Shown piece by piece: positions 1 through 53,832 of a stretch of DNA of 53,832 nt (position 1 is the first letter of the stretch; each line of letters starts with the position of its first letter). The notes beneath the pieces were generated by a model. That model saw nothing but the letters and a program-made list of their open reading frames with translations. It was not told where the DNA came from and searched no databases. A program made the translations under genes and the position numbers. Source of the DNA: Gemmatimonadota bacterium (GTDB taxonomy: Bacteria > Gemmatimonadota > Gemmatimonadetes > Gemmatimonadales > GWC2-71-9); assembly GCA_041491545.1 (NCBI GenBank), contig JBGPVE010000001.1, forward strand, positions 1 to 53,832, in the 5' to 3' direction.

Positions 1-1245
1 CGGACGCTGCTCAAGAAAATGGTCGAGCTGTTCCCCTCGCCGGCGGAGCTGGCACCGCCGGTCGCGGCTCCGCTCGTCGGCCGCGTCTTCAAGACCGTCT
101 CGGAACCCCACGTGGGCGACGTCACCTTCTTCCGGCTCTACACCGGCCAGCTCAAGAACGGTGACGAAGTCTGGAACGCCGAACACGAGGTGGCGGAAAA
201 GCTGAATCACCTGTCGATCCAACAGGGGAAGGAGCGGGTCGAGGTGGAACAGCTCTGCGCCGGCGATATCGGCTCGGTGGCCAAGCTCCGCGACACTCAC
301 ACCAACGACACCTTCTGCCAGCGCGATCATCCGGTTCAGTTGCCGCCAATTCCCTTCCCGGAGGCGGTGGCAACCGCGGCGGTGGTGGTACGCCAGCGCG
401 GGGAGGAGGACAAGCTGGCCGCCGGCCTCCACAAGATCCACGAAGAAGATCCGACCTTCCACTTCGAGTACAGCTCGGAGCTGGGTCAGACGCTCATTCA
501 CGGTATGGGCGAACGGCACTTCGAGACCGTGCTGGGCCGCCTCGCGCGAAAATTCGGCGTGCATGCCGAGCTGGTGCGGCCGAAGATCGCCTATCGGGAG
601 ACCATCAAGGGGAAGGCCGAAGGCCAGGGAAAGCACAAGAAGCAGAGCGGCGGACGCGGGCAATACGGCGATTGCTGGATCCGCATCGCCCCCCTACCGC
701 GCGGCGGAGGCTACGAATTCGAGGACGCCATCGTGGGCGGGGTGATCCCGAACAAATACATTCCGGCGGTCGATCGCGGTGTGCGGGAAGCGGCGGAGCG
801 GGGGATCACGGCTGGATTTCCGGTCGTGGATTTCAAGGTCGAATGCTACGACGGTTCCTATCACGACGTGGACTCCAACGAAATGTCATTCAAGATGGCC
901 GGCATTCTGGCGTTCCGAAACGTCGCGCCGCGGGCCAAGCCGATTCTGCTGGAGCCGCTGCTCGACGTCGACGTCTGGACGCCCGAGGACGTACTGGGGG
1001 ACGTCATGGGCGATCTCAGCGCCCGCCGCGGCCACATCCTCGGCACCGAGCGGGATGGCCGCCTTACCAGGGTTCGCGCCATCGTGCCGGAGGCCGAGCT
1101 GTACAAGTACTCCACGACGCTCCATTCGATCACGCACGGCCGCGCCACCCACCGGCAGCGATTGCACGGCTACGCCGAGGCGCCGCCCGAAGTGGCCGCG
1201 AAGGTGGCCGAGGAGAATCAGCGCGAGCCGGCTGCGGCGTCCTGA
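1..1245 (+). CDS. fusA: Elongation factor G family GTPase, C-terminal part (5' end outside window)
   Basis: The frame is open from base 1. The translation shows EF-G domain II-V character (VGRVFKT...GDVTFFRLYTGQLKNGD, KIAYRETI, GGRGQYGDCWIRIAP, GFPVVDFKVECYDGSYHDVDS). Whether this is the canonical or a paralogous EF-G cannot be told. Confidence 0.85.
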   Translation, partial: RTLLKKMVELFPSPAELAPPVAAPLVGRVFKTVSEPHVGDVTFFRLYTGQLKNGDEVWNAEHEVAEKLNHLSIQQGKERVEVEQLCAGDIGSVAKLRDTHTNDTFCQRDHPVQLPPIPFPEAVATAAVVVRQRGEEDKLAAGLHKIHEEDPTFHFEYSSELGQTLIHGMGERHFETVLGRLARKFGVHAELVRPKIAYRETIKGKAEGQGKHKKQSGGRGQYGDCWIRIAPLPRGGGYEFEDAIVGGVIPNKYIPAVDRGVREAAERGITAGFPVVDFKVECYDGSYHDVDSNEMSFKMAGILAFRNVAPRAKPILLEPLLDVDVWTPEDVLGDVMGDLSARRGHILGTERDGRLTRVRAIVPEAELYKYSTTLHSITHGRATHRQRLHGYAEAPPEVAAKVAEENQREPAAAS

Positions 1246-1263
1246 TGCCGCGCGTGGTGCCGG

Positions 1264-2265
1264 TCATTCTCCGATCGTCTCCCACTCCCGCTCGAAGCGC
1301 GCGAGGAATTCAGTGGCACCGAGCGCGTGGAAATCGGACGCGGCGGACCGTCGCCACTGCTCGGCCATATCCTGGTTTCCGCGCGCTTTGCTGGCGAGCG
1401 CGGCCACCACGGCAGCTTCGGCGGCAAGCAGCGCGCTGCCATGCTGCTCCGCCGCGCGATGGGCGGCCTCCGCCTCCTTCAGCGCCCGGTCGAATTCGCC
1501 CTCGCACAGCGCAAGCAGCGCATCGACCCGCCGCACTTCGGCGGCGCCGATCTCGTCTCCGGTCCCCGCGGCCAGCTGCTGCGCCCGTTCCAGCTCCTGG
1601 CGCGCCACCGCGAAATTGCTGCGGGCGATGCTGAGCTCGGCCCGGCCACTCAGCGCGAGTGCGAGGAGCGACGGGTCGTCGACCAGCTCCGCGTGCCGAA
1701 TCGCCTGCCGCACCACGTTCTCCGCGTTTCGCCATTCTTCGGCCTGCCGGAAGATCATTCCGAGATTGTGATAGGTCTCGGCCATCCCGCGGCGATCCCC
1801 CAGCCGCTGATAGGCGATGAGCGCCGTGCGATAGAGCGGAGCCGCCTCGTCTTTGCGTCCCTGGAGATACGCCACCGACGCCAGATTGTTCGCGGCGCGC
1901 GCGGCCATGAGGGTGTCGTCGAGCTGGCGGGCCAGCCCCAGCGCTTCCGCAAAGTACCGATCGGCCTCGCTCAGTCGGCCCCGCTCGAACTCGATGGCGC
2001 CGAGGAGGTTGAGGGCGCGCATCCGGCCGTCCGCGTCCGCCCTCGTGCCGAATGTGCCGAGAGCCTCGGCGGCGAGTCCCGAGCCCAGCCCGAGCTGGCC
2101 GAGTCGCGTCGCGGCCGTCGCCCCGAGCAGCGTCACGTCCGCGCGCCGGCCCAGCGGGCTCGCAGCGACCTGTCGATACAGGTCGACTGCGTCCTGAAAC
2201 CGCCCGTTGCGCACCAGCTCGCGCAAGGCGTGGGTGGGTTCGTCGGCGAACGTGGGTGAGGTCAC
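1264..2265 (-). CDS. TPR-repeat protein
   Basis: GTG start at 2265. Repeated Ala/Leu/Tyr helical-pair pattern (AEALGLARQL, AANNLASVAYLQGRKDEAAPLYRTALIAYQRLGD, AETYHNLGMIF). Last gene of a same-strand cluster. Confidence 0.7.
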   Translation of the reverse strand: MTSPTFADEPTHALRELVRNGRFQDAVDLYRQVAASPLGRRADVTLLGATAATRLGQLGLGSGLAAEALGTFGTRADADGRMRALNLLGAIEFERGRLSEADRYFAEALGLARQLDDTLMAARAANNLASVAYLQGRKDEAAPLYRTALIAYQRLGDRRGMAETYHNLGMIFRQAEEWRNAENVVRQAIRHAELVDDPSLLALALSGRAELSIARSNFAVARQELERAQQLAAGTGDEIGAAEVRRVDALLALCEGEFDRALKEAEAAHRAAEQHGSALLAAEAAVVAALASKARGNQDMAEQWRRSAASDFHALGATEFLARFEREWETIGE

Positions 2266-2282
2266 GCAGCTATCTCCAACGC

Positions 2283-2879
2283 TCAGTACGCAATGGCGAA
2301 GCGGCTGAATCCCCGCAGCTTCGCCTCCACTTCCTTCTGATCCTTGATCACGGCCGAGCCCAGCTGGGTGAAGAGATCGCCCGGCTTCTCCTGCACCCAG
2401 ATCGCGATCTTTTGCTCGACATCGGTGTCGACTCCCTCGGCCTCGGCATACTCGAGCCTCAGCTCCGCCGGGGAACCCGGGCTGAACTTGAGCCCGCTCG
2501 GCTCGAGCCGGACCAGAACCTGAGTCGGATCGTCGATGGCCATCGTGATGTCGACACAGTCGCCGACCGCAAACGGCGTCCCGTCGGGCCGGGTCAACAG
2601 GGAGTTGCCACCGATCTTGAGCTTGGCGAAATCCTCTGTTTCACCGCCACTTCCCTGGGCGTAGGAGAGCCGTCCTTCCGCGTCCTGACCCTTGCACGCC
2701 GTGAACGTCGTGCTGCTCGCGGCGAGCGGCGGCGCGGTGGCGGGTATCTTGAGGATGGTCAACTCGGCCGGAGGCTTGACCGGTGGAGGCGTCGGCGGCC
2801 CCGCCGAGTCGGAGCAGGCCGCGCCGAGCGCCAGGAGCAGGGCGAGCAGCGCCGTTCGGGTCGTCAGAGGCATTGGCAT
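2283..2879 (-). CDS. Hypothetical lipoprotein
   Basis: N-terminal signal with lipobox (LLLALGAAC-SD). Good third-position GC bias. No recognisable catalytic motif. Confidence 0.6.
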   Translation of the reverse strand: MPMPLTTRTALLALLLALGAACSDSAGPPTPPPVKPPAELTILKIPATAPPLAASSTTFTACKGQDAEGRLSYAQGSGGETEDFAKLKIGGNSLLTRPDGTPFAVGDCVDITMAIDDPTQVLVRLEPSGLKFSPGSPAELRLEYAEAEGVDTDVEQKIAIWVQEKPGDLFTQLGSAVIKDQKEVEAKLRGFSRFAIAY

Positions 2880-2902
2880 CGGTCGTTATCTCCAAACACA
2901 GG

Positions 2903-4276
2903 TCAGACTTCGTCGCTCGACCCATCGAGTAGGCGCTGCAATCGCGGTCGTGAAATGCCCAGGCGCCTCGCGGCCTCGCTCTTATTGCCGGCGGTCAGCT
3001 CCAGCATGCGCGCAGCGGCAGCCCGGGCGACCGTCGCGAGATCGGCAGGAAAAGGCAGCGTCCGCGGCGCGGCACCGCCTGCTGGCGGCTCCGCCGGCGC
3101 GGCAAACTCGTCCCACCGGAGCGTTCCTGGCGGCGAGAGCACGAGCGCGCGCTCGATCGCATTCCGCAGCTCTCGCACGTTGCCGGGCCAGCGATGTGCC
3201 CGAAGCGCGGCGCGAGCCTCCGGCGTGAGCGGCGGCACCGGCAGGCCATAACTGGTCGCAAGCCGGGCGATGAACGTTTCGGCCAGAAGGTCGATGTCGC
3301 CATCGCGCTCTCTGAGCGGCGGCAGCGTGAGCGCCACGACGTTGAGCCGATAGTAGAGATCCTCGCGGAACTCGCCTTGCCGCACGGCGGTGGCGAGATC
3401 GACATGGGTGGCGCCGATCACGCGCACGTCGACTCGGCGCGCGGCTTGGCCGCCCACTCGCCGGATCTCGCGGCCCTCGAGCGCCCGCAGCAGCTTGGGC
3501 TGAAGCTCGATCGGGAGATTTCCCACCTCATCGAGAAAGAGCGTCCCGCCGTGCGCCAGCTCGAACAGGCCCGGTTTCGCGGCGATCGCGCCGGTGAACG
3601 CGCCCTTCTCGTGGCCGAACAGCTCGCTCTCGAGCAGCGTGGCCGGAATCGCGGCGCAGTTGATTTCGACGAACGGCGCCGCGGCCCGCGGGCTGTTGTA
3701 GTGAATCGCCCGCGCGAGCAGCTCTTTGCCGGTGCCGGTCTCGCCGCCGATGAGGACGGTGACGTCCGAATGCGGCGCGACCCGACTGGCCTGCTCCAGG
3801 GTACGATGGAGCGCCGGGCTGCGGCCGAGGATCGACTCGAAGCCCGCCGTCCGGCGCTCGGCATCGGCAAAGCGGGCCGCGTCGCGGAGCCCGCGGGCCT
3901 CGCGCACCTCGCGCTCCAACGAGCGGCGCAGGAGGTCCAGATCGTCGGGCAGCGCGAAGTAGTCCTGCGCGCCGCGCTGCACGGCGGAGGCCGCGAGCCG
4001 GTGGTCGGTTGACGCCCCGACCAGGAAAACAGGCGCGCTCGAGGCGGGCAGATCTCCCACGATATCCAATCCTCTTCCCTCCTCACCGCCAGCGAGCAGA
4101 AGCACAAGCGCGGCACCGGCGGGGGGTGATTCCCCCCCCGCCGGTGCCCATTCGAGCAGGTCCACCCCAATCTCAGCTGCGAGGTCGGCCATGGCCGATC
4201 GGAAGCTATCGGAGAGACGGACTAGCGCGATCCAGGTCGAATCAGCCGTGGTGGCCGTGATCGTCCTCCCCATCAT
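2903..4276 (-). CDS. Sigma54-dependent transcriptional activator (bEBP) with degenerate receiver-like N-terminal domain
   Basis: AAA+ core has Walker A GETGTGKE and the sigma54-contact motif ESELFGHEKGAFTGA. C-terminal Fis-type HTH (GNKSEAARRLGISRPRLQRLL). The start is uncertain: Met candidates lie at 4297, 4276, 4273 and 4192. The upstream gene stops at 4242, so longer forms overlap it. Confidence 0.85.
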   Translation of the reverse strand: MMGRTITATTADSTWIALVRLSDSFRSAMADLAAEIGVDLLEWAPAGGESPPAGAALVLLLAGGEEGRGLDIVGDLPASSAPVFLVGASTDHRLAASAVQRGAQDYFALPDDLDLLRRSLEREVREARGLRDAARFADAERRTAGFESILGRSPALHRTLEQASRVAPHSDVTVLIGGETGTGKELLARAIHYNSPRAAAPFVEINCAAIPATLLESELFGHEKGAFTGAIAAKPGLFELAHGGTLFLDEVGNLPIELQPKLLRALEGREIRRVGGQAARRVDVRVIGATHVDLATAVRQGEFREDLYYRLNVVALTLPPLRERDGDIDLLAETFIARLATSYGLPVPPLTPEARAALRAHRWPGNVRELRNAIERALVLSPPGTLRWDEFAAPAEPPAGGAAPRTLPFPADLATVARAAAARMLELTAGNKSEAARRLGISRPRLQRLLDGSSDEV

Positions 4277-5135
4277 GGTTTTCATCTTCGAATGCATGGA
4301 AGGAGCGTTGGATATTCTGCCGCACGACGGTCTCGTTCGGCTGACCGGGGTTGGCCGTCGACGGATCGACCAGCCCACCCGTACCGTTGCCGAACCAGCC
4401 GTTCAGATCGACGAAGATCGTGAGGTCGGTCGCACCGGCCTGCGCTACCGCGAGAGGAGGCGAGAGATCGAGCTCTTGCTCCGCGGTCATGTTGCTGGTG
4501 AAGGTAAAGGGCGTTCCATTCCAGGTGCCCTCGACCCGAATGCTCACGCCGTCGAAGGTCGGGTTGGCCTGAAGGAAGGTCACGTCGTTCGCGCCTTCGG
4601 GCTTGTGAAGCTGGAACTCGACCTTGTCGTAGGTTCCGGCGTCCAGGCTGACCGACAGCGACTGCTGGGCTCCCGCGACGCCCACCGGCACGTCGAGGAG
4701 GACCGGCCCGACCTTCAGCTCCTCGCAGCCATCGGCATGACCGTCGTGGCCCTCGGCGTCGCCCGACTCGGCTTCACCGCTGCCGCTGTTGCCGCTTCCA
4801 GCATCGCCGCCGGTGTTGGCCTGGTCCGCGGCGGGCGGCGTCGAGTTGCCACAGACGCTCGCCGCGGCGTCCGATCGCTTGAGCTCGATCTTGCGCAGCA
4901 CGAGCTGCGCTTTTGTCAGGACCAGCGTGTTGGTGCCGTCAGTGAACGTCCCAGGTGTCGGCGATGTGACATCGAACGACGCCAGCCGAGCCGTCGCCGG
5001 CGTACGAGCCTGGCTCGCGAGGCTGAGGCTCACCTGGCCCTGCGAACCGAGGCCGGTCGTGCTGTCGCCACTGCAGGCGGCGAGACCCATTACGCCGAGG
5101 GCGATGGCCGCGGTAAGCGCGCGCATGGACTGCAT
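4242..5135 (-). CDS. Secreted lipoprotein with His/Asp-rich C-terminus (possibly DUF4382-like)
   Basis: Signal plus lipobox (VMGLAAC-SGD). Beta-rich body. The C-terminus is HAFEDENHDGEDDHGHHG. GGAG lies 8 nt before the ATG at 5135. Confidence 0.65.
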   Translation of the reverse strand: MQSMRALTAAIALGVMGLAACSGDSTTGLGSQGQVSLSLASQARTPATARLASFDVTSPTPGTFTDGTNTLVLTKAQLVLRKIELKRSDAAASVCGNSTPPAADQANTGGDAGSGNSGSGEAESGDAEGHDGHADGCEELKVGPVLLDVPVGVAGAQQSLSVSLDAGTYDKVEFQLHKPEGANDVTFLQANPTFDGVSIRVEGTWNGTPFTFTSNMTAEQELDLSPPLAVAQAGATDLTIFVDLNGWFGNGTGGLVDPSTANPGQPNETVVRQNIQRSFHAFEDENHDGEDDHGHHG

Positions 5136-5181
5136 GGTCGAACTCCATGAGAGGGTGAGAAGGTGCTGCTCACCACTCTTA

Positions 5182-5197
5182 TGGCAAGGTAGATACC
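5182..5197 (-). promoter_or_regulatory. Candidate sigma54 -24/-12 promoter element
   Basis: The minus strand reads cGGTATCTACCTTGCc. The GG-N10-GC spacing is identical to consensus TGGCAC-N5-TTGC and the TTGC is intact. It lies about 45-50 nt upstream of the ATG at 5135, in an operon that encodes a sigma54 activator. Confidence 0.3.
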
Positions 5198-5293
5198 GCC
5201 GAGTTGTAATGCATTAAGTTGTTGGTTTAAATTGCTTTATGCTACTATCGCCGCTCCTGGGCGCACCGGGCACCAGCACGAAATAATACATGG

Positions 5294-5310
5294 TGTAACG
5301 CTGCGTTACA
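5294..5310. promoter_or_regulatory. Perfect 17-bp palindrome TGTAACGC-T-GCGTTACA (candidate activator/operator site)
   Basis: Read directly from the sequence. It is centred about 105 nt upstream of the candidate -24/-12 element (minus direction) and about 70 nt upstream of the ATG at 5375 (plus direction). An AT-rich stretch (about 5200-5250) lies between. Confidence 0.35.
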
Positions 5311-5374
5311 GAGGCACTGCCATTCCTTTCCTCTATATGGCTTACCGGCGCCGGGCCGGGGCAGGGGTGAATCC

Positions 5375-6994
5375 ATGCGGTACCGACCATTGGCTGGGTT
5401 AGGTCTCGCCCTTGTGGGACTCTTTGGCTGCCGGCAACGAACCGAGGGTCCGGCGCGGGGCGGTGGCGCAGCGCGAGACCAGCGAGCGGTGGTTGTGGTG
5501 GCGGTGGGCGAGCCCGCCAGCGTGCTGCCGCCGCTCGCCGTGGAGACTGTGGCGCGGGACATCGGCGACCTGGTATACGAGCGGCTGGCGGATCTGTCCC
5601 CCGGCCGCCCCACCATCGACGTGTCGGCCTATCGGCCTCGGCTGGCTGCCCGGTGGGAGCGGCTCGATTCACTCACCTGGCGCTTTCACCTCTCGCCCGC
5701 CGCACGCTGGGCCGACGGCACGCCGGTCACGGCCGAGGACGTGCGCTTCTCGTTCGAGGCCTTTCAGGACTCGGTGCTCGATTCCCCGGCGCGGCCGAGC
5801 CTCGCCGGTCTCTCGCGGGTGACCGCCGAAGATCCGACCACCGTCAGGGTCACGTTCAACCAGGCGTACCCGGAGCAGCTCTACGACGCGACGTACCACG
5901 TTCGCGTGCTCCCGCGGCACATTCTGGAAGGCATAGCACCGAAAGATTGGGCTCAGGACACGGCGCTCGCGCACCTCGTCGGAAGCGGCGCGTACCGCGT
6001 GGTGGAGTGGAAGCGGGGGCAGTACCTCCGGCTCCGGGCGAAGGAAGGGACCAAGGTCGACATCCGTGAGATCGTGTGGCGGTTCGCCACGGATCCGGAA
6101 GCGGCCGTCAATCTCCTGTTGAGCCACGAGGCCGATCTGATGGAGCTGGCGGCGGTGCCGGGCATGGCGGAGCGGGTCGCTCAGGACAGCGCGCTCAGGG
6201 TCGTCCGCTATCCGTCCACCGCGTACGGCTTCCTCGGATTCAACCTGGGTCCGGCGCGGCGGGGGCGGGCGCATCCGCTCCTGACCGACCGTGCCATTCG
6301 GCGTGCTCTCGCGATGGCCGTCAATCGCTCCGTGCTGGCCCGCGCCACCTTCGGCCCCGGCGCCGCCGCGCCACCGGGACCGATGTCCCGGGTGCTTTGG
6401 ATCTGGAGCGACAGCATCCACACGCTGCCCTACGACACCGCGGCTGCGCGACAACTCCTGGATTCGGCCGGCTGGCGTGTGAGTGCCGACGGCGTCCGGC
6501 GCCACGAAGGCACGCCACTCGGCTTCGACATTCTCGTCCCGGCCACGAGCACGACGCGCCGGCAGCTCGCTACCGCGCTACAGGAGGCGTGGCGGACGGT
6601 GGGCGCAAAGGTGACTGTAACGACCGTGGACTTTCCGGTCTTTCAGGAACGATTGGGGCAGGGAAAGTTCGATGCGTACATCGGCGCGTGGCTGGACGAG
6701 CCGAGCCCGCGGGGCCTGTCCGACCAGTGGACGCGCGCGGGATGGCGCGGGATCAACTACGGTCACTACGCGAATGCGCGCTTCGATTCGCTGTTCACTC
6801 GCGCGGGCCGCGCCCAGGACCCGGCGGCCGCGACGCCGCTGTATCGCGAGGCGATGGACACCCTGAACGCGGACGCGCCGGCGATCTTTCTCTACACGCC
6901 GGCCAACTCCGCCGCGGCGAGTCGGCGACTCGAGGGCGTGGAAATCGATCCGTACAGCTGGCTCAGCTCGCTGCCACGCTGGACGGTGCGCTGA
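5375..6994 (+). CDS. ABC transporter substrate-binding lipoprotein, family 5 (peptide/nickel type)
   Basis: Lipobox LVGLFGC. The length and motifs are typical of DppA/OppA-like SBPs (WRFHLSPAARWADGTPVTAEDVRFSFE, YLRLRA). No permease or ATPase genes are adjacent. Confidence 0.85.
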   Translation: MRYRPLAGLGLALVGLFGCRQRTEGPARGGGAARDQRAVVVVAVGEPASVLPPLAVETVARDIGDLVYERLADLSPGRPTIDVSAYRPRLAARWERLDSLTWRFHLSPAARWADGTPVTAEDVRFSFEAFQDSVLDSPARPSLAGLSRVTAEDPTTVRVTFNQAYPEQLYDATYHVRVLPRHILEGIAPKDWAQDTALAHLVGSGAYRVVEWKRGQYLRLRAKEGTKVDIREIVWRFATDPEAAVNLLLSHEADLMELAAVPGMAERVAQDSALRVVRYPSTAYGFLGFNLGPARRGRAHPLLTDRAIRRALAMAVNRSVLARATFGPGAAAPPGPMSRVLWIWSDSIHTLPYDTAAARQLLDSAGWRVSADGVRRHEGTPLGFDILVPATSTTRRQLATALQEAWRTVGAKVTVTTVDFPVFQERLGQGKFDAYIGAWLDEPSPRGLSDQWTRAGWRGINYGHYANARFDSLFTRAGRAQDPAAATPLYREAMDTLNADAPAIFLYTPANSAAASRRLEGVEIDPYSWLSSLPRWTVR

Positions 6995-7010
6995 GGGTCA
7001 GCGGATCCGG

Positions 7011-8174
7011 CTACGCTGGGTTCGGCTTGGTTTTCGGCGGCCGCTTACCGCGCCGAGGCTCGAAGGTTTCCCGCAGATAGTATTCGGGCTCCACGGCGCC
7101 CACCGTGGCGGCGACCCGCTCTTGCGGCTGCTTGTAGACATAGCGCTGGCCGCGGAAATTCCGGAGCACGACCTCGTCTTCGTTGATGCTCTCGACGTAA
7201 TCGGGCAACAGCGGGATCTTGCCGCCGCCGCCCGGCGCGTCGATCACGTAGTACGGCACCGCCAGCCCGCTGGTCCAGCCGCGCAGCGCCTTCATGATCT
7301 CGAGGCCCTTCTCGATGGGCACGCGGAAGTGTTCCCCACCAGCCACCAGATCCGCCTGATAGATGTAGTAGGGCCGGACCCGGGCCATGAGCAGCCGCTG
7401 CATGAGCAGCTTCATGACTTCGGGATCGTCGTTCACTCCTTTGAGCAGCACCGTCTGACAGCCGAGTGGAATGCCGGCGTCGGCCAGCATGCCGAGCGCC
7501 TTCACGGCGGCGGGAGTCAGCTCGTCGGGGTGGTTGAAGTGCGTATTGATGAACAGCGGATGAAACTGCCGAAGCGTGGCGCAAAGCTCGGGTGTGATCC
7601 GCTCCGGCAGGTGGCACGGTACCCGGCTGCCGATACGGATGATTTGCAGATGGGGGATCGCGCGGAGCCGGGTGAGGATCACTTCGAGCCGCCGGTCGTT
7701 CAGGAGCAGCGGATCGCCACCCGACATGATGACGTCCCGGATCTCGCTGTGCTCCTCGAGATAGCGGAACGCCGACTCGAACTGCGACATCGGGATTTTT
7801 TCGGGATCGCCCACCTTGCGGCGCCGAGTGCAGAAGCGGCAATAGCTGGCGCAGACCGGCGAGACGAGGAATAGCGCCCGGTCGGGATAGCGATGAGTGA
7901 TGTTGGGGACGGGGCTGTCGGCGTCCTCGCTCAGCGAGTCGACGATGCCGTCCACCACGTCGAGCTCCTCGACCGTCGGCACGTACTGCCGCCAGATCGG
8001 ATCGTCAGGCGACTTGATGATGTCGACCATCGCCGGTGAGATCCGGAACTCGAAGTTGTCCGCGGCTTGGCGCAGCCGATCCAGCTCGGGAAAGTTCTCG
8101 GAGCCGAATTTGGCCGCGAGCGCTTCGACCGATGCGAGGGACCGTTTCCGTAAGACTTCCTGCCAAGTATCCAT
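7011..8174 (-). CDS. kamA: KamA-family radical SAM lysine 2,3-aminomutase
   Basis: Radical SAM cluster motif CASYCRFCTRR. A Gly-rich PLP-lysine motif (DAPGGGGKIPL) is conserved. GGAGGA SD lies about 13 nt before the ATG. Lys/Pro-rich C-terminal tail. Confidence 0.9.
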   Translation of the reverse strand: MDTWQEVLRKRSLASVEALAAKFGSENFPELDRLRQAADNFEFRISPAMVDIIKSPDDPIWRQYVPTVEELDVVDGIVDSLSEDADSPVPNITHRYPDRALFLVSPVCASYCRFCTRRRKVGDPEKIPMSQFESAFRYLEEHSEIRDVIMSGGDPLLLNDRRLEVILTRLRAIPHLQIIRIGSRVPCHLPERITPELCATLRQFHPLFINTHFNHPDELTPAAVKALGMLADAGIPLGCQTVLLKGVNDDPEVMKLLMQRLLMARVRPYYIYQADLVAGGEHFRVPIEKGLEIMKALRGWTSGLAVPYYVIDAPGGGGKIPLLPDYVESINEDEVVLRNFRGQRYVYKQPQERVAATVGAVEPEYYLRETFEPRRGKRPPKTKPNPA

Positions 8175-8197
8175 GGGGCTACGCGTCCTCCGTCTCG

Positions 8198-8692
8198 CTA
8201 GGCGGGAACAGTCAGCGCCTTGAGGTAGACGATCTGGTCGTCACCTGGAGCGTAGAAATTCTGGATGCGGGCCGCCGGCCGGTAGCCGCGGGCCTCGTAG
8301 AAAGCGCGAGTGGCGGCGTAGTCGTCGCGCCCGGCGGTTTCGACCACGATGAGCCGAGCGCGACCCGCGAGGCGTTGCTCCATCTCGCGGATGAGAGCCG
8401 TACCGACGCCGCTGCCCTGCGCGGTCGGGTCGACCGCCATCCAATAGAGATCGTAGGTGCCAAGGGTGCAGGGTGTGGGGCCCCAACAGATCCACCCGAC
8501 GAGGCGGCCGTCAAGCGCAGCGCCGAGCATAGCGTAGTCCGCCGAGCCCGCCGCCGCCGCGTCGAAGACTTCGAGCGCCACGGGGATCTCGTCCTCCCGG
8601 AAGACCGCGACCGCGCGGGTGATCGTCTCGATCCGGCCGCGGTCGGCGGCCGTGAGACTGCGGAGTGTCGGTCGGGTCAGCGTTCGAGTCAG
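8198..8692 (-). CDS. GNAT-family N-acetyltransferase (start codon unresolved)
   Basis: Acetyl-CoA motif QGSGVGTALIREMEQRL. The ORF track starts at GTG 8581. The frame stays open up to the ATP-grasp stop and encodes a GNAT-like beta1/alpha1 (LRSLTAADRGRIETITRAV). No ATG, GTG or TTG occurs there. A CTG overlaps the upstream TGA (CTGA at 8689-8692). Confidence 0.7.
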   Translation of the reverse strand: MTRTLTRPTLRSLTAADRGRIETITRAVAVFREDEIPVALEVFDAAAAGSADYAMLGAALDGRLVGWICWGPTPCTLGTYDLYWMAVDPTAQGSGVGTALIREMEQRLAGRARLIVVETAGRDDYAATRAFYEARGYRPAARIQNFYAPGDDQIVYLKALTVPA

Positions 8693-9702
8693 GCGGCAGG
8701 CACCCCACTGACGAGGGCGGCGGCGAAGCGATTGCTCTCCGAGCGGGCCAGTGCTTCGTCGACGATACGGTGGACCAGCTCATCATAGTCCCAGCCGAAC
8801 GCCTGGCCCATGCGGGCAAGGCCCGCATTGCTGGACAGATCGGGGCAGGGATTCACCTCGAGGACGTAGGGCTGGCCGTCTTCGGTGACGCGGAGATCGA
8901 CTCGACCGTACCCCTCGGCGCCGGACATGAGCTCCCAGGCGCGCCACGCGGTCTGGGCGATCCGCTTGGCCTGATCCGACGGAATCTCCGCCGGGCAGAC
9001 CGGCAGGGTGCCGAGGTCCTCGGCGCTGCCGGTCTGCCACTTGGCGGCGTAGGTGACGATCGGCCAGCTATCGGTCGGCATGGCGTCGAACCGGATTTCG
9101 GCGATGGGCAGCATCTGCTTGCCGACGAATCCGACGTTGAACTCGCGGCCCGGCACGTACTCCTGGATCATCACCTCGTCGAACTGCTCGGTCATCTGGG
9201 CCACCCGCTTCCGGAGCGCCTTGCGGGTGGTACAGACGGCGTTGCCGTCGATGCCGACGCTCGCATCCTCGGCGGCGGGCTTGACGATGGCGGGGATCGG
9301 GAACTCGCTGGGCAGCGAGTTGCTGCCCTGGGCCAGGGCGAAGCTCGGGATCGGCACGCCGCCGTGGGAGAGCAGGGTATTCGCCACGTGCTTCCGGTGG
9401 CAGACGGTGACCGGCCAGGAGCGGCAGCCCGTGAACGGGAGCCCGGTGAGCTCGAGCGTGCTCACGACGAAGTCTTCGTACTTGGCGTGCCCGTTGATCC
9501 CCTCGCAGAGGTTCACGATGACGTCGGCGCGCCGGGCGCGGGAGAGCCAGCGGAACTCGCCTAGACGCACGGGAACGAGCTCGACCTCGTAGCCGCGCCG
9601 CCGGAGCGAGTTCCGCACCTCATGCACGTTGCTGAGGACCGCGGCCACGTCCTGGGCGCTCCACTCGGAGCTGCCGGCGTCATAGATGATCGCTGCTCTC
9701 AT
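8689..9702 (-). CDS. ATP-grasp ligase, D-Ala-D-Ala ligase-like (copy 2)
   Basis: Ddl-like architecture (IVKPAAEDASVGI, EVMIQEYVPGREFNVG, GYGRVDLRV, VLEVNPCPDLS). I place the start at ATG 9702 because it forms an ATGA overlap with the upstream stop. The track start at 9747 is 15 codons longer. Confidence 0.8.
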   Translation of the reverse strand: MRAAIIYDAGSSEWSAQDVAAVLSNVHEVRNSLRRRGYEVELVPVRLGEFRWLSRARRADVIVNLCEGINGHAKYEDFVVSTLELTGLPFTGCRSWPVTVCHRKHVANTLLSHGGVPIPSFALAQGSNSLPSEFPIPAIVKPAAEDASVGIDGNAVCTTRKALRKRVAQMTEQFDEVMIQEYVPGREFNVGFVGKQMLPIAEIRFDAMPTDSWPIVTYAAKWQTGSAEDLGTLPVCPAEIPSDQAKRIAQTAWRAWELMSGAEGYGRVDLRVTEDGQPYVLEVNPCPDLSSNAGLARMGQAFGWDYDELVHRIVDEALARSESNRFAAALVSGVPAA

Positions 9703-10775
9703 GAGGCTACCTCTGCCAGGAGTGAACGGCCGCTGATTCTGCGCCACGCGATGTCCGCCGCAGTGCAGATCAACTCGTCGTATGACATCCCGGCCGCTGC
9801 CGCGGCCTTCGGGAAGCAGGAATTGTCCCGGGGATCGGGCAAAATGCCCGGCAACGGGTTCAATTCGACGACCATCGGACGACCGGCGGCGTCACAGCGC
9901 AGATCCACGCGGCACCAGTCGCGACAATCCAGAGCATGATACGCTTCGAGCGCGGCGGCTCTGATCGACTCGGCGAGCGCCTCGGGAATTCGCGCCGGGC
10001 ACTCGAAGATGTCGAGCGGATGCGTCGGCGTGTCCCAGAGCCACTTGGCCTCGTAGCCGTAAATCGGGGGCGCGCCGGCCGGGAGACTGTCAAAACACAT
10101 GCCGACGACGGGCAAACAGCGCGCCTCCTCATCGTTGCCGAGGATGGCCACGGTGAATTCGGGGCCCGCGAGATAGGTCTCGATCAGCACCGGCTCGCGA
10201 TAGGTGGCGAGCAAATAGTCCACCTGCGTGATCAACTCGGCCCGATTGTGACAGAGGCTCCGGCTTGAAACCCCCTTGCCCGATCCCTCGAACGCCGGCT
10301 TGACGAAGAGCGGGAAGGGAAGGCGAGTGCTCCGAGCGTCCGCGGTGGTGCGCGCGAGACGAAAGGGCGCGGTCGGCACGCCGTACTGCTGGAGAATCTC
10401 CTTGGCGCGTCCCTTATGGAGCGCCAAGCCGAGCGTGAGCGGATCGGACGCGTGATAGGGCACGCCGAAGAACTCGCAGATCGCGGGCACGTGGCTCTCG
10501 CGATTCGGGCCGATGAGCCCCTCGGCGATGTTGAACACGAAGTCGGGGCGATAGTCGACCAGCTTCTGGGGAAAGTCCTGATTGGCCTCGAGGCGGATGA
10601 CTTCGCCGAGCGTGCTCAGCGCCCGTTCGACCGCGTCGATGGTGCTCGGGTCGTCCCACTCGATGTAGAGATCGGGCTGCGGAAGATCGGGTCGGAGCGC
10701 CCGACTGGAAGGTTCGTCGGAAGGAGAGGGGTCGGTCACTGCGCCGGCGGTGGTGGCCGGAGCTTCGGGCTTCAC
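9699..10775 (-). CDS. ATP-grasp ligase, D-Ala-D-Ala ligase-like (copy 1)
   Basis: Ddl-like motifs (LFVKPAFEGSGKGV, VLIETYLAGPEFTVAIL, DWCRVDLRCD, VVELNPLPGI). GTG start at 10775 with a low-complexity N-terminal extension, so the exact start is uncertain. Confidence 0.8.
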   Translation of the reverse strand: MKPEAPATTAGAVTDPSPSDEPSSRALRPDLPQPDLYIEWDDPSTIDAVERALSTLGEVIRLEANQDFPQKLVDYRPDFVFNIAEGLIGPNRESHVPAICEFFGVPYHASDPLTLGLALHKGRAKEILQQYGVPTAPFRLARTTADARSTRLPFPLFVKPAFEGSGKGVSSRSLCHNRAELITQVDYLLATYREPVLIETYLAGPEFTVAILGNDEEARCLPVVGMCFDSLPAGAPPIYGYEAKWLWDTPTHPLDIFECPARIPEALAESIRAAALEAYHALDCRDWCRVDLRCDAAGRPMVVELNPLPGILPDPRDNSCFPKAAAAAGMSYDELICTAADIAWRRISGRSLLAEVAS

Positions 10776-10818
10776 GTTGTAGGCGAGACCGATCCGAACT
10801 GGCAGAAGCTTCCTCTAC

Positions 10819-10846
10819 AAAAAAGGCCGTCCCCAAGAGACGAGCC
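10819..10846 (-). terminator. Candidate intrinsic terminator (short hairpin plus T6) downstream of thyX
   Basis: The minus strand reads ...TCGTC-TCTTGGG-GACGG-CC-TTTTTT. The stem is weak (about 5 bp). If it terminates efficiently, little room is left for a promoter for the ATP-grasp operon. Confidence 0.3.
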
Positions 10847-10936
10847 GAGTCGAAGTGACTACCTCATGGACTTAAAGTAAGAAAAACAATTCGGACGCAC
10901 AAGAAGGCAGGACATAATGGAAGGTGAGGGGTGGAT

Positions 10937-10956
10937 GGTGAAAAGGTGCTTTCACC
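10937..10956 (-). terminator. Hairpin GGTGAAA-N6-TTTCACC immediately after the thyX stop
   Basis: A 7-bp inverted repeat read directly, 8 nt past the TGA at 10964-10966. There is no U-tract, so its function is uncertain. Confidence 0.3.
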
Positions 10957-10963
10957 GCCGCGC

Positions 10964-11716
10964 TCACACCTTGTGGTAGCCCACCCGCCCGCACTCGGTG
11001 CCATCCGCGGCGCGATAGATCTCGATATCCGCGAAGAGCGATGGCGCCTCGATCTGCAGTCGCCTGAGGCATGCGACGGCCATACGGCGAATCTCGAGCT
11101 CGGCGCCTTCGCCGAGGCGGAGCTCGAGCATCGTACGCCAGGCCCGGACATTCGCGCTCACTACGATCTTCACTTCCGTGGCGTTGGGCAGCACGCTGCG
11201 GGCGGCCTCGCGCGCCAGCTTCCGGCGGTGCACCCGATCTTCCACCCAGGAGTACTTCTCCATCAATCGCTCGACTGCGGCGACGTAGGCCGTCTGAGCG
11301 GCCTCCACCTGCGCGGTCCAGTCGGCCTCGAGCCGAGCATCGCCCTGGATCGCTGGAGGCATCACGAAGGCGGCGTGGGACTCGTCCACGTAGCGTTGCG
11401 AGAGCTGGGAGTAGCCAAAGCCGGCTCGGTGGCGGACCAGCTCGTGGCTGCACGAGCGCGAGATGCCTTCGATCAGCAGCACGTACACGGCGTGCTCGAA
11501 GACCGACCCGTGCCCTTGCCGCAGGATGTTCTGTAGATAGTCCCCGGTCGTCCGACCGGCCGGATTGTGCTGGCTCATGTAACAGAGCCGGCCGGCGAAC
11601 TCCGCGAGCCGCTCTCCGTCGGTCGCCTCGCCTTTCCACTGCACGGGCAGATGCGCGGGCTCCACAAACTGCGGGCGGGCGATGAGGGTGATGCCGGGCT
11701 CGCGGATGATGTCCAT
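10964..11716 (-). CDS. thyX: FAD-dependent thymidylate synthase ThyX
   Basis: ThyX signature ELVRHRAGFGYSQLSQRY. The start is trimmed to ATG 11716 (MDIIREPG) because the upstream gene ends at 11751. Confidence 0.9.
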   Translation of the reverse strand: MDIIREPGITLIARPQFVEPAHLPVQWKGEATDGERLAEFAGRLCYMSQHNPAGRTTGDYLQNILRQGHGSVFEHAVYVLLIEGISRSCSHELVRHRAGFGYSQLSQRYVDESHAAFVMPPAIQGDARLEADWTAQVEAAQTAYVAAVERLMEKYSWVEDRVHRRKLAREAARSVLPNATEVKIVVSANVRAWRTMLELRLGEGAELEIRRMAVACLRRLQIEAPSLFADIEIYRAADGTECGRVGYHKV

Positions 11717-11750
11717 AGGTCGGGATGAGCGTAGATGAGGAGTTGAGGCG

Positions 11751-13391
11751 TTATCCGTCGGCGATCTCGAGCCGCGGCCGCGCGTATCCACCGCGCCGCT
11801 CGATCTCCCGCAAAGCGTCGGCGATGTCCGACGGCAACGGCACCGCGCCGGCGCCGGCCTTGAGCCGTGCCACCGGCGGCTCGCCGGACGGAAGGATAAT
11901 GCCGGGATTGAGAATTCCGAGGGGATCGAAGCTCTCCTTGATCCTTCGGAAGAGTCCCACGATCTCGGCGCCATAGACCCGCTCCAGAAAGCCGGCGCGA
12001 AGCCGACCGTCGCCGTGTTCGCCGGACGGCACGCCGCCGAGCCGGATCACGAGGTCCGTGACCTCCTCGAGCAGGCTGCTCACTGCCTGCTCCCAGCCGG
12101 GCCGCGCCACCTCGGGGAGCAGGTTCACATGCACGTTGCCGTCGCCCGCGTGACCGAAGACCACGACCGCGAGCGCCCGGGCCCGCGCGGCGCGGCGGAT
12201 GCCGGTGACGTAGTCGCCGATCCGCTCGACCGGCACGCACCCGTCCTCGATCACTTGCAGCGATCGCCGGTCCGGCGGCAGGCCCGCGAGAATCGGACTG
12301 GCGGCGTGCCGCAATCGCCAGAGGCGCTCCGCGTCGGCCGGGGCGATCGCCGTCTCGGCTCGGGCGGCCAGCAGGCGCGTCTCCGCCGCGGCCAGCTCGA
12401 CGATCGCGGCCAGGCGCCGAGGATCGTCGCCCTCGAACTCGACGAGAAGGATGGCTTCGGCGTCGGCCGACGCGAGTCCGGCGACGTCCTCGCCGCCATG
12501 CTCCGCGACCAGCTCGAGAAAGGTTCGGTCGAGCAGCTCGACGGCCGACGCCTGAAGCGCGACGAGCCGGCGCACGATGTCGCCGAGCGACGCGTAGTCG
12601 GCAAGCGTGAGCCGGAGACCGGCGCGGTGGCGCGGTACCGGGTCCAGTCGCCACTCGACCTCGGTGATGAGCCCGAGCGTTCCTTCGGATCCGATGACGA
12701 GGTCGAGCAGGTCGCCCGACCGGAGGAAGGCATCCAGCGCATATCCCGACGAGTTCTTCCGCGTCCTCGGATAATGCCGCTCGATCCGCGGAGCCGCGGC
12801 GCGGATGGCGGGCTCGACCTCCGCGATGAATCGGCGCGCCGCGGCAACGCGCCCCGGCTCCATCATGCCACCGCCTCGGCGAAACTCCGCCAGCTCGCCA
12901 TCGACCGTCACCAAGCGCACGGCCTCGACCCACGCGCGCACGCTGCCGTAGCGCACCGAACGCGCCCCGGCAGCGTTGGTCGAGACCACGCCGCCCGCCG
13001 TGGCCCATCGCCAGCTCGAAGGATCGGGCGGCAGCCGAAGCCCGTGCGGCGCGGCGGCGGCGTCCAGCTCGCCGAGACTGGCGCCTGCCTGCATCACGGC
13101 CCGGCGTTCGTCGGATCGCACCTCGATCCGTGGTCCCGCCATGGCCGTCAGGTCTACGACTACGCCATCGCCCACGTTGCCGCCGCCCATCGCGCTTCCG
13201 GCACCGCGAGCCACCAGGGGAACGCGTTCGGCGGCGGCCCACCGGACCAGGGCCAGGAGATCGTCGGTGTCGGCGGGGAGGCAGACGGCGCTGGGGACGA
13301 TACGATAGATGCCAGCGGCTTCAGCGTAGGCAGCCCGCGCCCGTTCATCGGCTCGAAATGGGCCTCGAATCGGAGGCTTAGAAGGCATCAT
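11751..13391 (-). CDS. FAD-linked oxidase (GlcD/D-lactate dehydrogenase family)
   Basis: FAD-binding PCMH-type motifs (VPLVARGAGSAMGGGNVGDGVVVDL, YALDAF, GDGNVHVNL, GEHGDGRLR). Confidence 0.85.
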   Translation of the reverse strand: MMPSKPPIRGPFRADERARAAYAEAAGIYRIVPSAVCLPADTDDLLALVRWAAAERVPLVARGAGSAMGGGNVGDGVVVDLTAMAGPRIEVRSDERRAVMQAGASLGELDAAAAPHGLRLPPDPSSWRWATAGGVVSTNAAGARSVRYGSVRAWVEAVRLVTVDGELAEFRRGGGMMEPGRVAAARRFIAEVEPAIRAAAPRIERHYPRTRKNSSGYALDAFLRSGDLLDLVIGSEGTLGLITEVEWRLDPVPRHRAGLRLTLADYASLGDIVRRLVALQASAVELLDRTFLELVAEHGGEDVAGLASADAEAILLVEFEGDDPRRLAAIVELAAAETRLLAARAETAIAPADAERLWRLRHAASPILAGLPPDRRSLQVIEDGCVPVERIGDYVTGIRRAARARALAVVVFGHAGDGNVHVNLLPEVARPGWEQAVSSLLEEVTDLVIRLGGVPSGEHGDGRLRAGFLERVYGAEIVGLFRRIKESFDPLGILNPGIILPSGEPPVARLKAGAGAVPLPSDIADALREIERRGGYARPRLEIADG

Positions 13392-13455
13392 AGGGAAAGC
13401 TAGGACGCCGCTCCCTTGCCAAGCAAACGCGGAAACACGAGAATACTCCTCTCAT

Positions 13456-14250
13456 ATGCCCGATCCACCGCGCGCGCAGCTCATCCATATAGAGGTAGAC
13501 CGCCGACTCGGTCACGAGTGGGACGAGTGGGATGGCAAGCCGCTGCCGCGTCAAGGGGACTACGACTCGCCGCCACGGCTCTTTTTCATCTGGTCGGCCA
13601 GCGCGCTGATCGTGTTGGGAGGCGTGGCGGCCGCGCTCATCTACCTGCTGGGCCCGCGGCTCGCGCTCGTTCATCCGGCCATCCCGCGGGTGCTTTGGGT
13701 GGCCTGGCTCGTGGTCGGGGCCGCGCTGGTCTCCTGGTGGGCGCTCGTGGCGCTGGCCTTCATTCGGGGCAAGCCGATGCTACCCGAGCGGCTGGCCGAG
13801 CGGGGACCGTTTCTCCGGCTGATGCGGCTCACCTCGCGAATCGCCAATCGGTTTGGGCGTCGCGATTGGGTGGAGAACGCGGCGGTCAAGGTCTACAACA
13901 CGCTGGCGCTCGCGCGGAGCCGGAAAGTCGGACGCGGCGAGTTGCTGCTCCTCATCCCACGCTGTCTCTCGAAGGAAACGCTGGATGGCGTGCTCGGCAT
14001 CGCCGGCAAGTACGGCGTGCCGGTCTTCGTCGCCACCCGCGGGCAGCTCGCCCGCCGAGTGATCCGGGAGCGGCGCCCACGCGCGGTCGTGGCGGTCGCC
14101 TGCGAGCGCGATATGGTGAGCGGGCTGCACGACGTCGCCGGCAGAGTTCCGGTGCTGGGTCTCACGATGACCCTACCCTCGGGGCCCTGCAAGGATGCGA
14201 TGCTCGACTTGGGCCAGCTCGAGGAGTGGGTGAAGGCCTACGTGCTGTAA
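13456..14250 (+). CDS. Membrane protein, DUF116-like
   Basis: Two N-terminal TM helices, then LLLIPRCLSKE...VAVACERDMVSG...GPCKD. This Cys pattern resembles DUF116. The family assignment is from memory only. Confidence 0.6.
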   Translation: MPDPPRAQLIHIEVDRRLGHEWDEWDGKPLPRQGDYDSPPRLFFIWSASALIVLGGVAAALIYLLGPRLALVHPAIPRVLWVAWLVVGAALVSWWALVALAFIRGKPMLPERLAERGPFLRLMRLTSRIANRFGRRDWVENAAVKVYNTLALARSRKVGRGELLLLIPRCLSKETLDGVLGIAGKYGVPVFVATRGQLARRVIRERRPRAVVAVACERDMVSGLHDVAGRVPVLGLTMTLPSGPCKDAMLDLGQLEEWVKAYVL

Positions 14251-14265
14251 CCTCGATGCGCCGAC

Positions 14266-14832
14266 TCACGGATTCGCGCTGCTATCGTGCGGTGTCGGTG
14301 CGGGAACGGGCTGGCTGTCGACAGGCTGACTGTCGGCGGCCTCCGCGGGCGGCGGCTCCCCGAAGCGGCGGCTGAGCTCCTTCAGCACCGAATCGACCCG
14401 AACGGCGATCGGGTGGTCCTTGGGCAGCGAGCGTTCGAGCTCGCGACCCGGAAGCGAAGGGTCGGCCAGAGGCCGATAGACCGACTCGATTCGCACGTCG
14501 CTGTGGCCCACCCGTCCCGGTTCCACCCAACCTCGCACTCGCACGATCTCCGATCCGAGAGGCCGCCCTCGCGCCGGCGCTCCGTTGTCCGCGTCGAACC
14601 AGGGCGTCTCGACATACCCGTCGCGCGGCTCGACCCGGGCGACGGGTATGGAGTCGGCCAGCAGCACCTCCGCGAGCCGGCGGGTCGCCTCCGGCACGGG
14701 GAGCTGGACCTCGGCACTGGGTGTGCCGACCAGCGGGTCGAACGCGGGACGCGTGGTTGCCAACTGGCAGGACGCCAGCAGCATGGTTCCGACAAGCAGC
14801 ACGCCCCCGGCGATCGGCGCTCCGAGATGCAC
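14266..14832 (-). CDS. Hypothetical lipoprotein
   Basis: GTG start. Signal plus lipobox (MLLASC-QL). Coding-like codon bias. Confidence 0.55.
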   Translation of the reverse strand: MHLGAPIAGGVLLVGTMLLASCQLATTRPAFDPLVGTPSAEVQLPVPEATRRLAEVLLADSIPVARVEPRDGYVETPWFDADNGAPARGRPLGSEIVRVRGWVEPGRVGHSDVRIESVYRPLADPSLPGRELERSLPKDHPIAVRVDSVLKELSRRFGEPPPAEAADSQPVDSQPVPAPTPHDSSANP

Positions 14833-14837
14833 CGGCG

Positions 14838-15455
14838 TCAGTCCTTGTGCGGTGGCGTGCCGGGTGGGTGGGTGTGGCTCGGTCCCGCGTCCGAATCCGC
14901 GTGGGTGTCCGAATCCGCATGCGCATCCGGCTTCGGATCTCCGGCCGCCTCGCCCGGATCCGCCCCGCCGTGGTGATGATGGCTCTCCGCTCGGTTGGTG
15001 AGTTCCGCGCGTAGCAGGTCGTTGGGTACGCCGGCCGCGTGCTCGAACACGAGCTCGCCACCGTGGTGGCCGGTCGCCGCCAGCACGCCGAGCCCCGCGA
15101 GCGAGATCGCCAGGACGACGCCGCGTTCGCCTCTTCCCATCCTCCGCTCCCGCGCGAGCCGCCAGATCGCCACCACGGCGAAGATGCCCATGGTGTAATA
15201 CGCCAACTGCTGGTGCTCCTCAATGACGGCGTGCATGGCTGGCCCGTGGTCGATATGGTCCTCGGCCTCGAGTCCCGCGCCCAAGGCGGCGGCGGCACCG
15301 ACGACGCCGATCAGGAGTAGCGTCCGGCTCATCAGTCGGAGGCTCTCCTTCTTGAGAAGGAAGGAGGCCACCTCGAAAAGCACGGCCGTCGTGAGAAGGG
15401 CCACCGGCAGCGCGGTGAGCATGGCGTGGAGGCGGGGCCAGTCGTAGCCGAGCAT
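14838..15455 (-). CDS. Membrane protein (DUF2231-like) with His/Asp-rich C-terminal tail
   Basis: The start is trimmed to ATG 15455 because hbd ends at 15466. Four predicted TM helices. The tail is ESHHHHGGADPGEAAGDPKPDAHADSDTHADSDAGPSHTHPPGTPPHKD, encoded partly by the short DNA repeat gtccgaatccgc. Confidence 0.6.
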   Translation of the reverse strand: MLGYDWPRLHAMLTALPVALLTTAVLFEVASFLLKKESLRLMSRTLLLIGVVGAAAALGAGLEAEDHIDHGPAMHAVIEEHQQLAYYTMGIFAVVAIWRLARERRMGRGERGVVLAISLAGLGVLAATGHHGGELVFEHAAGVPNDLLRAELTNRAESHHHHGGADPGEAAGDPKPDAHADSDTHADSDAGPSHTHPPGTPPHKD

Positions 15456-15465
15456 CGGGTCTCCG

Positions 15466-16356
15466 TCAGAGGCCGAGGTCAAAAGGAACGGGCGGGTCTG
15501 CGGTGTAGTCGTAGAATCCCCTGCCGCTCTTTCGCCCGTAGAGGCCGGCGAGCACCATGCGCCTGAGCAGCGGAGGCGGCGCATAGCGGCTCTCCCGGTA
15601 TTCGTCGAACATGATCTCCGCGATCTTGACCGTCGTGTCGATGCCGATGAAATCCAGCAGCGTGAGCGGTCCCATCGGGTGGCCGCAGCCTAACCGCATC
15701 GCGGTATCGAGGTCGGCGGCAGAGCCCACGCCCCGCTCCAGCGCCCGCACGGCGTCTAGCAGATAGGGCACCAGGAGCAGGTTGACCAGAAAGCCCGAGG
15801 TATCCTTGGCCGCCACCGGCTCCTTGCCCAGGCTCCGCACGAACGTCATGCCCTGCTCGAACGTCTCCCGGCTGGTGCCGATCGCGCGGACCACTTCGAC
15901 CAGCGGCATCAGCGGGACCGGATTGAAGAAGTGCAGGCCGAGGAACCGATCGGGGCGCCGGGTGACAGCGGCCATCGCGCCGATGGTGAGGCTCGACGTA
16001 TTGGACGCGAAGATGGTCCCCGCCGGGCAGAGGCCATCCAGCTCGGCCCAGAGTCGGTTCTTCGCTTCCAGCTCCTCGGTCACGGCTTCGATGATCAGGT
16101 CACACCCAGCGAGCGCGCCCACGTCGGTGGTGAACGTGAGGCGACCCAACGTGCGGTCCCGTTCCTCGGCGCTCAGCTTGCCCTTGTCGACGAACTTGCC
16201 GAGCGAGCGCTCGATGCCGGTGCGGCCCTTGGTGAGCGGCACGTCGGCGACCTCGCGGGCAATGGCCCGGTACCCGGCCGCCGCGACCGCTTGCGCGATG
16301 CCGCTGCCCATGAGCCCGCAGCCGAGGACGCCCACCGTCTGGATCCGACCAGCCAT
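15466..16356 (-). CDS. hbd: 3-hydroxybutyryl-CoA / 3-hydroxyacyl-CoA dehydrogenase
   Basis: NAD-binding VGVLGCGLMGSGIAQ. Further motifs are FASNTSSL and GLHFFNPVPLMPLVEV. The start is set at ATG 16356. The longer track ORF runs through the neighbouring gene. Confidence 0.9.
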   Translation of the reverse strand: MAGRIQTVGVLGCGLMGSGIAQAVAAAGYRAIAREVADVPLTKGRTGIERSLGKFVDKGKLSAEERDRTLGRLTFTTDVGALAGCDLIIEAVTEELEAKNRLWAELDGLCPAGTIFASNTSSLTIGAMAAVTRRPDRFLGLHFFNPVPLMPLVEVVRAIGTSRETFEQGMTFVRSLGKEPVAAKDTSGFLVNLLLVPYLLDAVRALERGVGSAADLDTAMRLGCGHPMGPLTLLDFIGIDTTVKIAEIMFDEYRESRYAPPPLLRRMVLAGLYGRKSGRGFYDYTADPPVPFDLGL

Positions 16357-16382
16357 CGATCCCGCTCTCCGCGAAGCGCCGT

Positions 16383-17210
16383 TCAAGACTTGAGCGACCG
16401 CCGGATCTCGTCCAAGAGATCCAGCAGGCCAGACTTTCGGCTCGGCAGCTCGCGCGCCGGCTTGCCCGTGCCCTGCTCCAGATGATCCAGCGCCCGCTCG
16501 AGCCCGAGCAGCACCCGCGCCGGCACCGACCGGTAGCGCCGCAATGCACCGTAGCTGAGCCCGAGCCCGAGGGGAAGCGGCAGCAGGGCCACCGGAAGCA
16601 GCGCACTCATGACGAGCAGGGCCGCCGTTGCTCCGATGCCCACGGTCGCCGCGCCGGCCGCCGTACCGACGTGCGCGCCGCGCATCGGTCGAACGTCGGC
16701 GGCGAGCGCCGCATGAGAATAACCGGGCTCGAGCTCGGTGATCGTGGCGCTGACGGTGGCGACTCGGGAGAGCATAAACGGCCGCTTGCCACTGTTGAGC
16801 ACCGCAGTGGATCGCCGGATCGCCGCCTGGAGTCCGCTCAGCGGCTCCCAGCTGATGCGTCCGGGCTGCTGGCGCTGCACGCAGAGCAACTCGCTCTGCT
16901 CCATCCACCGGAGCAGCATCCGCTCGACGGTCGCGCTGTCGCTCCGGATCACGCGATGCGTGCTCACCGTGCCCGGTCCGATGACGCGATCGAACAGATC
17001 GAGAGCCGGCTGATCGGGCAGCCGGGTTCGCTCCTCCAGCAACGCCTGCTGCAGGTAGCGAGCCGGGATCCCGACCTCGCGACCCAGTGCGAGAACCTGG
17101 TCCGGGGTTAGGCTCTCACCGATGTCACGCTCGTCCGTCTGCAGCTCGGCCGCGCGCTGAATGATCCGTTCGAGCGCGGCGCGGTCGATCTGCGGGAGCT
17201 GCTCACCCAT
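16383..17210 (-). CDS. Hypothetical membrane protein
   Basis: Soluble helical N-terminal part, then two or more hydrophobic helices ([28 protein letters not shown]). Its ATG overlaps the SPFH stop by 8 nt. Confidence 0.55.
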
Positions 17211-18135
17211 CCTGTCCCTGGCCCGCCTGCCGGGCCGATTCCAACTTGAGTCGCTGCATGAGGTCCGCCAGCTCCTGGGCGGGCAGGGTGCTCCTGCCTT
17301 CGGGCGAGCCGAGCCCCGACTCTGGCGGAGCCGGAAGGGCTGCCGCGCCGGGCACGCTTATCTGCGGGAGCGGGACCGGCGCCGCAGCGGCGCCGGCGGC
17401 CGCCGCGATGAACGGGCGGAACATCTCGATCGGAATCGGGAAGATCGTCGTCGAATTGTTCTCGGCGGCGATCTCGGTGACCGTCTGCAGGTATCGGAGC
17501 TGGATCGCGTTGGGCTCGGCGCCAAGGGTGCGGGCCGCCTGCGCCAGCGTTTCGGATGCTTGGAGCTCGCCCTGCGCGGCGATCACCTTGGCGCGCCGCT
17601 CGCGCTCCGCTTCAGCCTGGCGCGCCATCGCCCGCTTCATCGATTCCGGCAGGTCGACATCCTTGACCTCGACCGCCGACACTGCGATGCCCCACGCTTC
17701 GGTGCGCTCGTCGATGATCCGCTTGAGAATGGCGTTGATCTTCTCCCGATCGGACAGGAGCTCATCCAGCTCCACCTCGCCCAGCACCGACCGCAGCGTG
17801 GTCTGCGCCAACTGGCTCGTGGCGTAGAGATAGTCCTCGATCTCGATCACCGCCTTGGCGGGTTCCGCCACTTTCATGTACAGCACCGCGTTTACTTTGA
17901 CGGAGACGTTGTCGCGAGTGATGACGTCCTGCGGCGGGATGTCGAGCGCGACGATGCGGAGCGACACCCGCTTCTGGGTCGCAAAGAGCGCCGGCAGGAA
18001 GATGAGACCGGGTCCCTTGGTGCCCCAGTAGCGTCCCAGGAAGAAGGCGACACCGCGCTCGTACTGTTTGAGCACGCGCAGGCTGCCGAAGAGGTAGACG
18101 ACGGTGAACGCGAGGCCGGCAGTCAGGATCTCCAC
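17203..18135 (-). CDS. SPFH/band-7 (stomatin-like) protein
   Basis: Stomatin signature region ([66 protein letters not shown]). GTG start at 18135 is preceded by AAGGA. The track start at 18243 would overlap the thiolase. Confidence 0.85.
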
Positions 18136-18145
18136 GGGGAATCCT

Positions 18146-19357
18146 TCAGGTGGGGAAAGCTTCGAGAACGATGGCCGCGCCCTGGCCTCCGCCGATGCAG
18201 GCGCTACCGAGTGCGTAGCGTCCGCCACGGCGCCGCAGGGCATGCAGCAGATGGGCCGTAATCCGCGCGCCGCTCGCTCCGAGGGGATGACCCAAGGCGA
18301 TGGCGCCGCCGTCGACGTTGGTCCGCTCGCGATCGAGGCCCAGATCGCGCTCGACCGCGAGGTACTGGGCCGCGAAGGCCTCGTTGACCTCGATGAGATC
18401 CATGTCGCGCAACGAGAGCCCGGCCCGCTCCAGCGCCTTGCGGGCCGCGGGCGCGGGTCCGATGCCCATGTAGCCGGGATCGACGCCGATCACCGCCCAC
18501 GCCAGCAGCCGACCGAGCGGCTTGAGTCCGCGCTCGTCCGCGAGCTGCTCGCTCGCGACGATGAGCGCCGCGGCGCCGTCACCGATCCCGGAGGCGTTAC
18601 CGGCGGTGACCACGCCCTCCTTCCTGAACACGGGCGGAAGCTTCGCGAGGCCCTGCTCGGTGGTATCGGGGCGCATGTGCTCGTCCGCCATCCATTCCTC
18701 GCTGCGCTTGGTCTTCGGATTGACCACCGACACCGCGATGAGCTCGTCGCGAAAGGCACCCGATTGCCAGGCGGCGCGGGCGCGTTGCTGGCTGCCCAGC
18801 GCATATGCATCGGTTTCGGCCCGGCCGATCCGGTACCGGTCGGCCAGATTCTCGGCCGTCTCGCCCATCGAGAGTCCGCACTCCGAGTCCCGGAGGGATT
18901 CCCACAGACTGTCCTCGAGGGCACCCGGCTGCCCGAAGCGGAAGCCCCACCGGGCGCCGCGGACCACATGGGGCGCCTGACTCATCGACTCGCTCCCGCC
19001 CGCGAGCACGACGGCAGATTCCCCCAGGCGGATCTGCTGAGCGCCTTGGATGATGGCCTCGAAGCCGGAGCCGCAGAGTCGGTTGACGGTCACCGCCGGC
19101 ACCTCGAGCGGCACACCGGCCCGCAACCCGACATGCCGCGCGAGATAGGGTGCATCGGCCGACGTCTGCAGTACGTTTCCCATGATGACGTGATCCACCT
19201 CATCCGCGCCGAGCCCCGATCGAGCGATGGCGCAGCGGGCGGCGACCGTGCCCAGGTCGGTTGCCGAAAGATCCTTCAAGCTGCCGCCGAACGCGCCGAA
19301 CCCAGTGCGAACGCCGGACAAGAAGACGACGCCGGGCGGCGAATCGGCTGCGCTCAC
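18146..19357 (-). CDS. Acetyl-CoA C-acetyltransferase (thiolase II)
   Basis: Active-site region [12 protein letters not shown] and C-terminal [15 protein letters not shown] start at 19357 forms a GTGA overlap with the upstream stop. Confidence 0.9.
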
Positions 19358-20073
19358 GCGGGCGGAGCCTCCCCGGCCGCGAGTGCACCGCACGCGATGC
19401 AATGTCGCCAGCCGACCTCGATTTCGGCCAGGCACTCGGAGCACCGTGCAGCGCTCTGAGTCTGACCGCACTGGGGGCAGAAATTTACCTGCCGGCCGAC
19501 CGGCAAGGTGCTGCCGCAGTAGGGGCACATCGGCGCTCGGTCGGACACCCGCCGGCGCATGGGCTCGGGGGGCAGGCGGATGTCGTCGAGCGAGATGGCC
19601 TCGGTTGTGGGTGCATCGGCCTCGATCGACGTCTCCTCCTCGCGCCCACCCGGCGCATACTCCTCATTGCCGGCCGGCTCGGGGCTCGACCACGAGTCAC
19701 CCGGCGGCGCGTAGGCCGCGTGCGGATGCGCCCGCAGCACTTGCGTGACCGGGGTGGTCGCGAGCAGCAGGCGGGCATCGGCGTGCTGGTTGAGCAGACT
19801 CAGATCGGGACTCGGCGCCTTGAGCTCGAGCGCAAAGCGGGTTTGGATTTCGTGCGGCTCCATCGTCGCGAGTCCGTCTTCTCCGGCGCACAACCGGAGC
19901 AGCAGCGACTCGTAATCCTCGCTGGTGTCGACCTGGAGCGCACGGCGATTGGCGCGGTAGGGCAAGATGTCATGCTGAATGTCGGCGATCGCGAGCGGGC
20001 GATGGACCCGCGCCGGGTCGACTGCGGCCAGGTTGGTGACGAGCTGACGGAAGAAGCGCTGGAGGTCGTTCAC
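19354..20073 (-). CDS. Hypothetical protein with C-terminal double zinc-ribbon
   Basis: The C-terminus has four CxxC pairs (CPYCG...CPQCG...CSEC...CIACG). The N-terminal domain is unrecognised. First gene of the operon. Confidence 0.6.
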   Translation of the reverse strand: MNDLQRFFRQLVTNLAAVDPARVHRPLAIADIQHDILPYRANRRALQVDTSEDYESLLLRLCAGEDGLATMEPHEIQTRFALELKAPSPDLSLLNQHADARLLLATTPVTQVLRAHPHAAYAPPGDSWSSPEPAGNEEYAPGGREEETSIEADAPTTEAISLDDIRLPPEPMRRRVSDRAPMCPYCGSTLPVGRQVNFCPQCGQTQSAARCSECLAEIEVGWRHCIACGALAAGEAPPA

Positions 20074-20079
20074 ACGCCC

Positions 20080-20117
20080 TCTGAAAATGCGGTCTGAAAT
20101 GCGATCTTAGAAATCGT
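20080..20117. repeat. Direct repeats TCTGAAA(A)TGCG x2 plus a degenerate third copy in a divergent promoter region
   Basis: Read directly: tctgaaaatgcg (20080-20091), tctgaaatgcg (20093-20103), tcttagaaatcg (20106-20117). They lie between the divergent starts at 20073 (-) and 20147 (+). Confidence 0.4.
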
Positions 20118-20146
20118 GTCCCCACGTGTCAAGCTGAGGAGAATCT

Positions 20147-20989
20147 ATGCACCGGTTGGTCGCCGCGCTGTCGCTGGTTGTCGGGCTTCCGAGTGCGCTT
20201 GCCGCACAAGCCTGCGAGCCGCCCAAGGATTCGCACGAGGCGAAGACCTTCGCCATCCTCGCCGTATCGAGCGTCTTCAGTCCACTCGACGCCCCCCGCC
20301 TGACCGCTCCCGGCTCGGTGCGGATCGGCCTTGAAGGAAGCTACATCCCCCGCATCGACGCGGCGACCCGGACGCCGACTTTCTGCCGCCCGGGCAAAGG
20401 CCCGGACAACACCGGCCTCCTCTTTGCCCTTCCCCGCCCGCGAGTGGCCATCGGCCTCCCCGGCGGGCTGCTGCTGGAGGGGAGCTGGGTACCGCCGGTC
20501 CGGGTGAACGGAGTCAAGCCCAACCTCGCGAGCGTGAGCCTGGCCCGCGGCTTCGCCCTCGGGCAGATCGCCACTCTGGGGCTCCGCGCCCACGGCACGT
20601 TCGGCCATGTCGACGGACCCTTCACCTGTGATGACGCGGAGCTGCAGGATGCGGCCAGCGAATGCTTTCAGGGGACTCGATCGAACGACCGCTACAAGCC
20701 CACCAGCGTCGGCGTCGAGGGCTCGGTCGGCTGGGCCCTGACCGGGGGACGATTTCACCCGTATTTGGGGGGCGGCGTGAATCTGCTCCGTCCGCGCTTC
20801 CAGGTGAATTTCGTCAACCGGTTCGGCTTCCTCGACAACACCCAGGTGGCGGTCAATGTGACCCGAGGCGTCGTCTTCGGCGGTGCGACGTGGATGCTCG
20901 GCCCGGGCTTGGGCCTGAGCGGCGAGATCTACGCCGCGCCGGCCGACGCGGTGACCGGGCGCTTGGAGCTGAGCTACGGGGTCCGCTGA
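20147..20989 (+). CDS. Secreted protein, possible outer-membrane beta-barrel
   Basis: GAGGAG SD. Signal peptide ending ALAAQA. Alternating beta-strand pattern. The C-terminus is ELSYGVR. Confidence 0.55.
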   Translation: MHRLVAALSLVVGLPSALAAQACEPPKDSHEAKTFAILAVSSVFSPLDAPRLTAPGSVRIGLEGSYIPRIDAATRTPTFCRPGKGPDNTGLLFALPRPRVAIGLPGGLLLEGSWVPPVRVNGVKPNLASVSLARGFALGQIATLGLRAHGTFGHVDGPFTCDDAELQDAASECFQGTRSNDRYKPTSVGVEGSVGWALTGGRFHPYLGGGVNLLRPRFQVNFVNRFGFLDNTQVAVNVTRGVVFGGATWMLGPGLGLSGEIYAAPADAVTGRLELSYGVR

Positions 20990-20993
20990 GCGG

Positions 20994-21620
20994 TCAGCGC
21001 TCCTCGGATAAGGGTAGCCGCTCGCCGCCGGCGAGCCGTTGCTCGAGCGTGGTAAACGCGGCGTCCGGATCGTACCCCTCGTAAAGGTGCTTGGCCTGGC
21101 GCGCGCCGAGCCAGCCGAGAAAACCGGATTCGACGGCGCCCGGCGAGCTCGCTCCGCCGCGCGCCGCCGCCACCGCCAGGTCGTTCGCGTACTCGTTCTT
21201 CGGATGGCCGCGGTGACCTCGAACCCAGGTCCATTGCACCTCGTGGAGCGACGCGCTGTCGGCCAGCGTCTGCCAGAGCTCGAGATTCTCGATGGCGCCG
21301 CCCTTGCGCTTCCAGCCGCGCCCTATCCACCCCGGCACCCATTCCCGCATTCCCTTCACCAGGTACTCGGAGTCGGAGACGATGAGCGTGCGAAGGCATG
21401 CTCCCTTCTGCGCGAGGAGCTGCAGCGCCGCGATCGCGCCGGCCAACGCCATCCGGTTGTTCGTGGTGTCGGGCGCCGCGATGAAAAAATCTCGCCGCTG
21501 GATGCCGCGTCGCGTGCGCAACTCGATCAAGCCGCCGGCGCCGCCCGGCGTGGATCCTTCTCGCCCGTTGCCGAGACAACTTTCATCGAGGTGGAGCACG
21601 GCGATGGGCCCGCCGCTCAT
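20994..21620 (-). CDS. rnhA: Ribonuclease HI with C-terminal extension
   Basis: RNase H motifs (HLDESCLGN, TNNRMALAGAIAAL, VSDSEYLVKG, WVRGHRGHPKNEYANDLA). Its ATG forms an ATGA overlap with the upstream small ORF. Confidence 0.85.
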   Translation of the reverse strand: MSGGPIAVLHLDESCLGNGREGSTPGGAGGLIELRTRRGIQRRDFFIAAPDTTNNRMALAGAIAALQLLAQKGACLRTLIVSDSEYLVKGMREWVPGWIGRGWKRKGGAIENLELWQTLADSASLHEVQWTWVRGHRGHPKNEYANDLAVAAARGGASSPGAVESGFLGWLGARQAKHLYEGYDPDAAFTTLEQRLAGGERLPLSEER

Positions 21621-21838
21621 GAGTCAATGACCTGAAATGTCGCAATCTCGTCGAGGGGAAAGCTGAGCTCATCACCTGTCATCGGGAGTCGTGCCACGAG
21701 AGCTTCCCGCTGAGCGACACTCGCGACCCGCACCGCGACGACGATATACTCCGTCCCGCGCTGGGTCATGAGCGCGACTCGTAGGCCTTGGCGCGCGGCG
21801 CGCTCCAATTGATCCATGCGTTCAGCCGTCCAGCGCAT
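21617..21838 (-). CDS. Small hypothetical protein (73 aa)
   Basis: It begins at the ATG at 21838, after the selD stop (21865). It is coupled to rnhA by an ATGA overlap. No recognisable family. Confidence 0.45.
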   Translation of the reverse strand: MRWTAERMDQLERAARQGLRVALMTQRGTEYIVVAVRVASVAQREALVARLPMTGDELSFPLDEIATFQVIDS

Positions 21839-21864
21839 TGGTGATACCGGATTGACGTGGATGG

Positions 21865-22959
21865 TTATAGTTCGCCGGTCCCGAACGGGAGTCGCCGCGT
21901 GACGCGCACTCGGCCGGCCGGCCCCGCGGTGACCCGACCGATCGTGGCGGCGGCGGGGGTTCCCTCGTCCTGCAGCGCGGTGAGCAGCGCAACCTCGTGC
22001 TCCGGCGGCACCGCGAGCAACAATCCGCCCGAGGTCTGCGCGTCGGTCAGGATCCACCGATCGGCCTCGCCGACATCCGCCGCCCAGGTGACCCGGTCGG
22101 CCGCGACCTCGAGGTTGCGCTTGGTCCCGCCCGGAACGAAGCCACGGGCGGCAAGATTCCAAGCATGCGGCAGGACCGGCACGGCCTCGTATGCGAGCTC
22201 GGCGCCGACTTGACTCGCGTCGAGCATGTTGAGCAGATGGCCGATGAGACCGAAGCCGGTCACGTCGGTCGCGGCGCTCACGCCGATCCGGAGCGCCGCG
22301 CGGGCCGCTCCCTCGTTCAGCGTCGTCATCGAGCGCACGGCGTCGACCATGCCGGCCTCGAGCAGCGCATCGCGCTTGAGCGCGGTGGCCAGGATGCCGG
22401 TGCCGAGCGGCTTGGTGAGCACCAATACGTCACCGGCGCAGGCGCCCGCGTTGGTCAGCATCCGGTCGGGATGCACTTCGCCGATCACCACCAGGCCAAA
22501 CTTCGGCTCCGGGTCGTCGATCGAGTGACCCCCGACCATGAGGCAGCCCGCGCGCCTGGTGATGTCAGCCGCGCCGCGCAGCACTTCGCCCAGCATCTCG
22601 AACGGGAGCTGGTCGCGGGGCCAGCCGACGAGGTTGAGCGCGAACAGCGGTGTCGCCCCCATGGCGTAGACGTCGCTCAGCGCGTTCGCCGCCGCGATCG
22701 CGCCCCAGGTCGCCGGGTCGTCGACGATGGGCGTGAAGAAATCTACCGTCGCCACCAGGGCGCGGTCGTCCGACAGCCGGAAGACCGCCGCATCATCCCG
22801 AGTGGCGGCGTCTACGAGAACTCGCGGGTCCTCGACGGTGGGCAGAAAGCGCAGAACCTGCGCTAAATCGGCGGCGCCGAGCTTGCAGGCTCAACCCGCG
22901 CCGTGGGACAGCGACGTCAGACGGATCCGCGGCTTCTGGTCTCTGGGAGTGTCCGGCAT
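21865..22959 (-). CDS. selD: Selenide, water dikinase SelD, selenocysteine-containing (in-frame UGA at 22891-22893)
   Basis: The track ORF (from GTG 22755) has a clear SelD body (VDFFTPIVDDP, DVYAMGA, GGHSIDD, TKPLGTG). My manual upstream translation reads MPDTPRDQKPRIRLTSLSHGAG-U-ACKLGAADLAQVL, which is the SelD active-site loop with UGA at the Sec/Cys position. An in-frame stop lies just upstream of ATG 22959. Confidence 0.85.
22848..22864 (-). promoter_or_regulatory. Candidate bacterial SECIS-like hairpin downstream of the selD UGA
   Basis: The mRNA reads AGCGCAG-GUU-CUGCGCU (7-bp stem, G/U-containing loop), starting 26 nt after the UGA. This distance is at the long end of what I recall for bacterial SECIS elements, hence the low confidence. 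Confidence 0.35.
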
Positions 22960-22989
22960 AGGGTCTCACCGAAGGTGAGGGGAGTGAAG

Positions 22990-23703
22990 ATGTCGACGTG
23001 GGTCTTGCTCGGAACCGCGTGCATGCTGGGCGCGCTGCACGCTTTGGAGGTGGACCACATGCTCGCGGTGACGACCTTCGTGAGCACTCGGCCCGCTCTG
23101 CGCACGGCCGCGAACTTCGGCGCGCGTTGGGGGCTGGGCCATTCGATTGCCGTGCTGGCCGCAGGTGGCCTCCTGCTTGCCACCGGTGTGCGTCTCCCTG
23201 AGCGCTACGACACCGTCGGCGAGACCCTGGTCGGTCTCGTGCTGATGGCGCTCGGTGCCTGGGCCCTCGCCTCAGCCCGGAAGTTACACCTCCACTCGAC
23301 CGAGGAACACGGGGGTCACGCGCACCTCCACCTGCATGCCGGCTCCTCCGGCGCGCACCAGCATCGCGACCACGGTCCCGGGGCCGTGACGAAGGACCAC
23401 ACCCACGGCGGCGTCACCCTGGTGGGACTGTTGCACGGCCTCGCCGGGACCAGCGGGGTGGTCGCGCTGGTCCCGGTCACGATGATGCAGCGGACGTCGG
23501 TCGGACTGGGTTATCTCGTCGCGTTCGGTGTGGGCGTGACCGGCTCGATGACGGTCTTTGCGCTCATCGCGGCCGCGCTCATGCGCCAAGCGACGGCGCA
23601 CTCGCTCGCCTGGGGCCGCCGGGTGACGGGGCTGATCGGCGCGAGCGGCATCGTGGTCGGTATCTGGTGGGTGCTCAAGGCCAACGGAGTGATCGCGGGG
23701 TAA
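22990..23703 (+). CDS. NiCoT/UreH-like nickel-cobalt family transporter with His-rich loop
   Basis: The start is trimmed to ATG 22990 (SD gaaggtgagggg). Signature-like motifs are LHALEVDHMLAV and WGLGHSIAV. The central loop is HLHSTEEHGGHAHLHLHAGSSGAHQHRDHG. Confidence 0.65.
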   Translation: MSTWVLLGTACMLGALHALEVDHMLAVTTFVSTRPALRTAANFGARWGLGHSIAVLAAGGLLLATGVRLPERYDTVGETLVGLVLMALGAWALASARKLHLHSTEEHGGHAHLHLHAGSSGAHQHRDHGPGAVTKDHTHGGVTLVGLLHGLAGTSGVVALVPVTMMQRTSVGLGYLVAFGVGVTGSMTVFALIAAALMRQATAHSLAWGRRVTGLIGASGIVVGIWWVLKANGVIAG

Positions 23704-23705
23704 CG

Positions 23706-25094
23706 CTAGTACCAGCTCGCGCGGATCGAATCGGCCGACATGAGGTGGCCGTGTGACATCACCCGCTCGACCTTGCGCGTATTGCGGATGTCGGCCAGCG
23801 GATCGCCTCCCAGCACGACGAGATCGGCCAGCTTTCCCGGAGCGATGCGGTCCAGCGAGTCCGCGCCCAAGAGGAGCGCGCCGTTTCGGGTGGCGGCGAG
23901 GAGCGCGTCCGATGGGGACAGCCCGGCCCCGACCAAGAGCTCCATCTCTTGGTGCTCGCTGAAGCCCGGGATGAGCAGCTGGTTGGAAGCGTCGGTTCCC
24001 GCCGCGATCAGTCCGCCCGCCTGCTGAAACTGTCGAAGGAAGAGATTCTGGTTGGCGCGTGAATGCCGAAAGGCGGCGAAATCAGTCGGGGTCCACCCAG
24101 CGCGAGCGATCATCCCCGGCACGTCCCACCGGCCCTGCTCGACCTTGGGCACCGCGTGCAGCTCCTTCCGGCGAGTGACCGTCGTATCGTCGAGTCGGCT
24201 GAAGGTCTCGTGGAGCACCAGCGTCGGCACCAAGTACACCTTCCGTGCGGCCAACTCCCCGGCGACGCGTGCGAGCGAGGCGGAGTCGAGACTGCTCCAG
24301 CCGCGCTCGAACGCGGTCCAGCCTGGCCAGAAACCGTGATAGTGGGCGCTATAGTACGGGGACGGATCCCGCGCGGCCGACTCCGGCACCCCCGTCATGT
24401 GGTCGATGCACCGCACGCCGAGCCGGCTGGCGGTCACCGCATCGGTGAGACCCAGGTGCCCGGTCACCTTGAGGCTGAAGGTTCCGGCCTCATCGAGGAT
24501 CGCCTTGAGCAGCGGAGGATCGATGCGGGTGAAAATCTTGATGTAGTCCACCCCGGCGACGGAAAGCCGATCCACTGCCCTCCGCGCGCCGGCTGCGTCG
24601 TCGACACCCATGGCGTCGGCGTAAGTCGATGGCCGGCCGTCGATCATCGCGCCGGCGCTGTAGATGCGGGGGGACGGGATCTGCTCCGAATTGGCGCGCT
24701 GGCGGAGCGCCAAGATCGTGTCCGTGGGGCCGTGGACATCGCGGACGGTGGTAACACCGTAAGCCAAATAGCGAGACAGCGCCCAGGTGGCGACGTGGGC
24801 GTGGGCGTCGATCAATCCGGGGATGACCCACTTCCCCTTGAGATCGACCTGGCTGGTTCTCGCGGGCAGCTTGAACTGGGCCTGACTGGTGATGCGCTCG
24901 ATCCTACCGTTGCGCACCACGATCACGGCGTTGGGCCGCGGGGCACCGCCGGTGCCGTCGAGCAGCGTCGCTCCCACGAGGGCCACGCCGGTCGGCGCGG
25001 GGTCGGCACAGGCGGCCAACGCCAGGATGGCGAGAACCGCCGCACGGCTAATGTGGATCGCTCGAGGAGTGATCGTGGAGGATCTTCCAGCCAT
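23706..25094 (-). CDS. Amidohydrolase-family metallohydrolase (secreted/lipoprotein)
   Basis: Lipobox LALAAC. Metal-binding GLIDAHAHV. C-terminal ADLVVLGGDPL is typical of the amidohydrolase superfamily. Confidence 0.85.
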   Translation of the reverse strand: MAGRSSTITPRAIHISRAAVLAILALAACADPAPTGVALVGATLLDGTGGAPRPNAVIVVRNGRIERITSQAQFKLPARTSQVDLKGKWVIPGLIDAHAHVATWALSRYLAYGVTTVRDVHGPTDTILALRQRANSEQIPSPRIYSAGAMIDGRPSTYADAMGVDDAAGARRAVDRLSVAGVDYIKIFTRIDPPLLKAILDEAGTFSLKVTGHLGLTDAVTASRLGVRCIDHMTGVPESAARDPSPYYSAHYHGFWPGWTAFERGWSSLDSASLARVAGELAARKVYLVPTLVLHETFSRLDDTTVTRRKELHAVPKVEQGRWDVPGMIARAGWTPTDFAAFRHSRANQNLFLRQFQQAGGLIAAGTDASNQLLIPGFSEHQEMELLVGAGLSPSDALLAATRNGALLLGADSLDRIAPGKLADLVVLGGDPLADIRNTRKVERVMSHGHLMSADSIRASWY

Positions 25095-25515
25095 CGGACT
25101 GCCGCTCCATCACCAGAGTGAAAGGACCGCTCGCTGTCGTCCGACCGGACCGGAAAAGAATGAACCTGGCGGTCAACAGCGCGATCCGGGGTGCCAACGG
25201 CCGGACCTCGATCTCCTCGAATCGCAAACTGTCGCGCGGGGCCCCGGGCGCGAATCGGGGGGCGTAGTTCTCCCGGATGAACTGGAAGCCGTGTCTCGCA
25301 CGGCGCCCGTCTACGAACGTCGTCGACGTGTCGCGGGCGTAGTCCGAGACGAAACCGTCGAGATCGCCCCGATTCCAGTCGTCCGCCGCGCGGCCGAGCT
25401 GTCTGGTGAGGAGGGCGGCGAGTTGGCCGCGGTCCGGCTGGGGTGCCCGGCTCGGCGCAGCCGAGTGGCACGCCGCGAGCAGCACGGCCAGCGGAAATGC
25501 GCGCAAAGGCGTCAT
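25048..25515 (-). CDS. SnoaL/DUF4440-like (NTF2 fold) lipoprotein
   Basis: Only the last 155 codons of track ORF 25048-26622 look real: signal plus lipobox (LLAAC-HS), then DDWNRGDLDGFVSDYA...GWKILHDHSS. The rest of the ORF is antisense to the GH15 gene. Confidence 0.6.
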   Translation of the reverse strand: MTPLRAFPLAVLLAACHSAAPSRAPQPDRGQLAALLTRQLGRAADDWNRGDLDGFVSDYARDTSTTFVDGRRARHGFQFIRENYAPRFAPGAPRDSLRFEEIEVRPLAPRIALLTARFILFRSGRTTASGPFTLVMERQSDGWKILHDHSSSDPH

Positions 25516-25632
25516 CGGAATTGGGCTGGAAGCCGCTGGAAGCTGGATGAGATGCGCGGACGATGCAAGGTGCTGGGCCCGGCATGCTATGTTTGAGACC
25601 CGTTGCATAGTAATGGAAAAGGAAGCGAACTG

Positions 25633-27450
25633 ATGATCCAGCAGCCCATTTCCGCCTACGGGCTGATCGGCGACATGCGAACCGCGGCGCTGGTCGGGCT
25701 CGACGGCGCCATCGACTGGTGTTGCCTTCCCCGCTTCGACAGCGGGAGCGTCTTCGGCGCGCTGCTCGATCCGGAGCGGGGCGGCACGTGGTCGATTCGT
25801 CCCTCGGAGCCCTGGACCTCGACCCAGCGCTACCTCGCCCGCACCAACGTGCTGGAGACCACCTTCACCACCACCGCCGGCGCCGTGGTCACGCTGACCG
25901 ACTTCATGCCGGTCACGGCCGACGGCCGCCCGGCCGGGCAGCATCCCGAGATCCATCGTCGGGTGCATTGCACCCGCGGCCGAGCGGATCTCGCCGTCGT
26001 GTTCATGCCGCGCTTCGAGTACGGCTCGCGCACCACGCGGCTGGAGACGTTGCGCGCCGGCATCTTCGCCACCGACCGCGCCGATCAGGTGGTGACCATC
26101 GCGAGCAGCGCCACGCTCGATTGGTCGATCGAGCAGTCGACCGCCGTCGCCGCCTTCCCCCTCGCCCGGGGCGAACAGCGCTGGTTCGTCCTGCGCTACG
26201 ACGACGACGACATCTACCCGGCGGATCGCTACGAAAGCGAGGAGAAGCTCGACGTCACATCCGCCTTCTGGCAGCAATGGGCCGCAGCGGTGCGGTACAA
26301 CGGCCCCTACCGCACGATGGTCAAGCGCTCGGCGCTCGTGCTCAAGCTCCTGACCCATGCGGAGACCGGCGCGATCATCGCGGCGCCCACGACCTCCGTG
26401 CCCGAAACCATCGGCGGCAGCCGCAACTGGGACTACCGATTCGTGTGGCTTCGGGACGCGGCCTTCACGCTCGAGGCGTTGGCGAACGTGGGCCACCAGG
26501 CTGAAGCCGACGCGTTCATGCGCTTCCTCAAGAAGGTCTGCCGGCACGAAGGCGGCGGTCACCTGCAGATCATGTATGGGATCGACGGGCGGCGAGACCT
26601 GGTCGAGCGGCAGTTGGATCATCTGAGCGGCTATCGCAACTCACGGCCCGTCCGCGTCGGAAACGGCGCCGCCGGCCAGTTGCAGCTCGACGTCTACGGC
26701 GAGGTGCTCGCGACGGCGGACATTTGGCGCCGCGACCATCCGATGACCGATGCCACCTGGCGGGTGCTTCGGGGTCTCGTCGATTGGGTGAGCTGCAACT
26801 GGCAGCAACCCGACTCGAGCATCTGGGAGGTCCGGGGCGAGCCCCGACACTACGTTTTCAGCAAGGTGATGAGCTGGGTCGCGCTCGATCGCGGCGTGGG
26901 GATGGCGGAGGATCTCGGGCTCGAGGGGAACCTCGATCACTGGCGTGCCCAACGGGCTGCGCTCCATGCCGAAATCATGGAGCGCGGGTGGAGCGAGACG
27001 CGGCAATCGTTCCTGCAAGCCTACGGTGATGACGCGCTCGACGCCGCGACGCTCACCATCCCGATGGTTCGATTCCTCCCGTGGGACCATCCGCGTGTAC
27101 GGGCGACGGTGCGCGCGGTGGCACGCGAGCTCACCAGCGCCGACGGCGAGCTGGTCTACCGCTATCGCCACCCAGACGGGCTGGAAGGCGACGAAGGCGC
27201 GTTCTCCATTTGCACCTTCTGGCTCGCGCACGCGCTCGCCATGACCGGCGATCGCGATCGAGCCGACCGCGTGATGCGCCGGATGCTGCGCCATGCAAAC
27301 CACGTCGGTCTCTTCTCTGAGGAGATCGATCCCGCCACCGACGAGTTTCTCGGTAATTTTCCGCAGGGGCTCACGCACATCGCGCTGATCAATTGCGCGA
27401 TCGCGCTCGCGCTGGCGGGTCGGGAGGAGAAAGTGAAGCGCCCCGCCTGA
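25633..27450 (+). CDS. Glycoside hydrolase family 15 (glucoamylase/trehalase-like)
   Basis: GH15 motifs are YGLIGDMRTAALVGLDGAIDWCCLPRFDS, NWDYRFVWLRDAAF, SIWEVRG and FSEEID. Start at ATG 25633 is preceded by AAGGAAG. Confidence 0.9.
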   Translation: MIQQPISAYGLIGDMRTAALVGLDGAIDWCCLPRFDSGSVFGALLDPERGGTWSIRPSEPWTSTQRYLARTNVLETTFTTTAGAVVTLTDFMPVTADGRPAGQHPEIHRRVHCTRGRADLAVVFMPRFEYGSRTTRLETLRAGIFATDRADQVVTIASSATLDWSIEQSTAVAAFPLARGEQRWFVLRYDDDDIYPADRYESEEKLDVTSAFWQQWAAAVRYNGPYRTMVKRSALVLKLLTHAETGAIIAAPTTSVPETIGGSRNWDYRFVWLRDAAFTLEALANVGHQAEADAFMRFLKKVCRHEGGGHLQIMYGIDGRRDLVERQLDHLSGYRNSRPVRVGNGAAGQLQLDVYGEVLATADIWRRDHPMTDATWRVLRGLVDWVSCNWQQPDSSIWEVRGEPRHYVFSKVMSWVALDRGVGMAEDLGLEGNLDHWRAQRAALHAEIMERGWSETRQSFLQAYGDDALDAATLTIPMVRFLPWDHPRVRATVRAVARELTSADGELVYRYRHPDGLEGDEGAFSICTFWLAHALAMTGDRDRADRVMRRMLRHANHVGLFSEEIDPATDEFLGNFPQGLTHIALINCAIALALAGREEKVKRPA

Positions 27451-27465
27451 GGCGGGGCGCTTCAC
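27433..27465. terminator. Perfect 15-bp inverted repeat with 3-nt loop between convergent genes
   Basis: GTGAAGCGCCCCGCC-TGA-GGCGGGGCGCTTCAC, read directly. The loop is the GH15 stop codon. The repeat sits between the convergent genes ending at 27450 (+) and 27493 (-). Confidence 0.6.
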
Positions 27466-27492
27466 CATGTATCGGCCCGATGAAACCGGCGA

Positions 27493-27888
27493 TTAACGCC
27501 GCCGCCGCCCGCCGCGATTCTTCTTGGTTGCCTTCTTCGCGCTCTTCCTTGCCGGGCGCCGCGCGGCTCGCTTGGCCGGCCGCCGGGCGCTCTTCTTGGC
27601 CGCCTTCTTGGGACGACGCTTGGCGGCCTTCTTGGACGATTTCTTCGCGGCCTTCTTCACGCTCTTCTTCGCGGCCTTGGTCGGCGCGCGCTTGGCCGCC
27701 TTCTTGGCGGCGGGACGAGGGGCCGCCTCGGGACGTTTCGGAGCGACTGGCCGCGCGGCAACAGGGGCGGGAATCGGGGTGGCAACGGGAGCGGGCGCCG
27801 GATGCGGCGCGGGTTCGTTGGACAGTGGCAACGGATCCATCCATCCGGAGCCGGACCAGCCCATTTCCATATTGTGCAGCGCGGCCAT
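27493..27888 (-). CDS. Histone H1-like Lys/Ala-rich basic protein
   Basis: ATG 27888 follows a strong GGAGGAAG SD. The N-terminus is Pro/Ala-rich. The C-terminal half is AAKK/KKAA repeats ending GGRRRR. Confidence 0.7.
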   Translation of the reverse strand: MAALHNMEMGWSGSGWMDPLPLSNEPAPHPAPAPVATPIPAPVAARPVAPKRPEAAPRPAAKKAAKRAPTKAAKKSVKKAAKKSSKKAAKRRPKKAAKKSARRPAKRAARRPARKSAKKATKKNRGGRRRR

Positions 27889-28065
27889 ATATGCTTCCTC
27901 CGAACGAGGATGCGGCGCGAGACCCGCCGCCGGTATCGAGGCGCCAGCGCGCCTACCCCAACTGCAAATATAAACAACTTGAGCAGATCGGGGCCTTCTG
28001 CAAGCTGCGGGCTCCGACCTATCTTTACCGCCATTCGACGCCTCCGACATGACCCGATCCCCACG

Positions 28066-30279
28066 GTGAGAGCCCCATCGTTCGGCTGGGCGCGCTGCAT
28101 CTGCGCCGCGCTGCTCTTGGTCACCCCTGCGCACCGGCTGGCCGCCCAAGCGGTGGCCGAGGTGCAGGTCACGCCCGAGACCATGACCCTTGCCGTCGGT
28201 CAAAAGCAGACGGTCTTCGCCGCCGGCTTCGACAAGCAAGGCAACCTTATCCCCAACGCGCGCTTCACCTTCTGGAGTTCGGACTCGTCCGTCGTTCGGG
28301 TCCAGCGCGACGGCACGGTCATCGGTCTCAAGCCGGGTCTCGCCAAGGTCGAAGCGAGGGCCCAGAACGCCCGCGCGTCGCTCGCCGTGCTCGTGGCGGA
28401 AGCCGGCGCGGTGGCGAGCAGCCCATCGGGTTCGGCCCGCCCGCTCGCGGCACTCACGCTCGACCCTGCGACCCTCCAGCTCATGCCCGGCGAGACCGTT
28501 CGGCTCAATGCCCAGGCGCTCCTCGACGACGGCACGCCCGCTCAGGCTGGCCGGATTCTGTGGAAGTCGCTCCGGCCCGAAATCGCCGCGGTGGATTCAG
28601 CCGGCAACGTCTCGGCCCGCGCCCCCGGTCGCACCGTGGTGCAGGCGAGTGCCGGCGGCGTCATGGCGACCGCCGGGATCGAGGTGGACGGCGCGGAGGC
28701 GGTATTGTCGAAGACCCGGCTCGTCATTCCGGCCGGCAGCTTCGATACTCTGCAACTGGTGGTGCCCTCCCAGGGCAATCGGCCACTCGCCTCCGGCGTG
28801 GTGTGGCGCTCGACCGACTCAAACGTCGTCCGCGTCGGCTCGACCGGCATCGTGCAGGCCGTGGCTCCGGGAACGGCCGAGGTCTTGGCCACCGGGTCGT
28901 TCCCGGACCGTCACGCGACGGTCGTCGTGCACCAGGTGCCCAGCTCGCTCGGCCTCACCCCCAGCGCGGCGGGCGGGCCCATCCCGATCCCCTTGAACGA
29001 GACCCGCGCCTTCTCGGTCGTGGCCCACGCGGCGGACTCCACGCCGATTGCGGAAATTAGGATCCACTGGGAGGTGGGGGATAGCGCCATCGCCGCGTTC
29101 GACCCAACCACCGGAACGCTCAGAGCCAAGGCGCTCGGCGCCACCAGCCTCACGGCCAAAGTGGCCGGTCTCCCACCGGCGAGCTGGGCGATCACGGTGG
29201 TTCCGGGCACGTTGCGCTTGGAGCGTTCGCGGACCAGCTTATCGCCGCGGGAGCGCACTGTCGTCGGAGCGTCGCTGATTGACGACCGGGGGCGTGTCAT
29301 CGGTCCCGCCGCCGGGCTCACCTGGCGCTCCGATCGCGCCGACGTCGCGACGGTCGATGCCCAGGGATCGATTCAGGCTGCGGGGCTCGGCCATGCGACG
29401 GTGAGCGCAACCACCGCCTGGGGAGCCACCGCCAAGCTCGACGTGTACGTCGTCGGCGAGCTTTTGGCGGCGTCGAGCCGGGCGGGGAAGCTCGGCATCT
29501 ACCAGGCTTTGGCATCGGTGCCCGACAGTCTCATTCCGGTCCTGGTTGACAGCGCGACGAACCGGGAGCCCGCGTTCTCCCCGGACCGCACCAGGATCGC
29601 ATTCAGCTCCAACCGCGCCAAACTCGATGGCAACTACGACCTCTACGTGATGAGCGCCGACGGAAGCAACGTGCAGCGCCTGACCACCGAGGCCGGCACC
29701 GACGGCGAGCCCGCGTGGACCCCCGATGGCACGCGCATCGTGTTTACCTCGGCCCGGGGCGGGGTGCCGCAGATCTTCCTGCTGCCTGCCGAAGGCGGCG
29801 ACGCCGTCCCCCTCACGGCATTGCCGACGGCCAACTACTCGCCCATCGTGGCGCCCGACGGGCACGCCATCATGTTCGTCTCGCTTCGGGATGGCGGTCC
29901 CCGGATCTATCGCATGGGCCTCGACGGCTCGGGGCAGACGCGGGTGACGACCGGCGGCCAGCGCGAGATCTGCCCGCGGTTCTTCGCCAATGGGGATCTG
30001 GCGTACGGCGTCGAGCGGAGCAGCGGCTCCCGCGAGTGGCGCATCGTCCGGAGCACACCCGGGGTCGGCGCCGTCGCGCTCTTTCAGACCGAGCAACCGC
30101 TCGTCACCTTCACGCCTTCGCGCGACGGGTATCGGATACTCTACGTCACCAGCCGCCAGATGAACGGAAATCAGCCGCGGGTGGAGTACCGCGCGTTTCT
30201 ACGCTCGCTGACGTTGGGTGCGGTGCCCGTGCCGCTCAAGCTTCACCCCGGCGAGCAACTGCCGAGCGTGTCCTTCTGA
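28066..30279 (+). CDS. Secreted protein with multiple Big_2 (Ig-like) domains plus a TolB-like beta-propeller
   Basis: GTG start gives a signal peptide (CICAALLLVTPAHRLAAQA). Repeated Ig-like units carry (V/L)xVxPxxxxLxxGxxxxL and SSDxxVAxV patterns. The C-terminus has PD40-type repeats (EPAFSPDRTRIAFSS, GEPAWTPDGTRIVFTS, YSPIVAPDGHAIMFVS). Confidence 0.8.
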   Translation: MRAPSFGWARCICAALLLVTPAHRLAAQAVAEVQVTPETMTLAVGQKQTVFAAGFDKQGNLIPNARFTFWSSDSSVVRVQRDGTVIGLKPGLAKVEARAQNARASLAVLVAEAGAVASSPSGSARPLAALTLDPATLQLMPGETVRLNAQALLDDGTPAQAGRILWKSLRPEIAAVDSAGNVSARAPGRTVVQASAGGVMATAGIEVDGAEAVLSKTRLVIPAGSFDTLQLVVPSQGNRPLASGVVWRSTDSNVVRVGSTGIVQAVAPGTAEVLATGSFPDRHATVVVHQVPSSLGLTPSAAGGPIPIPLNETRAFSVVAHAADSTPIAEIRIHWEVGDSAIAAFDPTTGTLRAKALGATSLTAKVAGLPPASWAITVVPGTLRLERSRTSLSPRERTVVGASLIDDRGRVIGPAAGLTWRSDRADVATVDAQGSIQAAGLGHATVSATTAWGATAKLDVYVVGELLAASSRAGKLGIYQALASVPDSLIPVLVDSATNREPAFSPDRTRIAFSSNRAKLDGNYDLYVMSADGSNVQRLTTEAGTDGEPAWTPDGTRIVFTSARGGVPQIFLLPAEGGDAVPLTALPTANYSPIVAPDGHAIMFVSLRDGGPRIYRMGLDGSGQTRVTTGGQREICPRFFANGDLAYGVERSSGSREWRIVRSTPGVGAVALFQTEQPLVTFTPSRDGYRILYVTSRQMNGNQPRVEYRAFLRSLTLGAVPVPLKLHPGEQLPSVSF

Positions 30280-31316
30280 TGCGCGCGCTCGCGCTCGAGG
30301 GCACCGGCGGGCTCAAGCACCTCTCCGTGCGGGAGGTGCCGACACCGGTCATCACCCGCGCGAACGACGTCAGGATCCGGGTTCACGCCGCGGCGATCAA
30401 CCATCTGGATCTCTTCGTGGCCGGCGGTCTGCCCGGCATGGAGTACACCTTTCCCCACGTGATCGGTTCCGATGGCGCTGGTGTCGTCGAGTCGATCGGC
30501 CCCGCGGTGCGGTCGGTCGCCGTCGGCGATCGGGTCATGGTGAACCCCGCTATCTCTTGCGGCGCCTGTCAGTCTTGCCTCGAAGGGGAGGAGTCGCTCT
30601 GCCGGGAATTCCGGGTCCTCGGCGAGCATTTGCCCGGCGCCATGGCCGAATATGTGGTGGTCCCCGAGGAGAATGTCGCGCCCGTGCCCGACGCGATGCC
30701 GTGGGATCGTGCCGCCGCCTTCTCGCTCGCCACGCTCACGGCCTGGCGAATGCTCACGACCCGGGCCACCCTCCGCCCGGGTGAGACGGTGCTGATCTGG
30801 GGCATCGGCGGCGGCGTCGCTCAGGCGGCGCTCCAGATCGCCAAGCTCCTCGGCGCCTATGCGATCATCACCAGTGGATCGGACGCCAAGCTAGAGGCCG
30901 CCCGCGCGATGGGCTCGGATGCGGAGTTGAATCACGCGCGCAGCGACGTCGTGGCTGAAGTGCGGCGCCTCACCGGCGGGCGCGGAAGCGATGTCGTAGC
31001 GGACTCGGTGGGCGAGCGGACCTGGCAGGCTTCGCTCCGCGCGCTCCGGCGCGGTGGGCGGCTCGTCGTCTGCGGCGCCACGACCGGCCCGATGGTCAAC
31101 ATCGATTTGCGCCGCCTCTTCTGGCATCAGTGGACCATCTTGGGATCCACGGCGGGCAGCCGCCGTGAATATCGTGATATTGTGCGACTGGCCGGCCTCG
31201 GCCGGCTGTGGCCCGTGGTCGACCGGACTGTGCCGCTCGATCGAGCGGTGGACGCGCTGGCCCGCCTGGCCGGCGGCGAGCAGTTCGGCAAACTGGTAAT
31301 CGAGGTGACCCCGTGA
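30279..31316 (+). CDS. Zinc-type alcohol dehydrogenase / MDR-superfamily oxidoreductase
   Basis: MDR motifs are GSDGAGVVESIG, CGACQSCLEGEESLC and VLIWGIGGGVAQAALQIAK. Its ATG overlaps the upstream TGA by 1 nt (TGATG). Confidence 0.85.
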   Translation: MRALALEGTGGLKHLSVREVPTPVITRANDVRIRVHAAAINHLDLFVAGGLPGMEYTFPHVIGSDGAGVVESIGPAVRSVAVGDRVMVNPAISCGACQSCLEGEESLCREFRVLGEHLPGAMAEYVVVPEENVAPVPDAMPWDRAAAFSLATLTAWRMLTTRATLRPGETVLIWGIGGGVAQAALQIAKLLGAYAIITSGSDAKLEAARAMGSDAELNHARSDVVAEVRRLTGGRGSDVVADSVGERTWQASLRALRRGGRLVVCGATTGPMVNIDLRRLFWHQWTILGSTAGSRREYRDIVRLAGLGRLWPVVDRTVPLDRAVDALARLAGGEQFGKLVIEVTP

Positions 31317-32032
31317 ACGAGTTACGCGAGCGTCTCATGGCGGGCGCCCAACAGATCGGCAGCGTCCTCCCCGCCATTCTCGGGGCGACGCTCATTCTCG
31401 TGACTGGGTATTTCCTCGCGCGGCAAGTGCAGCGCTGGGTGGACGAGACGCTCAAACGGCTCGACTTCAACCGGGTGGCGGCCGCGGGAGGACTCGATCA
31501 GGTGGTGGAGCGCACCGGCTCCCGACTCGATCCGATTCGCGCGCTGGCCAAGTTGATCTTCTGGCTGGTGATGCTGGTCGTGATCCTGCTGTCCAGCGCG
31601 GCGCTCGGCCTGGAGAGCATCAGTCAGATGTTCGGCACGATGCTCGCCTTCATTCCCACGCTCATCGCCGCCATCGTGATCGTGATCCTCGGCATGATCG
31701 TAGGGGATTTCGTGCGCGGATTGATCGTGGCGTCCGCGGGGAACGTGGCGGGGGTCCCGACCGTGGCCAAGATGGCCAAGGGCGCGGTCATCCTGATCTC
31801 GGTGTTCATGGCGCTGCAGCAGGTGGGTGTGGCGGAGGAGATCGTTACCTCGGCGTTCACCCTGAGTTTGGGCGCCGTGGCGCTCGCGGTGGGCTTGGCG
31901 TTCGGGTTGGGCAATCGCGAGCTGGCGGGTCAGATCACGCGGCGCTGGTACGAGCAAGGACAGCGGCGCGACCGGCGGCGGACCGATCGCCCGGGGAGCT
32001 CGCCGCCGGACGATCCTCCGATCCTGGACTAG
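31313..32032 (+). CDS. Membrane protein with conserved-TM-helix repeats (MscS-N-terminal-like)
   Basis: GTG start in a GTGA overlap with the upstream stop. Repeated TM helices are followed by amphipathic segments. The family assignment is from memory. Confidence 0.6.
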   Translation: MNELRERLMAGAQQIGSVLPAILGATLILVTGYFLARQVQRWVDETLKRLDFNRVAAAGGLDQVVERTGSRLDPIRALAKLIFWLVMLVVILLSSAALGLESISQMFGTMLAFIPTLIAAIVIVILGMIVGDFVRGLIVASAGNVAGVPTVAKMAKGAVILISVFMALQQVGVAEEIVTSAFTLSLGAVALAVGLAFGLGNRELAGQITRRWYEQGQRRDRRRTDRPGSSPPDDPPILD

Positions 32033-32053
32033 TGATCTAAGACCGCGCCTCGG

Positions 32054-33148
32054 TCACTGCTCCTTGAATCTACCCACCGTTTTTCGATCGCCTTCCTTGA
32101 TGCTTCCGTAGATGGCGCCGCCGCCGCCGAAGCCGGCGAGCGTCACGCCGGCGGGAAAGACGACGGCCCGCTTCCATCCGCCGTCAGGCCCGAAGACATC
32201 GTAGATCAAGTCCTTCGCGTCGGCCGGCTGCGGGCGTTGTAGCCAGACCTCACCAGCTGGGCTTCCCATGGCCGACTCGAACGGCGGCTTGTGATCGGCG
32301 AATGGCCACTCGAGATGGATGCTGTCGGGTAGGCCGCGGCCCTTGCCGTGCTCGCGAATGCGTGCGATGACCTTCGCCTTGTCGGCGTCGGTGACCGGAA
32401 GCTTGTCGTAGTTGTGCGACTTACCGCGAATCCATATGCCGCCCGGTCCCCGCCAGTCCACCCGATTCTCTCGCCCGCGGGCGACCCAGACTCGGCCATC
32501 CGGAAGCACGCCGAACAGATCGTTGGGCGAGAAGATCTTGGCGACCTGTTCGCCCTGCTCACCGAACTTGGCGTCGCCGAACTCGGGTGCCGCCAGGTTG
32601 GCCACCGTGTCGGTGCGGCCGCTGGCAAGCTGGATACGCAGGACCGCCACGCTATCCGGCCGCAGAGACCGACCGGGTTCGCCGCCGCCGAGGATCGCCT
32701 GGTAGTCGGTCTTGTAGCCGAAGCCCGAGCGATCGTAGGAAAGGACCGGCGTCTCGCCGCCAACCGGCGGAATCACGAGCGATGCCAGCGGTTGACCGTG
32801 CTCGTTCCACAGCGTGGTGCGGACGGCCGCGAAGTCGACGAGGACCAGGGTGTCACCGCCCAGGTGCGCCACCCACCCCGGGAATTTGTACACCGAGGCG
32901 GCCGCATCGCGCGGCATGCTGTCGACGCGGGCGCCGATCGTATCCACCTTGCCGCTCTTGAGGTCGCCCGTCAGGAACAGCCGATCCCTGGTATCGGCGA
33001 ACGCCACTCGACCGTCGGCCAACTCCACGACGTTGCTCACCTGAGCGAAGGTGGCGGGAAGCTTGGCCTGGAGCACGATACTCGGCTTCTTCGCGCAGGC
33101 GGCGCTCGCCAGGAGCGCAAGGAGGCAGAACCGCTTTACACCGTGCAT
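32054..33148 (-). CDS. Hypothetical lipoprotein, paralog A
   Basis: The start is trimmed to ATG 33148. Lipobox LLASAAC-AK. It shares blocks with the upstream neighbour (FSPNDLFGVLPDGRVWVARGRENRVDW versus FSGSDLWGVLPDGSAWVARVYQNRVEW). Confidence 0.6.
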   Translation of the reverse strand: MHGVKRFCLLALLASAACAKKPSIVLQAKLPATFAQVSNVVELADGRVAFADTRDRLFLTGDLKSGKVDTIGARVDSMPRDAAASVYKFPGWVAHLGGDTLVLVDFAAVRTTLWNEHGQPLASLVIPPVGGETPVLSYDRSGFGYKTDYQAILGGGEPGRSLRPDSVAVLRIQLASGRTDTVANLAAPEFGDAKFGEQGEQVAKIFSPNDLFGVLPDGRVWVARGRENRVDWRGPGGIWIRGKSHNYDKLPVTDADKAKVIARIREHGKGRGLPDSIHLEWPFADHKPPFESAMGSPAGEVWLQRPQPADAKDLIYDVFGPDGGWKRAVVFPAGVTLAGFGGGGAIYGSIKEGDRKTVGRFKEQ

Positions 33149-33191
33149 CGAATCGATCCTCCAAACCGAAGGGCGCCCCGCGAGAGGCGGA

Positions 33192-34283
33192 TCAACGAGC
33201 GGCCGTTGCCGCGGGGAGCGTAACCTGCATGAGCCGTAAGTGGTCGCCGTCGGGCTCCACGGCCAGTGCCGCGGAACCGGTTGCCGCCAAGATACGGGCG
33301 GGACCGCGGATCCGGATCTCCCGGAGAAGCCGGCCGGCCCGATCCACGACATGATAGCTGCCGGCCGAATCCACGATGGATCGGCTCTTCTCGAGCCATA
33401 CCAAACCGTCCGCGCCGGTGAACCCGGCGGTGAATGGTGGCTTGATCGCCGCGAACGGCAACTGCTCCGCCGTGCTTCTGAGCTCCGGTGGAAAGGAGCG
33501 CACGAAGAGCTCCCGGTCGGCGCGGGACACCTCGAGAACGCGATCGGGCAGCAGATCGCCCCGCGTCACGCGCCCGGTGGGGTCGTGCCACTCGACCCGG
33601 TTCTGATACACCCGAGCCACCCACGCCGAGCCATCCGGCAACACGCCCCAGAGATCCGAGCCGCTGAACACGCGACGCTCGAAGCGTTGACCGGCCTCAC
33701 TCTGGACCAGCGCGACGTCAGCCGGCGCGAGCCGCAATAGAGTATCGATGCGGGAGAAGTCCGATGCAGTGCGCAGCACCGAAGCCGAGTCGCGATTGCC
33801 GCTGCCGTCGGGTCCGGCAGCCGGCGTCACCGGCACATAGAATCGTCCTTGGGCGTCCCGGGCCCGCGGCAGTGCGCCGTGCGTGGCCTCGGGGGCGGGA
33901 ATCGTGCGGCCGAGCCGCCCATCGAGTCCCCACACCGTGAGGCGACGCAGTCCCCAGTCCGCCACATAGAGCGAATCCGCCGCCCGGAATGCGGCGAATG
34001 GGTTCTGCAGCAGCTTTCGCCCAGCGCCGGCGAACGGCGACAGGGTTCGCGGCCGGAAGCTTACCAGGCTCGCCGCGCTGCCCCCCTCCGAGACGATCGC
34101 CCAGCGGTCCGGCCCGATCCAGACTGCGCCGGCCACATCGTGAAATGGGGCGCTGACCGTGTCGGTCGCTGGCGGGAGATAGACCGTGGGTGCCGGCGGC
34201 TTCGGGGCGCGGCAGGCGGCGAGAACCACGATGGCCCCAACCGCGCGCGCCCGCGCAGCGCCGGGGTGCCTGGGGACAAACAT
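33192..34283 (-). CDS. Hypothetical lipoprotein, paralog B
   Basis: The start is trimmed to ATG 34283. Lipobox VVLAAC-RA. It is colinear and similar to paralog A (KPPFTAGFTGADGLVWLEK versus KPPFESAMGSPAGEVWLQR). Confidence 0.6.
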   Translation of the reverse strand: MFVPRHPGAARARAVGAIVVLAACRAPKPPAPTVYLPPATDTVSAPFHDVAGAVWIGPDRWAIVSEGGSAASLVSFRPRTLSPFAGAGRKLLQNPFAAFRAADSLYVADWGLRRLTVWGLDGRLGRTIPAPEATHGALPRARDAQGRFYVPVTPAAGPDGSGNRDSASVLRTASDFSRIDTLLRLAPADVALVQSEAGQRFERRVFSGSDLWGVLPDGSAWVARVYQNRVEWHDPTGRVTRGDLLPDRVLEVSRADRELFVRSFPPELRSTAEQLPFAAIKPPFTAGFTGADGLVWLEKSRSIVDSAGSYHVVDRAGRLLREIRIRGPARILAATGSAALAVEPDGDHLRLMQVTLPAATAAR

Positions 34284-34394
34284 GGGCAGAATGTAACCGC
34301 CTGCCTGGGGGACGGCGCAACCAAAACGTCGTTTGAGGCGTCTCAGAGATGATTGCGCGATTGTCTCTGGTGCACGATCACGCGGGAAGAGCGG

Positions 34395-34583
34395 ATGGTC
34401 GATGGAGCGCGGAAGGCCGCAGCGGGGTATCAGGTGTTCGACGGCGACGGACGCCCGATTGGTCGCGTGCTCGATCCGAAGGAGCCTCGCTTCGTGGGAA
34501 GGCACGTCGGGACCGTCTTGTTGGTCCGGGAGGGCGGAGCAGCATCATCGGCTCGGCCGGCGGCCTGGGTCGAGCCCGATTAG
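34395..34583 (+). CDS. Possible small protein (62 aa)
   Basis: The ATG is internal to track ORF 34353-34583. Third-position GC bias looks coding-like. No recognisable family. It could be non-coding leader sequence. Confidence 0.25.
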   Translation: MVDGARKAAAGYQVFDGDGRPIGRVLDPKEPRFVGRHVGTVLLVREGGAASSARPAAWVEPD

Positions 34584-34719
34584 GCGTCACTAAACACTTA
34601 TCCCATAATACTTTAAGAATACCTACCAGGGTTGCATCCCACGCCCGGCCGGGACTATATTTCGGGGTTCCCCGGCCGAGGACCCGCGGCCGGTTGTCTG
34701 CCCTAGCATCCGACCGCTC

Positions 34720-37212
34720 ATGACCGCACCTAATTCGCGCGAACGCATCCTGCCCCGGCTCATCGAAGACGAGATGCAGCAGTCGTTCATCAACTACTCG
34801 ATGAGCGTCATCGTCTCTCGCGCCCTGCCGGACGTGCGGGACGGCCTCAAACCGGTCCATCGCCGGATCCTCTACGCCATGAACGAGCTGGGTCTGGTGC
34901 CCGGCCGAGCCTACAAGAAGTCGGCGACGGTCGTGGGCGACGTGCTCGGCAAGTACCACCCGCACGGCGACGCGTCGGTCTACGACGCGCTCGTGCGCAT
35001 GGTTCAAGAGTTTTCGCTGCGCTATCCGCTGATCGACGGCCAAGGAAACTTCGGCTCGGTGGACGGCGATCCCGCCGCCGCCTATCGATATACCGAGGCC
35101 CGGCTCACCCGGGTCTCCGTGGCGATGCTGGAGGATATCGACAAGAACACGGTAAACTTCCAGCCGAACTTCGACGATCGGCTGCAGGAGCCCGCCGTCC
35201 TTCCCTCCAAAATCCCGAACCTCCTCGTCAACGGCTCGAGCGGCATCGCGGTCGGCATGGCCACGAACATTCCGCCGCACAATTTGCGCGAGGTGGCTAA
35301 GGCCGTCGAGCTGCTGATCGACACCCCCGAGGCGACCATCGCCGATCTCCGCAAGGTGATCAAGGGGCCCGACTTTCCCACCGGTGCCTACATCTACGGG
35401 CGCGAAGGCATCAAGGAAGCGTACGAGAACGGACGGGGACGGGTCGTCATGCGGGCCCGGGCGCAGATCGAGGAGAAGGAATCCAGCGGCAAGTCCCAGA
35501 TCGTGGTCACCGAGATTCCTTACCAGGTCAACAAAGAGAACCTGGTCAAAGCGATCGCCGAGCTGGCGCTGGAGCGGAAGATCGAGGGCATCAGCGGGGT
35601 CAACGACGAGTCGGACAAGGACGGCATGCGGATCGTGATCCAGCTCAAGCGGGACGCGATTCCGAACGTCGTCCTGAATCAGCTCTACAAGCACACCGCG
35701 ATGCAGTCCACCTTCGGCGTGATCATGCTCGCGCTCGACCGCGGCGCGCCCAAGGTGATGAATCTGAAGCAGCTGCTCGAGCGATTCATCGAGCACCGTC
35801 ACGAGATCGTCGTCCGCCGGACCCAGTTCGATCTCGACGCGGCGGAGGCCCGGGAGCACATCCTCGAAGGGCTCAAGATCGCGGTCGATAACATCGACGA
35901 GGTCGTCGGGATCATCCGGAAGTCGAAGGACGTGCCGGATGCCGATGCCCGGTTGCGCAAGCGCTTCGGGCTCTCGGAAAAGCAGAGCGACGCGATCCTC
36001 AACATGCGGCTGGCCAAGCTCACCGGGCTCGAGATCGAGAAGCTCGATGCCGAGCTGTCAGAGGTGCAGGCCACGATCACCGAGCTCAAGAGCATCTTGG
36101 CCTCGAAGCCGAGGCGGATGACGATTCTCAAGGAGGAGATGGCCGACGTCGCCAAGGATTTCGGTGACAACCGCCGGACCGAGATCGTCGCCGACCAGGG
36201 CGAGTTCACCGTGGAGGATCTGATCGCCGAAGAGGACATGGTCATCACCATCTCCCACTCCGGCTACATCAAGCGAATCCCGGTCTCCACTTACAAGCGG
36301 CAGCGGCGCGGCGGCCGGGGCCTGAACGGCGCCGACCTCAAGGAGAATGACTGGGTCGAGCATCTCTTCATCGCGAGCACGCACGACTATCTCATGTTCT
36401 TCACGACACTGGGGCAGGCGTACTGGCTCAAGGTGCATGAAATTCCCCAGGCCGGCCGGGCGGCGCGCGGCAAGCCGGTGGTCAATTGCATCGCGATCAA
36501 GCCGGACGAGCAGATTGCCGCGCTGGTGCCCGTGCGCGACTTCACCGATGACAAGTCGCTCGTCTTCGCCACCCGCAACGGCACCGTAAAGAAGACGGTC
36601 CTCGCGGCGTATGGCAACGTCCGCACCACCGGCATCTGCGCGATCAACATCGACAAGGGCGACGAGCTGATCGACGTCCAGGTCTGCGATGCCAACAGCG
36701 ACGTGATCCTGGGGACGCGGCAAGGCATGAGCATCCGCTTTCACCAGGGCGACGTGCGGGACATGGGCCGGGCGACTACGGGCGTGAAAGGCATCGAGTT
36801 GGAGGACGGCGATCGCCTCATCGGCATGGTCGTCGTGCGGCGCGATGCCACGATCCTCGTCGTCAGCGAGAAGGGCTACGGCAAACGCAGTGAACTGACC
36901 GAGTACCGCGTCCAGAAACGCGGCGGCAAAGGGATCATCACCTTCAAGGTCACCGCCAAGACCGGCACCATCGTGGCGCTCAAGGAGGTCATCCCCGAGG
37001 ACGAGCTGATGATGATCACGCGGCATGGGATCATCATTCGGGTTCCAGTCAACGGAATTCGCGTCATCGGCCGGAACACGCAGGGCGTGCGGGTCATGAA
37101 CTTGGACGCTGGGGACTCGGTGGTCGGGGTGGCTCGGGTGGTCAAAGAGGACGAGACCGGCGCGGAGGAAGCCTCGGGAGGCGAGGAAGTCACGCCCGTG
37201 GCTGAAGAGTAG
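34720..37212 (+). CDS. gyrA: DNA gyrase subunit A
   Basis: Unambiguous GyrA: [40 protein letters not shown], active-site AYRYTEARL, and C-terminal beta-pinwheel repeats. Confidence 0.97.
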
Positions 37213-37230
37213 CTACTTTATGGGACCGGA

Positions 37231-37248
37231 CGGCTCGCCATCGAGCCG
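37231..37248 (+). terminator. Short hairpin after gyrA (CGGCTCG-CCAT-CGAGCCG)
   Basis: A 7-bp stem read directly, 19 nt after the gyrA stop. There is no U-tract. Confidence 0.25.
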
Positions 37249-37291
37249 CCCGGCGCGGTCGCCCCGTTCATTTCATCCTCCGGTACGCTGA

Positions 37292-38722
37292 ATGAGTCCG
37301 GCTCCGAAGATCCTTGTTGCGGACGACGACCAGGCCCTCTCGCGGACGCTCTGGTGGATCCTCAAGGAAAACGGGTACGAGGTCACCACCGTCCCCGGGG
37401 GAGAGAACCTCCTCGACCACCTCGCCGAGGAGTCCTACGACCTCCTCCTGCTCGACATCATGATGCCCAAGGTGGACGGCCTGCAGCTCCTCGAGCGCGT
37501 CAAGGCCGACGCCCGATTCAAAGACCTCCCGGTGCTCATGATCTCCTCCATGCCTCCCGAGGAAGCGACGGTGCGCTCACTCGGGCTCGGCGCCAACGAC
37601 TTCATTCCGAAACCATTCAAGGTGAAGGAGTTGCTTGCCCGGGTGAGGGCCCACCTGCGGGTCGGGCGGGAGCTCAACCAGGCCCGGGCCGAGGCACGGA
37701 CCCGGTCGGCCATGATGGACATCCTTCAGGAGGTCACGGCATCGCTCAAGCCGGAGGAGATCTACCAGATTCTCGTCCGCCGGGTGGCCAATGCGCTCAA
37801 CATCTCACGCTGCTCCATCATTCTCGCGGGGCCCGACGAGGGGACCGGGACTGTGGTCGCAGCCTATGAGAATCCGATGCTCCGCAACTTGCCGGTCGAT
37901 CTGCGCCGGTACCCGGAGATCCGGCACTGTCTGGCGGTCGGCGAGGTGGTGCTCGCCCGGGACGTCAACACCGATCCGCTCTACCGGGAGGTGCGCGACG
38001 CCTGGCAGGCCGAAGGGCGGCCCATCCCAACCCGCTCGGCCATCTGCATTCGGTTTCCGCTCAAAGGCGAGCCGGCGGGCGTCTTCTTCCTGCGGACAAC
38101 CGGCGAGGATGTGCCGCTCAACGATCACGACGTCGAGTTCGCCGATCAGGTGATCAAGGCGGCGGTGGCGGCATTGGAGAAGGCGTACGATCTGGAGACG
38201 GCGGTGCTCGGTCAGGAACAGATGCGCCAGCTGGCCGAGACCGATCCGCTCACCTCGGTCTATAACCGCCGCGCCCTCATGGAGAAGCTGGAGCAGGAGA
38301 TGGACCGGGCAGCCCGGTACGCCACCCGGCTCACGGGCATGATGATCGACATCGACAACTTCAAGCAAATCAACGACACCTATGGGCATCTCGTGGGCGA
38401 CCGGGTGCTCAAGCAGCTCGCCAACCTGCTCAAACGCGAGCAGCGGTCGGTGGATATCGTGGCACGCTACGGCGGCGAGGAGTTCGTGGTCCTCCTCCCG
38501 GAGACCACCGCGACCGAATCTCGGAACTTCGCGGAACGGATTTTGAGGCGGGTGGCCACCCACGATTTCGGTGACCCGGGACGGGCTGTGCGTGTTACCA
38601 TCAGTGTCGGGATGGCGTCCTACCCGGATGAGCGCGTGAGTGACGGGCTGTCCCTCCTCAAGCTCGCCGACAGCCACCTCTACCGCGCCAAGAGCGCCGG
38701 TAGGAACCGGTTCCAAGATTGA
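37292..38722 (+). CDS. Response regulator receiver-GAF-GGDEF diguanylate cyclase
   Basis: Receiver (ILVADDD...LLLLDIMMPKVDG...KPF), a central GAF-like region, and a GGDEF domain with intact RYGGEEF. Confidence 0.9.
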   Translation: MSPAPKILVADDDQALSRTLWWILKENGYEVTTVPGGENLLDHLAEESYDLLLLDIMMPKVDGLQLLERVKADARFKDLPVLMISSMPPEEATVRSLGLGANDFIPKPFKVKELLARVRAHLRVGRELNQARAEARTRSAMMDILQEVTASLKPEEIYQILVRRVANALNISRCSIILAGPDEGTGTVVAAYENPMLRNLPVDLRRYPEIRHCLAVGEVVLARDVNTDPLYREVRDAWQAEGRPIPTRSAICIRFPLKGEPAGVFFLRTTGEDVPLNDHDVEFADQVIKAAVAALEKAYDLETAVLGQEQMRQLAETDPLTSVYNRRALMEKLEQEMDRAARYATRLTGMMIDIDNFKQINDTYGHLVGDRVLKQLANLLKREQRSVDIVARYGGEEFVVLLPETTATESRNFAERILRRVATHDFGDPGRAVRVTISVGMASYPDERVSDGLSLLKLADSHLYRAKSAGRNRFQD

Positions 38723-39786
38723 AGAATCGCCGCTGCCCCCGTTGCCATACTCACTACGCTCCCCCAGCCCGCTTTTGTCCGCGCGACGGCACACCGCTGG
38801 TTGAGATGGCGGCTTCCGCCGCCCCGTCGCCACCGGGTCCGGCCGACCAGACCCCGTCCGATCCGCCCGACGCCGTTTACGCGAGCCTTACGGGCCAGAC
38901 CATCGATGATCGCTACCACGTCGTCAAGCGATTGGGCGAGGGCGGGATGTCGTACGTCTATCTCGCGACCGAGCTGGATTCGGGTCGTAGCGTCGCGGTC
39001 AAGATTCTGACGCCGAGGCTGATGAAGGATCCCGGCTCAGTGGAGCGGCTGCGGCGAGAGGCGGCGATCGCGATGCGACTCGAACATCCGAATGTCTGTC
39101 CCATTCTTCGGATCGGGGAGAGACCGGATGGACTCATGTACCTCGTAATGCCGTATCTGGCCGGCGAAGCGTTGAGCGAGGCCGAGGCGCGCCGCGGACC
39201 GTTCTCGGTGCAGGATGGGGTCCCGCTGCTCGTGCAAATGTGCCGCGGTCTTCAGCACGCGCACGAGATGCATATCGTGCACCGAGACCTCAAGCCCGAG
39301 AACGTGATGCTGGTCCCCGATCGCGAAGTAGAGGGTGGCTATCGGGCCGTCGTGATGGACTTCGGTCTCGCCAAAGAGCGACGGGCGTCTCCCGAGGTGG
39401 TCAAGCTGACGGCCACTGGGATCGTCCTCGGCACACCCGAGTTCATGAGCCCCGAGCAGATTCGGGGCAAGCCGCTCGATGGCCGGAGCGACATCTACGC
39501 CCTGGGGATCTTGGCGTTCGAGATGTTTACCGGCAAGCTGCCATTCCCGGGCAAGACGCCGCAGGAATCGATGCTCGCGCGGCTCAAGGGCGAGCCGCTC
39601 CGACTGCGAGCCGTTCGCCCCGATCTCCCGCCCAAGCTTGAGGCTATCATCGCTCGCGCGCTCGCGATCCAGCCTGACGATCGCTACGCCTCGATGACCG
39701 AGCTTGGCGCGGCATTCGGGTCTGTCGGGACGGGCGGAGTCATCGCGCGGCTGTTCGGGCGGCGATCGCCTGGAAGCGAGCCATGA
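38719..39786 (+). CDS. Ser/Thr protein kinase with N-terminal zinc-ribbon
   Basis: TTG start in a TTGA overlap with the upstream stop. Motifs are CPRCHTHYAPPARFCPRDG, VAVKIL, HRDLKPENVM, DFGLAK and PEFMSPEQ. Confidence 0.9.
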   Translation: MKNRRCPRCHTHYAPPARFCPRDGTPLVEMAASAAPSPPGPADQTPSDPPDAVYASLTGQTIDDRYHVVKRLGEGGMSYVYLATELDSGRSVAVKILTPRLMKDPGSVERLRREAAIAMRLEHPNVCPILRIGERPDGLMYLVMPYLAGEALSEAEARRGPFSVQDGVPLLVQMCRGLQHAHEMHIVHRDLKPENVMLVPDREVEGGYRAVVMDFGLAKERRASPEVVKLTATGIVLGTPEFMSPEQIRGKPLDGRSDIYALGILAFEMFTGKLPFPGKTPQESMLARLKGEPLRLRAVRPDLPPKLEAIIARALAIQPDDRYASMTELGAAFGSVGTGGVIARLFGRRSPGSEP

Positions 39787-40885
39787 ATCCCCGGTCGATC
39801 CGATCCTTGAGCTCCATCGCCCAGCGCGACGTGAGCGTCAGCGGTCCATACGACAAGATTGCTCGCCCGTCACCGGTATTGAGCAGGGCAAGGAACCGCC
39901 GCTGGGGCGCGTAGCTCCGGAACTCCCCGGCTCCGCGGCAAGCCGCCGCCAGGTTGTTGCGCAGCACCGGGCCCTGGCGTACGGCGTAGACGCCGGCCTT
40001 CGGTGTCGTCGGATGGTCTTCGAGCGTGGCGGCGTCACCCGCCGCGAACACCAATGGGTCCGACACCGACCTGAGCTCGTCGTTCACCAGGAGAAACCCT
40101 TGTGCGTCGGTCGCGAGTCCCGATGAGCGAAGCAGATCGGTGGAGGTGGGGCCCGTGGCCCAGATCAGCACATCAGCGGGCACCGCGCTTCCGTCGGCCA
40201 GCACGACGGTGGTCGCGGTCGCTCCCTGCGCGGCAATCCCGGCGCGCACCGTTACCCCGTTTCGGGTGAGCGCGCGCTCGGCTTCTCGCGCGGCGCTTCG
40301 GCGCTCGGGAAGGATGCGGGGCGCGGCCTCGATGAGGGTGACAATGCTTTTCCCGGCGTCTAACACCCTGAGCTGCGCCCGTACCGCCAATGCCAGTTCA
40401 ACCCCGGCCAGCCCGCCGCCCACCACCGCGACCCGAATGCGCCCGTCCCGAGCCGCCTTCACCGCTGTGGTGAGGGCCGGGACGATCGCGGTCGCCGCGT
40501 CGATCGGCTTCACGAAGAGCGCCTGCTCGCGGACCCCCGGCAAATCGGCCCCTCGCAGCCCCGACCCGGTCGCGATCGAAAGTACGTCGTAGGCGAGGCG
40601 GCGGCCGTCGTCCAACCTCACCGCTTGCGCCCGCGGCTCGATCCGAGCGGCGCTGCCTGGAACCAACTCGACGCCGCCGGCGCGAGCGAGAGCCGCGAGA
40701 TCGAACGTCAGCTCGTCCACGGCGTAACGGCCCCCGACCATTCCGGGAACCATGCCCGAGTATGCCTGCCGCGATACCGGTGATACCATCACCGCGTCGA
40801 CCGCGGGAAATTCTCCGCGGATGAAGCCCTCGAGCACGAACAAATGGGCATGCCCGCCCCCCAGCAAAACCAGCCGCCGGCTCAC
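39740..40885 (-). CDS. FAD-dependent pyridine nucleotide-disulfide oxidoreductase (NDH-2-like; resembles the family found fused N-terminal to SelD in some species)
   Basis: GTG start in a GTGA overlap with the rhodanese stop. Dinucleotide folds LVLLGGGHAH and VAVVGGGLAGVE, plus FAAGDAA. Its 3' end overlaps the convergent kinase gene by 47 nt. Confidence 0.75.
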   Translation of the reverse strand: MSRRLVLLGGGHAHLFVLEGFIRGEFPAVDAVMVSPVSRQAYSGMVPGMVGGRYAVDELTFDLAALARAGGVELVPGSAARIEPRAQAVRLDDGRRLAYDVLSIATGSGLRGADLPGVREQALFVKPIDAATAIVPALTTAVKAARDGRIRVAVVGGGLAGVELALAVRAQLRVLDAGKSIVTLIEAAPRILPERRSAAREAERALTRNGVTVRAGIAAQGATATTVVLADGSAVPADVLIWATGPTSTDLLRSSGLATDAQGFLLVNDELRSVSDPLVFAAGDAATLEDHPTTPKAGVYAVRQGPVLRNNLAAACRGAGEFRSYAPQRRFLALLNTGDGRAILSYGPLTLTSRWAMELKDRIDRGFMARFQAIAARTAAR

Positions 40886-41274
40886 GGGCCTCGCTCGACG
40901 GGACCCGACCAACCAGCCATCCCACCGGCGAGATTCCGCACGTGGCGGAACCCGCGGGCGACGAGAATCCTGGCTAGCTCGTCGCCCATCGGACCCCGAT
41001 GACAGACGAACACGATCCGATCGGCGGAGTCCAGCTCCGCCGGAGCCCGCAGCTTGGCCGCCGGAAAAGGGAGATTGAGGGCACCGGGGATGTGGCCCTG
41101 ACGGAAGAGGTCGGGCTCCCGAACGTCGACGATCGTACGCCGGACATCGGTCGGGCTGCCGGCCGCGAGCTCCGTCGCGAAGTCCGCCGCGCTGACCCGG
41201 GACCACCCGACCGGCGCGTCGACGGAGGGGGCACACCCGGCCAGGAAGATCACCAGCGCAAACGACAGCCGCAT
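40882..41274 (-). CDS. Rhodanese-domain sulfurtransferase lipoprotein
   Basis: The start is trimmed to ATG 41274. Lipobox IFLAGC. Rhodanese motifs are DVREPDLFRQGHIPGALN and active-site loop CHRGPMG. Confidence 0.8.
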   Translation of the reverse strand: MRLSFALVIFLAGCAPSVDAPVGWSRVSAADFATELAAGSPTDVRRTIVDVREPDLFRQGHIPGALNLPFPAAKLRAPAELDSADRIVFVCHRGPMGDELARILVARGFRHVRNLAGGMAGWSGPVERGP

Positions 41275-41300
41275 CGCACGCCTCCTATGCTGCGTAGGGG

Positions 41301-41336
41301 CCGGAAGAGATGAGTATCCGGAAGAGAGATGAGTAT
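41301..41336. repeat. Tandem direct repeat CCGGAAGAGATGAGTAT / CCGGAAGAGAGATGAGTAT
   Basis: Read directly. Two adjacent copies of 17 and 19 nt differ only by a GA insertion. They lie in the 240-nt divergent region between rhodanese (-) and hemA (+). Confidence 0.5.
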
Positions 41337-41514
41337 AAGGTGTGATGGGAACCGGACGCAGCAAGCCAATCCCCATGCCAATCCTCCGGGGCCTCCGGGC
41401 GAACGCCCCGGGGGGTGCGAGTAAGCCTAAGCCTTTGCGCTCCGTAGGAATACGGAGGGGACATCCGGGTGCGCGCGGATTGCCGCTGGCCCTCGGCCTG
41501 CCTACCCTTGATTC

Positions 41515-42720
41515 GTGCCCACATCACTATCGCCTTTCCATCTCGTCGGCGTCAGCCATCATACCGCCGACGTGAGCCTACGGGAGCGCCTCTCGCCAAA
41601 GGGCGACGAGCTCGCGAGTTGGCTCGGTCGCGCGGGGGAGGTAGCCCAGACACTCGTTGTCCTCGCAACCTGCAATCGGTTCGAGTTGTACTGGTGGGGT
41701 GATGACGATCAGGAGTTCCGCTTGTGCGGCCTCGCCCAGGATCGAGGCTTCGAGCTGGGGCCGTCTGTCATGTATCGGCGTGATGGCGCCGCGGCGCTGC
41801 ACCACCTGTTCACCGTAGCCTCGGGTCTCGATTCCCAGATTCTGGGCGAGACGGAAATCCTCGGCCAGGTGCGCCGGGCCCATGAGCTGGCCCACGAGTG
41901 CGGAGCTACTACCTGGGAGCTCGATGCGGCTTTCACCGCCGCGCTCGCCGCCGGCCGCAGGGCGCGCCGTGAGACGATGCTCGGTCGCCATCCGGCTTCG
42001 GTTAGTGGCGCCGCATTGCTGCAAGCCAAGATCTGTTGCGGCGGATCACTCGCCGGCAAGCACGTGTTGCTCGTCGGCGCCGGTGAGGCCGCCGAGGGCG
42101 TGCTCCGAGGGTTGCAGAGCGAAGGCGCCGGATCGGTCGTGGTACTCAACCGTCACGCCGAACGCGCTTCGCTCCTCGTGTCCTCCTGGAACGCGTCGGC
42201 CGGGAGTTGGGACGACCTGGCCGGCGGGTTGGCGGCGGCGGACGTGGTGATCACGGCGACCGCCGCGCCGGCCCCAATCCTCTCCGTCTCCGCGCTCGAA
42301 ACCGCCTTGCTGGCGCGACCGGAGTCTCCGCTCGTCATCATCGATCTGGCGGTCCCGCGCAACGTCGACCCAGCCGCGCGCGATCTGCCCGGCCTACGCT
42401 TGTTCGATCTCGATGATCTGCAGCTGCAGTACTGTCCGGCCACAATGATCGGGGCGGTGGCCCTCGAGGAGGGCGAGCGGATCGTGCGGGAGGAGCTCAC
42501 CCGTTTCCGCGACACGCTGAAGAGCCGCGCCGCCGCACCGCGGTTGGCTGAGCTTCATCGGCTCGGGGCTGAGCTTGCCCGCGAGGAAGCCGATCGCGTG
42601 CTGGAGCAGTTGGCATCGCTCAATGAGCAGGAACGGGAGGCCGTTCGCCGGATGGCCGACCGGCTGGCGCGGCGGCTGCTCTACCCCGCCAGCCGCAAGA
42701 TCCGAGAAGGAGAGCTTTAG
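41515..42720 (+). CDS. hemA: Glutamyl-tRNA reductase
   Basis: HemA N-terminus (LVGVSHHTADVSLRERL, TCNRFELY). NADP-binding VLLVGAGEAAEG. Confidence 0.9.
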   Translation: MPTSLSPFHLVGVSHHTADVSLRERLSPKGDELASWLGRAGEVAQTLVVLATCNRFELYWWGDDDQEFRLCGLAQDRGFELGPSVMYRRDGAAALHHLFTVASGLDSQILGETEILGQVRRAHELAHECGATTWELDAAFTAALAAGRRARRETMLGRHPASVSGAALLQAKICCGGSLAGKHVLLVGAGEAAEGVLRGLQSEGAGSVVVLNRHAERASLLVSSWNASAGSWDDLAGGLAAADVVITATAAPAPILSVSALETALLARPESPLVIIDLAVPRNVDPAARDLPGLRLFDLDDLQLQYCPATMIGAVALEEGERIVREELTRFRDTLKSRAAAPRLAELHRLGAELAREEADRVLEQLASLNEQEREAVRRMADRLARRLLYPASRKIREGEL

Positions 42721-43817
42721 CCCGCCGTTCTTTGGCCTACCGGATTCAACAGATTCCTACATTGCGGGTTGGTGCAGCCGGGGCACGGAGTGCGATACTG
42801 CGAGCTGTGCGCTAGCCCGGACGTGAGGTGTTCCCGCACGATGTCGGCCAGGGCGTCCAGAAACAGCGGGCGATCGTTGAGCGCCGGCGTCCGCTTGTAG
42901 TGGGTGATGCCCAGGCGCTTGGCCAGATGGCCATACTCCAGATCCAGCTCCGATAGCGTCTCGATATGGTCGCTGGTGAACGCGATGGGAATGACGAGCA
43001 CGTGCTTGTGCCCCCGCGCGGCCAGCTTCTCGATCACCCGCTCCGTGCTCGGCCCGAGCCACTTCACCGGGCCTACCTCTGATTGGTACGCGAGCAGATA
43101 CGGATGGGAGAACTGCAGCCCTTCCATGACTCGATGGACGGTGGCGCCCACCTCCTGAGGATACGAATCGCCGCGATTGATGACGCTGAGCGGCAGCGAA
43201 TGCGCGCTGAACAGCAGCAACACCTTGTCCCGGTCTTCGGCCGGGAACTGCAGCAGTCCTTCCCGAACCGTTTCCACCATGGCGGCGATGAAACCGGGGT
43301 GCACTGGCCAACGATCGATCAAGCTCCACGTAAAAGCGTTCTGTAAGCCGAGCCGCTCCGATGCGCGCCACAGCTCGTTCAAGCTCGAGCCGGTCGTGGC
43401 GCATGACCACTGGGGATATTGGGTGAACGCGACCGCTCGCGTGACTCCATCGGCTCTCATCGCGAGTAGTGCGTCGTCGGTGAACGGTGGCGCATAGCGG
43501 AATGCCACGTAGAACTTGTGTGGTGCGGTCCCGGGCGAGAGACGATCGAGCCGTTCGATCATGCCCCGGCCCTGCGCCTCGGTATATCGCAAGATCGGCG
43601 AGCCGCCGCCGATCGCCGCGTACAGCTTCTGAACCTTGGGCGTCCGCCGCTTGGCGATGAAGCGGCCGAGGACGCTCTGAAAGGGAAGCCGCAAGAGCTC
43701 GCGATCATCGAAGAGCTTAAGCAGGAAGGGCTCCACCGCGGCCAGGTCGGCTGGGCCCCCGAGGTTCATCGTGACGATGCCGGTCCGGACCGGACCGGCG
43801 GTCGACGTTTCGCTCAT
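42717..43817 (-). CDS. hemH: Ferrochelatase with C-terminal Cys cluster
   Basis: Motifs are GIVTMNLGGP, FSAHSLP and FTSDHIETL. C-terminal CPGCTNPQC suggests a [2Fe-2S]-type extension. Its stop shares nucleotides with the hemA stop (TTAG at 42717-42720). Confidence 0.9.
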   Translation of the reverse strand: MSETSTAGPVRTGIVTMNLGGPADLAAVEPFLLKLFDDRELLRLPFQSVLGRFIAKRRTPKVQKLYAAIGGGSPILRYTEAQGRGMIERLDRLSPGTAPHKFYVAFRYAPPFTDDALLAMRADGVTRAVAFTQYPQWSCATTGSSLNELWRASERLGLQNAFTWSLIDRWPVHPGFIAAMVETVREGLLQFPAEDRDKVLLLFSAHSLPLSVINRGDSYPQEVGATVHRVMEGLQFSHPYLLAYQSEVGPVKWLGPSTERVIEKLAARGHKHVLVIPIAFTSDHIETLSELDLEYGHLAKRLGITHYKRTPALNDRPLFLDALADIVREHLTSGLAHSSQYRTPCPGCTNPQCRNLLNPVGQRTAG

Positions 43818-44473
43818 TCGCTTACCAATCCCATTTCCAAGGCAAACTTGGTCAACCCGGCAACCGTGCGGATCCGAAGCTTTCGCATCAGACTCTCGCG
43901 GTGGGTCTCCACGGTGCGATGACTGATGCCGAGCTCCGCCGCGATCTCCTTGTTGGTTCGACCCACGGCGATGCCATGGAGAACCTCACGCTCGCGCGCC
44001 GTAAGCGACCCGAGATCGCCCGTTCGCTGCTCCCGCTCCAGATCTCCTCGGACCGCAGCACTCAACCGCCGCGCGATCGGCGGGCTGAAGAACGCCTCGC
44101 CCGCGCGCACCGCCAGCACCGCCCGCCGAAGCTCGGTCGCGGCGGTGTCCTTGAGCAGATAGCCATGCGCCCCGGCGCGCACGCTCTCCAGCACGTATTC
44201 GGTGTTATCGTGCATGCTGAGAATCAGCACCCGGGCGTCGGGCACGCTGCGCCGGAGCCGCGCCGCCACCTGGAGGCCCGATTCACCCGGCATCGAGATG
44301 TCCAGCACCACCACGTCCGGATGGTGCCGCTCGGCCAGCTCGACGACCTCACTTCCGTTCGCCGCTTCCGCCACGACCTCGAATCCGGGCTCCCGCTCGA
44401 GCACGTGCCGAATGCCCTCTCGCACCACCGCATGGTCGTCCGCCACCAGGACTCGAATCGTGCGCTCGGTCAC
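43814..44473 (-). CDS. NarL/LuxR-family response regulator
   Basis: Receiver (VLVADDHAVVREG...VVVLDISMPGESG) plus LuxR HTH (LTAREREVLHGIAVGRTNKEIAAELGISHRTVETH). GTGA overlap with the kinase upstream and ATGA overlap with hemH downstream. Confidence 0.9.
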   Translation of the reverse strand: MTERTIRVLVADDHAVVREGIRHVLEREPGFEVVAEAANGSEVVELAERHHPDVVVLDISMPGESGLQVAARLRRSVPDARVLILSMHDNTEYVLESVRAGAHGYLLKDTAATELRRAVLAVRAGEAFFSPPIARRLSAAVRGDLEREQRTGDLGSLTAREREVLHGIAVGRTNKEIAAELGISHRTVETHRESLMRKLRIRTVAGLTKFALEMGLVSE

Positions 44474-46251
44474 GTGGAGTCCCCCGTGGCAATGGGAAGG
44501 TAAACCTCGAGACGGACGCCGGCTCCCGGCCGGCTCTGAAACTGCACCGTTCCGCCGAGCGCGCTGATGCGCTCGCGCATACCGGTGAGTCCCATGCGTC
44601 CGGTCTCAGAAAACTCGCGGGCGCCCGCGCCGACCGGGGCGCCGCGTCCATCGTCTCGCAACTCGAGGATGATCGCCCCGCGCTTCACCTCGATGCCGAC
44701 CTCGACGACGTGTGCCTCCGCGTGCCGGGCGACGTTGGACAGTCCTTCCTGCACGGTGCGGAACAGCGCGAGCTCGGCGTCCTCGGAGAGCGGCGGCAGC
44801 GCCGCGGGCGCCACGAACGCGGTGCCGATTCCGCTGCGCTCGGCAAAATCGGTCACCAACGACCGCAGTGCGGGCAGCAGACCAAGGTCGTCCAGCAGCG
44901 ACGGACGGAGATCGTTGGTGACGTTCCGGATGCCGCGGATTCCGGTGTCGATCAGATCGAGGGCCCGGTCGAGCCGGTCAGCGATAGGCGGCGGCGCCGT
45001 GTCGCGCAGGACGCCCAGCTCCATCTTGACCGCCGAAAAGACCTGCGCCGTCTCGTCGTGCAGCTCCCGGGACAGGCGGCGGCGCTCGTCTTCGTGTTGC
45101 TGGATCATCCGCGCCGACAGCCGCGCCAACTCTGTCGTGCGGGCCTGGAGCCGCTCGTAAAGGTCCGCGTTCTCGAGCGCGGCGCCCACCTGCTGGCCCA
45201 AGGCGACGAGAAAGCTCTCGTCGAGCGCGGCGAATGGATCGCGGGCATCGCCGACGATGACGAGCGCTCCCGTCACCGCCGCGCCTCGCAGAATCGGGAG
45301 CACCGCCGCATAGGCGTATGGCGCCTTTCGCTTAGGATGGGGGTCGGCCCACTCGCTGGTGAACTTGGGCCGGCCACTCGCGACCGCCTGTGCGAGGACT
45401 GCAGCGGCCGCGCCGGTCGGCTCTGCGCCGGTCCACGACGTGCACACGCCCGCGCCCCGGACGAATCGGCCACCGCCGTCGAGCGCATAGAGCGCGCTGC
45501 CAGTCACGGCTGGCAGCGTGAGGGGCCGCTCCAAGAGAGCATCGAGCACGTCGCGCTCGCGGCCGCCCTGCTGGAGATCACCCGAAAGCGCGGAGAGGGC
45601 GCCGAGCCCGCGGCGGAGATCGTCGAGCACGAGGAGCAAGATCCCCGCGCCGACCGCCAGCTCGAATAGAATGTCGAGGTAGTAACCCCACGGCGCCCAC
45701 GCGCCCCGGGCGCGCAAGAATGGATAATCGAGGTGATGCAGACCCCAGAGACAGAATGCGACGCCCAAGAGCGCAGCGCCGCTCGACGACACCCGTCGTC
45801 GATAGGAGAAAAACACCCAGCCGGTCCACAGCGTTGCGAGACTCAGGAACCCTACGGCCGGCCCCGCGGCCCAGCCGAACTCCGCGATGCGGTAGATCGC
45901 GACGTACGACCAGAGCGGGGGAAACAGCGCGATCGGAAGATACGCCCAACGCCAGCGGAGGCCGCGCGAGAAGACCAATGCCGCAGCGAGCAGGGCAAGC
46001 GCCGTCCAGCCGGTGATCACCTGGTGCCAGTAGAGCCAAGTCCAGTCCGCGGTCTCGATAAAGCTCAGGATTGCGCCGAGCCGCAGCAGATAGAGCGTCC
46101 AAGCGACACTCCACCAGGCGAAGTATGGCTTCCGATAACGCTGAAAAAGAAAGGCGCAAAGGAAAGCGAGCGCGGCTGTGATCGCGGCCTGGAGGAGAGC
46201 GGCCGCCAGTTCGGTATTCCCGGCGACTGGGGGCAAGGGCGCGCCATTCAT
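44470..46251 (-). CDS. Sensor histidine kinase (multi-TM N-terminus, GAF-like, HisKA_3, HATPase)
   Basis: About six N-terminal hydrophobic helices. H-box is RRLSRELHDETAQ. The ATPase region contains NVARHA, DDGRG and GLTGMRER. Confidence 0.85.
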   Translation of the reverse strand: MNGAPLPPVAGNTELAAALLQAAITAALAFLCAFLFQRYRKPYFAWWSVAWTLYLLRLGAILSFIETADWTWLYWHQVITGWTALALLAAALVFSRGLRWRWAYLPIALFPPLWSYVAIYRIAEFGWAAGPAVGFLSLATLWTGWVFFSYRRRVSSSGAALLGVAFCLWGLHHLDYPFLRARGAWAPWGYYLDILFELAVGAGILLLVLDDLRRGLGALSALSGDLQQGGRERDVLDALLERPLTLPAVTGSALYALDGGGRFVRGAGVCTSWTGAEPTGAAAAVLAQAVASGRPKFTSEWADPHPKRKAPYAYAAVLPILRGAAVTGALVIVGDARDPFAALDESFLVALGQQVGAALENADLYERLQARTTELARLSARMIQQHEDERRRLSRELHDETAQVFSAVKMELGVLRDTAPPPIADRLDRALDLIDTGIRGIRNVTNDLRPSLLDDLGLLPALRSLVTDFAERSGIGTAFVAPAALPPLSEDAELALFRTVQEGLSNVARHAEAHVVEVGIEVKRGAIILELRDDGRGAPVGAGAREFSETGRMGLTGMRERISALGGTVQFQSRPGAGVRLEVYLPIATGDST

Positions 46252-46416
46252 GGGTCAAAACAACGGCACTCGCCGAGGCGGCGCAATGGAAGCGCATCTG
46301 AGCGACGATTCGCAGTGGCGCCGCCACGTAGTAATCAGTGATACTACCTGATGGCGGGCATGCGTGTAAGTTGCCATAGCCGCGTTATTTCCGTCCGTTG
46401 AACGTAAGTCGGGACA

Positions 46417-47895
46417 TTGGTACGGACAGTGCACGTTGACGCCCGACTGCCACTTTCAGGACGACCGGTGGATCCTCGGGCTGCGTTTGCCAAACGATTC
46501 GGTGACCTCGTTGCGCTGCTTCGGGCCGATCCCGGAAACGACGCCGCGCAGGAGCTGGCGCTCACCGCGGCCGCACGCGCCGTCGCGTTCGAGCCGGTCA
46601 TCGTCGACGCGACGGGGGACCCCGGCGGCGCGGGTGGGGAGTTCAGTCTCGGCGGCCGCATGCGGGCTCGGGACATCGAGCGACTGAGGGTGGCGGCCGG
46701 TGCGGATCTGCTCGAGCTCCTGATGCTGGCGCGCGCGCTCTCCCACGATGTCACTCCGATCCCGCGCACCGTCACGGTGCAGATCGACTGGCGGGTCGCG
46801 CGGGCGGCCGCTCCAAAGACCCGAAGCCAGCCCGATCGACGGCATCGAACCGACCGTCGCCGGCGTCGCGCCCATCGACCCGGCGCTCCCGAGCGGCGAA
46901 CGGGAGATGATCGCCGAACCTCGGGCGAGCGCCGCCGCCCGCTCGCCCAACAGCAGGAGGCCGGCGCGGCCCTGCTGCTCGCCCGGCTCGGCCAGACCGC
47001 GCAGGCTCGCGCGTGGCGCGAGACCCTACACTACGCGCACACGCTGCTCGAGTTGATCCCGCGACTGCCGCGGGTGGAGCGCGAAGCGGCCGGCGTGGGG
47101 ATGCGGCGGCACCTCCCGCGCGCCGCGCTCGCCGGCATCGTGCAGGTGGCCCTGGGTGACAGAGGCGAGGAGGGGCGTGCCGTCGACGTGCTCCGCTGGG
47201 CCGGTAAGGAAGGCGCCGAGGTGATGCTCGATGCCTTGGCCGCCATCGAGGGCGCGGCGTCGCGTCACTTCCTGTACGATGCCCTCGAAACGATGGCGAA
47301 CGCGTTTCCCGCTGCTGTGGCCTTCCTCGGCAGTTCCGCGCCACGCCAAATCCGGCGGGCGGCGGAAATTCTCGGCCGGCTGGGCCGTCCCGAAGCGATC
47401 GGACCACTTCAGCGTCACCTGCAGCACCCCGACGAGCAGGTGCGCGGCGCCGTCGTTCGGGCGCTGGCCGAGCTTCCCATTGCGGAGACGGGCGAGGCGC
47501 TGCTGGAAGCGTTGCTGCACCCGTCGGCCCCGACGCGGATCGCCACCGCTGAAGCGATCGGACGGAGGGGCAAGGAGGGCGTGGCGATGTGGCTGGTTGC
47601 AGCTCTGGAGAAGGAGCGCGAACCGTCGGCATGGCGTGCCATGGTGATGGCGCTGGCGACGCTCGGCTCGCCGGAGGCCTGCACCGCGCTGGTGGCGATC
47701 GCCCTCAACCGTCGGACCTTACTCCGCCCCAAAGGCCATCCGGCCGGTCATCGGCTCGAAGCCGTGAGCGCGCTCGCCCGAGTGACCACGCCAGCAGGAA
47801 TGTCCGCGCTCGACACGATCGCCCGCCAGGGCGATGCACGAGCCCGCGGCGCGGCCCTGGAAGCGCTGGCCGCCAAGGTGCAAGTCGTCGGCTAG
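46417..47895 (+). CDS. HEAT-repeat protein with central Arg-rich linker
   Basis: The C-terminal half has repeated HEAT/PBS-lyase-like units (RRAAEILGRLGRPEAIGPLQRHLQHPDEQVRGAVVRALAEL and similar). The middle segment is DRRHRTDRRRRRAH...DDRRTSGERRR. The TTG start is uncertain. Confidence 0.6.
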   Translation: MVRTVHVDARLPLSGRPVDPRAAFAKRFGDLVALLRADPGNDAAQELALTAAARAVAFEPVIVDATGDPGGAGGEFSLGGRMRARDIERLRVAAGADLLELLMLARALSHDVTPIPRTVTVQIDWRVARAAAPKTRSQPDRRHRTDRRRRRAHRPGAPERRTGDDRRTSGERRRPLAQQQEAGAALLLARLGQTAQARAWRETLHYAHTLLELIPRLPRVEREAAGVGMRRHLPRAALAGIVQVALGDRGEEGRAVDVLRWAGKEGAEVMLDALAAIEGAASRHFLYDALETMANAFPAAVAFLGSSAPRQIRRAAEILGRLGRPEAIGPLQRHLQHPDEQVRGAVVRALAELPIAETGEALLEALLHPSAPTRIATAEAIGRRGKEGVAMWLVAALEKEREPSAWRAMVMALATLGSPEACTALVAIALNRRTLLRPKGHPAGHRLEAVSALARVTTPAGMSALDTIARQGDARARGAALEALAAKVQVVG

Positions 47896-47898
47896 GTC

Positions 47899-48564
47899 CT
47901 ACATCTGGTGGACGGCAAAGTCGGCGATGTGCACGTCGAGGTTGTGATTCACTCTGAGGCCCACGATACCCTTTCCGTCGATGGCCTTCGAATCTGCCTT
48001 GTAGACCTGCTTGCCGTTCACCCAAAAACTGGTCCCGTCCTTGTTGACCGCCACTTCGAGGCGGTTGGTCGCCTTGCCGGCGGCGTCAGCCTTTTGGATC
48101 GCGGGGTCCGCAGTCCAGTCCGTGACCAGGCTGGACACGGAGTCGCCCTCGCGCCGCTTGACGATGTACTTGCCGTCGCCTCGGACCAGGAAATACGTGT
48201 ACCCCTGTCCGGCACCGTCGAGGCTCTTCCCGCCGACAAAAATCCCATAGCCTTCGGGATGGTGCGGCGCCTTGGTCTGGGTAAAGCTGGCGACGGCCCT
48301 GAAGCGTCCTTCGGCCCGGTCGGCGGCGCGGTAAAGAATCGTCGCCGGCCCGAGGGTAACGTGGTAGCCCGGCGCCATCGTCACCAACTTGACGCCCGCT
48401 TCCTTGCCTTTCTCGTCGGTCCGGGCCGTCCAACCGGGGGGAAGGGGAGTGGCATCGGACACGGTGTTGTCCGGATCGGTGTTCTTGGGCGGCTTGGTGT
48501 GAGCCTGACCGGCCAACGGAGCCGCGAGCACGAGCAATGCGGTAAGGGAAGCGAGCGTACGCAT
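47899..48564 (-). CDS. Secreted beta-sandwich protein (DUF1080/LamG-like)
   Basis: The start is trimmed to ATG 48564 with a signal peptide (LLVLAAPLAGQA). Motifs are GYGIFVGG, YTYFLVRGDGKY and GIVGLRVNHNLDVHIADF. The family call is tentative. Confidence 0.55.
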   Translation of the reverse strand: MRTLASLTALLVLAAPLAGQAHTKPPKNTDPDNTVSDATPLPPGWTARTDEKGKEAGVKLVTMAPGYHVTLGPATILYRAADRAEGRFRAVASFTQTKAPHHPEGYGIFVGGKSLDGAGQGYTYFLVRGDGKYIVKRREGDSVSSLVTDWTADPAIQKADAAGKATNRLEVAVNKDGTSFWVNGKQVYKADSKAIDGKGIVGLRVNHNLDVHIADFAVHQM

Positions 48565-48673
48565 GACGGCGTCCTCTGTGGATGAGGTGGAGCGTGGCAC
48601 GGTTGCGGGGCCCCGATCGGCAGGCTAATCTAACGGACCGCGGGCTCTCGCGGCCTTCACCAGGAGTGACACT

Positions 48674-48832
48674 GTGCATTGGTTCGGCGTCCTCTTCGCA
48701 ACCATCGGGGCCGCGGCAATCTTGGGCGCCCTCGCCTTTGTATCACTGCTGATCGGCGTGGTGGTCAACGCCATGATCGTGCTGATGGCCGGTCCGATCA
48801 TCGACCACTGGGTGGCCAAACGGAGTCGCTGA
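48674..48832 (+). CDS. Unlisted small hydrophobic protein (52 aa)
   Basis: It is below the ORF-track size cutoff. AGGAG lies 7 nt before the GTG at 48674. The translation VHWFGVLFATIGAAAILGALAFVSLLIGVVVNAMIVLMAGPIIDHWVAKRSR gives two TM-like segments and a basic C-terminus. Confidence 0.4.
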   Translation: MHWFGVLFATIGAAAILGALAFVSLLIGVVVNAMIVLMAGPIIDHWVAKRSR

Positions 48833-48836
48833 ACGG

Positions 48837-49202
48837 TCAGTCGGCCGGTTCCGCGTCGGCTCCGGCCTCCGGGGTCGTCGCCTGGCGGACCGCTTTCTCG
48901 TAATTGATCTTCAGGCTGCCCAGCAACTCCCGCAAGCCCCGGACTCTTACCTGTATACCGCCCCCGCGGCGGGCCATGGTCGACATGAGTCCGGCGGTGT
49001 CCGCCAGGTTGCTCAAGCTCAGGGCCGCGGCGCTCGCCTTGAGCTCGTCCAGTTGCCGGCCAAACCCCCGGACCACCGCCTCGTCCGCCAGCAAGGCGGC
49101 CATCTGCTCGATAATCGTGTGCATCCGCTGAAACTTGGGCGGAAGCAGCTGCAAGTACGCGAGTTGGGCTTGCTGCCTGGTGGATAGCTTCGGAGCGGCC
49201 AT
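48837..49202 (-). CDS. Hypothetical helical protein (121 aa)
   Basis: ATG start. Coding-like bias. It is divergent from the RND gene. No recognisable motif. Confidence 0.45.
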   Translation of the reverse strand: MAAPKLSTRQQAQLAYLQLLPPKFQRMHTIIEQMAALLADEAVVRGFGRQLDELKASAAALSLSNLADTAGLMSTMARRGGGIQVRVRGLRELLGSLKINYEKAVRQATTPEAGADAEPAD

Positions 49203-49308
49203 GCGGTGCTCGAGACGGAGGGACCTGCAATCTACACTCCCCGCGCGAAGGCCTGAATCTCTCTAGGGGCCGAGCCGTAGTATGCCGGGGCTCTGACGAG
49301 TATTTCAA

Positions 49309-52300
49309 ATGAAGATTTCGGACCTGTCGATCCGCCGGCCGGTGCTCGCCAGTATGGTGAGCGGGGCACTCGTGCTGTTCGGTGTCATCGGCTATTCCCG
49401 TCTCGCCGTCCGCGAGTATCCCGACGTCGATCCACCGATTGTGTCCGTGGAGACCGAGCTGCCGGGTGCCAATCCGCAGGTCGTGGAATCCGCCGTCACC
49501 GATATCCTCGAGGAGGAGCTCAGCACGATCGAAGGGCTCCGAACTCTCACCAGCTCGAGCCAGGAGCAATTCAGCAAGATCACCCTCGAGTTCAACCTCG
49601 GTCGCGACGTTGAAGCTGCCGCGCAGGATGTGCGCGACAAGGTGGCCCGAGTGCGGGGGCGCCTGCCGGAGGACGTGCGGGAGCCGGTCGTCGCCAAGCA
49701 GCAGGCGGACGCCAACCCGTTCTTCTGGTTGGCCCTCTCGGGCGCGAACTACGACCTCTTGCAGCTCACCGACATCGGCGACCGACTGGTGAAGACCCGG
49801 CTGCAGACGCTGCCGGGCGTGGGCCAGGCGCGGATCTATGGCGAGCGTCGCTTCTCGATGCGGGTTTGGCTCTCTGCCAGAGAGCTGACGGCCCGCGGGC
49901 TCACGGTCCAGGACGTCGAGGCGGCCATCCGCAGCCGCAACGTGGAGATACCGGCGGGTCGGATTGAGTCCGACCGCCGCGAGTTCACCGTTCGCTCCCT
50001 CGGTGAGCTCAAGTCCCCCGGCGAGTTCGCCGAGCTCGCCGTGTCGAACACCGGCGGCCAGCTGGTGAAGCTCAAGGACCTCGGCCGCGTCGAGCTCGCG
50101 GCCGAGGACGATCGCAGCGCGCTCCGGTTCAACAGCACGCCGGCGGTGGCGATCGGTGTGATCCGCCAATCCAAGGCGAATCTGATCGACGTGTCCGACG
50201 AGATTCGGAAGGAGTTGCCCGCGGTTCAGCGGTCGCTGCCGCCCGGTGTCAAGATCGACGTCGCCTTCGACGACGCCGTGTTCGTGAAACGCTCCATCCG
50301 CGAGGCGGAGGAGACGCTGCTTCTCGCCGGTCTTCTGGTCGTGATCATCATTTTCGTTTTCCTCAGAAACCTGAGGGCCACGATCATCCCCGGCCTCGCC
50401 ATCCCCACGTCCATCATCGCGACCTTCGCGATCATGTACTTCCTCGGCTTCTCGATCAACAACCTGACGCTGCTCGCGCTCACTCTGGCCATCGGCATTG
50501 TGGTCGACGATGCGATCATCGTGCTCGAGAACGCCTACCGGCATCAAGAAGAGTTGGGCGAGGACCCGCAAACCGCCGCGATCAACGGTACCCGCGAGAT
50601 CGCATTTGCCGTCGTCGCCACGACCGTCTCGCTCATCGCCGTGTTCACGCCGCTCGCCTTCCTCCAGGGTTCGACCGGGCGACTCTTCAACGAGTTCGGC
50701 ATCGCGGTGGCGGGCTCGGTCCTGATCTCGGGCATCGTGGCGTTGACGCTCACGCCCATGCTCTCCGCCAAGATCCTGCGGCTCGAGCGGAAGCACGGGC
50801 GAGTGTACCAAGGGCTCGAGCGCGGGTTCGAAGGACTCTCGACCGGCTACGCTTGGCTGCTCGACCGCGCGCTCCGGGCTCGCTGGGCCGTCGTGCTCGG
50901 TGCGGTCGCGATGGTGGGGCTGGCGGGAATTCTGTTCAAGTCCCTCAAGCGAGAGTTTGTGCCCTCGGAGGACCGCGGCTGGTTCCTCTCGATCATCATC
51001 GCGCCCGAGGGCTCGTCGCTGGGGTACACCGACGGCTATCAACTCCAGGCGGAAGCGATTCTCAAGCGCACTAAAGGCATCGAGAGCTACTTCAGCGTCG
51101 TCAACATCGGGGACGGTGTGAGCCGCGGGCTCATCTTCACCAACCTCGACGACTGGTCCAGGCGCACCCGCACGGTCGACGAGATCATCGGGGAGGTTCA
51201 GGCCCAGTACTTTGGCATCCCGGGCGTACTGGCATTCGCCAACAATCCGCAAGCATTCGGTGGATTCGAGAGCCCGATACAGTTCGTGGTGCAGCATCCC
51301 GACTTCACCCAGCTCGCGGCGGGCGCGGATGCGCTGGTGAAGCGGGCGCAGCAGATCAAGGGCCTGGTCAACATCGATACCGATCTCCGGGTGAACAAGC
51401 CGGAGCTGACCGTGAGCTTCGACCGCGATCGGGCCGAGGATCTCGGCGTGCCCATCCGGGACGTCGCGGCCACGCTGCAGACCCTGCTTGGCGGCAGCCG
51501 GGTCAGCACCTTCACCCGCAACAACAAGTTGTACAACGTCGTGGTGCAGCTCGATGCCCACGAGCGAGCGACACCGAGCGACATGACCGGACTCTACGTC
51601 CGGGGTCGGGGCGGCGAGCTGGTGAAGCTGGATGCCGTCGCCAACGTGAAGGAGGGGGTCGGCCCGCGCGCGCTCAATCATTTCAACCGCGCGCGGAGCT
51701 TCACCTTGTCGGCCAACCTCGCGCCGGGCTTCATCCTCGGTGAAGCGCTCGATTCGCTCCGGCGCGTGGCCAACGAGGTCCTCCCCAAAGGGAGCAGCAC
51801 CGCGCTCGCGGGCGAGTCGCGCGAGTTGGAGGAGAGTGGCTCGTCGCTCTATTTCGCGTTCGTGCTGGCGCTGGTCGTCGTCTTCATGGTATTGGCTTCG
51901 CAGTTCGAGTCGTTGGTCCATCCCTTCACGGTACTCCTGGCGGTGCCGCTCGCGGTCACCGGCGCGCTCGTGACGTTGTTCCTCGCCAAGTCCACGATCA
52001 ACCTCTTCAGTCAGATCGGCATGATCCTCCTGATCGGCTTGGTGACCAAGAACTCGATTCTCCTGGTGGAATACACCAACCAGCTCAAGGAGCGCGGACT
52101 CGAGACGCTGGCCGCCGTGCGGGAGGCCGGGCGGATTCGGCTCCGCCCGATTCTCATGACGTCGGTGGCGACCATCATGGGCGCGTTGCCGATCGCGCTC
52201 GGACTGGGGGCTGGATCGTCGAGTCGGCGGCCGTTGGGATACGCGATCGGTGGCGGCGTCTTGGTCTCGACGATGCTCACGCTCTTCCTCGTGCCGGTCG

Positions 52301-52401
52301 TGTACGTGCTGTTCGATGGCCTCCGCGAGCGGCTCCGGGGTCGCCGCCCGGCGTTGTTGCCGCCCGGCGCCCCTCGGGCCGCCGCGGCGGAGGCGGAGTG
52401 A
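49309..52401 (+). CDS. RND efflux transporter permease (AcrB/HAE family)
   Basis: Typical N-terminus (ISDLSIRRPVLASMVSGALVLFG). 12-TM / two-large-loop architecture. Motifs are AIGIVVDDAIIVLEN and GLVTKNSILLVEY. Confidence 0.95.
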   Translation: MKISDLSIRRPVLASMVSGALVLFGVIGYSRLAVREYPDVDPPIVSVETELPGANPQVVESAVTDILEEELSTIEGLRTLTSSSQEQFSKITLEFNLGRDVEAAAQDVRDKVARVRGRLPEDVREPVVAKQQADANPFFWLALSGANYDLLQLTDIGDRLVKTRLQTLPGVGQARIYGERRFSMRVWLSARELTARGLTVQDVEAAIRSRNVEIPAGRIESDRREFTVRSLGELKSPGEFAELAVSNTGGQLVKLKDLGRVELAAEDDRSALRFNSTPAVAIGVIRQSKANLIDVSDEIRKELPAVQRSLPPGVKIDVAFDDAVFVKRSIREAEETLLLAGLLVVIIIFVFLRNLRATIIPGLAIPTSIIATFAIMYFLGFSINNLTLLALTLAIGIVVDDAIIVLENAYRHQEELGEDPQTAAINGTREIAFAVVATTVSLIAVFTPLAFLQGSTGRLFNEFGIAVAGSVLISGIVALTLTPMLSAKILRLERKHGRVYQGLERGFEGLSTGYAWLLDRALRARWAVVLGAVAMVGLAGILFKSLKREFVPSEDRGWFLSIIIAPEGSSLGYTDGYQLQAEAILKRTKGIESYFSVVNIGDGVSRGLIFTNLDDWSRRTRTVDEIIGEVQAQYFGIPGVLAFANNPQAFGGFESPIQFVVQHPDFTQLAAGADALVKRAQQIKGLVNIDTDLRVNKPELTVSFDRDRAEDLGVPIRDVAATLQTLLGGSRVSTFTRNNKLYNVVVQLDAHERATPSDMTGLYVRGRGGELVKLDAVANVKEGVGPRALNHFNRARSFTLSANLAPGFILGEALDSLRRVANEVLPKGSSTALAGESRELEESGSSLYFAFVLALVVVFMVLASQFESLVHPFTVLLAVPLAVTGALVTLFLAKSTINLFSQIGMILLIGLVTKNSILLVEYTNQLKERGLETLAAVREAGRIRLRPILMTSVATIMGALPIALGLGAGSSSRRPLGYAIGGGVLVSTMLTLFLVPVVYVLFDGLRERLRGRRPALLPPGAPRAAAAEAE

Positions 52402-53714
52402 GGCGGGGGCTCGTGGTCGCGTTGCTCGGATGGTGCGCGCTCGCCGGCTCGGCGGCGGGTCAGGATTCGACCCAATGGGATTCGATTCCCCTGGTGACGC
52501 TCTCGGAGGCGCTCGCCAAGGCGACGCGGCTCGATGCCAATTACGTCCGCGCGCTCGGGCAGATCGACAACGCCGAATGGGGCCGGCGCGCGGCGCGGTT
52601 GGCCTTCGTCATCCCGTCGCTCACCGCCGAGCTCGATGCCACCAAATACTCCGCCGACTTCTTCAACATCGGCACCGGCGCCGCCGCCTCCACGTCGGTC
52701 AATGCGCGGCTCACGGCCAACTACGAGTTGTTCAGCCTGCGGAAGTTTACCGATCTGACTTCCAGCGGTGCGGCGTTGGAAGGCGCCCAGGCGACGGAGC
52801 TCCAGCAGCGCTTCCGCACCGCGTTTCTGGTCGAGTCGGACTATTACGGAGTGCTCGCCAATCAGGCGCTGCTTCGCGTAGCCAACGAACGCCTGCGGCG
52901 GGCGACCGAGCAGCTATCGGTCGGCCGCGCGCGGGTGGTCTCGGGCGCGGCGGTGCAGACCGACTCGCTCGTGCTCGTGCTCGAGTCGACCCGGGCCCGG
53001 ATCGACCTCAGCCGCCAGGAGACGGTGCTGCGGGTGGCCCAGTTGCAGCTCGGTCGGCGGATTGGTCTGAGCGGCCCAGTGGGGGCCGCGCCGCCCGACA
53101 GCCTGCCGCCCCCCAAGCTGCCGGTAACCTTGCCAGAGGCGGTGCGTGATGCCTTGGCGCAAGGGCCGCAGTATCGGATCGCGCGGGCCAATGAGCGCCA
53201 GGCGGCCGCGACGCTCAAAGGGCGCCGCGGCGACTACCTGCCGACGCTCACGCTCACGGGCGGGAACACGACGTTCGACACCCGGTTTTTCCCGACCGCG
53301 CGCAACATCTCGTCGATCACGCTTACCGCCAGCCTGCCCATCTGGAATCTCGGCGCACGGGAGATGGCGATCACGCAGGCGCGGGTCGACCGGGATGTCT
53401 CCCGCGCGATCCGAGAGGATCTGGAGCGCGGAGCGCTCCGCGACGTTACCGAAGCGTACGACGCCTATCTCACGGCGCGGCGCAACGTCGATCTTTCGCA
53501 CGAGGCGTTGGATGCAGCCACCGAGAATTTCCGGGTCCAGGATGCACGCTATCGCTCCGGAGCGACCACGATTCTCGAGCTGCTGGACGCGCAGATCAGC
53601 CTCACCCAGGCGCAGGCCGACTTGGTTCAGGCGAACTACGCGACGCGGCTCGCGCTCGCGGGACTCGAAGCGATACTGGGCCGACGCCTCTTCTCGAACA
53701 AGGACGTCTTGTGA
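52398..53714 (+). CDS. TolC-family outer membrane efflux protein
   Basis: GTGA overlap with the RND stop. Signal peptide. Duplicated OEP repeats (YLPTLTLTGGN, ARYRSGATTILELLDAQ). Confidence 0.9.
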   Translation: MRRGLVVALLGWCALAGSAAGQDSTQWDSIPLVTLSEALAKATRLDANYVRALGQIDNAEWGRRAARLAFVIPSLTAELDATKYSADFFNIGTGAAASTSVNARLTANYELFSLRKFTDLTSSGAALEGAQATELQQRFRTAFLVESDYYGVLANQALLRVANERLRRATEQLSVGRARVVSGAAVQTDSLVLVLESTRARIDLSRQETVLRVAQLQLGRRIGLSGPVGAAPPDSLPPPKLPVTLPEAVRDALAQGPQYRIARANERQAAATLKGRRGDYLPTLTLTGGNTTFDTRFFPTARNISSITLTASLPIWNLGAREMAITQARVDRDVSRAIREDLERGALRDVTEAYDAYLTARRNVDLSHEALDAATENFRVQDARYRSGATTILELLDAQISLTQAQADLVQANYATRLALAGLEAILGRRLFSNKDVL

Positions 53715-53832
53715 GGGCGCTCATCAGCGCGGCGCTCGCCACGGCCGCACTCGTGGCCTGCACCAAGGCCCGGCCGGAAACCAAGGGCGCGGATCCCGAT
53801 CAGACCGCGGCCAAAGGAGCCGCGGGACCTCC
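53711..53832 (+). CDS. Lipoprotein, 5' fragment (possibly the RND periplasmic adaptor)
   Basis: GTG in a GTGA overlap with the TolC stop. Lipobox ALVAC-TK. It runs off the window, so the adaptor assignment rests on context only. Confidence 0.45.
   Translation, partial: MRALISAALATAALVACTKARPETKGADPDQTAAKGAAGP

Follow-up and report, generated by a model that had tools for sequence, protein, structure and literature searches.

A conserved operon of two Ddl-like ATP-grasp ligases, a GNAT and a KamA-family aminomutase as a candidate pathway to an N-acetylated beta-lysine product

The window analysed here is a 53,832-nt stretch of DNA from Gemmatimonadota bacterium (GCA_041491545.1, contig JBGPVE010000001.1, positions 1 to 53,832, forward strand). 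Sequence reading and Pfam place on its minus strand a tightly coupled four-gene operon encoding two Ddl-like ATP-grasp ligases (AG1 and AG2), a GNAT acetyltransferase and a KamA-family lysine 2,3-aminomutase. This locus raises the question of whether the four genes belong to one pathway and, if so, what that pathway makes. The favoured reading, given a probability of roughly 0.6, is that the operon is a self-contained cassette for beta-lysine formation, two ligations and an N-acetylation, yielding an N-acetylated small product that may act as a stress protectant or compatible solute. Full-text literature searches and the NCBIfam equivalog models gave no characterised match to the cassette, in keeping with the original prediction of an undescribed locus; it is apparently uncharacterised.

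Gene layout, start codons and expression signals

Every feature of the tight gene packing described in the original prediction was located in the sequence (Table 1). The ATGA at 9702-9699 is common to the AG1 stop and the AG2 start, the open GNAT frame extends across the AG2 stop, and the GNAT stop (8200-8198) is separated by 23 nt from the kamA ATG (8174), which follows a GGAGGA Shine-Dalgarno sequence. The four genes are predicted to be translationally coupled.

Table 1. Features of the operon and its flanks
Feature	Coordinates	Strand	Detail
AG1, Ddl-like ATP-grasp ligase	9699..10805	-	368 aa; probable CTG start 10805
AG2, second paralogous Ddl-like ATP-grasp ligase	8689..9702	-	337 aa
GNAT acetyltransferase	8198..8692	-	164 aa; probable CTG start
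KamA-family lysine 2,3-aminomutase	7011..8174	-	387 aa
GAGGAAG Shine-Dalgarno-like sequence	10809..10815	-	sequence read; 3 nt before proposed AG1 CTG
GGAGGA Shine-Dalgarno sequence of kamA	8186..8191	-	sequence read; 11 nt 5' of ATG
Terminator-like leader hairpin	10819..10846	-	terminator scan; hairpin 10846-10825, T6 run 10824-10819
Sigma-70-like promoter candidate	10874..10902	-	TTGTGC (10902-10897), 17 nt, TACTTT (10879-10874)
Hairpin with T-rich tail, possible shared terminator	7002..7024	+	terminator scan; 10 pairs

Two of the genes appear to use non-canonical starts. The AG2 stop and the GNAT start form a GTGA, ATGA or TTGA overlap in some 65 of 70 relatives. The same overlap reads CTGA in the window, so the GNAT is assigned a start at CTG 8692 and is probably translated from there. 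A start at 8581, the first ATG, GTG or TTG, was rejected, as it would cost 37 conserved residues. For AG1, the start at GTG 10775 given in the original prediction is not favoured, and translation most likely begins at CTG 10805. Relatives open with TTG-GCA-GTT-CGG-ATC (fM-A-V-R-I-G-L) at the position of this CTG, AG1 homologues are 367-369 aa long, the GAGG of the Shine-Dalgarno-like site is kept at the same place in relatives, and the first beta-strand (residues 4-9) has a pLDDT of ~89 in the AF2 model. The alternative GTG start gives a protein of 358 aa. The two CTG starts could mean low expression in the Gemmatimonadota host organism.

The leader hairpin immediately precedes the AG1 ribosome-binding site, is present in both the MFE and centroid folds, and is conserved across 30 aligned Gemmatimonadales leaders, with a U-A pair replaced by C-G in 7; it has no family match in Rfam. 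Further upstream, the motif TTGTG-N-TTTTTCTTAnnTTAG is kept in ~52 of 59 relatives, including loci with hairpin-less leaders. The promoter is treated as a candidate because its score falls below the consensus scanner threshold. The downstream hairpin sits between a convergent SBP gene (ending at 6994) and the kamA stop (7013-7011); terminator-like sites are no more numerous in the region than shuffling predicts. Other lineages have sigma-54 or two-component regulators within or next to the cassette, and together with the conserved leader hairpin these suggest that cassette expression is regulated.

Protein families and active sites

Pfam agrees with the predicted family of all four proteins. 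KamA combines Radical_SAM and LAM_C domains, carries the CASYCRFC and GGGGK motifs noted earlier, and scores 285 bits against TIGR00238 (cut-off 199), 440 bits against the AblA-type lysine 2,3-aminomutase model (below its cut-off of 525) and 228 bits against the EpmB model (below 369). It is 49.7% identical over 338 residues to the solved Clostridium lysine 2,3-aminomutase 2A5H and keeps the equivalents of C125/C129/C132, R134, D293, D330 and K337; it has D in place of the Zn ligand C268 and no C-terminal Cys cluster. KamAs from cassettes in other phyla likewise retain the lysine, PLP and SAM-cluster residues. An EpmB assignment was rejected on its score relative to the AblA-type model and on the lack of efp or epmA within the 53.8-kb window. 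The proposed placement of KamA as AblA-type or EpmB thus falls clearly on the AblA side, the protein is predicted to be a lysine-type aminomutase, and the kept residues and identity to 2A5H uphold the plausibility of beta-lysine formation.

Both ligases match PF07478 (AG1, E 2e-35; AG2, E 2.3e-27), and Ddl enzymes are their closest relatives in a PDB sequence search. Their scores against the NCBIfam Ddl model are 164 bits (AG1) and 137 bits (AG2), below the 243-bit cut-off. The AG1 AF2 model has a pLDDT of 84, and Ddl accounts for all of its top 50 Foldseek hits, at TM 0.77-0.81 normalised to target. Both proteins keep K97, K144, E187, K215, R255, D257, E270 and N272, and E180 is kept in AG1 and is Q in the window's AG2. 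Positions S150, S281 and L282 are altered in the cassette ligases relative to Ddl. H63 is Glu; Trp replaces Y216 in the window's AG1 and in nine AG2-type domains that were compared; the AG2 substitutions are S150 to A, Y216 to W and L282 to G. AG1 also has a 34-residue disordered insert, an acidic residue (D51) at the Ddl Glu15 position, and N-domain acidic residues E49, E95, E103 and D121 that are invariant in aligned homologues. These comparisons point to a Ddl fold (modelled for AG1) with the full catalytic set and changed substrate positions in both ligases, and AG1 would belong to a distinct Ddl-like ATP-grasp clade with intact catalytic residues. Public annotation names AG1 homologues 'D-alanine-D-alanine ligase'. 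The possibility that the ligases are ordinary cell-wall Ddl enzymes, against which the original prediction had warned, was rejected on the sub-threshold scores, the changed substrate residues and the presence of the cassette in archaeal MAGs.

The GNAT matches PF00583 (E 2e-12) and PF13508 (E 3.8e-12) and contains the acetyl-CoA motif QGSGVG. Its best NCBIfam match is RimI (47 bits, below the cut-off of 86), and the NCBIfam AblB model gives no match at E <= 0.01. Orthologues 35-47% identical occur in Deltaproteobacteria, Spirochaete and other cassettes.

Conservation, gene fusions and the proposed pathway

Among 80 Gemmatimonadales loci, each one with enough DNA shows the order AG1-AG2-GNAT-KamA, so the arrangement is not due to chance; across these 80 sampled species the cassette lies in a fixed, conserved syntenic block. 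Such order-wide synteny fits a core physiological function over a sporadic secondary-metabolite cluster. Among 25 metagenome loci found with an AG2 seed alone, 23 contain KamA, 22 contain AG1 and 19 contain the GNAT. Natural fusions connect all four parts: KamA-AG1 (P0134, P0185, P0188, P0329, P0311, P0364, P0457), AG1-KamA (P0189, P0375), AG1-AG2 in tandem (P0125, P0130 and others), AG2-GNAT (L090) and AG1-AG2-GNAT (P0454, P0443). The fusion-bearing lineages are Thermoplasmatota, Methanocellales, DPANN archaea, Deltaproteobacteria and Spirochaetes. The predicted neighbourhood is therefore conserved both within Gemmatimonadales and far outside the order, and the window operon appears to be one copy of a cassette that is spread over many lineages of bacteria and archaea, including DPANN archaea with their reduced genomes.

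In the proposed pathway, KamA would convert L-lysine to beta-lysine by radical-SAM and PLP chemistry, a step well supported by the intact lysine site. AG1 would then take beta-lysine, probably as carboxyl donor, and form an amide bond by way of an acyl phosphate; its paralogue AG2, with a different acceptor pocket, may make a second. The GNAT, fused to or overlapping AG2, would cap a free amine with acetyl-CoA, giving an N-acetylated small molecule of the di- or tripeptide type that contains beta-lysine and would stay in the cytoplasm. The step order is read from fusion and gene order only, and lysine is the only substrate to which the sequence points. The solute role is the leading guess and the least certain part, drawn by analogy to N-epsilon-acetyl-beta-lysine and N-acetylglutaminylglutamine amide. 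Acetylation may not be universal, since no GNAT adjoins the cassette in some lineages (Woesearchaeota L082, Deltaproteobacteria L083 and the L156 type) and archaeal cassettes carry a different GNAT subfamily (Acetyltransf_3). HDAC deacetylase-like domains fused to the GNAT in a subset of cassettes complicate a simple end-product model. MscL and ion transporters lie beside the cassette in only one archaeal context.

Among other explanations, the ligases might work repeatedly or in alternation, building a cyanophycin-like or poly-beta-lysine-like polyamide reserve of nitrogen or carbon, with the GNAT capping or regulating the chain. Two ligase activities on a diamino acid resemble the paired ligase domains of cyanophycin synthetase, a sister cassette with an AG-KamA fusion has a cyanophycinase-like S51 peptidase in 3 of 3 contexts, and NtrC-type sigma-54 regulators, which often govern nitrogen metabolism, lie near or inside some cassettes. 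This reading is nonetheless unlikely, as the main four-gene cassette comes without a peptidase, Pfam detects no primer-binding or extra domains on AG1 or AG2, and their nearest relatives, Ddl enzymes, form one bond per substrate pair. Somewhat less probable still is the addition of beta-lysine and an acetyl group to the C-terminus or a side chain of a protein, in the manner of RimK/RimI or EpmA/EpmB. The RimI match, the archaeal GNATs in Acetyltransf_3 (which includes the RimJ/RimL type), weak TTL-family matches on some homologues and the beta-lysine on EF-P of gamma-proteobacteria speak for it. Against it stand the sub-threshold EpmB and RimI scores, the small-molecule substrates of known Ddl-clade enzymes, the lack of a linked efp, epmA or target gene in any context examined, and the occurrence of the cassette in Thermoplasmatota and DPANN archaea, which are not known to have bacterial-type EF-P or a murein wall.

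A secreted bioactive peptide (antibiotic, siderophore or signal) is improbable to the same degree. Beta-lysine occurs in several antibiotics, such as streptothricin and viomycin. Antibiotic di- and tripeptides can be made by ATP-grasp L-amino-acid ligases acting in succession, as RhiM/RhiC do for rhizocticin (PMC13579937). No exporter, NRPS/PKS, tailoring, transporter or resistance gene is consistently adjacent to the cassette, however, and fixed synteny in 80 Gemmatimonadales species plus occurrence in DPANN MAGs is atypical of specialised metabolites. The scenario with by far the least weight is an AblA/AblB-type N-epsilon-acetyl-beta-lysine pair merely beside two spare D-Ala-D-Ala ligase paralogues. 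It would account for the KamA and GNAT gene set and for the public Ddl annotation, but both ligases fall under Ddl cut-offs with altered substrate residues, the GNAT lacks an AblB match, and Thermoplasmatota and DPANN MAGs, not known to have a murein wall, carry the cassette. The KamA-AG1, AG2-GNAT and AG1-AG2-GNAT fusions also tie the ligases to the pathway of KamA and the GNAT, as the favoured small-molecule cassette has it.

Comparison with known systems

Ddl and VanA share with the cassette ligases the whole-protein fold (TM ~0.8 normalised to target), the ATP/Mg residues and the acyl-phosphate catalytic set, and differ in the family scores, the residues at H63/Y216/S150/S281/L282, the AG1 insert, the mur/ftsQ context that the cassette lacks, and its presence in peptidoglycan-less archaea. 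Cyanophycin synthetase also pairs two ligase activities, which join one basic and one acidic amino acid in an amide-linked product, and the S51 peptidase of the sister cassette resembles cyanophycinase; neither a Mur-ligase-like domain nor that peptidase occurs in the window or main cassette. EpmB/EpmA likewise draws beta-lysine for an amide bond from a KamA-family aminomutase, but EpmB is of another subfamily, the ligase is a LysRS paralogue rather than an ATP-grasp enzyme, and the cassette has no linked efp and occurs in archaea. In RhiM/RhiC and BacD/YwfE, two ATP-grasp ligases in sequence make a tripeptide without ribosome or NRPS. They are secondary-metabolite enzymes from another ATP-grasp branch, whose clusters also contain genes for tailoring and export; BL00235 is the only L-amino-acid-ligase PDB match of the cassette ligases (E ~1e-5 to 1e-4).

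In mechanism, KamA plus AG1 comes closest to PylB/PylC, in which radical-SAM lysine isomerisation is followed by a Ddl-related ATP-grasp ligase that joins the product to another amine. PylB is not of the KamA family, the cassette has no PylD or tRNA/PylS context, and PDB sequence searches with AG1 and AG2 return no pyrrolysine-pathway protein at E <= 0.001. AblA/AblB of methanogens and some bacteria also encodes a same-clade lysine 2,3-aminomutase with a GNAT and neutralises the amine of a beta-lysine building block by acetylation. It differs in its KamA (the cassette enzyme has no C-terminal Cys/Zn region and scores 440 bits against a cut-off of 525), in its GNAT, which the cassette protein does not resemble, and in having no ATP-grasp ligases, whereas the cassette has two that the fusions mark as integral. 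Ngg/AsnO differs in its precursor, since the cassette would use beta-lysine from a radical-SAM enzyme, and in its ligase, as the Ngg model gives 17 bits against a 569-bit cut-off; the cassette also has Ddl-clade ligases and no asnO-type amidotransferase. In plan it is close: a GNAT and an ATP-grasp enzyme, fused in Ngg, make an N-acetylated dipeptide solute, a logic paralleled by analogy in mammalian NAAG synthesis (NAT8L plus RIMKLA/B), and the AG2-GNAT fusions of the cassette mirror the Ngg architecture.

Operon structure and conservation in Gemmatimonadales

The operon consists of four packed minus-strand genes that encode two Ddl-like ATP-grasp ligases (AG1 and AG2), a GNAT acetyltransferase and a KamA lysine 2,3-aminomutase. 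The layout described in the original prediction is confirmed, including the ATGA overlap of the AG1 stop with the AG2 start, a GNAT frame that is open through the AG2 stop, and a kamA ATG located 23 nt past the GNAT stop behind a GGAGGA motif; the CASYCRFC and GGGGK motifs read in KamA are likewise present. In Pfam, AG1 (E 2e-35) and AG2 (E 2e-27) both match PF07478, the D-Ala-D-Ala ligase C-terminal domain; the acetyltransferase falls in GNAT families (E 2e-12), and KamA matches Radical_SAM together with LAM_C.

Table. Coordinates of features in the window and at other loci
Feature	Location	Coordinates	Strand
Sigma-54 activator	window	2903-4378	
Family-5 solute-binding protein	window	5375-6994	+
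Four-gene operon	window	7011-10805	-
kamA ATG	window	8174	-
GGAGGA before kamA	window	8191-8186	-
GNAT stop	window	8200-8198	-
Earliest ATG/GTG/TTG in GNAT frame	window	8581	-
Apparent GNAT start (CTG 8692)	window	8690-8692	-
AG1 stop/AG2 start overlap	window	9702-9699	-
AG1, most likely extent	window	9699-10805	-
GTG start of shorter AG1 ORF	window	10775	-
Apparent AG1 start (CTG 10805)	window	10803-10805	-
Leader hairpin	window	10846-10825 (T6 to 10819)	-
TACTTT	window	10879-10874	-
TTGTGC	window	10902-10897	-
thyX, longest ORF (ATG 11974)	window	10964-11974	-
FAD-linked oxidase	window	11751-13391	
GH15/trehalase-like glycoside hydrolase	window	25597-27450	+
Mechanosensitive-channel protein	window	31178-32032	+
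Histone-deacetylase-family domain fused with GNAT	L088	10587-12872	
Two-component genes between AG1 and KamA-AG2	L156	1882-5215	
Sister cassette	L089	1024-5196	
Sister cassette	L174	2667-6839	
Sister cassette	L175	3048-7199	

Because the AG2 stop and GNAT start overlap as GTGA, ATGA or TTGA in ~65 of 70 related loci, the CTGA found at this site in the window points to a CTG start for the GNAT and a predicted length of 164 aa. Use of the earliest ATG, GTG or TTG in the frame would cost 37 conserved residues. AG1 most likely begins with CTG as well, since relatives start with TTG-GCA-GTT-CGG-ATC (fM-A-V-R-I-G-L) where the window has CTG-CCA-GTT-CGG-ATC, homologues are 367-369 aa long versus 358 aa for the ORF from the downstream GTG, a GAGGAAG Shine-Dalgarno sequence lies upstream of the CTG, and the strand at residues 4-9 (RIGLAY) has a pLDDT of ~89 in the AlphaFold model. 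In relatives, AG1 starts with TTG, or with ATG in one divergent group, whose counterpart for the GNAT is in most cases GTG, ATG or TTG. Two CTG starts in one operon could reflect low expression, CTG-tolerant translational coupling or a sequence error.

A KamA scan of one genome per species yielded the 80 best loci, with KamA identities of 76-88%, all of which are from Gemmatimonadales metagenome-assembled genomes (MAGs) except one labelled Bacillota. Searching with the four proteins by tblastn recovers the AG1-AG2-GNAT-KamA order in every one of these loci that has enough DNA. In many of them synteny extends further, with DUF116, FAD-linked oxidase and thyX genes on one side of the cassette and, on the other, a convergent SBP_bac_5 gene followed by lipoprotein and sigma-54 activator genes. 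The cassette thus belongs to the order Gemmatimonadales as a whole and is inherited vertically. Conservation of the neighbourhood had been proposed as a check on the original prediction, and gene order is indeed kept in related genomes, while the cassette recurs with fusions in other phyla. The exceptional locus (L003, JBLMWC010000013.1, 'Bacillota bacterium MAG294') has a KamA of 81% identity, is fully syntenic with the Gemmatimonadales loci and is probably mis-binned or mis-classified.

Membership of thyX in the operon is unlikely: no other phylum has it next to the cassette, roughly half of the Gemmatimonadales loci lack this adjacency, and it is set apart from AG1 by a hairpin and a promoter-like motif. 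The longest thyX ORF runs ~220 nt into the 3' end of the FAD-linked oxidase gene, which is also on the minus strand, and the true start is probably near 11700 because the Thy1 domain begins well within this ORF. Downstream, an orphan solute-binding protein gene of family 5 (peptide/nickel type) converges on kamA across a 16-nt gap, with no permease genes adjacent to it in the window. About half of the Gemmatimonadales loci have such a gene on the opposite strand, no more than a few kb downstream of kamA; being convergent, conserved in part of the order only and missing in other lineages, it is rejected as an operon member. The glycoside hydrolase and mechanosensitive channel encoded 15-20 kb from the operon have osmotic-stress-type functions and are too distant to be linked to it.

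Upstream of AG1, a sigma-70-like motif with a 17-nt spacer, common to ~52 of 59 relatives, precedes a leader of ~62 nt that carries a terminator-like hairpin and T6 tract just before the AG1 ribosome-binding site. The hairpin is kept in 30 aligned leaders folded with RNAalifold, seven of which show U-A to C-G covariation, and it may be a thyX terminator, a leader attenuator or both. An upstream riboswitch is rejected, given that an Rfam search at E <= 1 over 6500-12000 is empty and the 30-leader alignment contains no conserved aptamer or antiterminator; the fold energy of the leader is unremarkable (z = -0.9). A sigma-54 activator gene is located 2.6 kb downstream of the cassette in the window, and in L091, a Syntrophobacteraceae locus, one is found upstream of the cassette past two small ORFs. 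No sigma-54 promoter is found upstream of AG1, and the 8 matches in the window are fewer than the 17 expected by chance.

The aminomutase, ligases and acetyltransferase

KamA aligns to the solved Clostridium subterminale lysine 2,3-aminomutase (2A5H, whose numbering is used here) with E 1e-110 and 49.7% identity over 338 residues. The CxxxCxxC motif for [4Fe-4S] and SAM matches C125/C129/C132, and the segment DAPGGGGK, which holds the PLP lysine K337, is identical in the two proteins. Residues for the substrate carboxylate (R134) and epsilon-ammonium (D293 and D330) are all kept; these are replaced in glutamate 2,3-aminomutase. Equivalents of R134, D293, D330 and K337 are also retained in cassette KamAs of other phyla. 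The zinc site is missing, with C268 replaced by Asp and a C-terminal tail lacking Cys, versus CxCxxC in the Clostridium enzyme. Among NCBIfam models, KamA passes the KamA family model TIGR00238 (285 bits, cut-off 199) and falls below the cut-offs for AblA-type lysine 2,3-aminomutase (TIGR03820, equivalog; 440 versus 525 bits), glutamate 2,3-aminomutase (385 versus 650), AblA_like_2 (325 versus 396) and arginine 2,3-aminomutase (311 versus 600). KamA is predicted to be a lysine-type aminomutase of its own subfamily and not an EpmB.

The nearest solved relatives of AG1 and AG2 are Ddl enzymes (E 8e-29 and 1.5e-21, respectively), and the first 50 Foldseek matches of the AG1 AlphaFold model (AF2; pLDDT 84, pTM 0.85) are all Ddl, with TM 0.77-0.81 normalised to target and 22-27% identity. 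The best Ddl family model, NF002378, gives 164 bits for AG1 and 137 bits for AG2, both below its 243-bit cut-off. Between the first beta-strand and first helix, AG1 carries a 34-residue low-complexity insert rich in Pro, Ser and Ala (residues 14-47) that is modelled as disordered (pLDDT <50); the equivalent Ddl segment is short.

Alignment of 29 cassette ligase domains to E. coli DdlB, whose numbering is used for these sites, shows that the ATP, Mg and catalytic residues K97, K144, E180, E187, K215, R255, D257, E270 and N272 are kept, barring scattered single substitutions. The sole exception in the two ligases of the window is E180, which is Gln in AG2. Provided that the N-terminal 63 residues of the DdlB reference are as assumed (the remainder was checked), H63 is replaced by Glu in 28 of the 29 domains, spanning both clades, and D51 of AG1 is an acidic residue at the Ddl Glu15 position. 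Y216 is Trp in both window ligases and in all ten AG2-type domains, and is Trp or E/Q/K/A in the AG1 type. S150 is Ser/Thr in the AG1 type and Ala/Gly in the AG2 type (S150A in window AG2), S281 is retained in the former and variable in the latter, and L282 is C, D, R or K in the AG1 type (L282C plus a 4-residue insert in window AG1) and Gly in the AG2 type (L282G in window AG2). Because the catalytic residues are kept, the family cut-off is failed and the substrate residues differ, AG1 and AG2 are probably two active paralogues of a clade apart from cell-wall Ddl, with differing acceptor pockets. The acidic residues E49, E95, E103 and D121 are invariant among aligned AG1 homologues, and the acidic residues of AG1 would suit a cationic amino-acid donor such as beta-lysine.

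The best NCBIfam match of the GNAT is RimI (47 bits). The AblB model TIGR03827 has no match to it at E <= 0.01, and the Ngg model TIGR03103 reaches 16.8 bits against a cut-off of 569, on the GNAT only, so membership in either family is rejected on these scores. GNATs of bacterial cassettes are 35-47% identical to that of the window (E 1e-29 to 1e-42) and those of archaeal cassettes belong to another subfamily, Acetyltransf_3. In L088, a histone-deacetylase-family (HDAC, PF00850) domain located right after AG2 is fused with the cassette GNAT in a protein of 761 aa; the domain is also fused to or followed by the cassette GNAT in L107, L108, L118, L119, L125, L130, L132, L135 and L138. This pairing suggests reversible acetylation of an alkyl-amine.

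Distribution and gene fusions beyond the order

The first AG1 protein search and the KamA genome scan returned close Gemmatimonadales relatives only, and breadth was obtained with 50%-identity representatives. Among 1.84 billion representatives, AG1 matches 969 clusters at E < 1e-30, including many fusion proteins. Every ligase fused to KamA belongs to the AG1 type, being 39-44% identical to AG1 and ~30% identical to AG2. By name, the sources of homologues and fusions are Thermoplasmatota, Methanocellales, Woesearchaeota and Nanoarchaeota among archaea, and Spirochaetes, Deltaproteobacteria (Syntrophobacteraceae, Desulfoferrobacter), Planctomycetes and Gammaproteobacteria among bacteria.

Table. 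Fusion proteins from the AG1 search and cassette arrangements at other loci (AG, ATP-grasp ligase)
Protein or locus	Source	Arrangement
P0134, P0185, P0188		KamA-AG1 fusion
P0189, P0375		AG1-KamA fusion
P0125, P0126, P0130, P0135 and others		AG1-AG2 tandem, both orders
P0443, P0454		AG1-AG2-GNAT fusion
L082	Woesearchaeota	KamA-AG + AG
L083	Deltaproteobacteria	KamA-AG + AG + AG
L085	Methanocellales	KamA-AG + AG + GNAT
L087	Spirochaete	fusion alone
L088		KamA-AG + AG + HDAC-GNAT fusion
L090		KamA-AG + AG-GNAT fusion
L091	Syntrophobacteraceae	KamA-AG + AG + GNAT
L092	Spirochaete	KamA + AG-AG + GNAT
L093		KamA + AG-AG-GNAT

An independent scan of metagenome contigs used a pattern derived solely from the AG2 alignment, and loci with at least 5 kb on each side were counted (n = 25). 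KamA is present in 23 of these, AG1 in 22, the GNAT in 19 and an HDAC-GNAT fusion in three. Arrangements include KamA-AG1-AG2-GNAT, the AG1-AG2-GNAT-KamA order of the window, and AG1-[PAS histidine kinase, sigma-54 response regulator, receiver]-KamA-AG2. The components co-occur and fuse across lineages and form one cassette, KamA + AG1 + AG2 with or without GNAT.

Two-component genes inserted between AG1 and KamA-AG2 are seen in L156 and also in L141, L142, L153, L157, L161, L166, L167 and L172. Loci of this type come from one lineage, encode a PAS histidine kinase, a sigma-54-dependent response regulator and a lone receiver domain, and have no GNAT. A sister cassette, found in three of three contexts, comprises an adenylating enzyme of 432 aa that resembles PaaK/F390 synthetase, an AG-KamA fusion of ~716 aa and an S51 peptidase of the cyanophycinase-like kind; this cassette hints at an aspartyl-peptide or polymer-type product in that branch.

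Proposed pathway and comparison with known systems

The sequences establish which families the proteins belong to, that their catalytic sites are intact and the aminomutase site is of the lysine type, and that the genes are translationally coupled, conserved and fused in places. They show a self-contained cassette, and its fusions of KamA with AG1, AG1 with AG2 and AG2 with GNAT are a classic sign of enzymes that act one after another in a single pathway. In the proposed scheme, beta-lysine would be the substrate of AG1, AG2 would form a second amide bond and the GNAT would acetylate a remaining amine, giving a small cytoplasmic N-acetyl peptide. There is roughly an even chance (about 0.5) that the cassette stands for a class of metabolites not recognised before, in which a dedicated, duplicated Ddl-like ligase clade hard-wired to a lysine 2,3-aminomutase makes an N-acetylated beta-lysine peptide or a short oligomer. 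The cassette spans several bacterial phyla (Gemmatimonadota, Deltaproteobacteria, Spirochaetota, Planctomycetota) as well as archaea (Thermoplasmatota, Methanocellales, DPANN), and its product may be a compatible solute or stress protectant that is new and in wide use.

Several features favour a small intracellular solute over a cell-wall, EF-P or antibiotic role: archaeal MAGs of Thermoplasmatota and DPANN carry the cassette, its syntenic position is fixed throughout an order, it lacks export, resistance and tailoring genes, and it has regulators close by. Thermoplasmatota and DPANN include wall-less and reduced-genome lineages. An osmotic context is seen at a single archaeal locus, where the cassette lies beside MscL and cation transporters. 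Assignment of AG1 and AG2 to ordinary D-Ala-D-Ala ligases, the enzymes to which their nearest solved relatives belong, is rejected on the sub-cut-off scores and the altered H63, S150, Y216, S281 and L282 sites; the 53.8-kb window contains no mur, fts or ddl genes. The original prediction also allowed that KamA might group with EpmB in an EF-P context. This reading is rejected on HMM scores (228 bits against the EpmB cut-off of 369), on the archaeal distribution and on the lack of efp and epmA (the LysRS paralogue), which are absent from the window and from the Pfam-annotated genes around 13 cross-phylum cassettes.

If confirmed, the proposed pathway would extend Ddl-type ligases to a new class of substrates and yield a beta-amino-acid metabolite that is new. 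It would also bear on stress tolerance in soil Gemmatimonadota, in anaerobic Deltaproteobacteria and Spirochaetes, and in several lineages of archaea. The cassette ligases are at present routinely mis-annotated as "D-alanine-D-alanine ligase", and the cassette enzymes could serve biocatalysis as ATP-dependent beta-amino-acid ligases. The hypothesis lends itself to direct tests: it involves four genes and a single known precursor, and the mass range can be predicted.

Several known systems share parts of this design. AblAB has the aminomutase clade and the acetylation step in common with the cassette but has no ligases, and an AblB-type GNAT is missing from the window cassette. Ngg, which acts in NAGGN synthesis, likewise combines GNAT and ATP-grasp activities; its model is unmatched here and no amidotransferase gene (asnO) is adjacent to the operon. 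RhiM/RhiC are a precedent for a pair of ATP-grasp ligases that work one after the other. The nearest mechanistic precedent is PylB/PylC, in which a radical-SAM lysine isomerase feeds a Ddl-like ligase. PylC structures exist in the PDB; neither the PDB sequence matches of AG1 and AG2 nor the first 50 Foldseek matches of AG1 include a protein named as part of the pyrrolysine pathway, and the operon contains no BioB-like radical-SAM or PylD-like gene. Full-text literature searches find no account of a pathway combining KamA with a Ddl-like ATP-grasp enzyme and no characterised biosynthetic locus that matches the cluster, a possibility that the original prediction had raised. The cassette brings together enzyme families that are known, in a combination that is widespread and so far undescribed.
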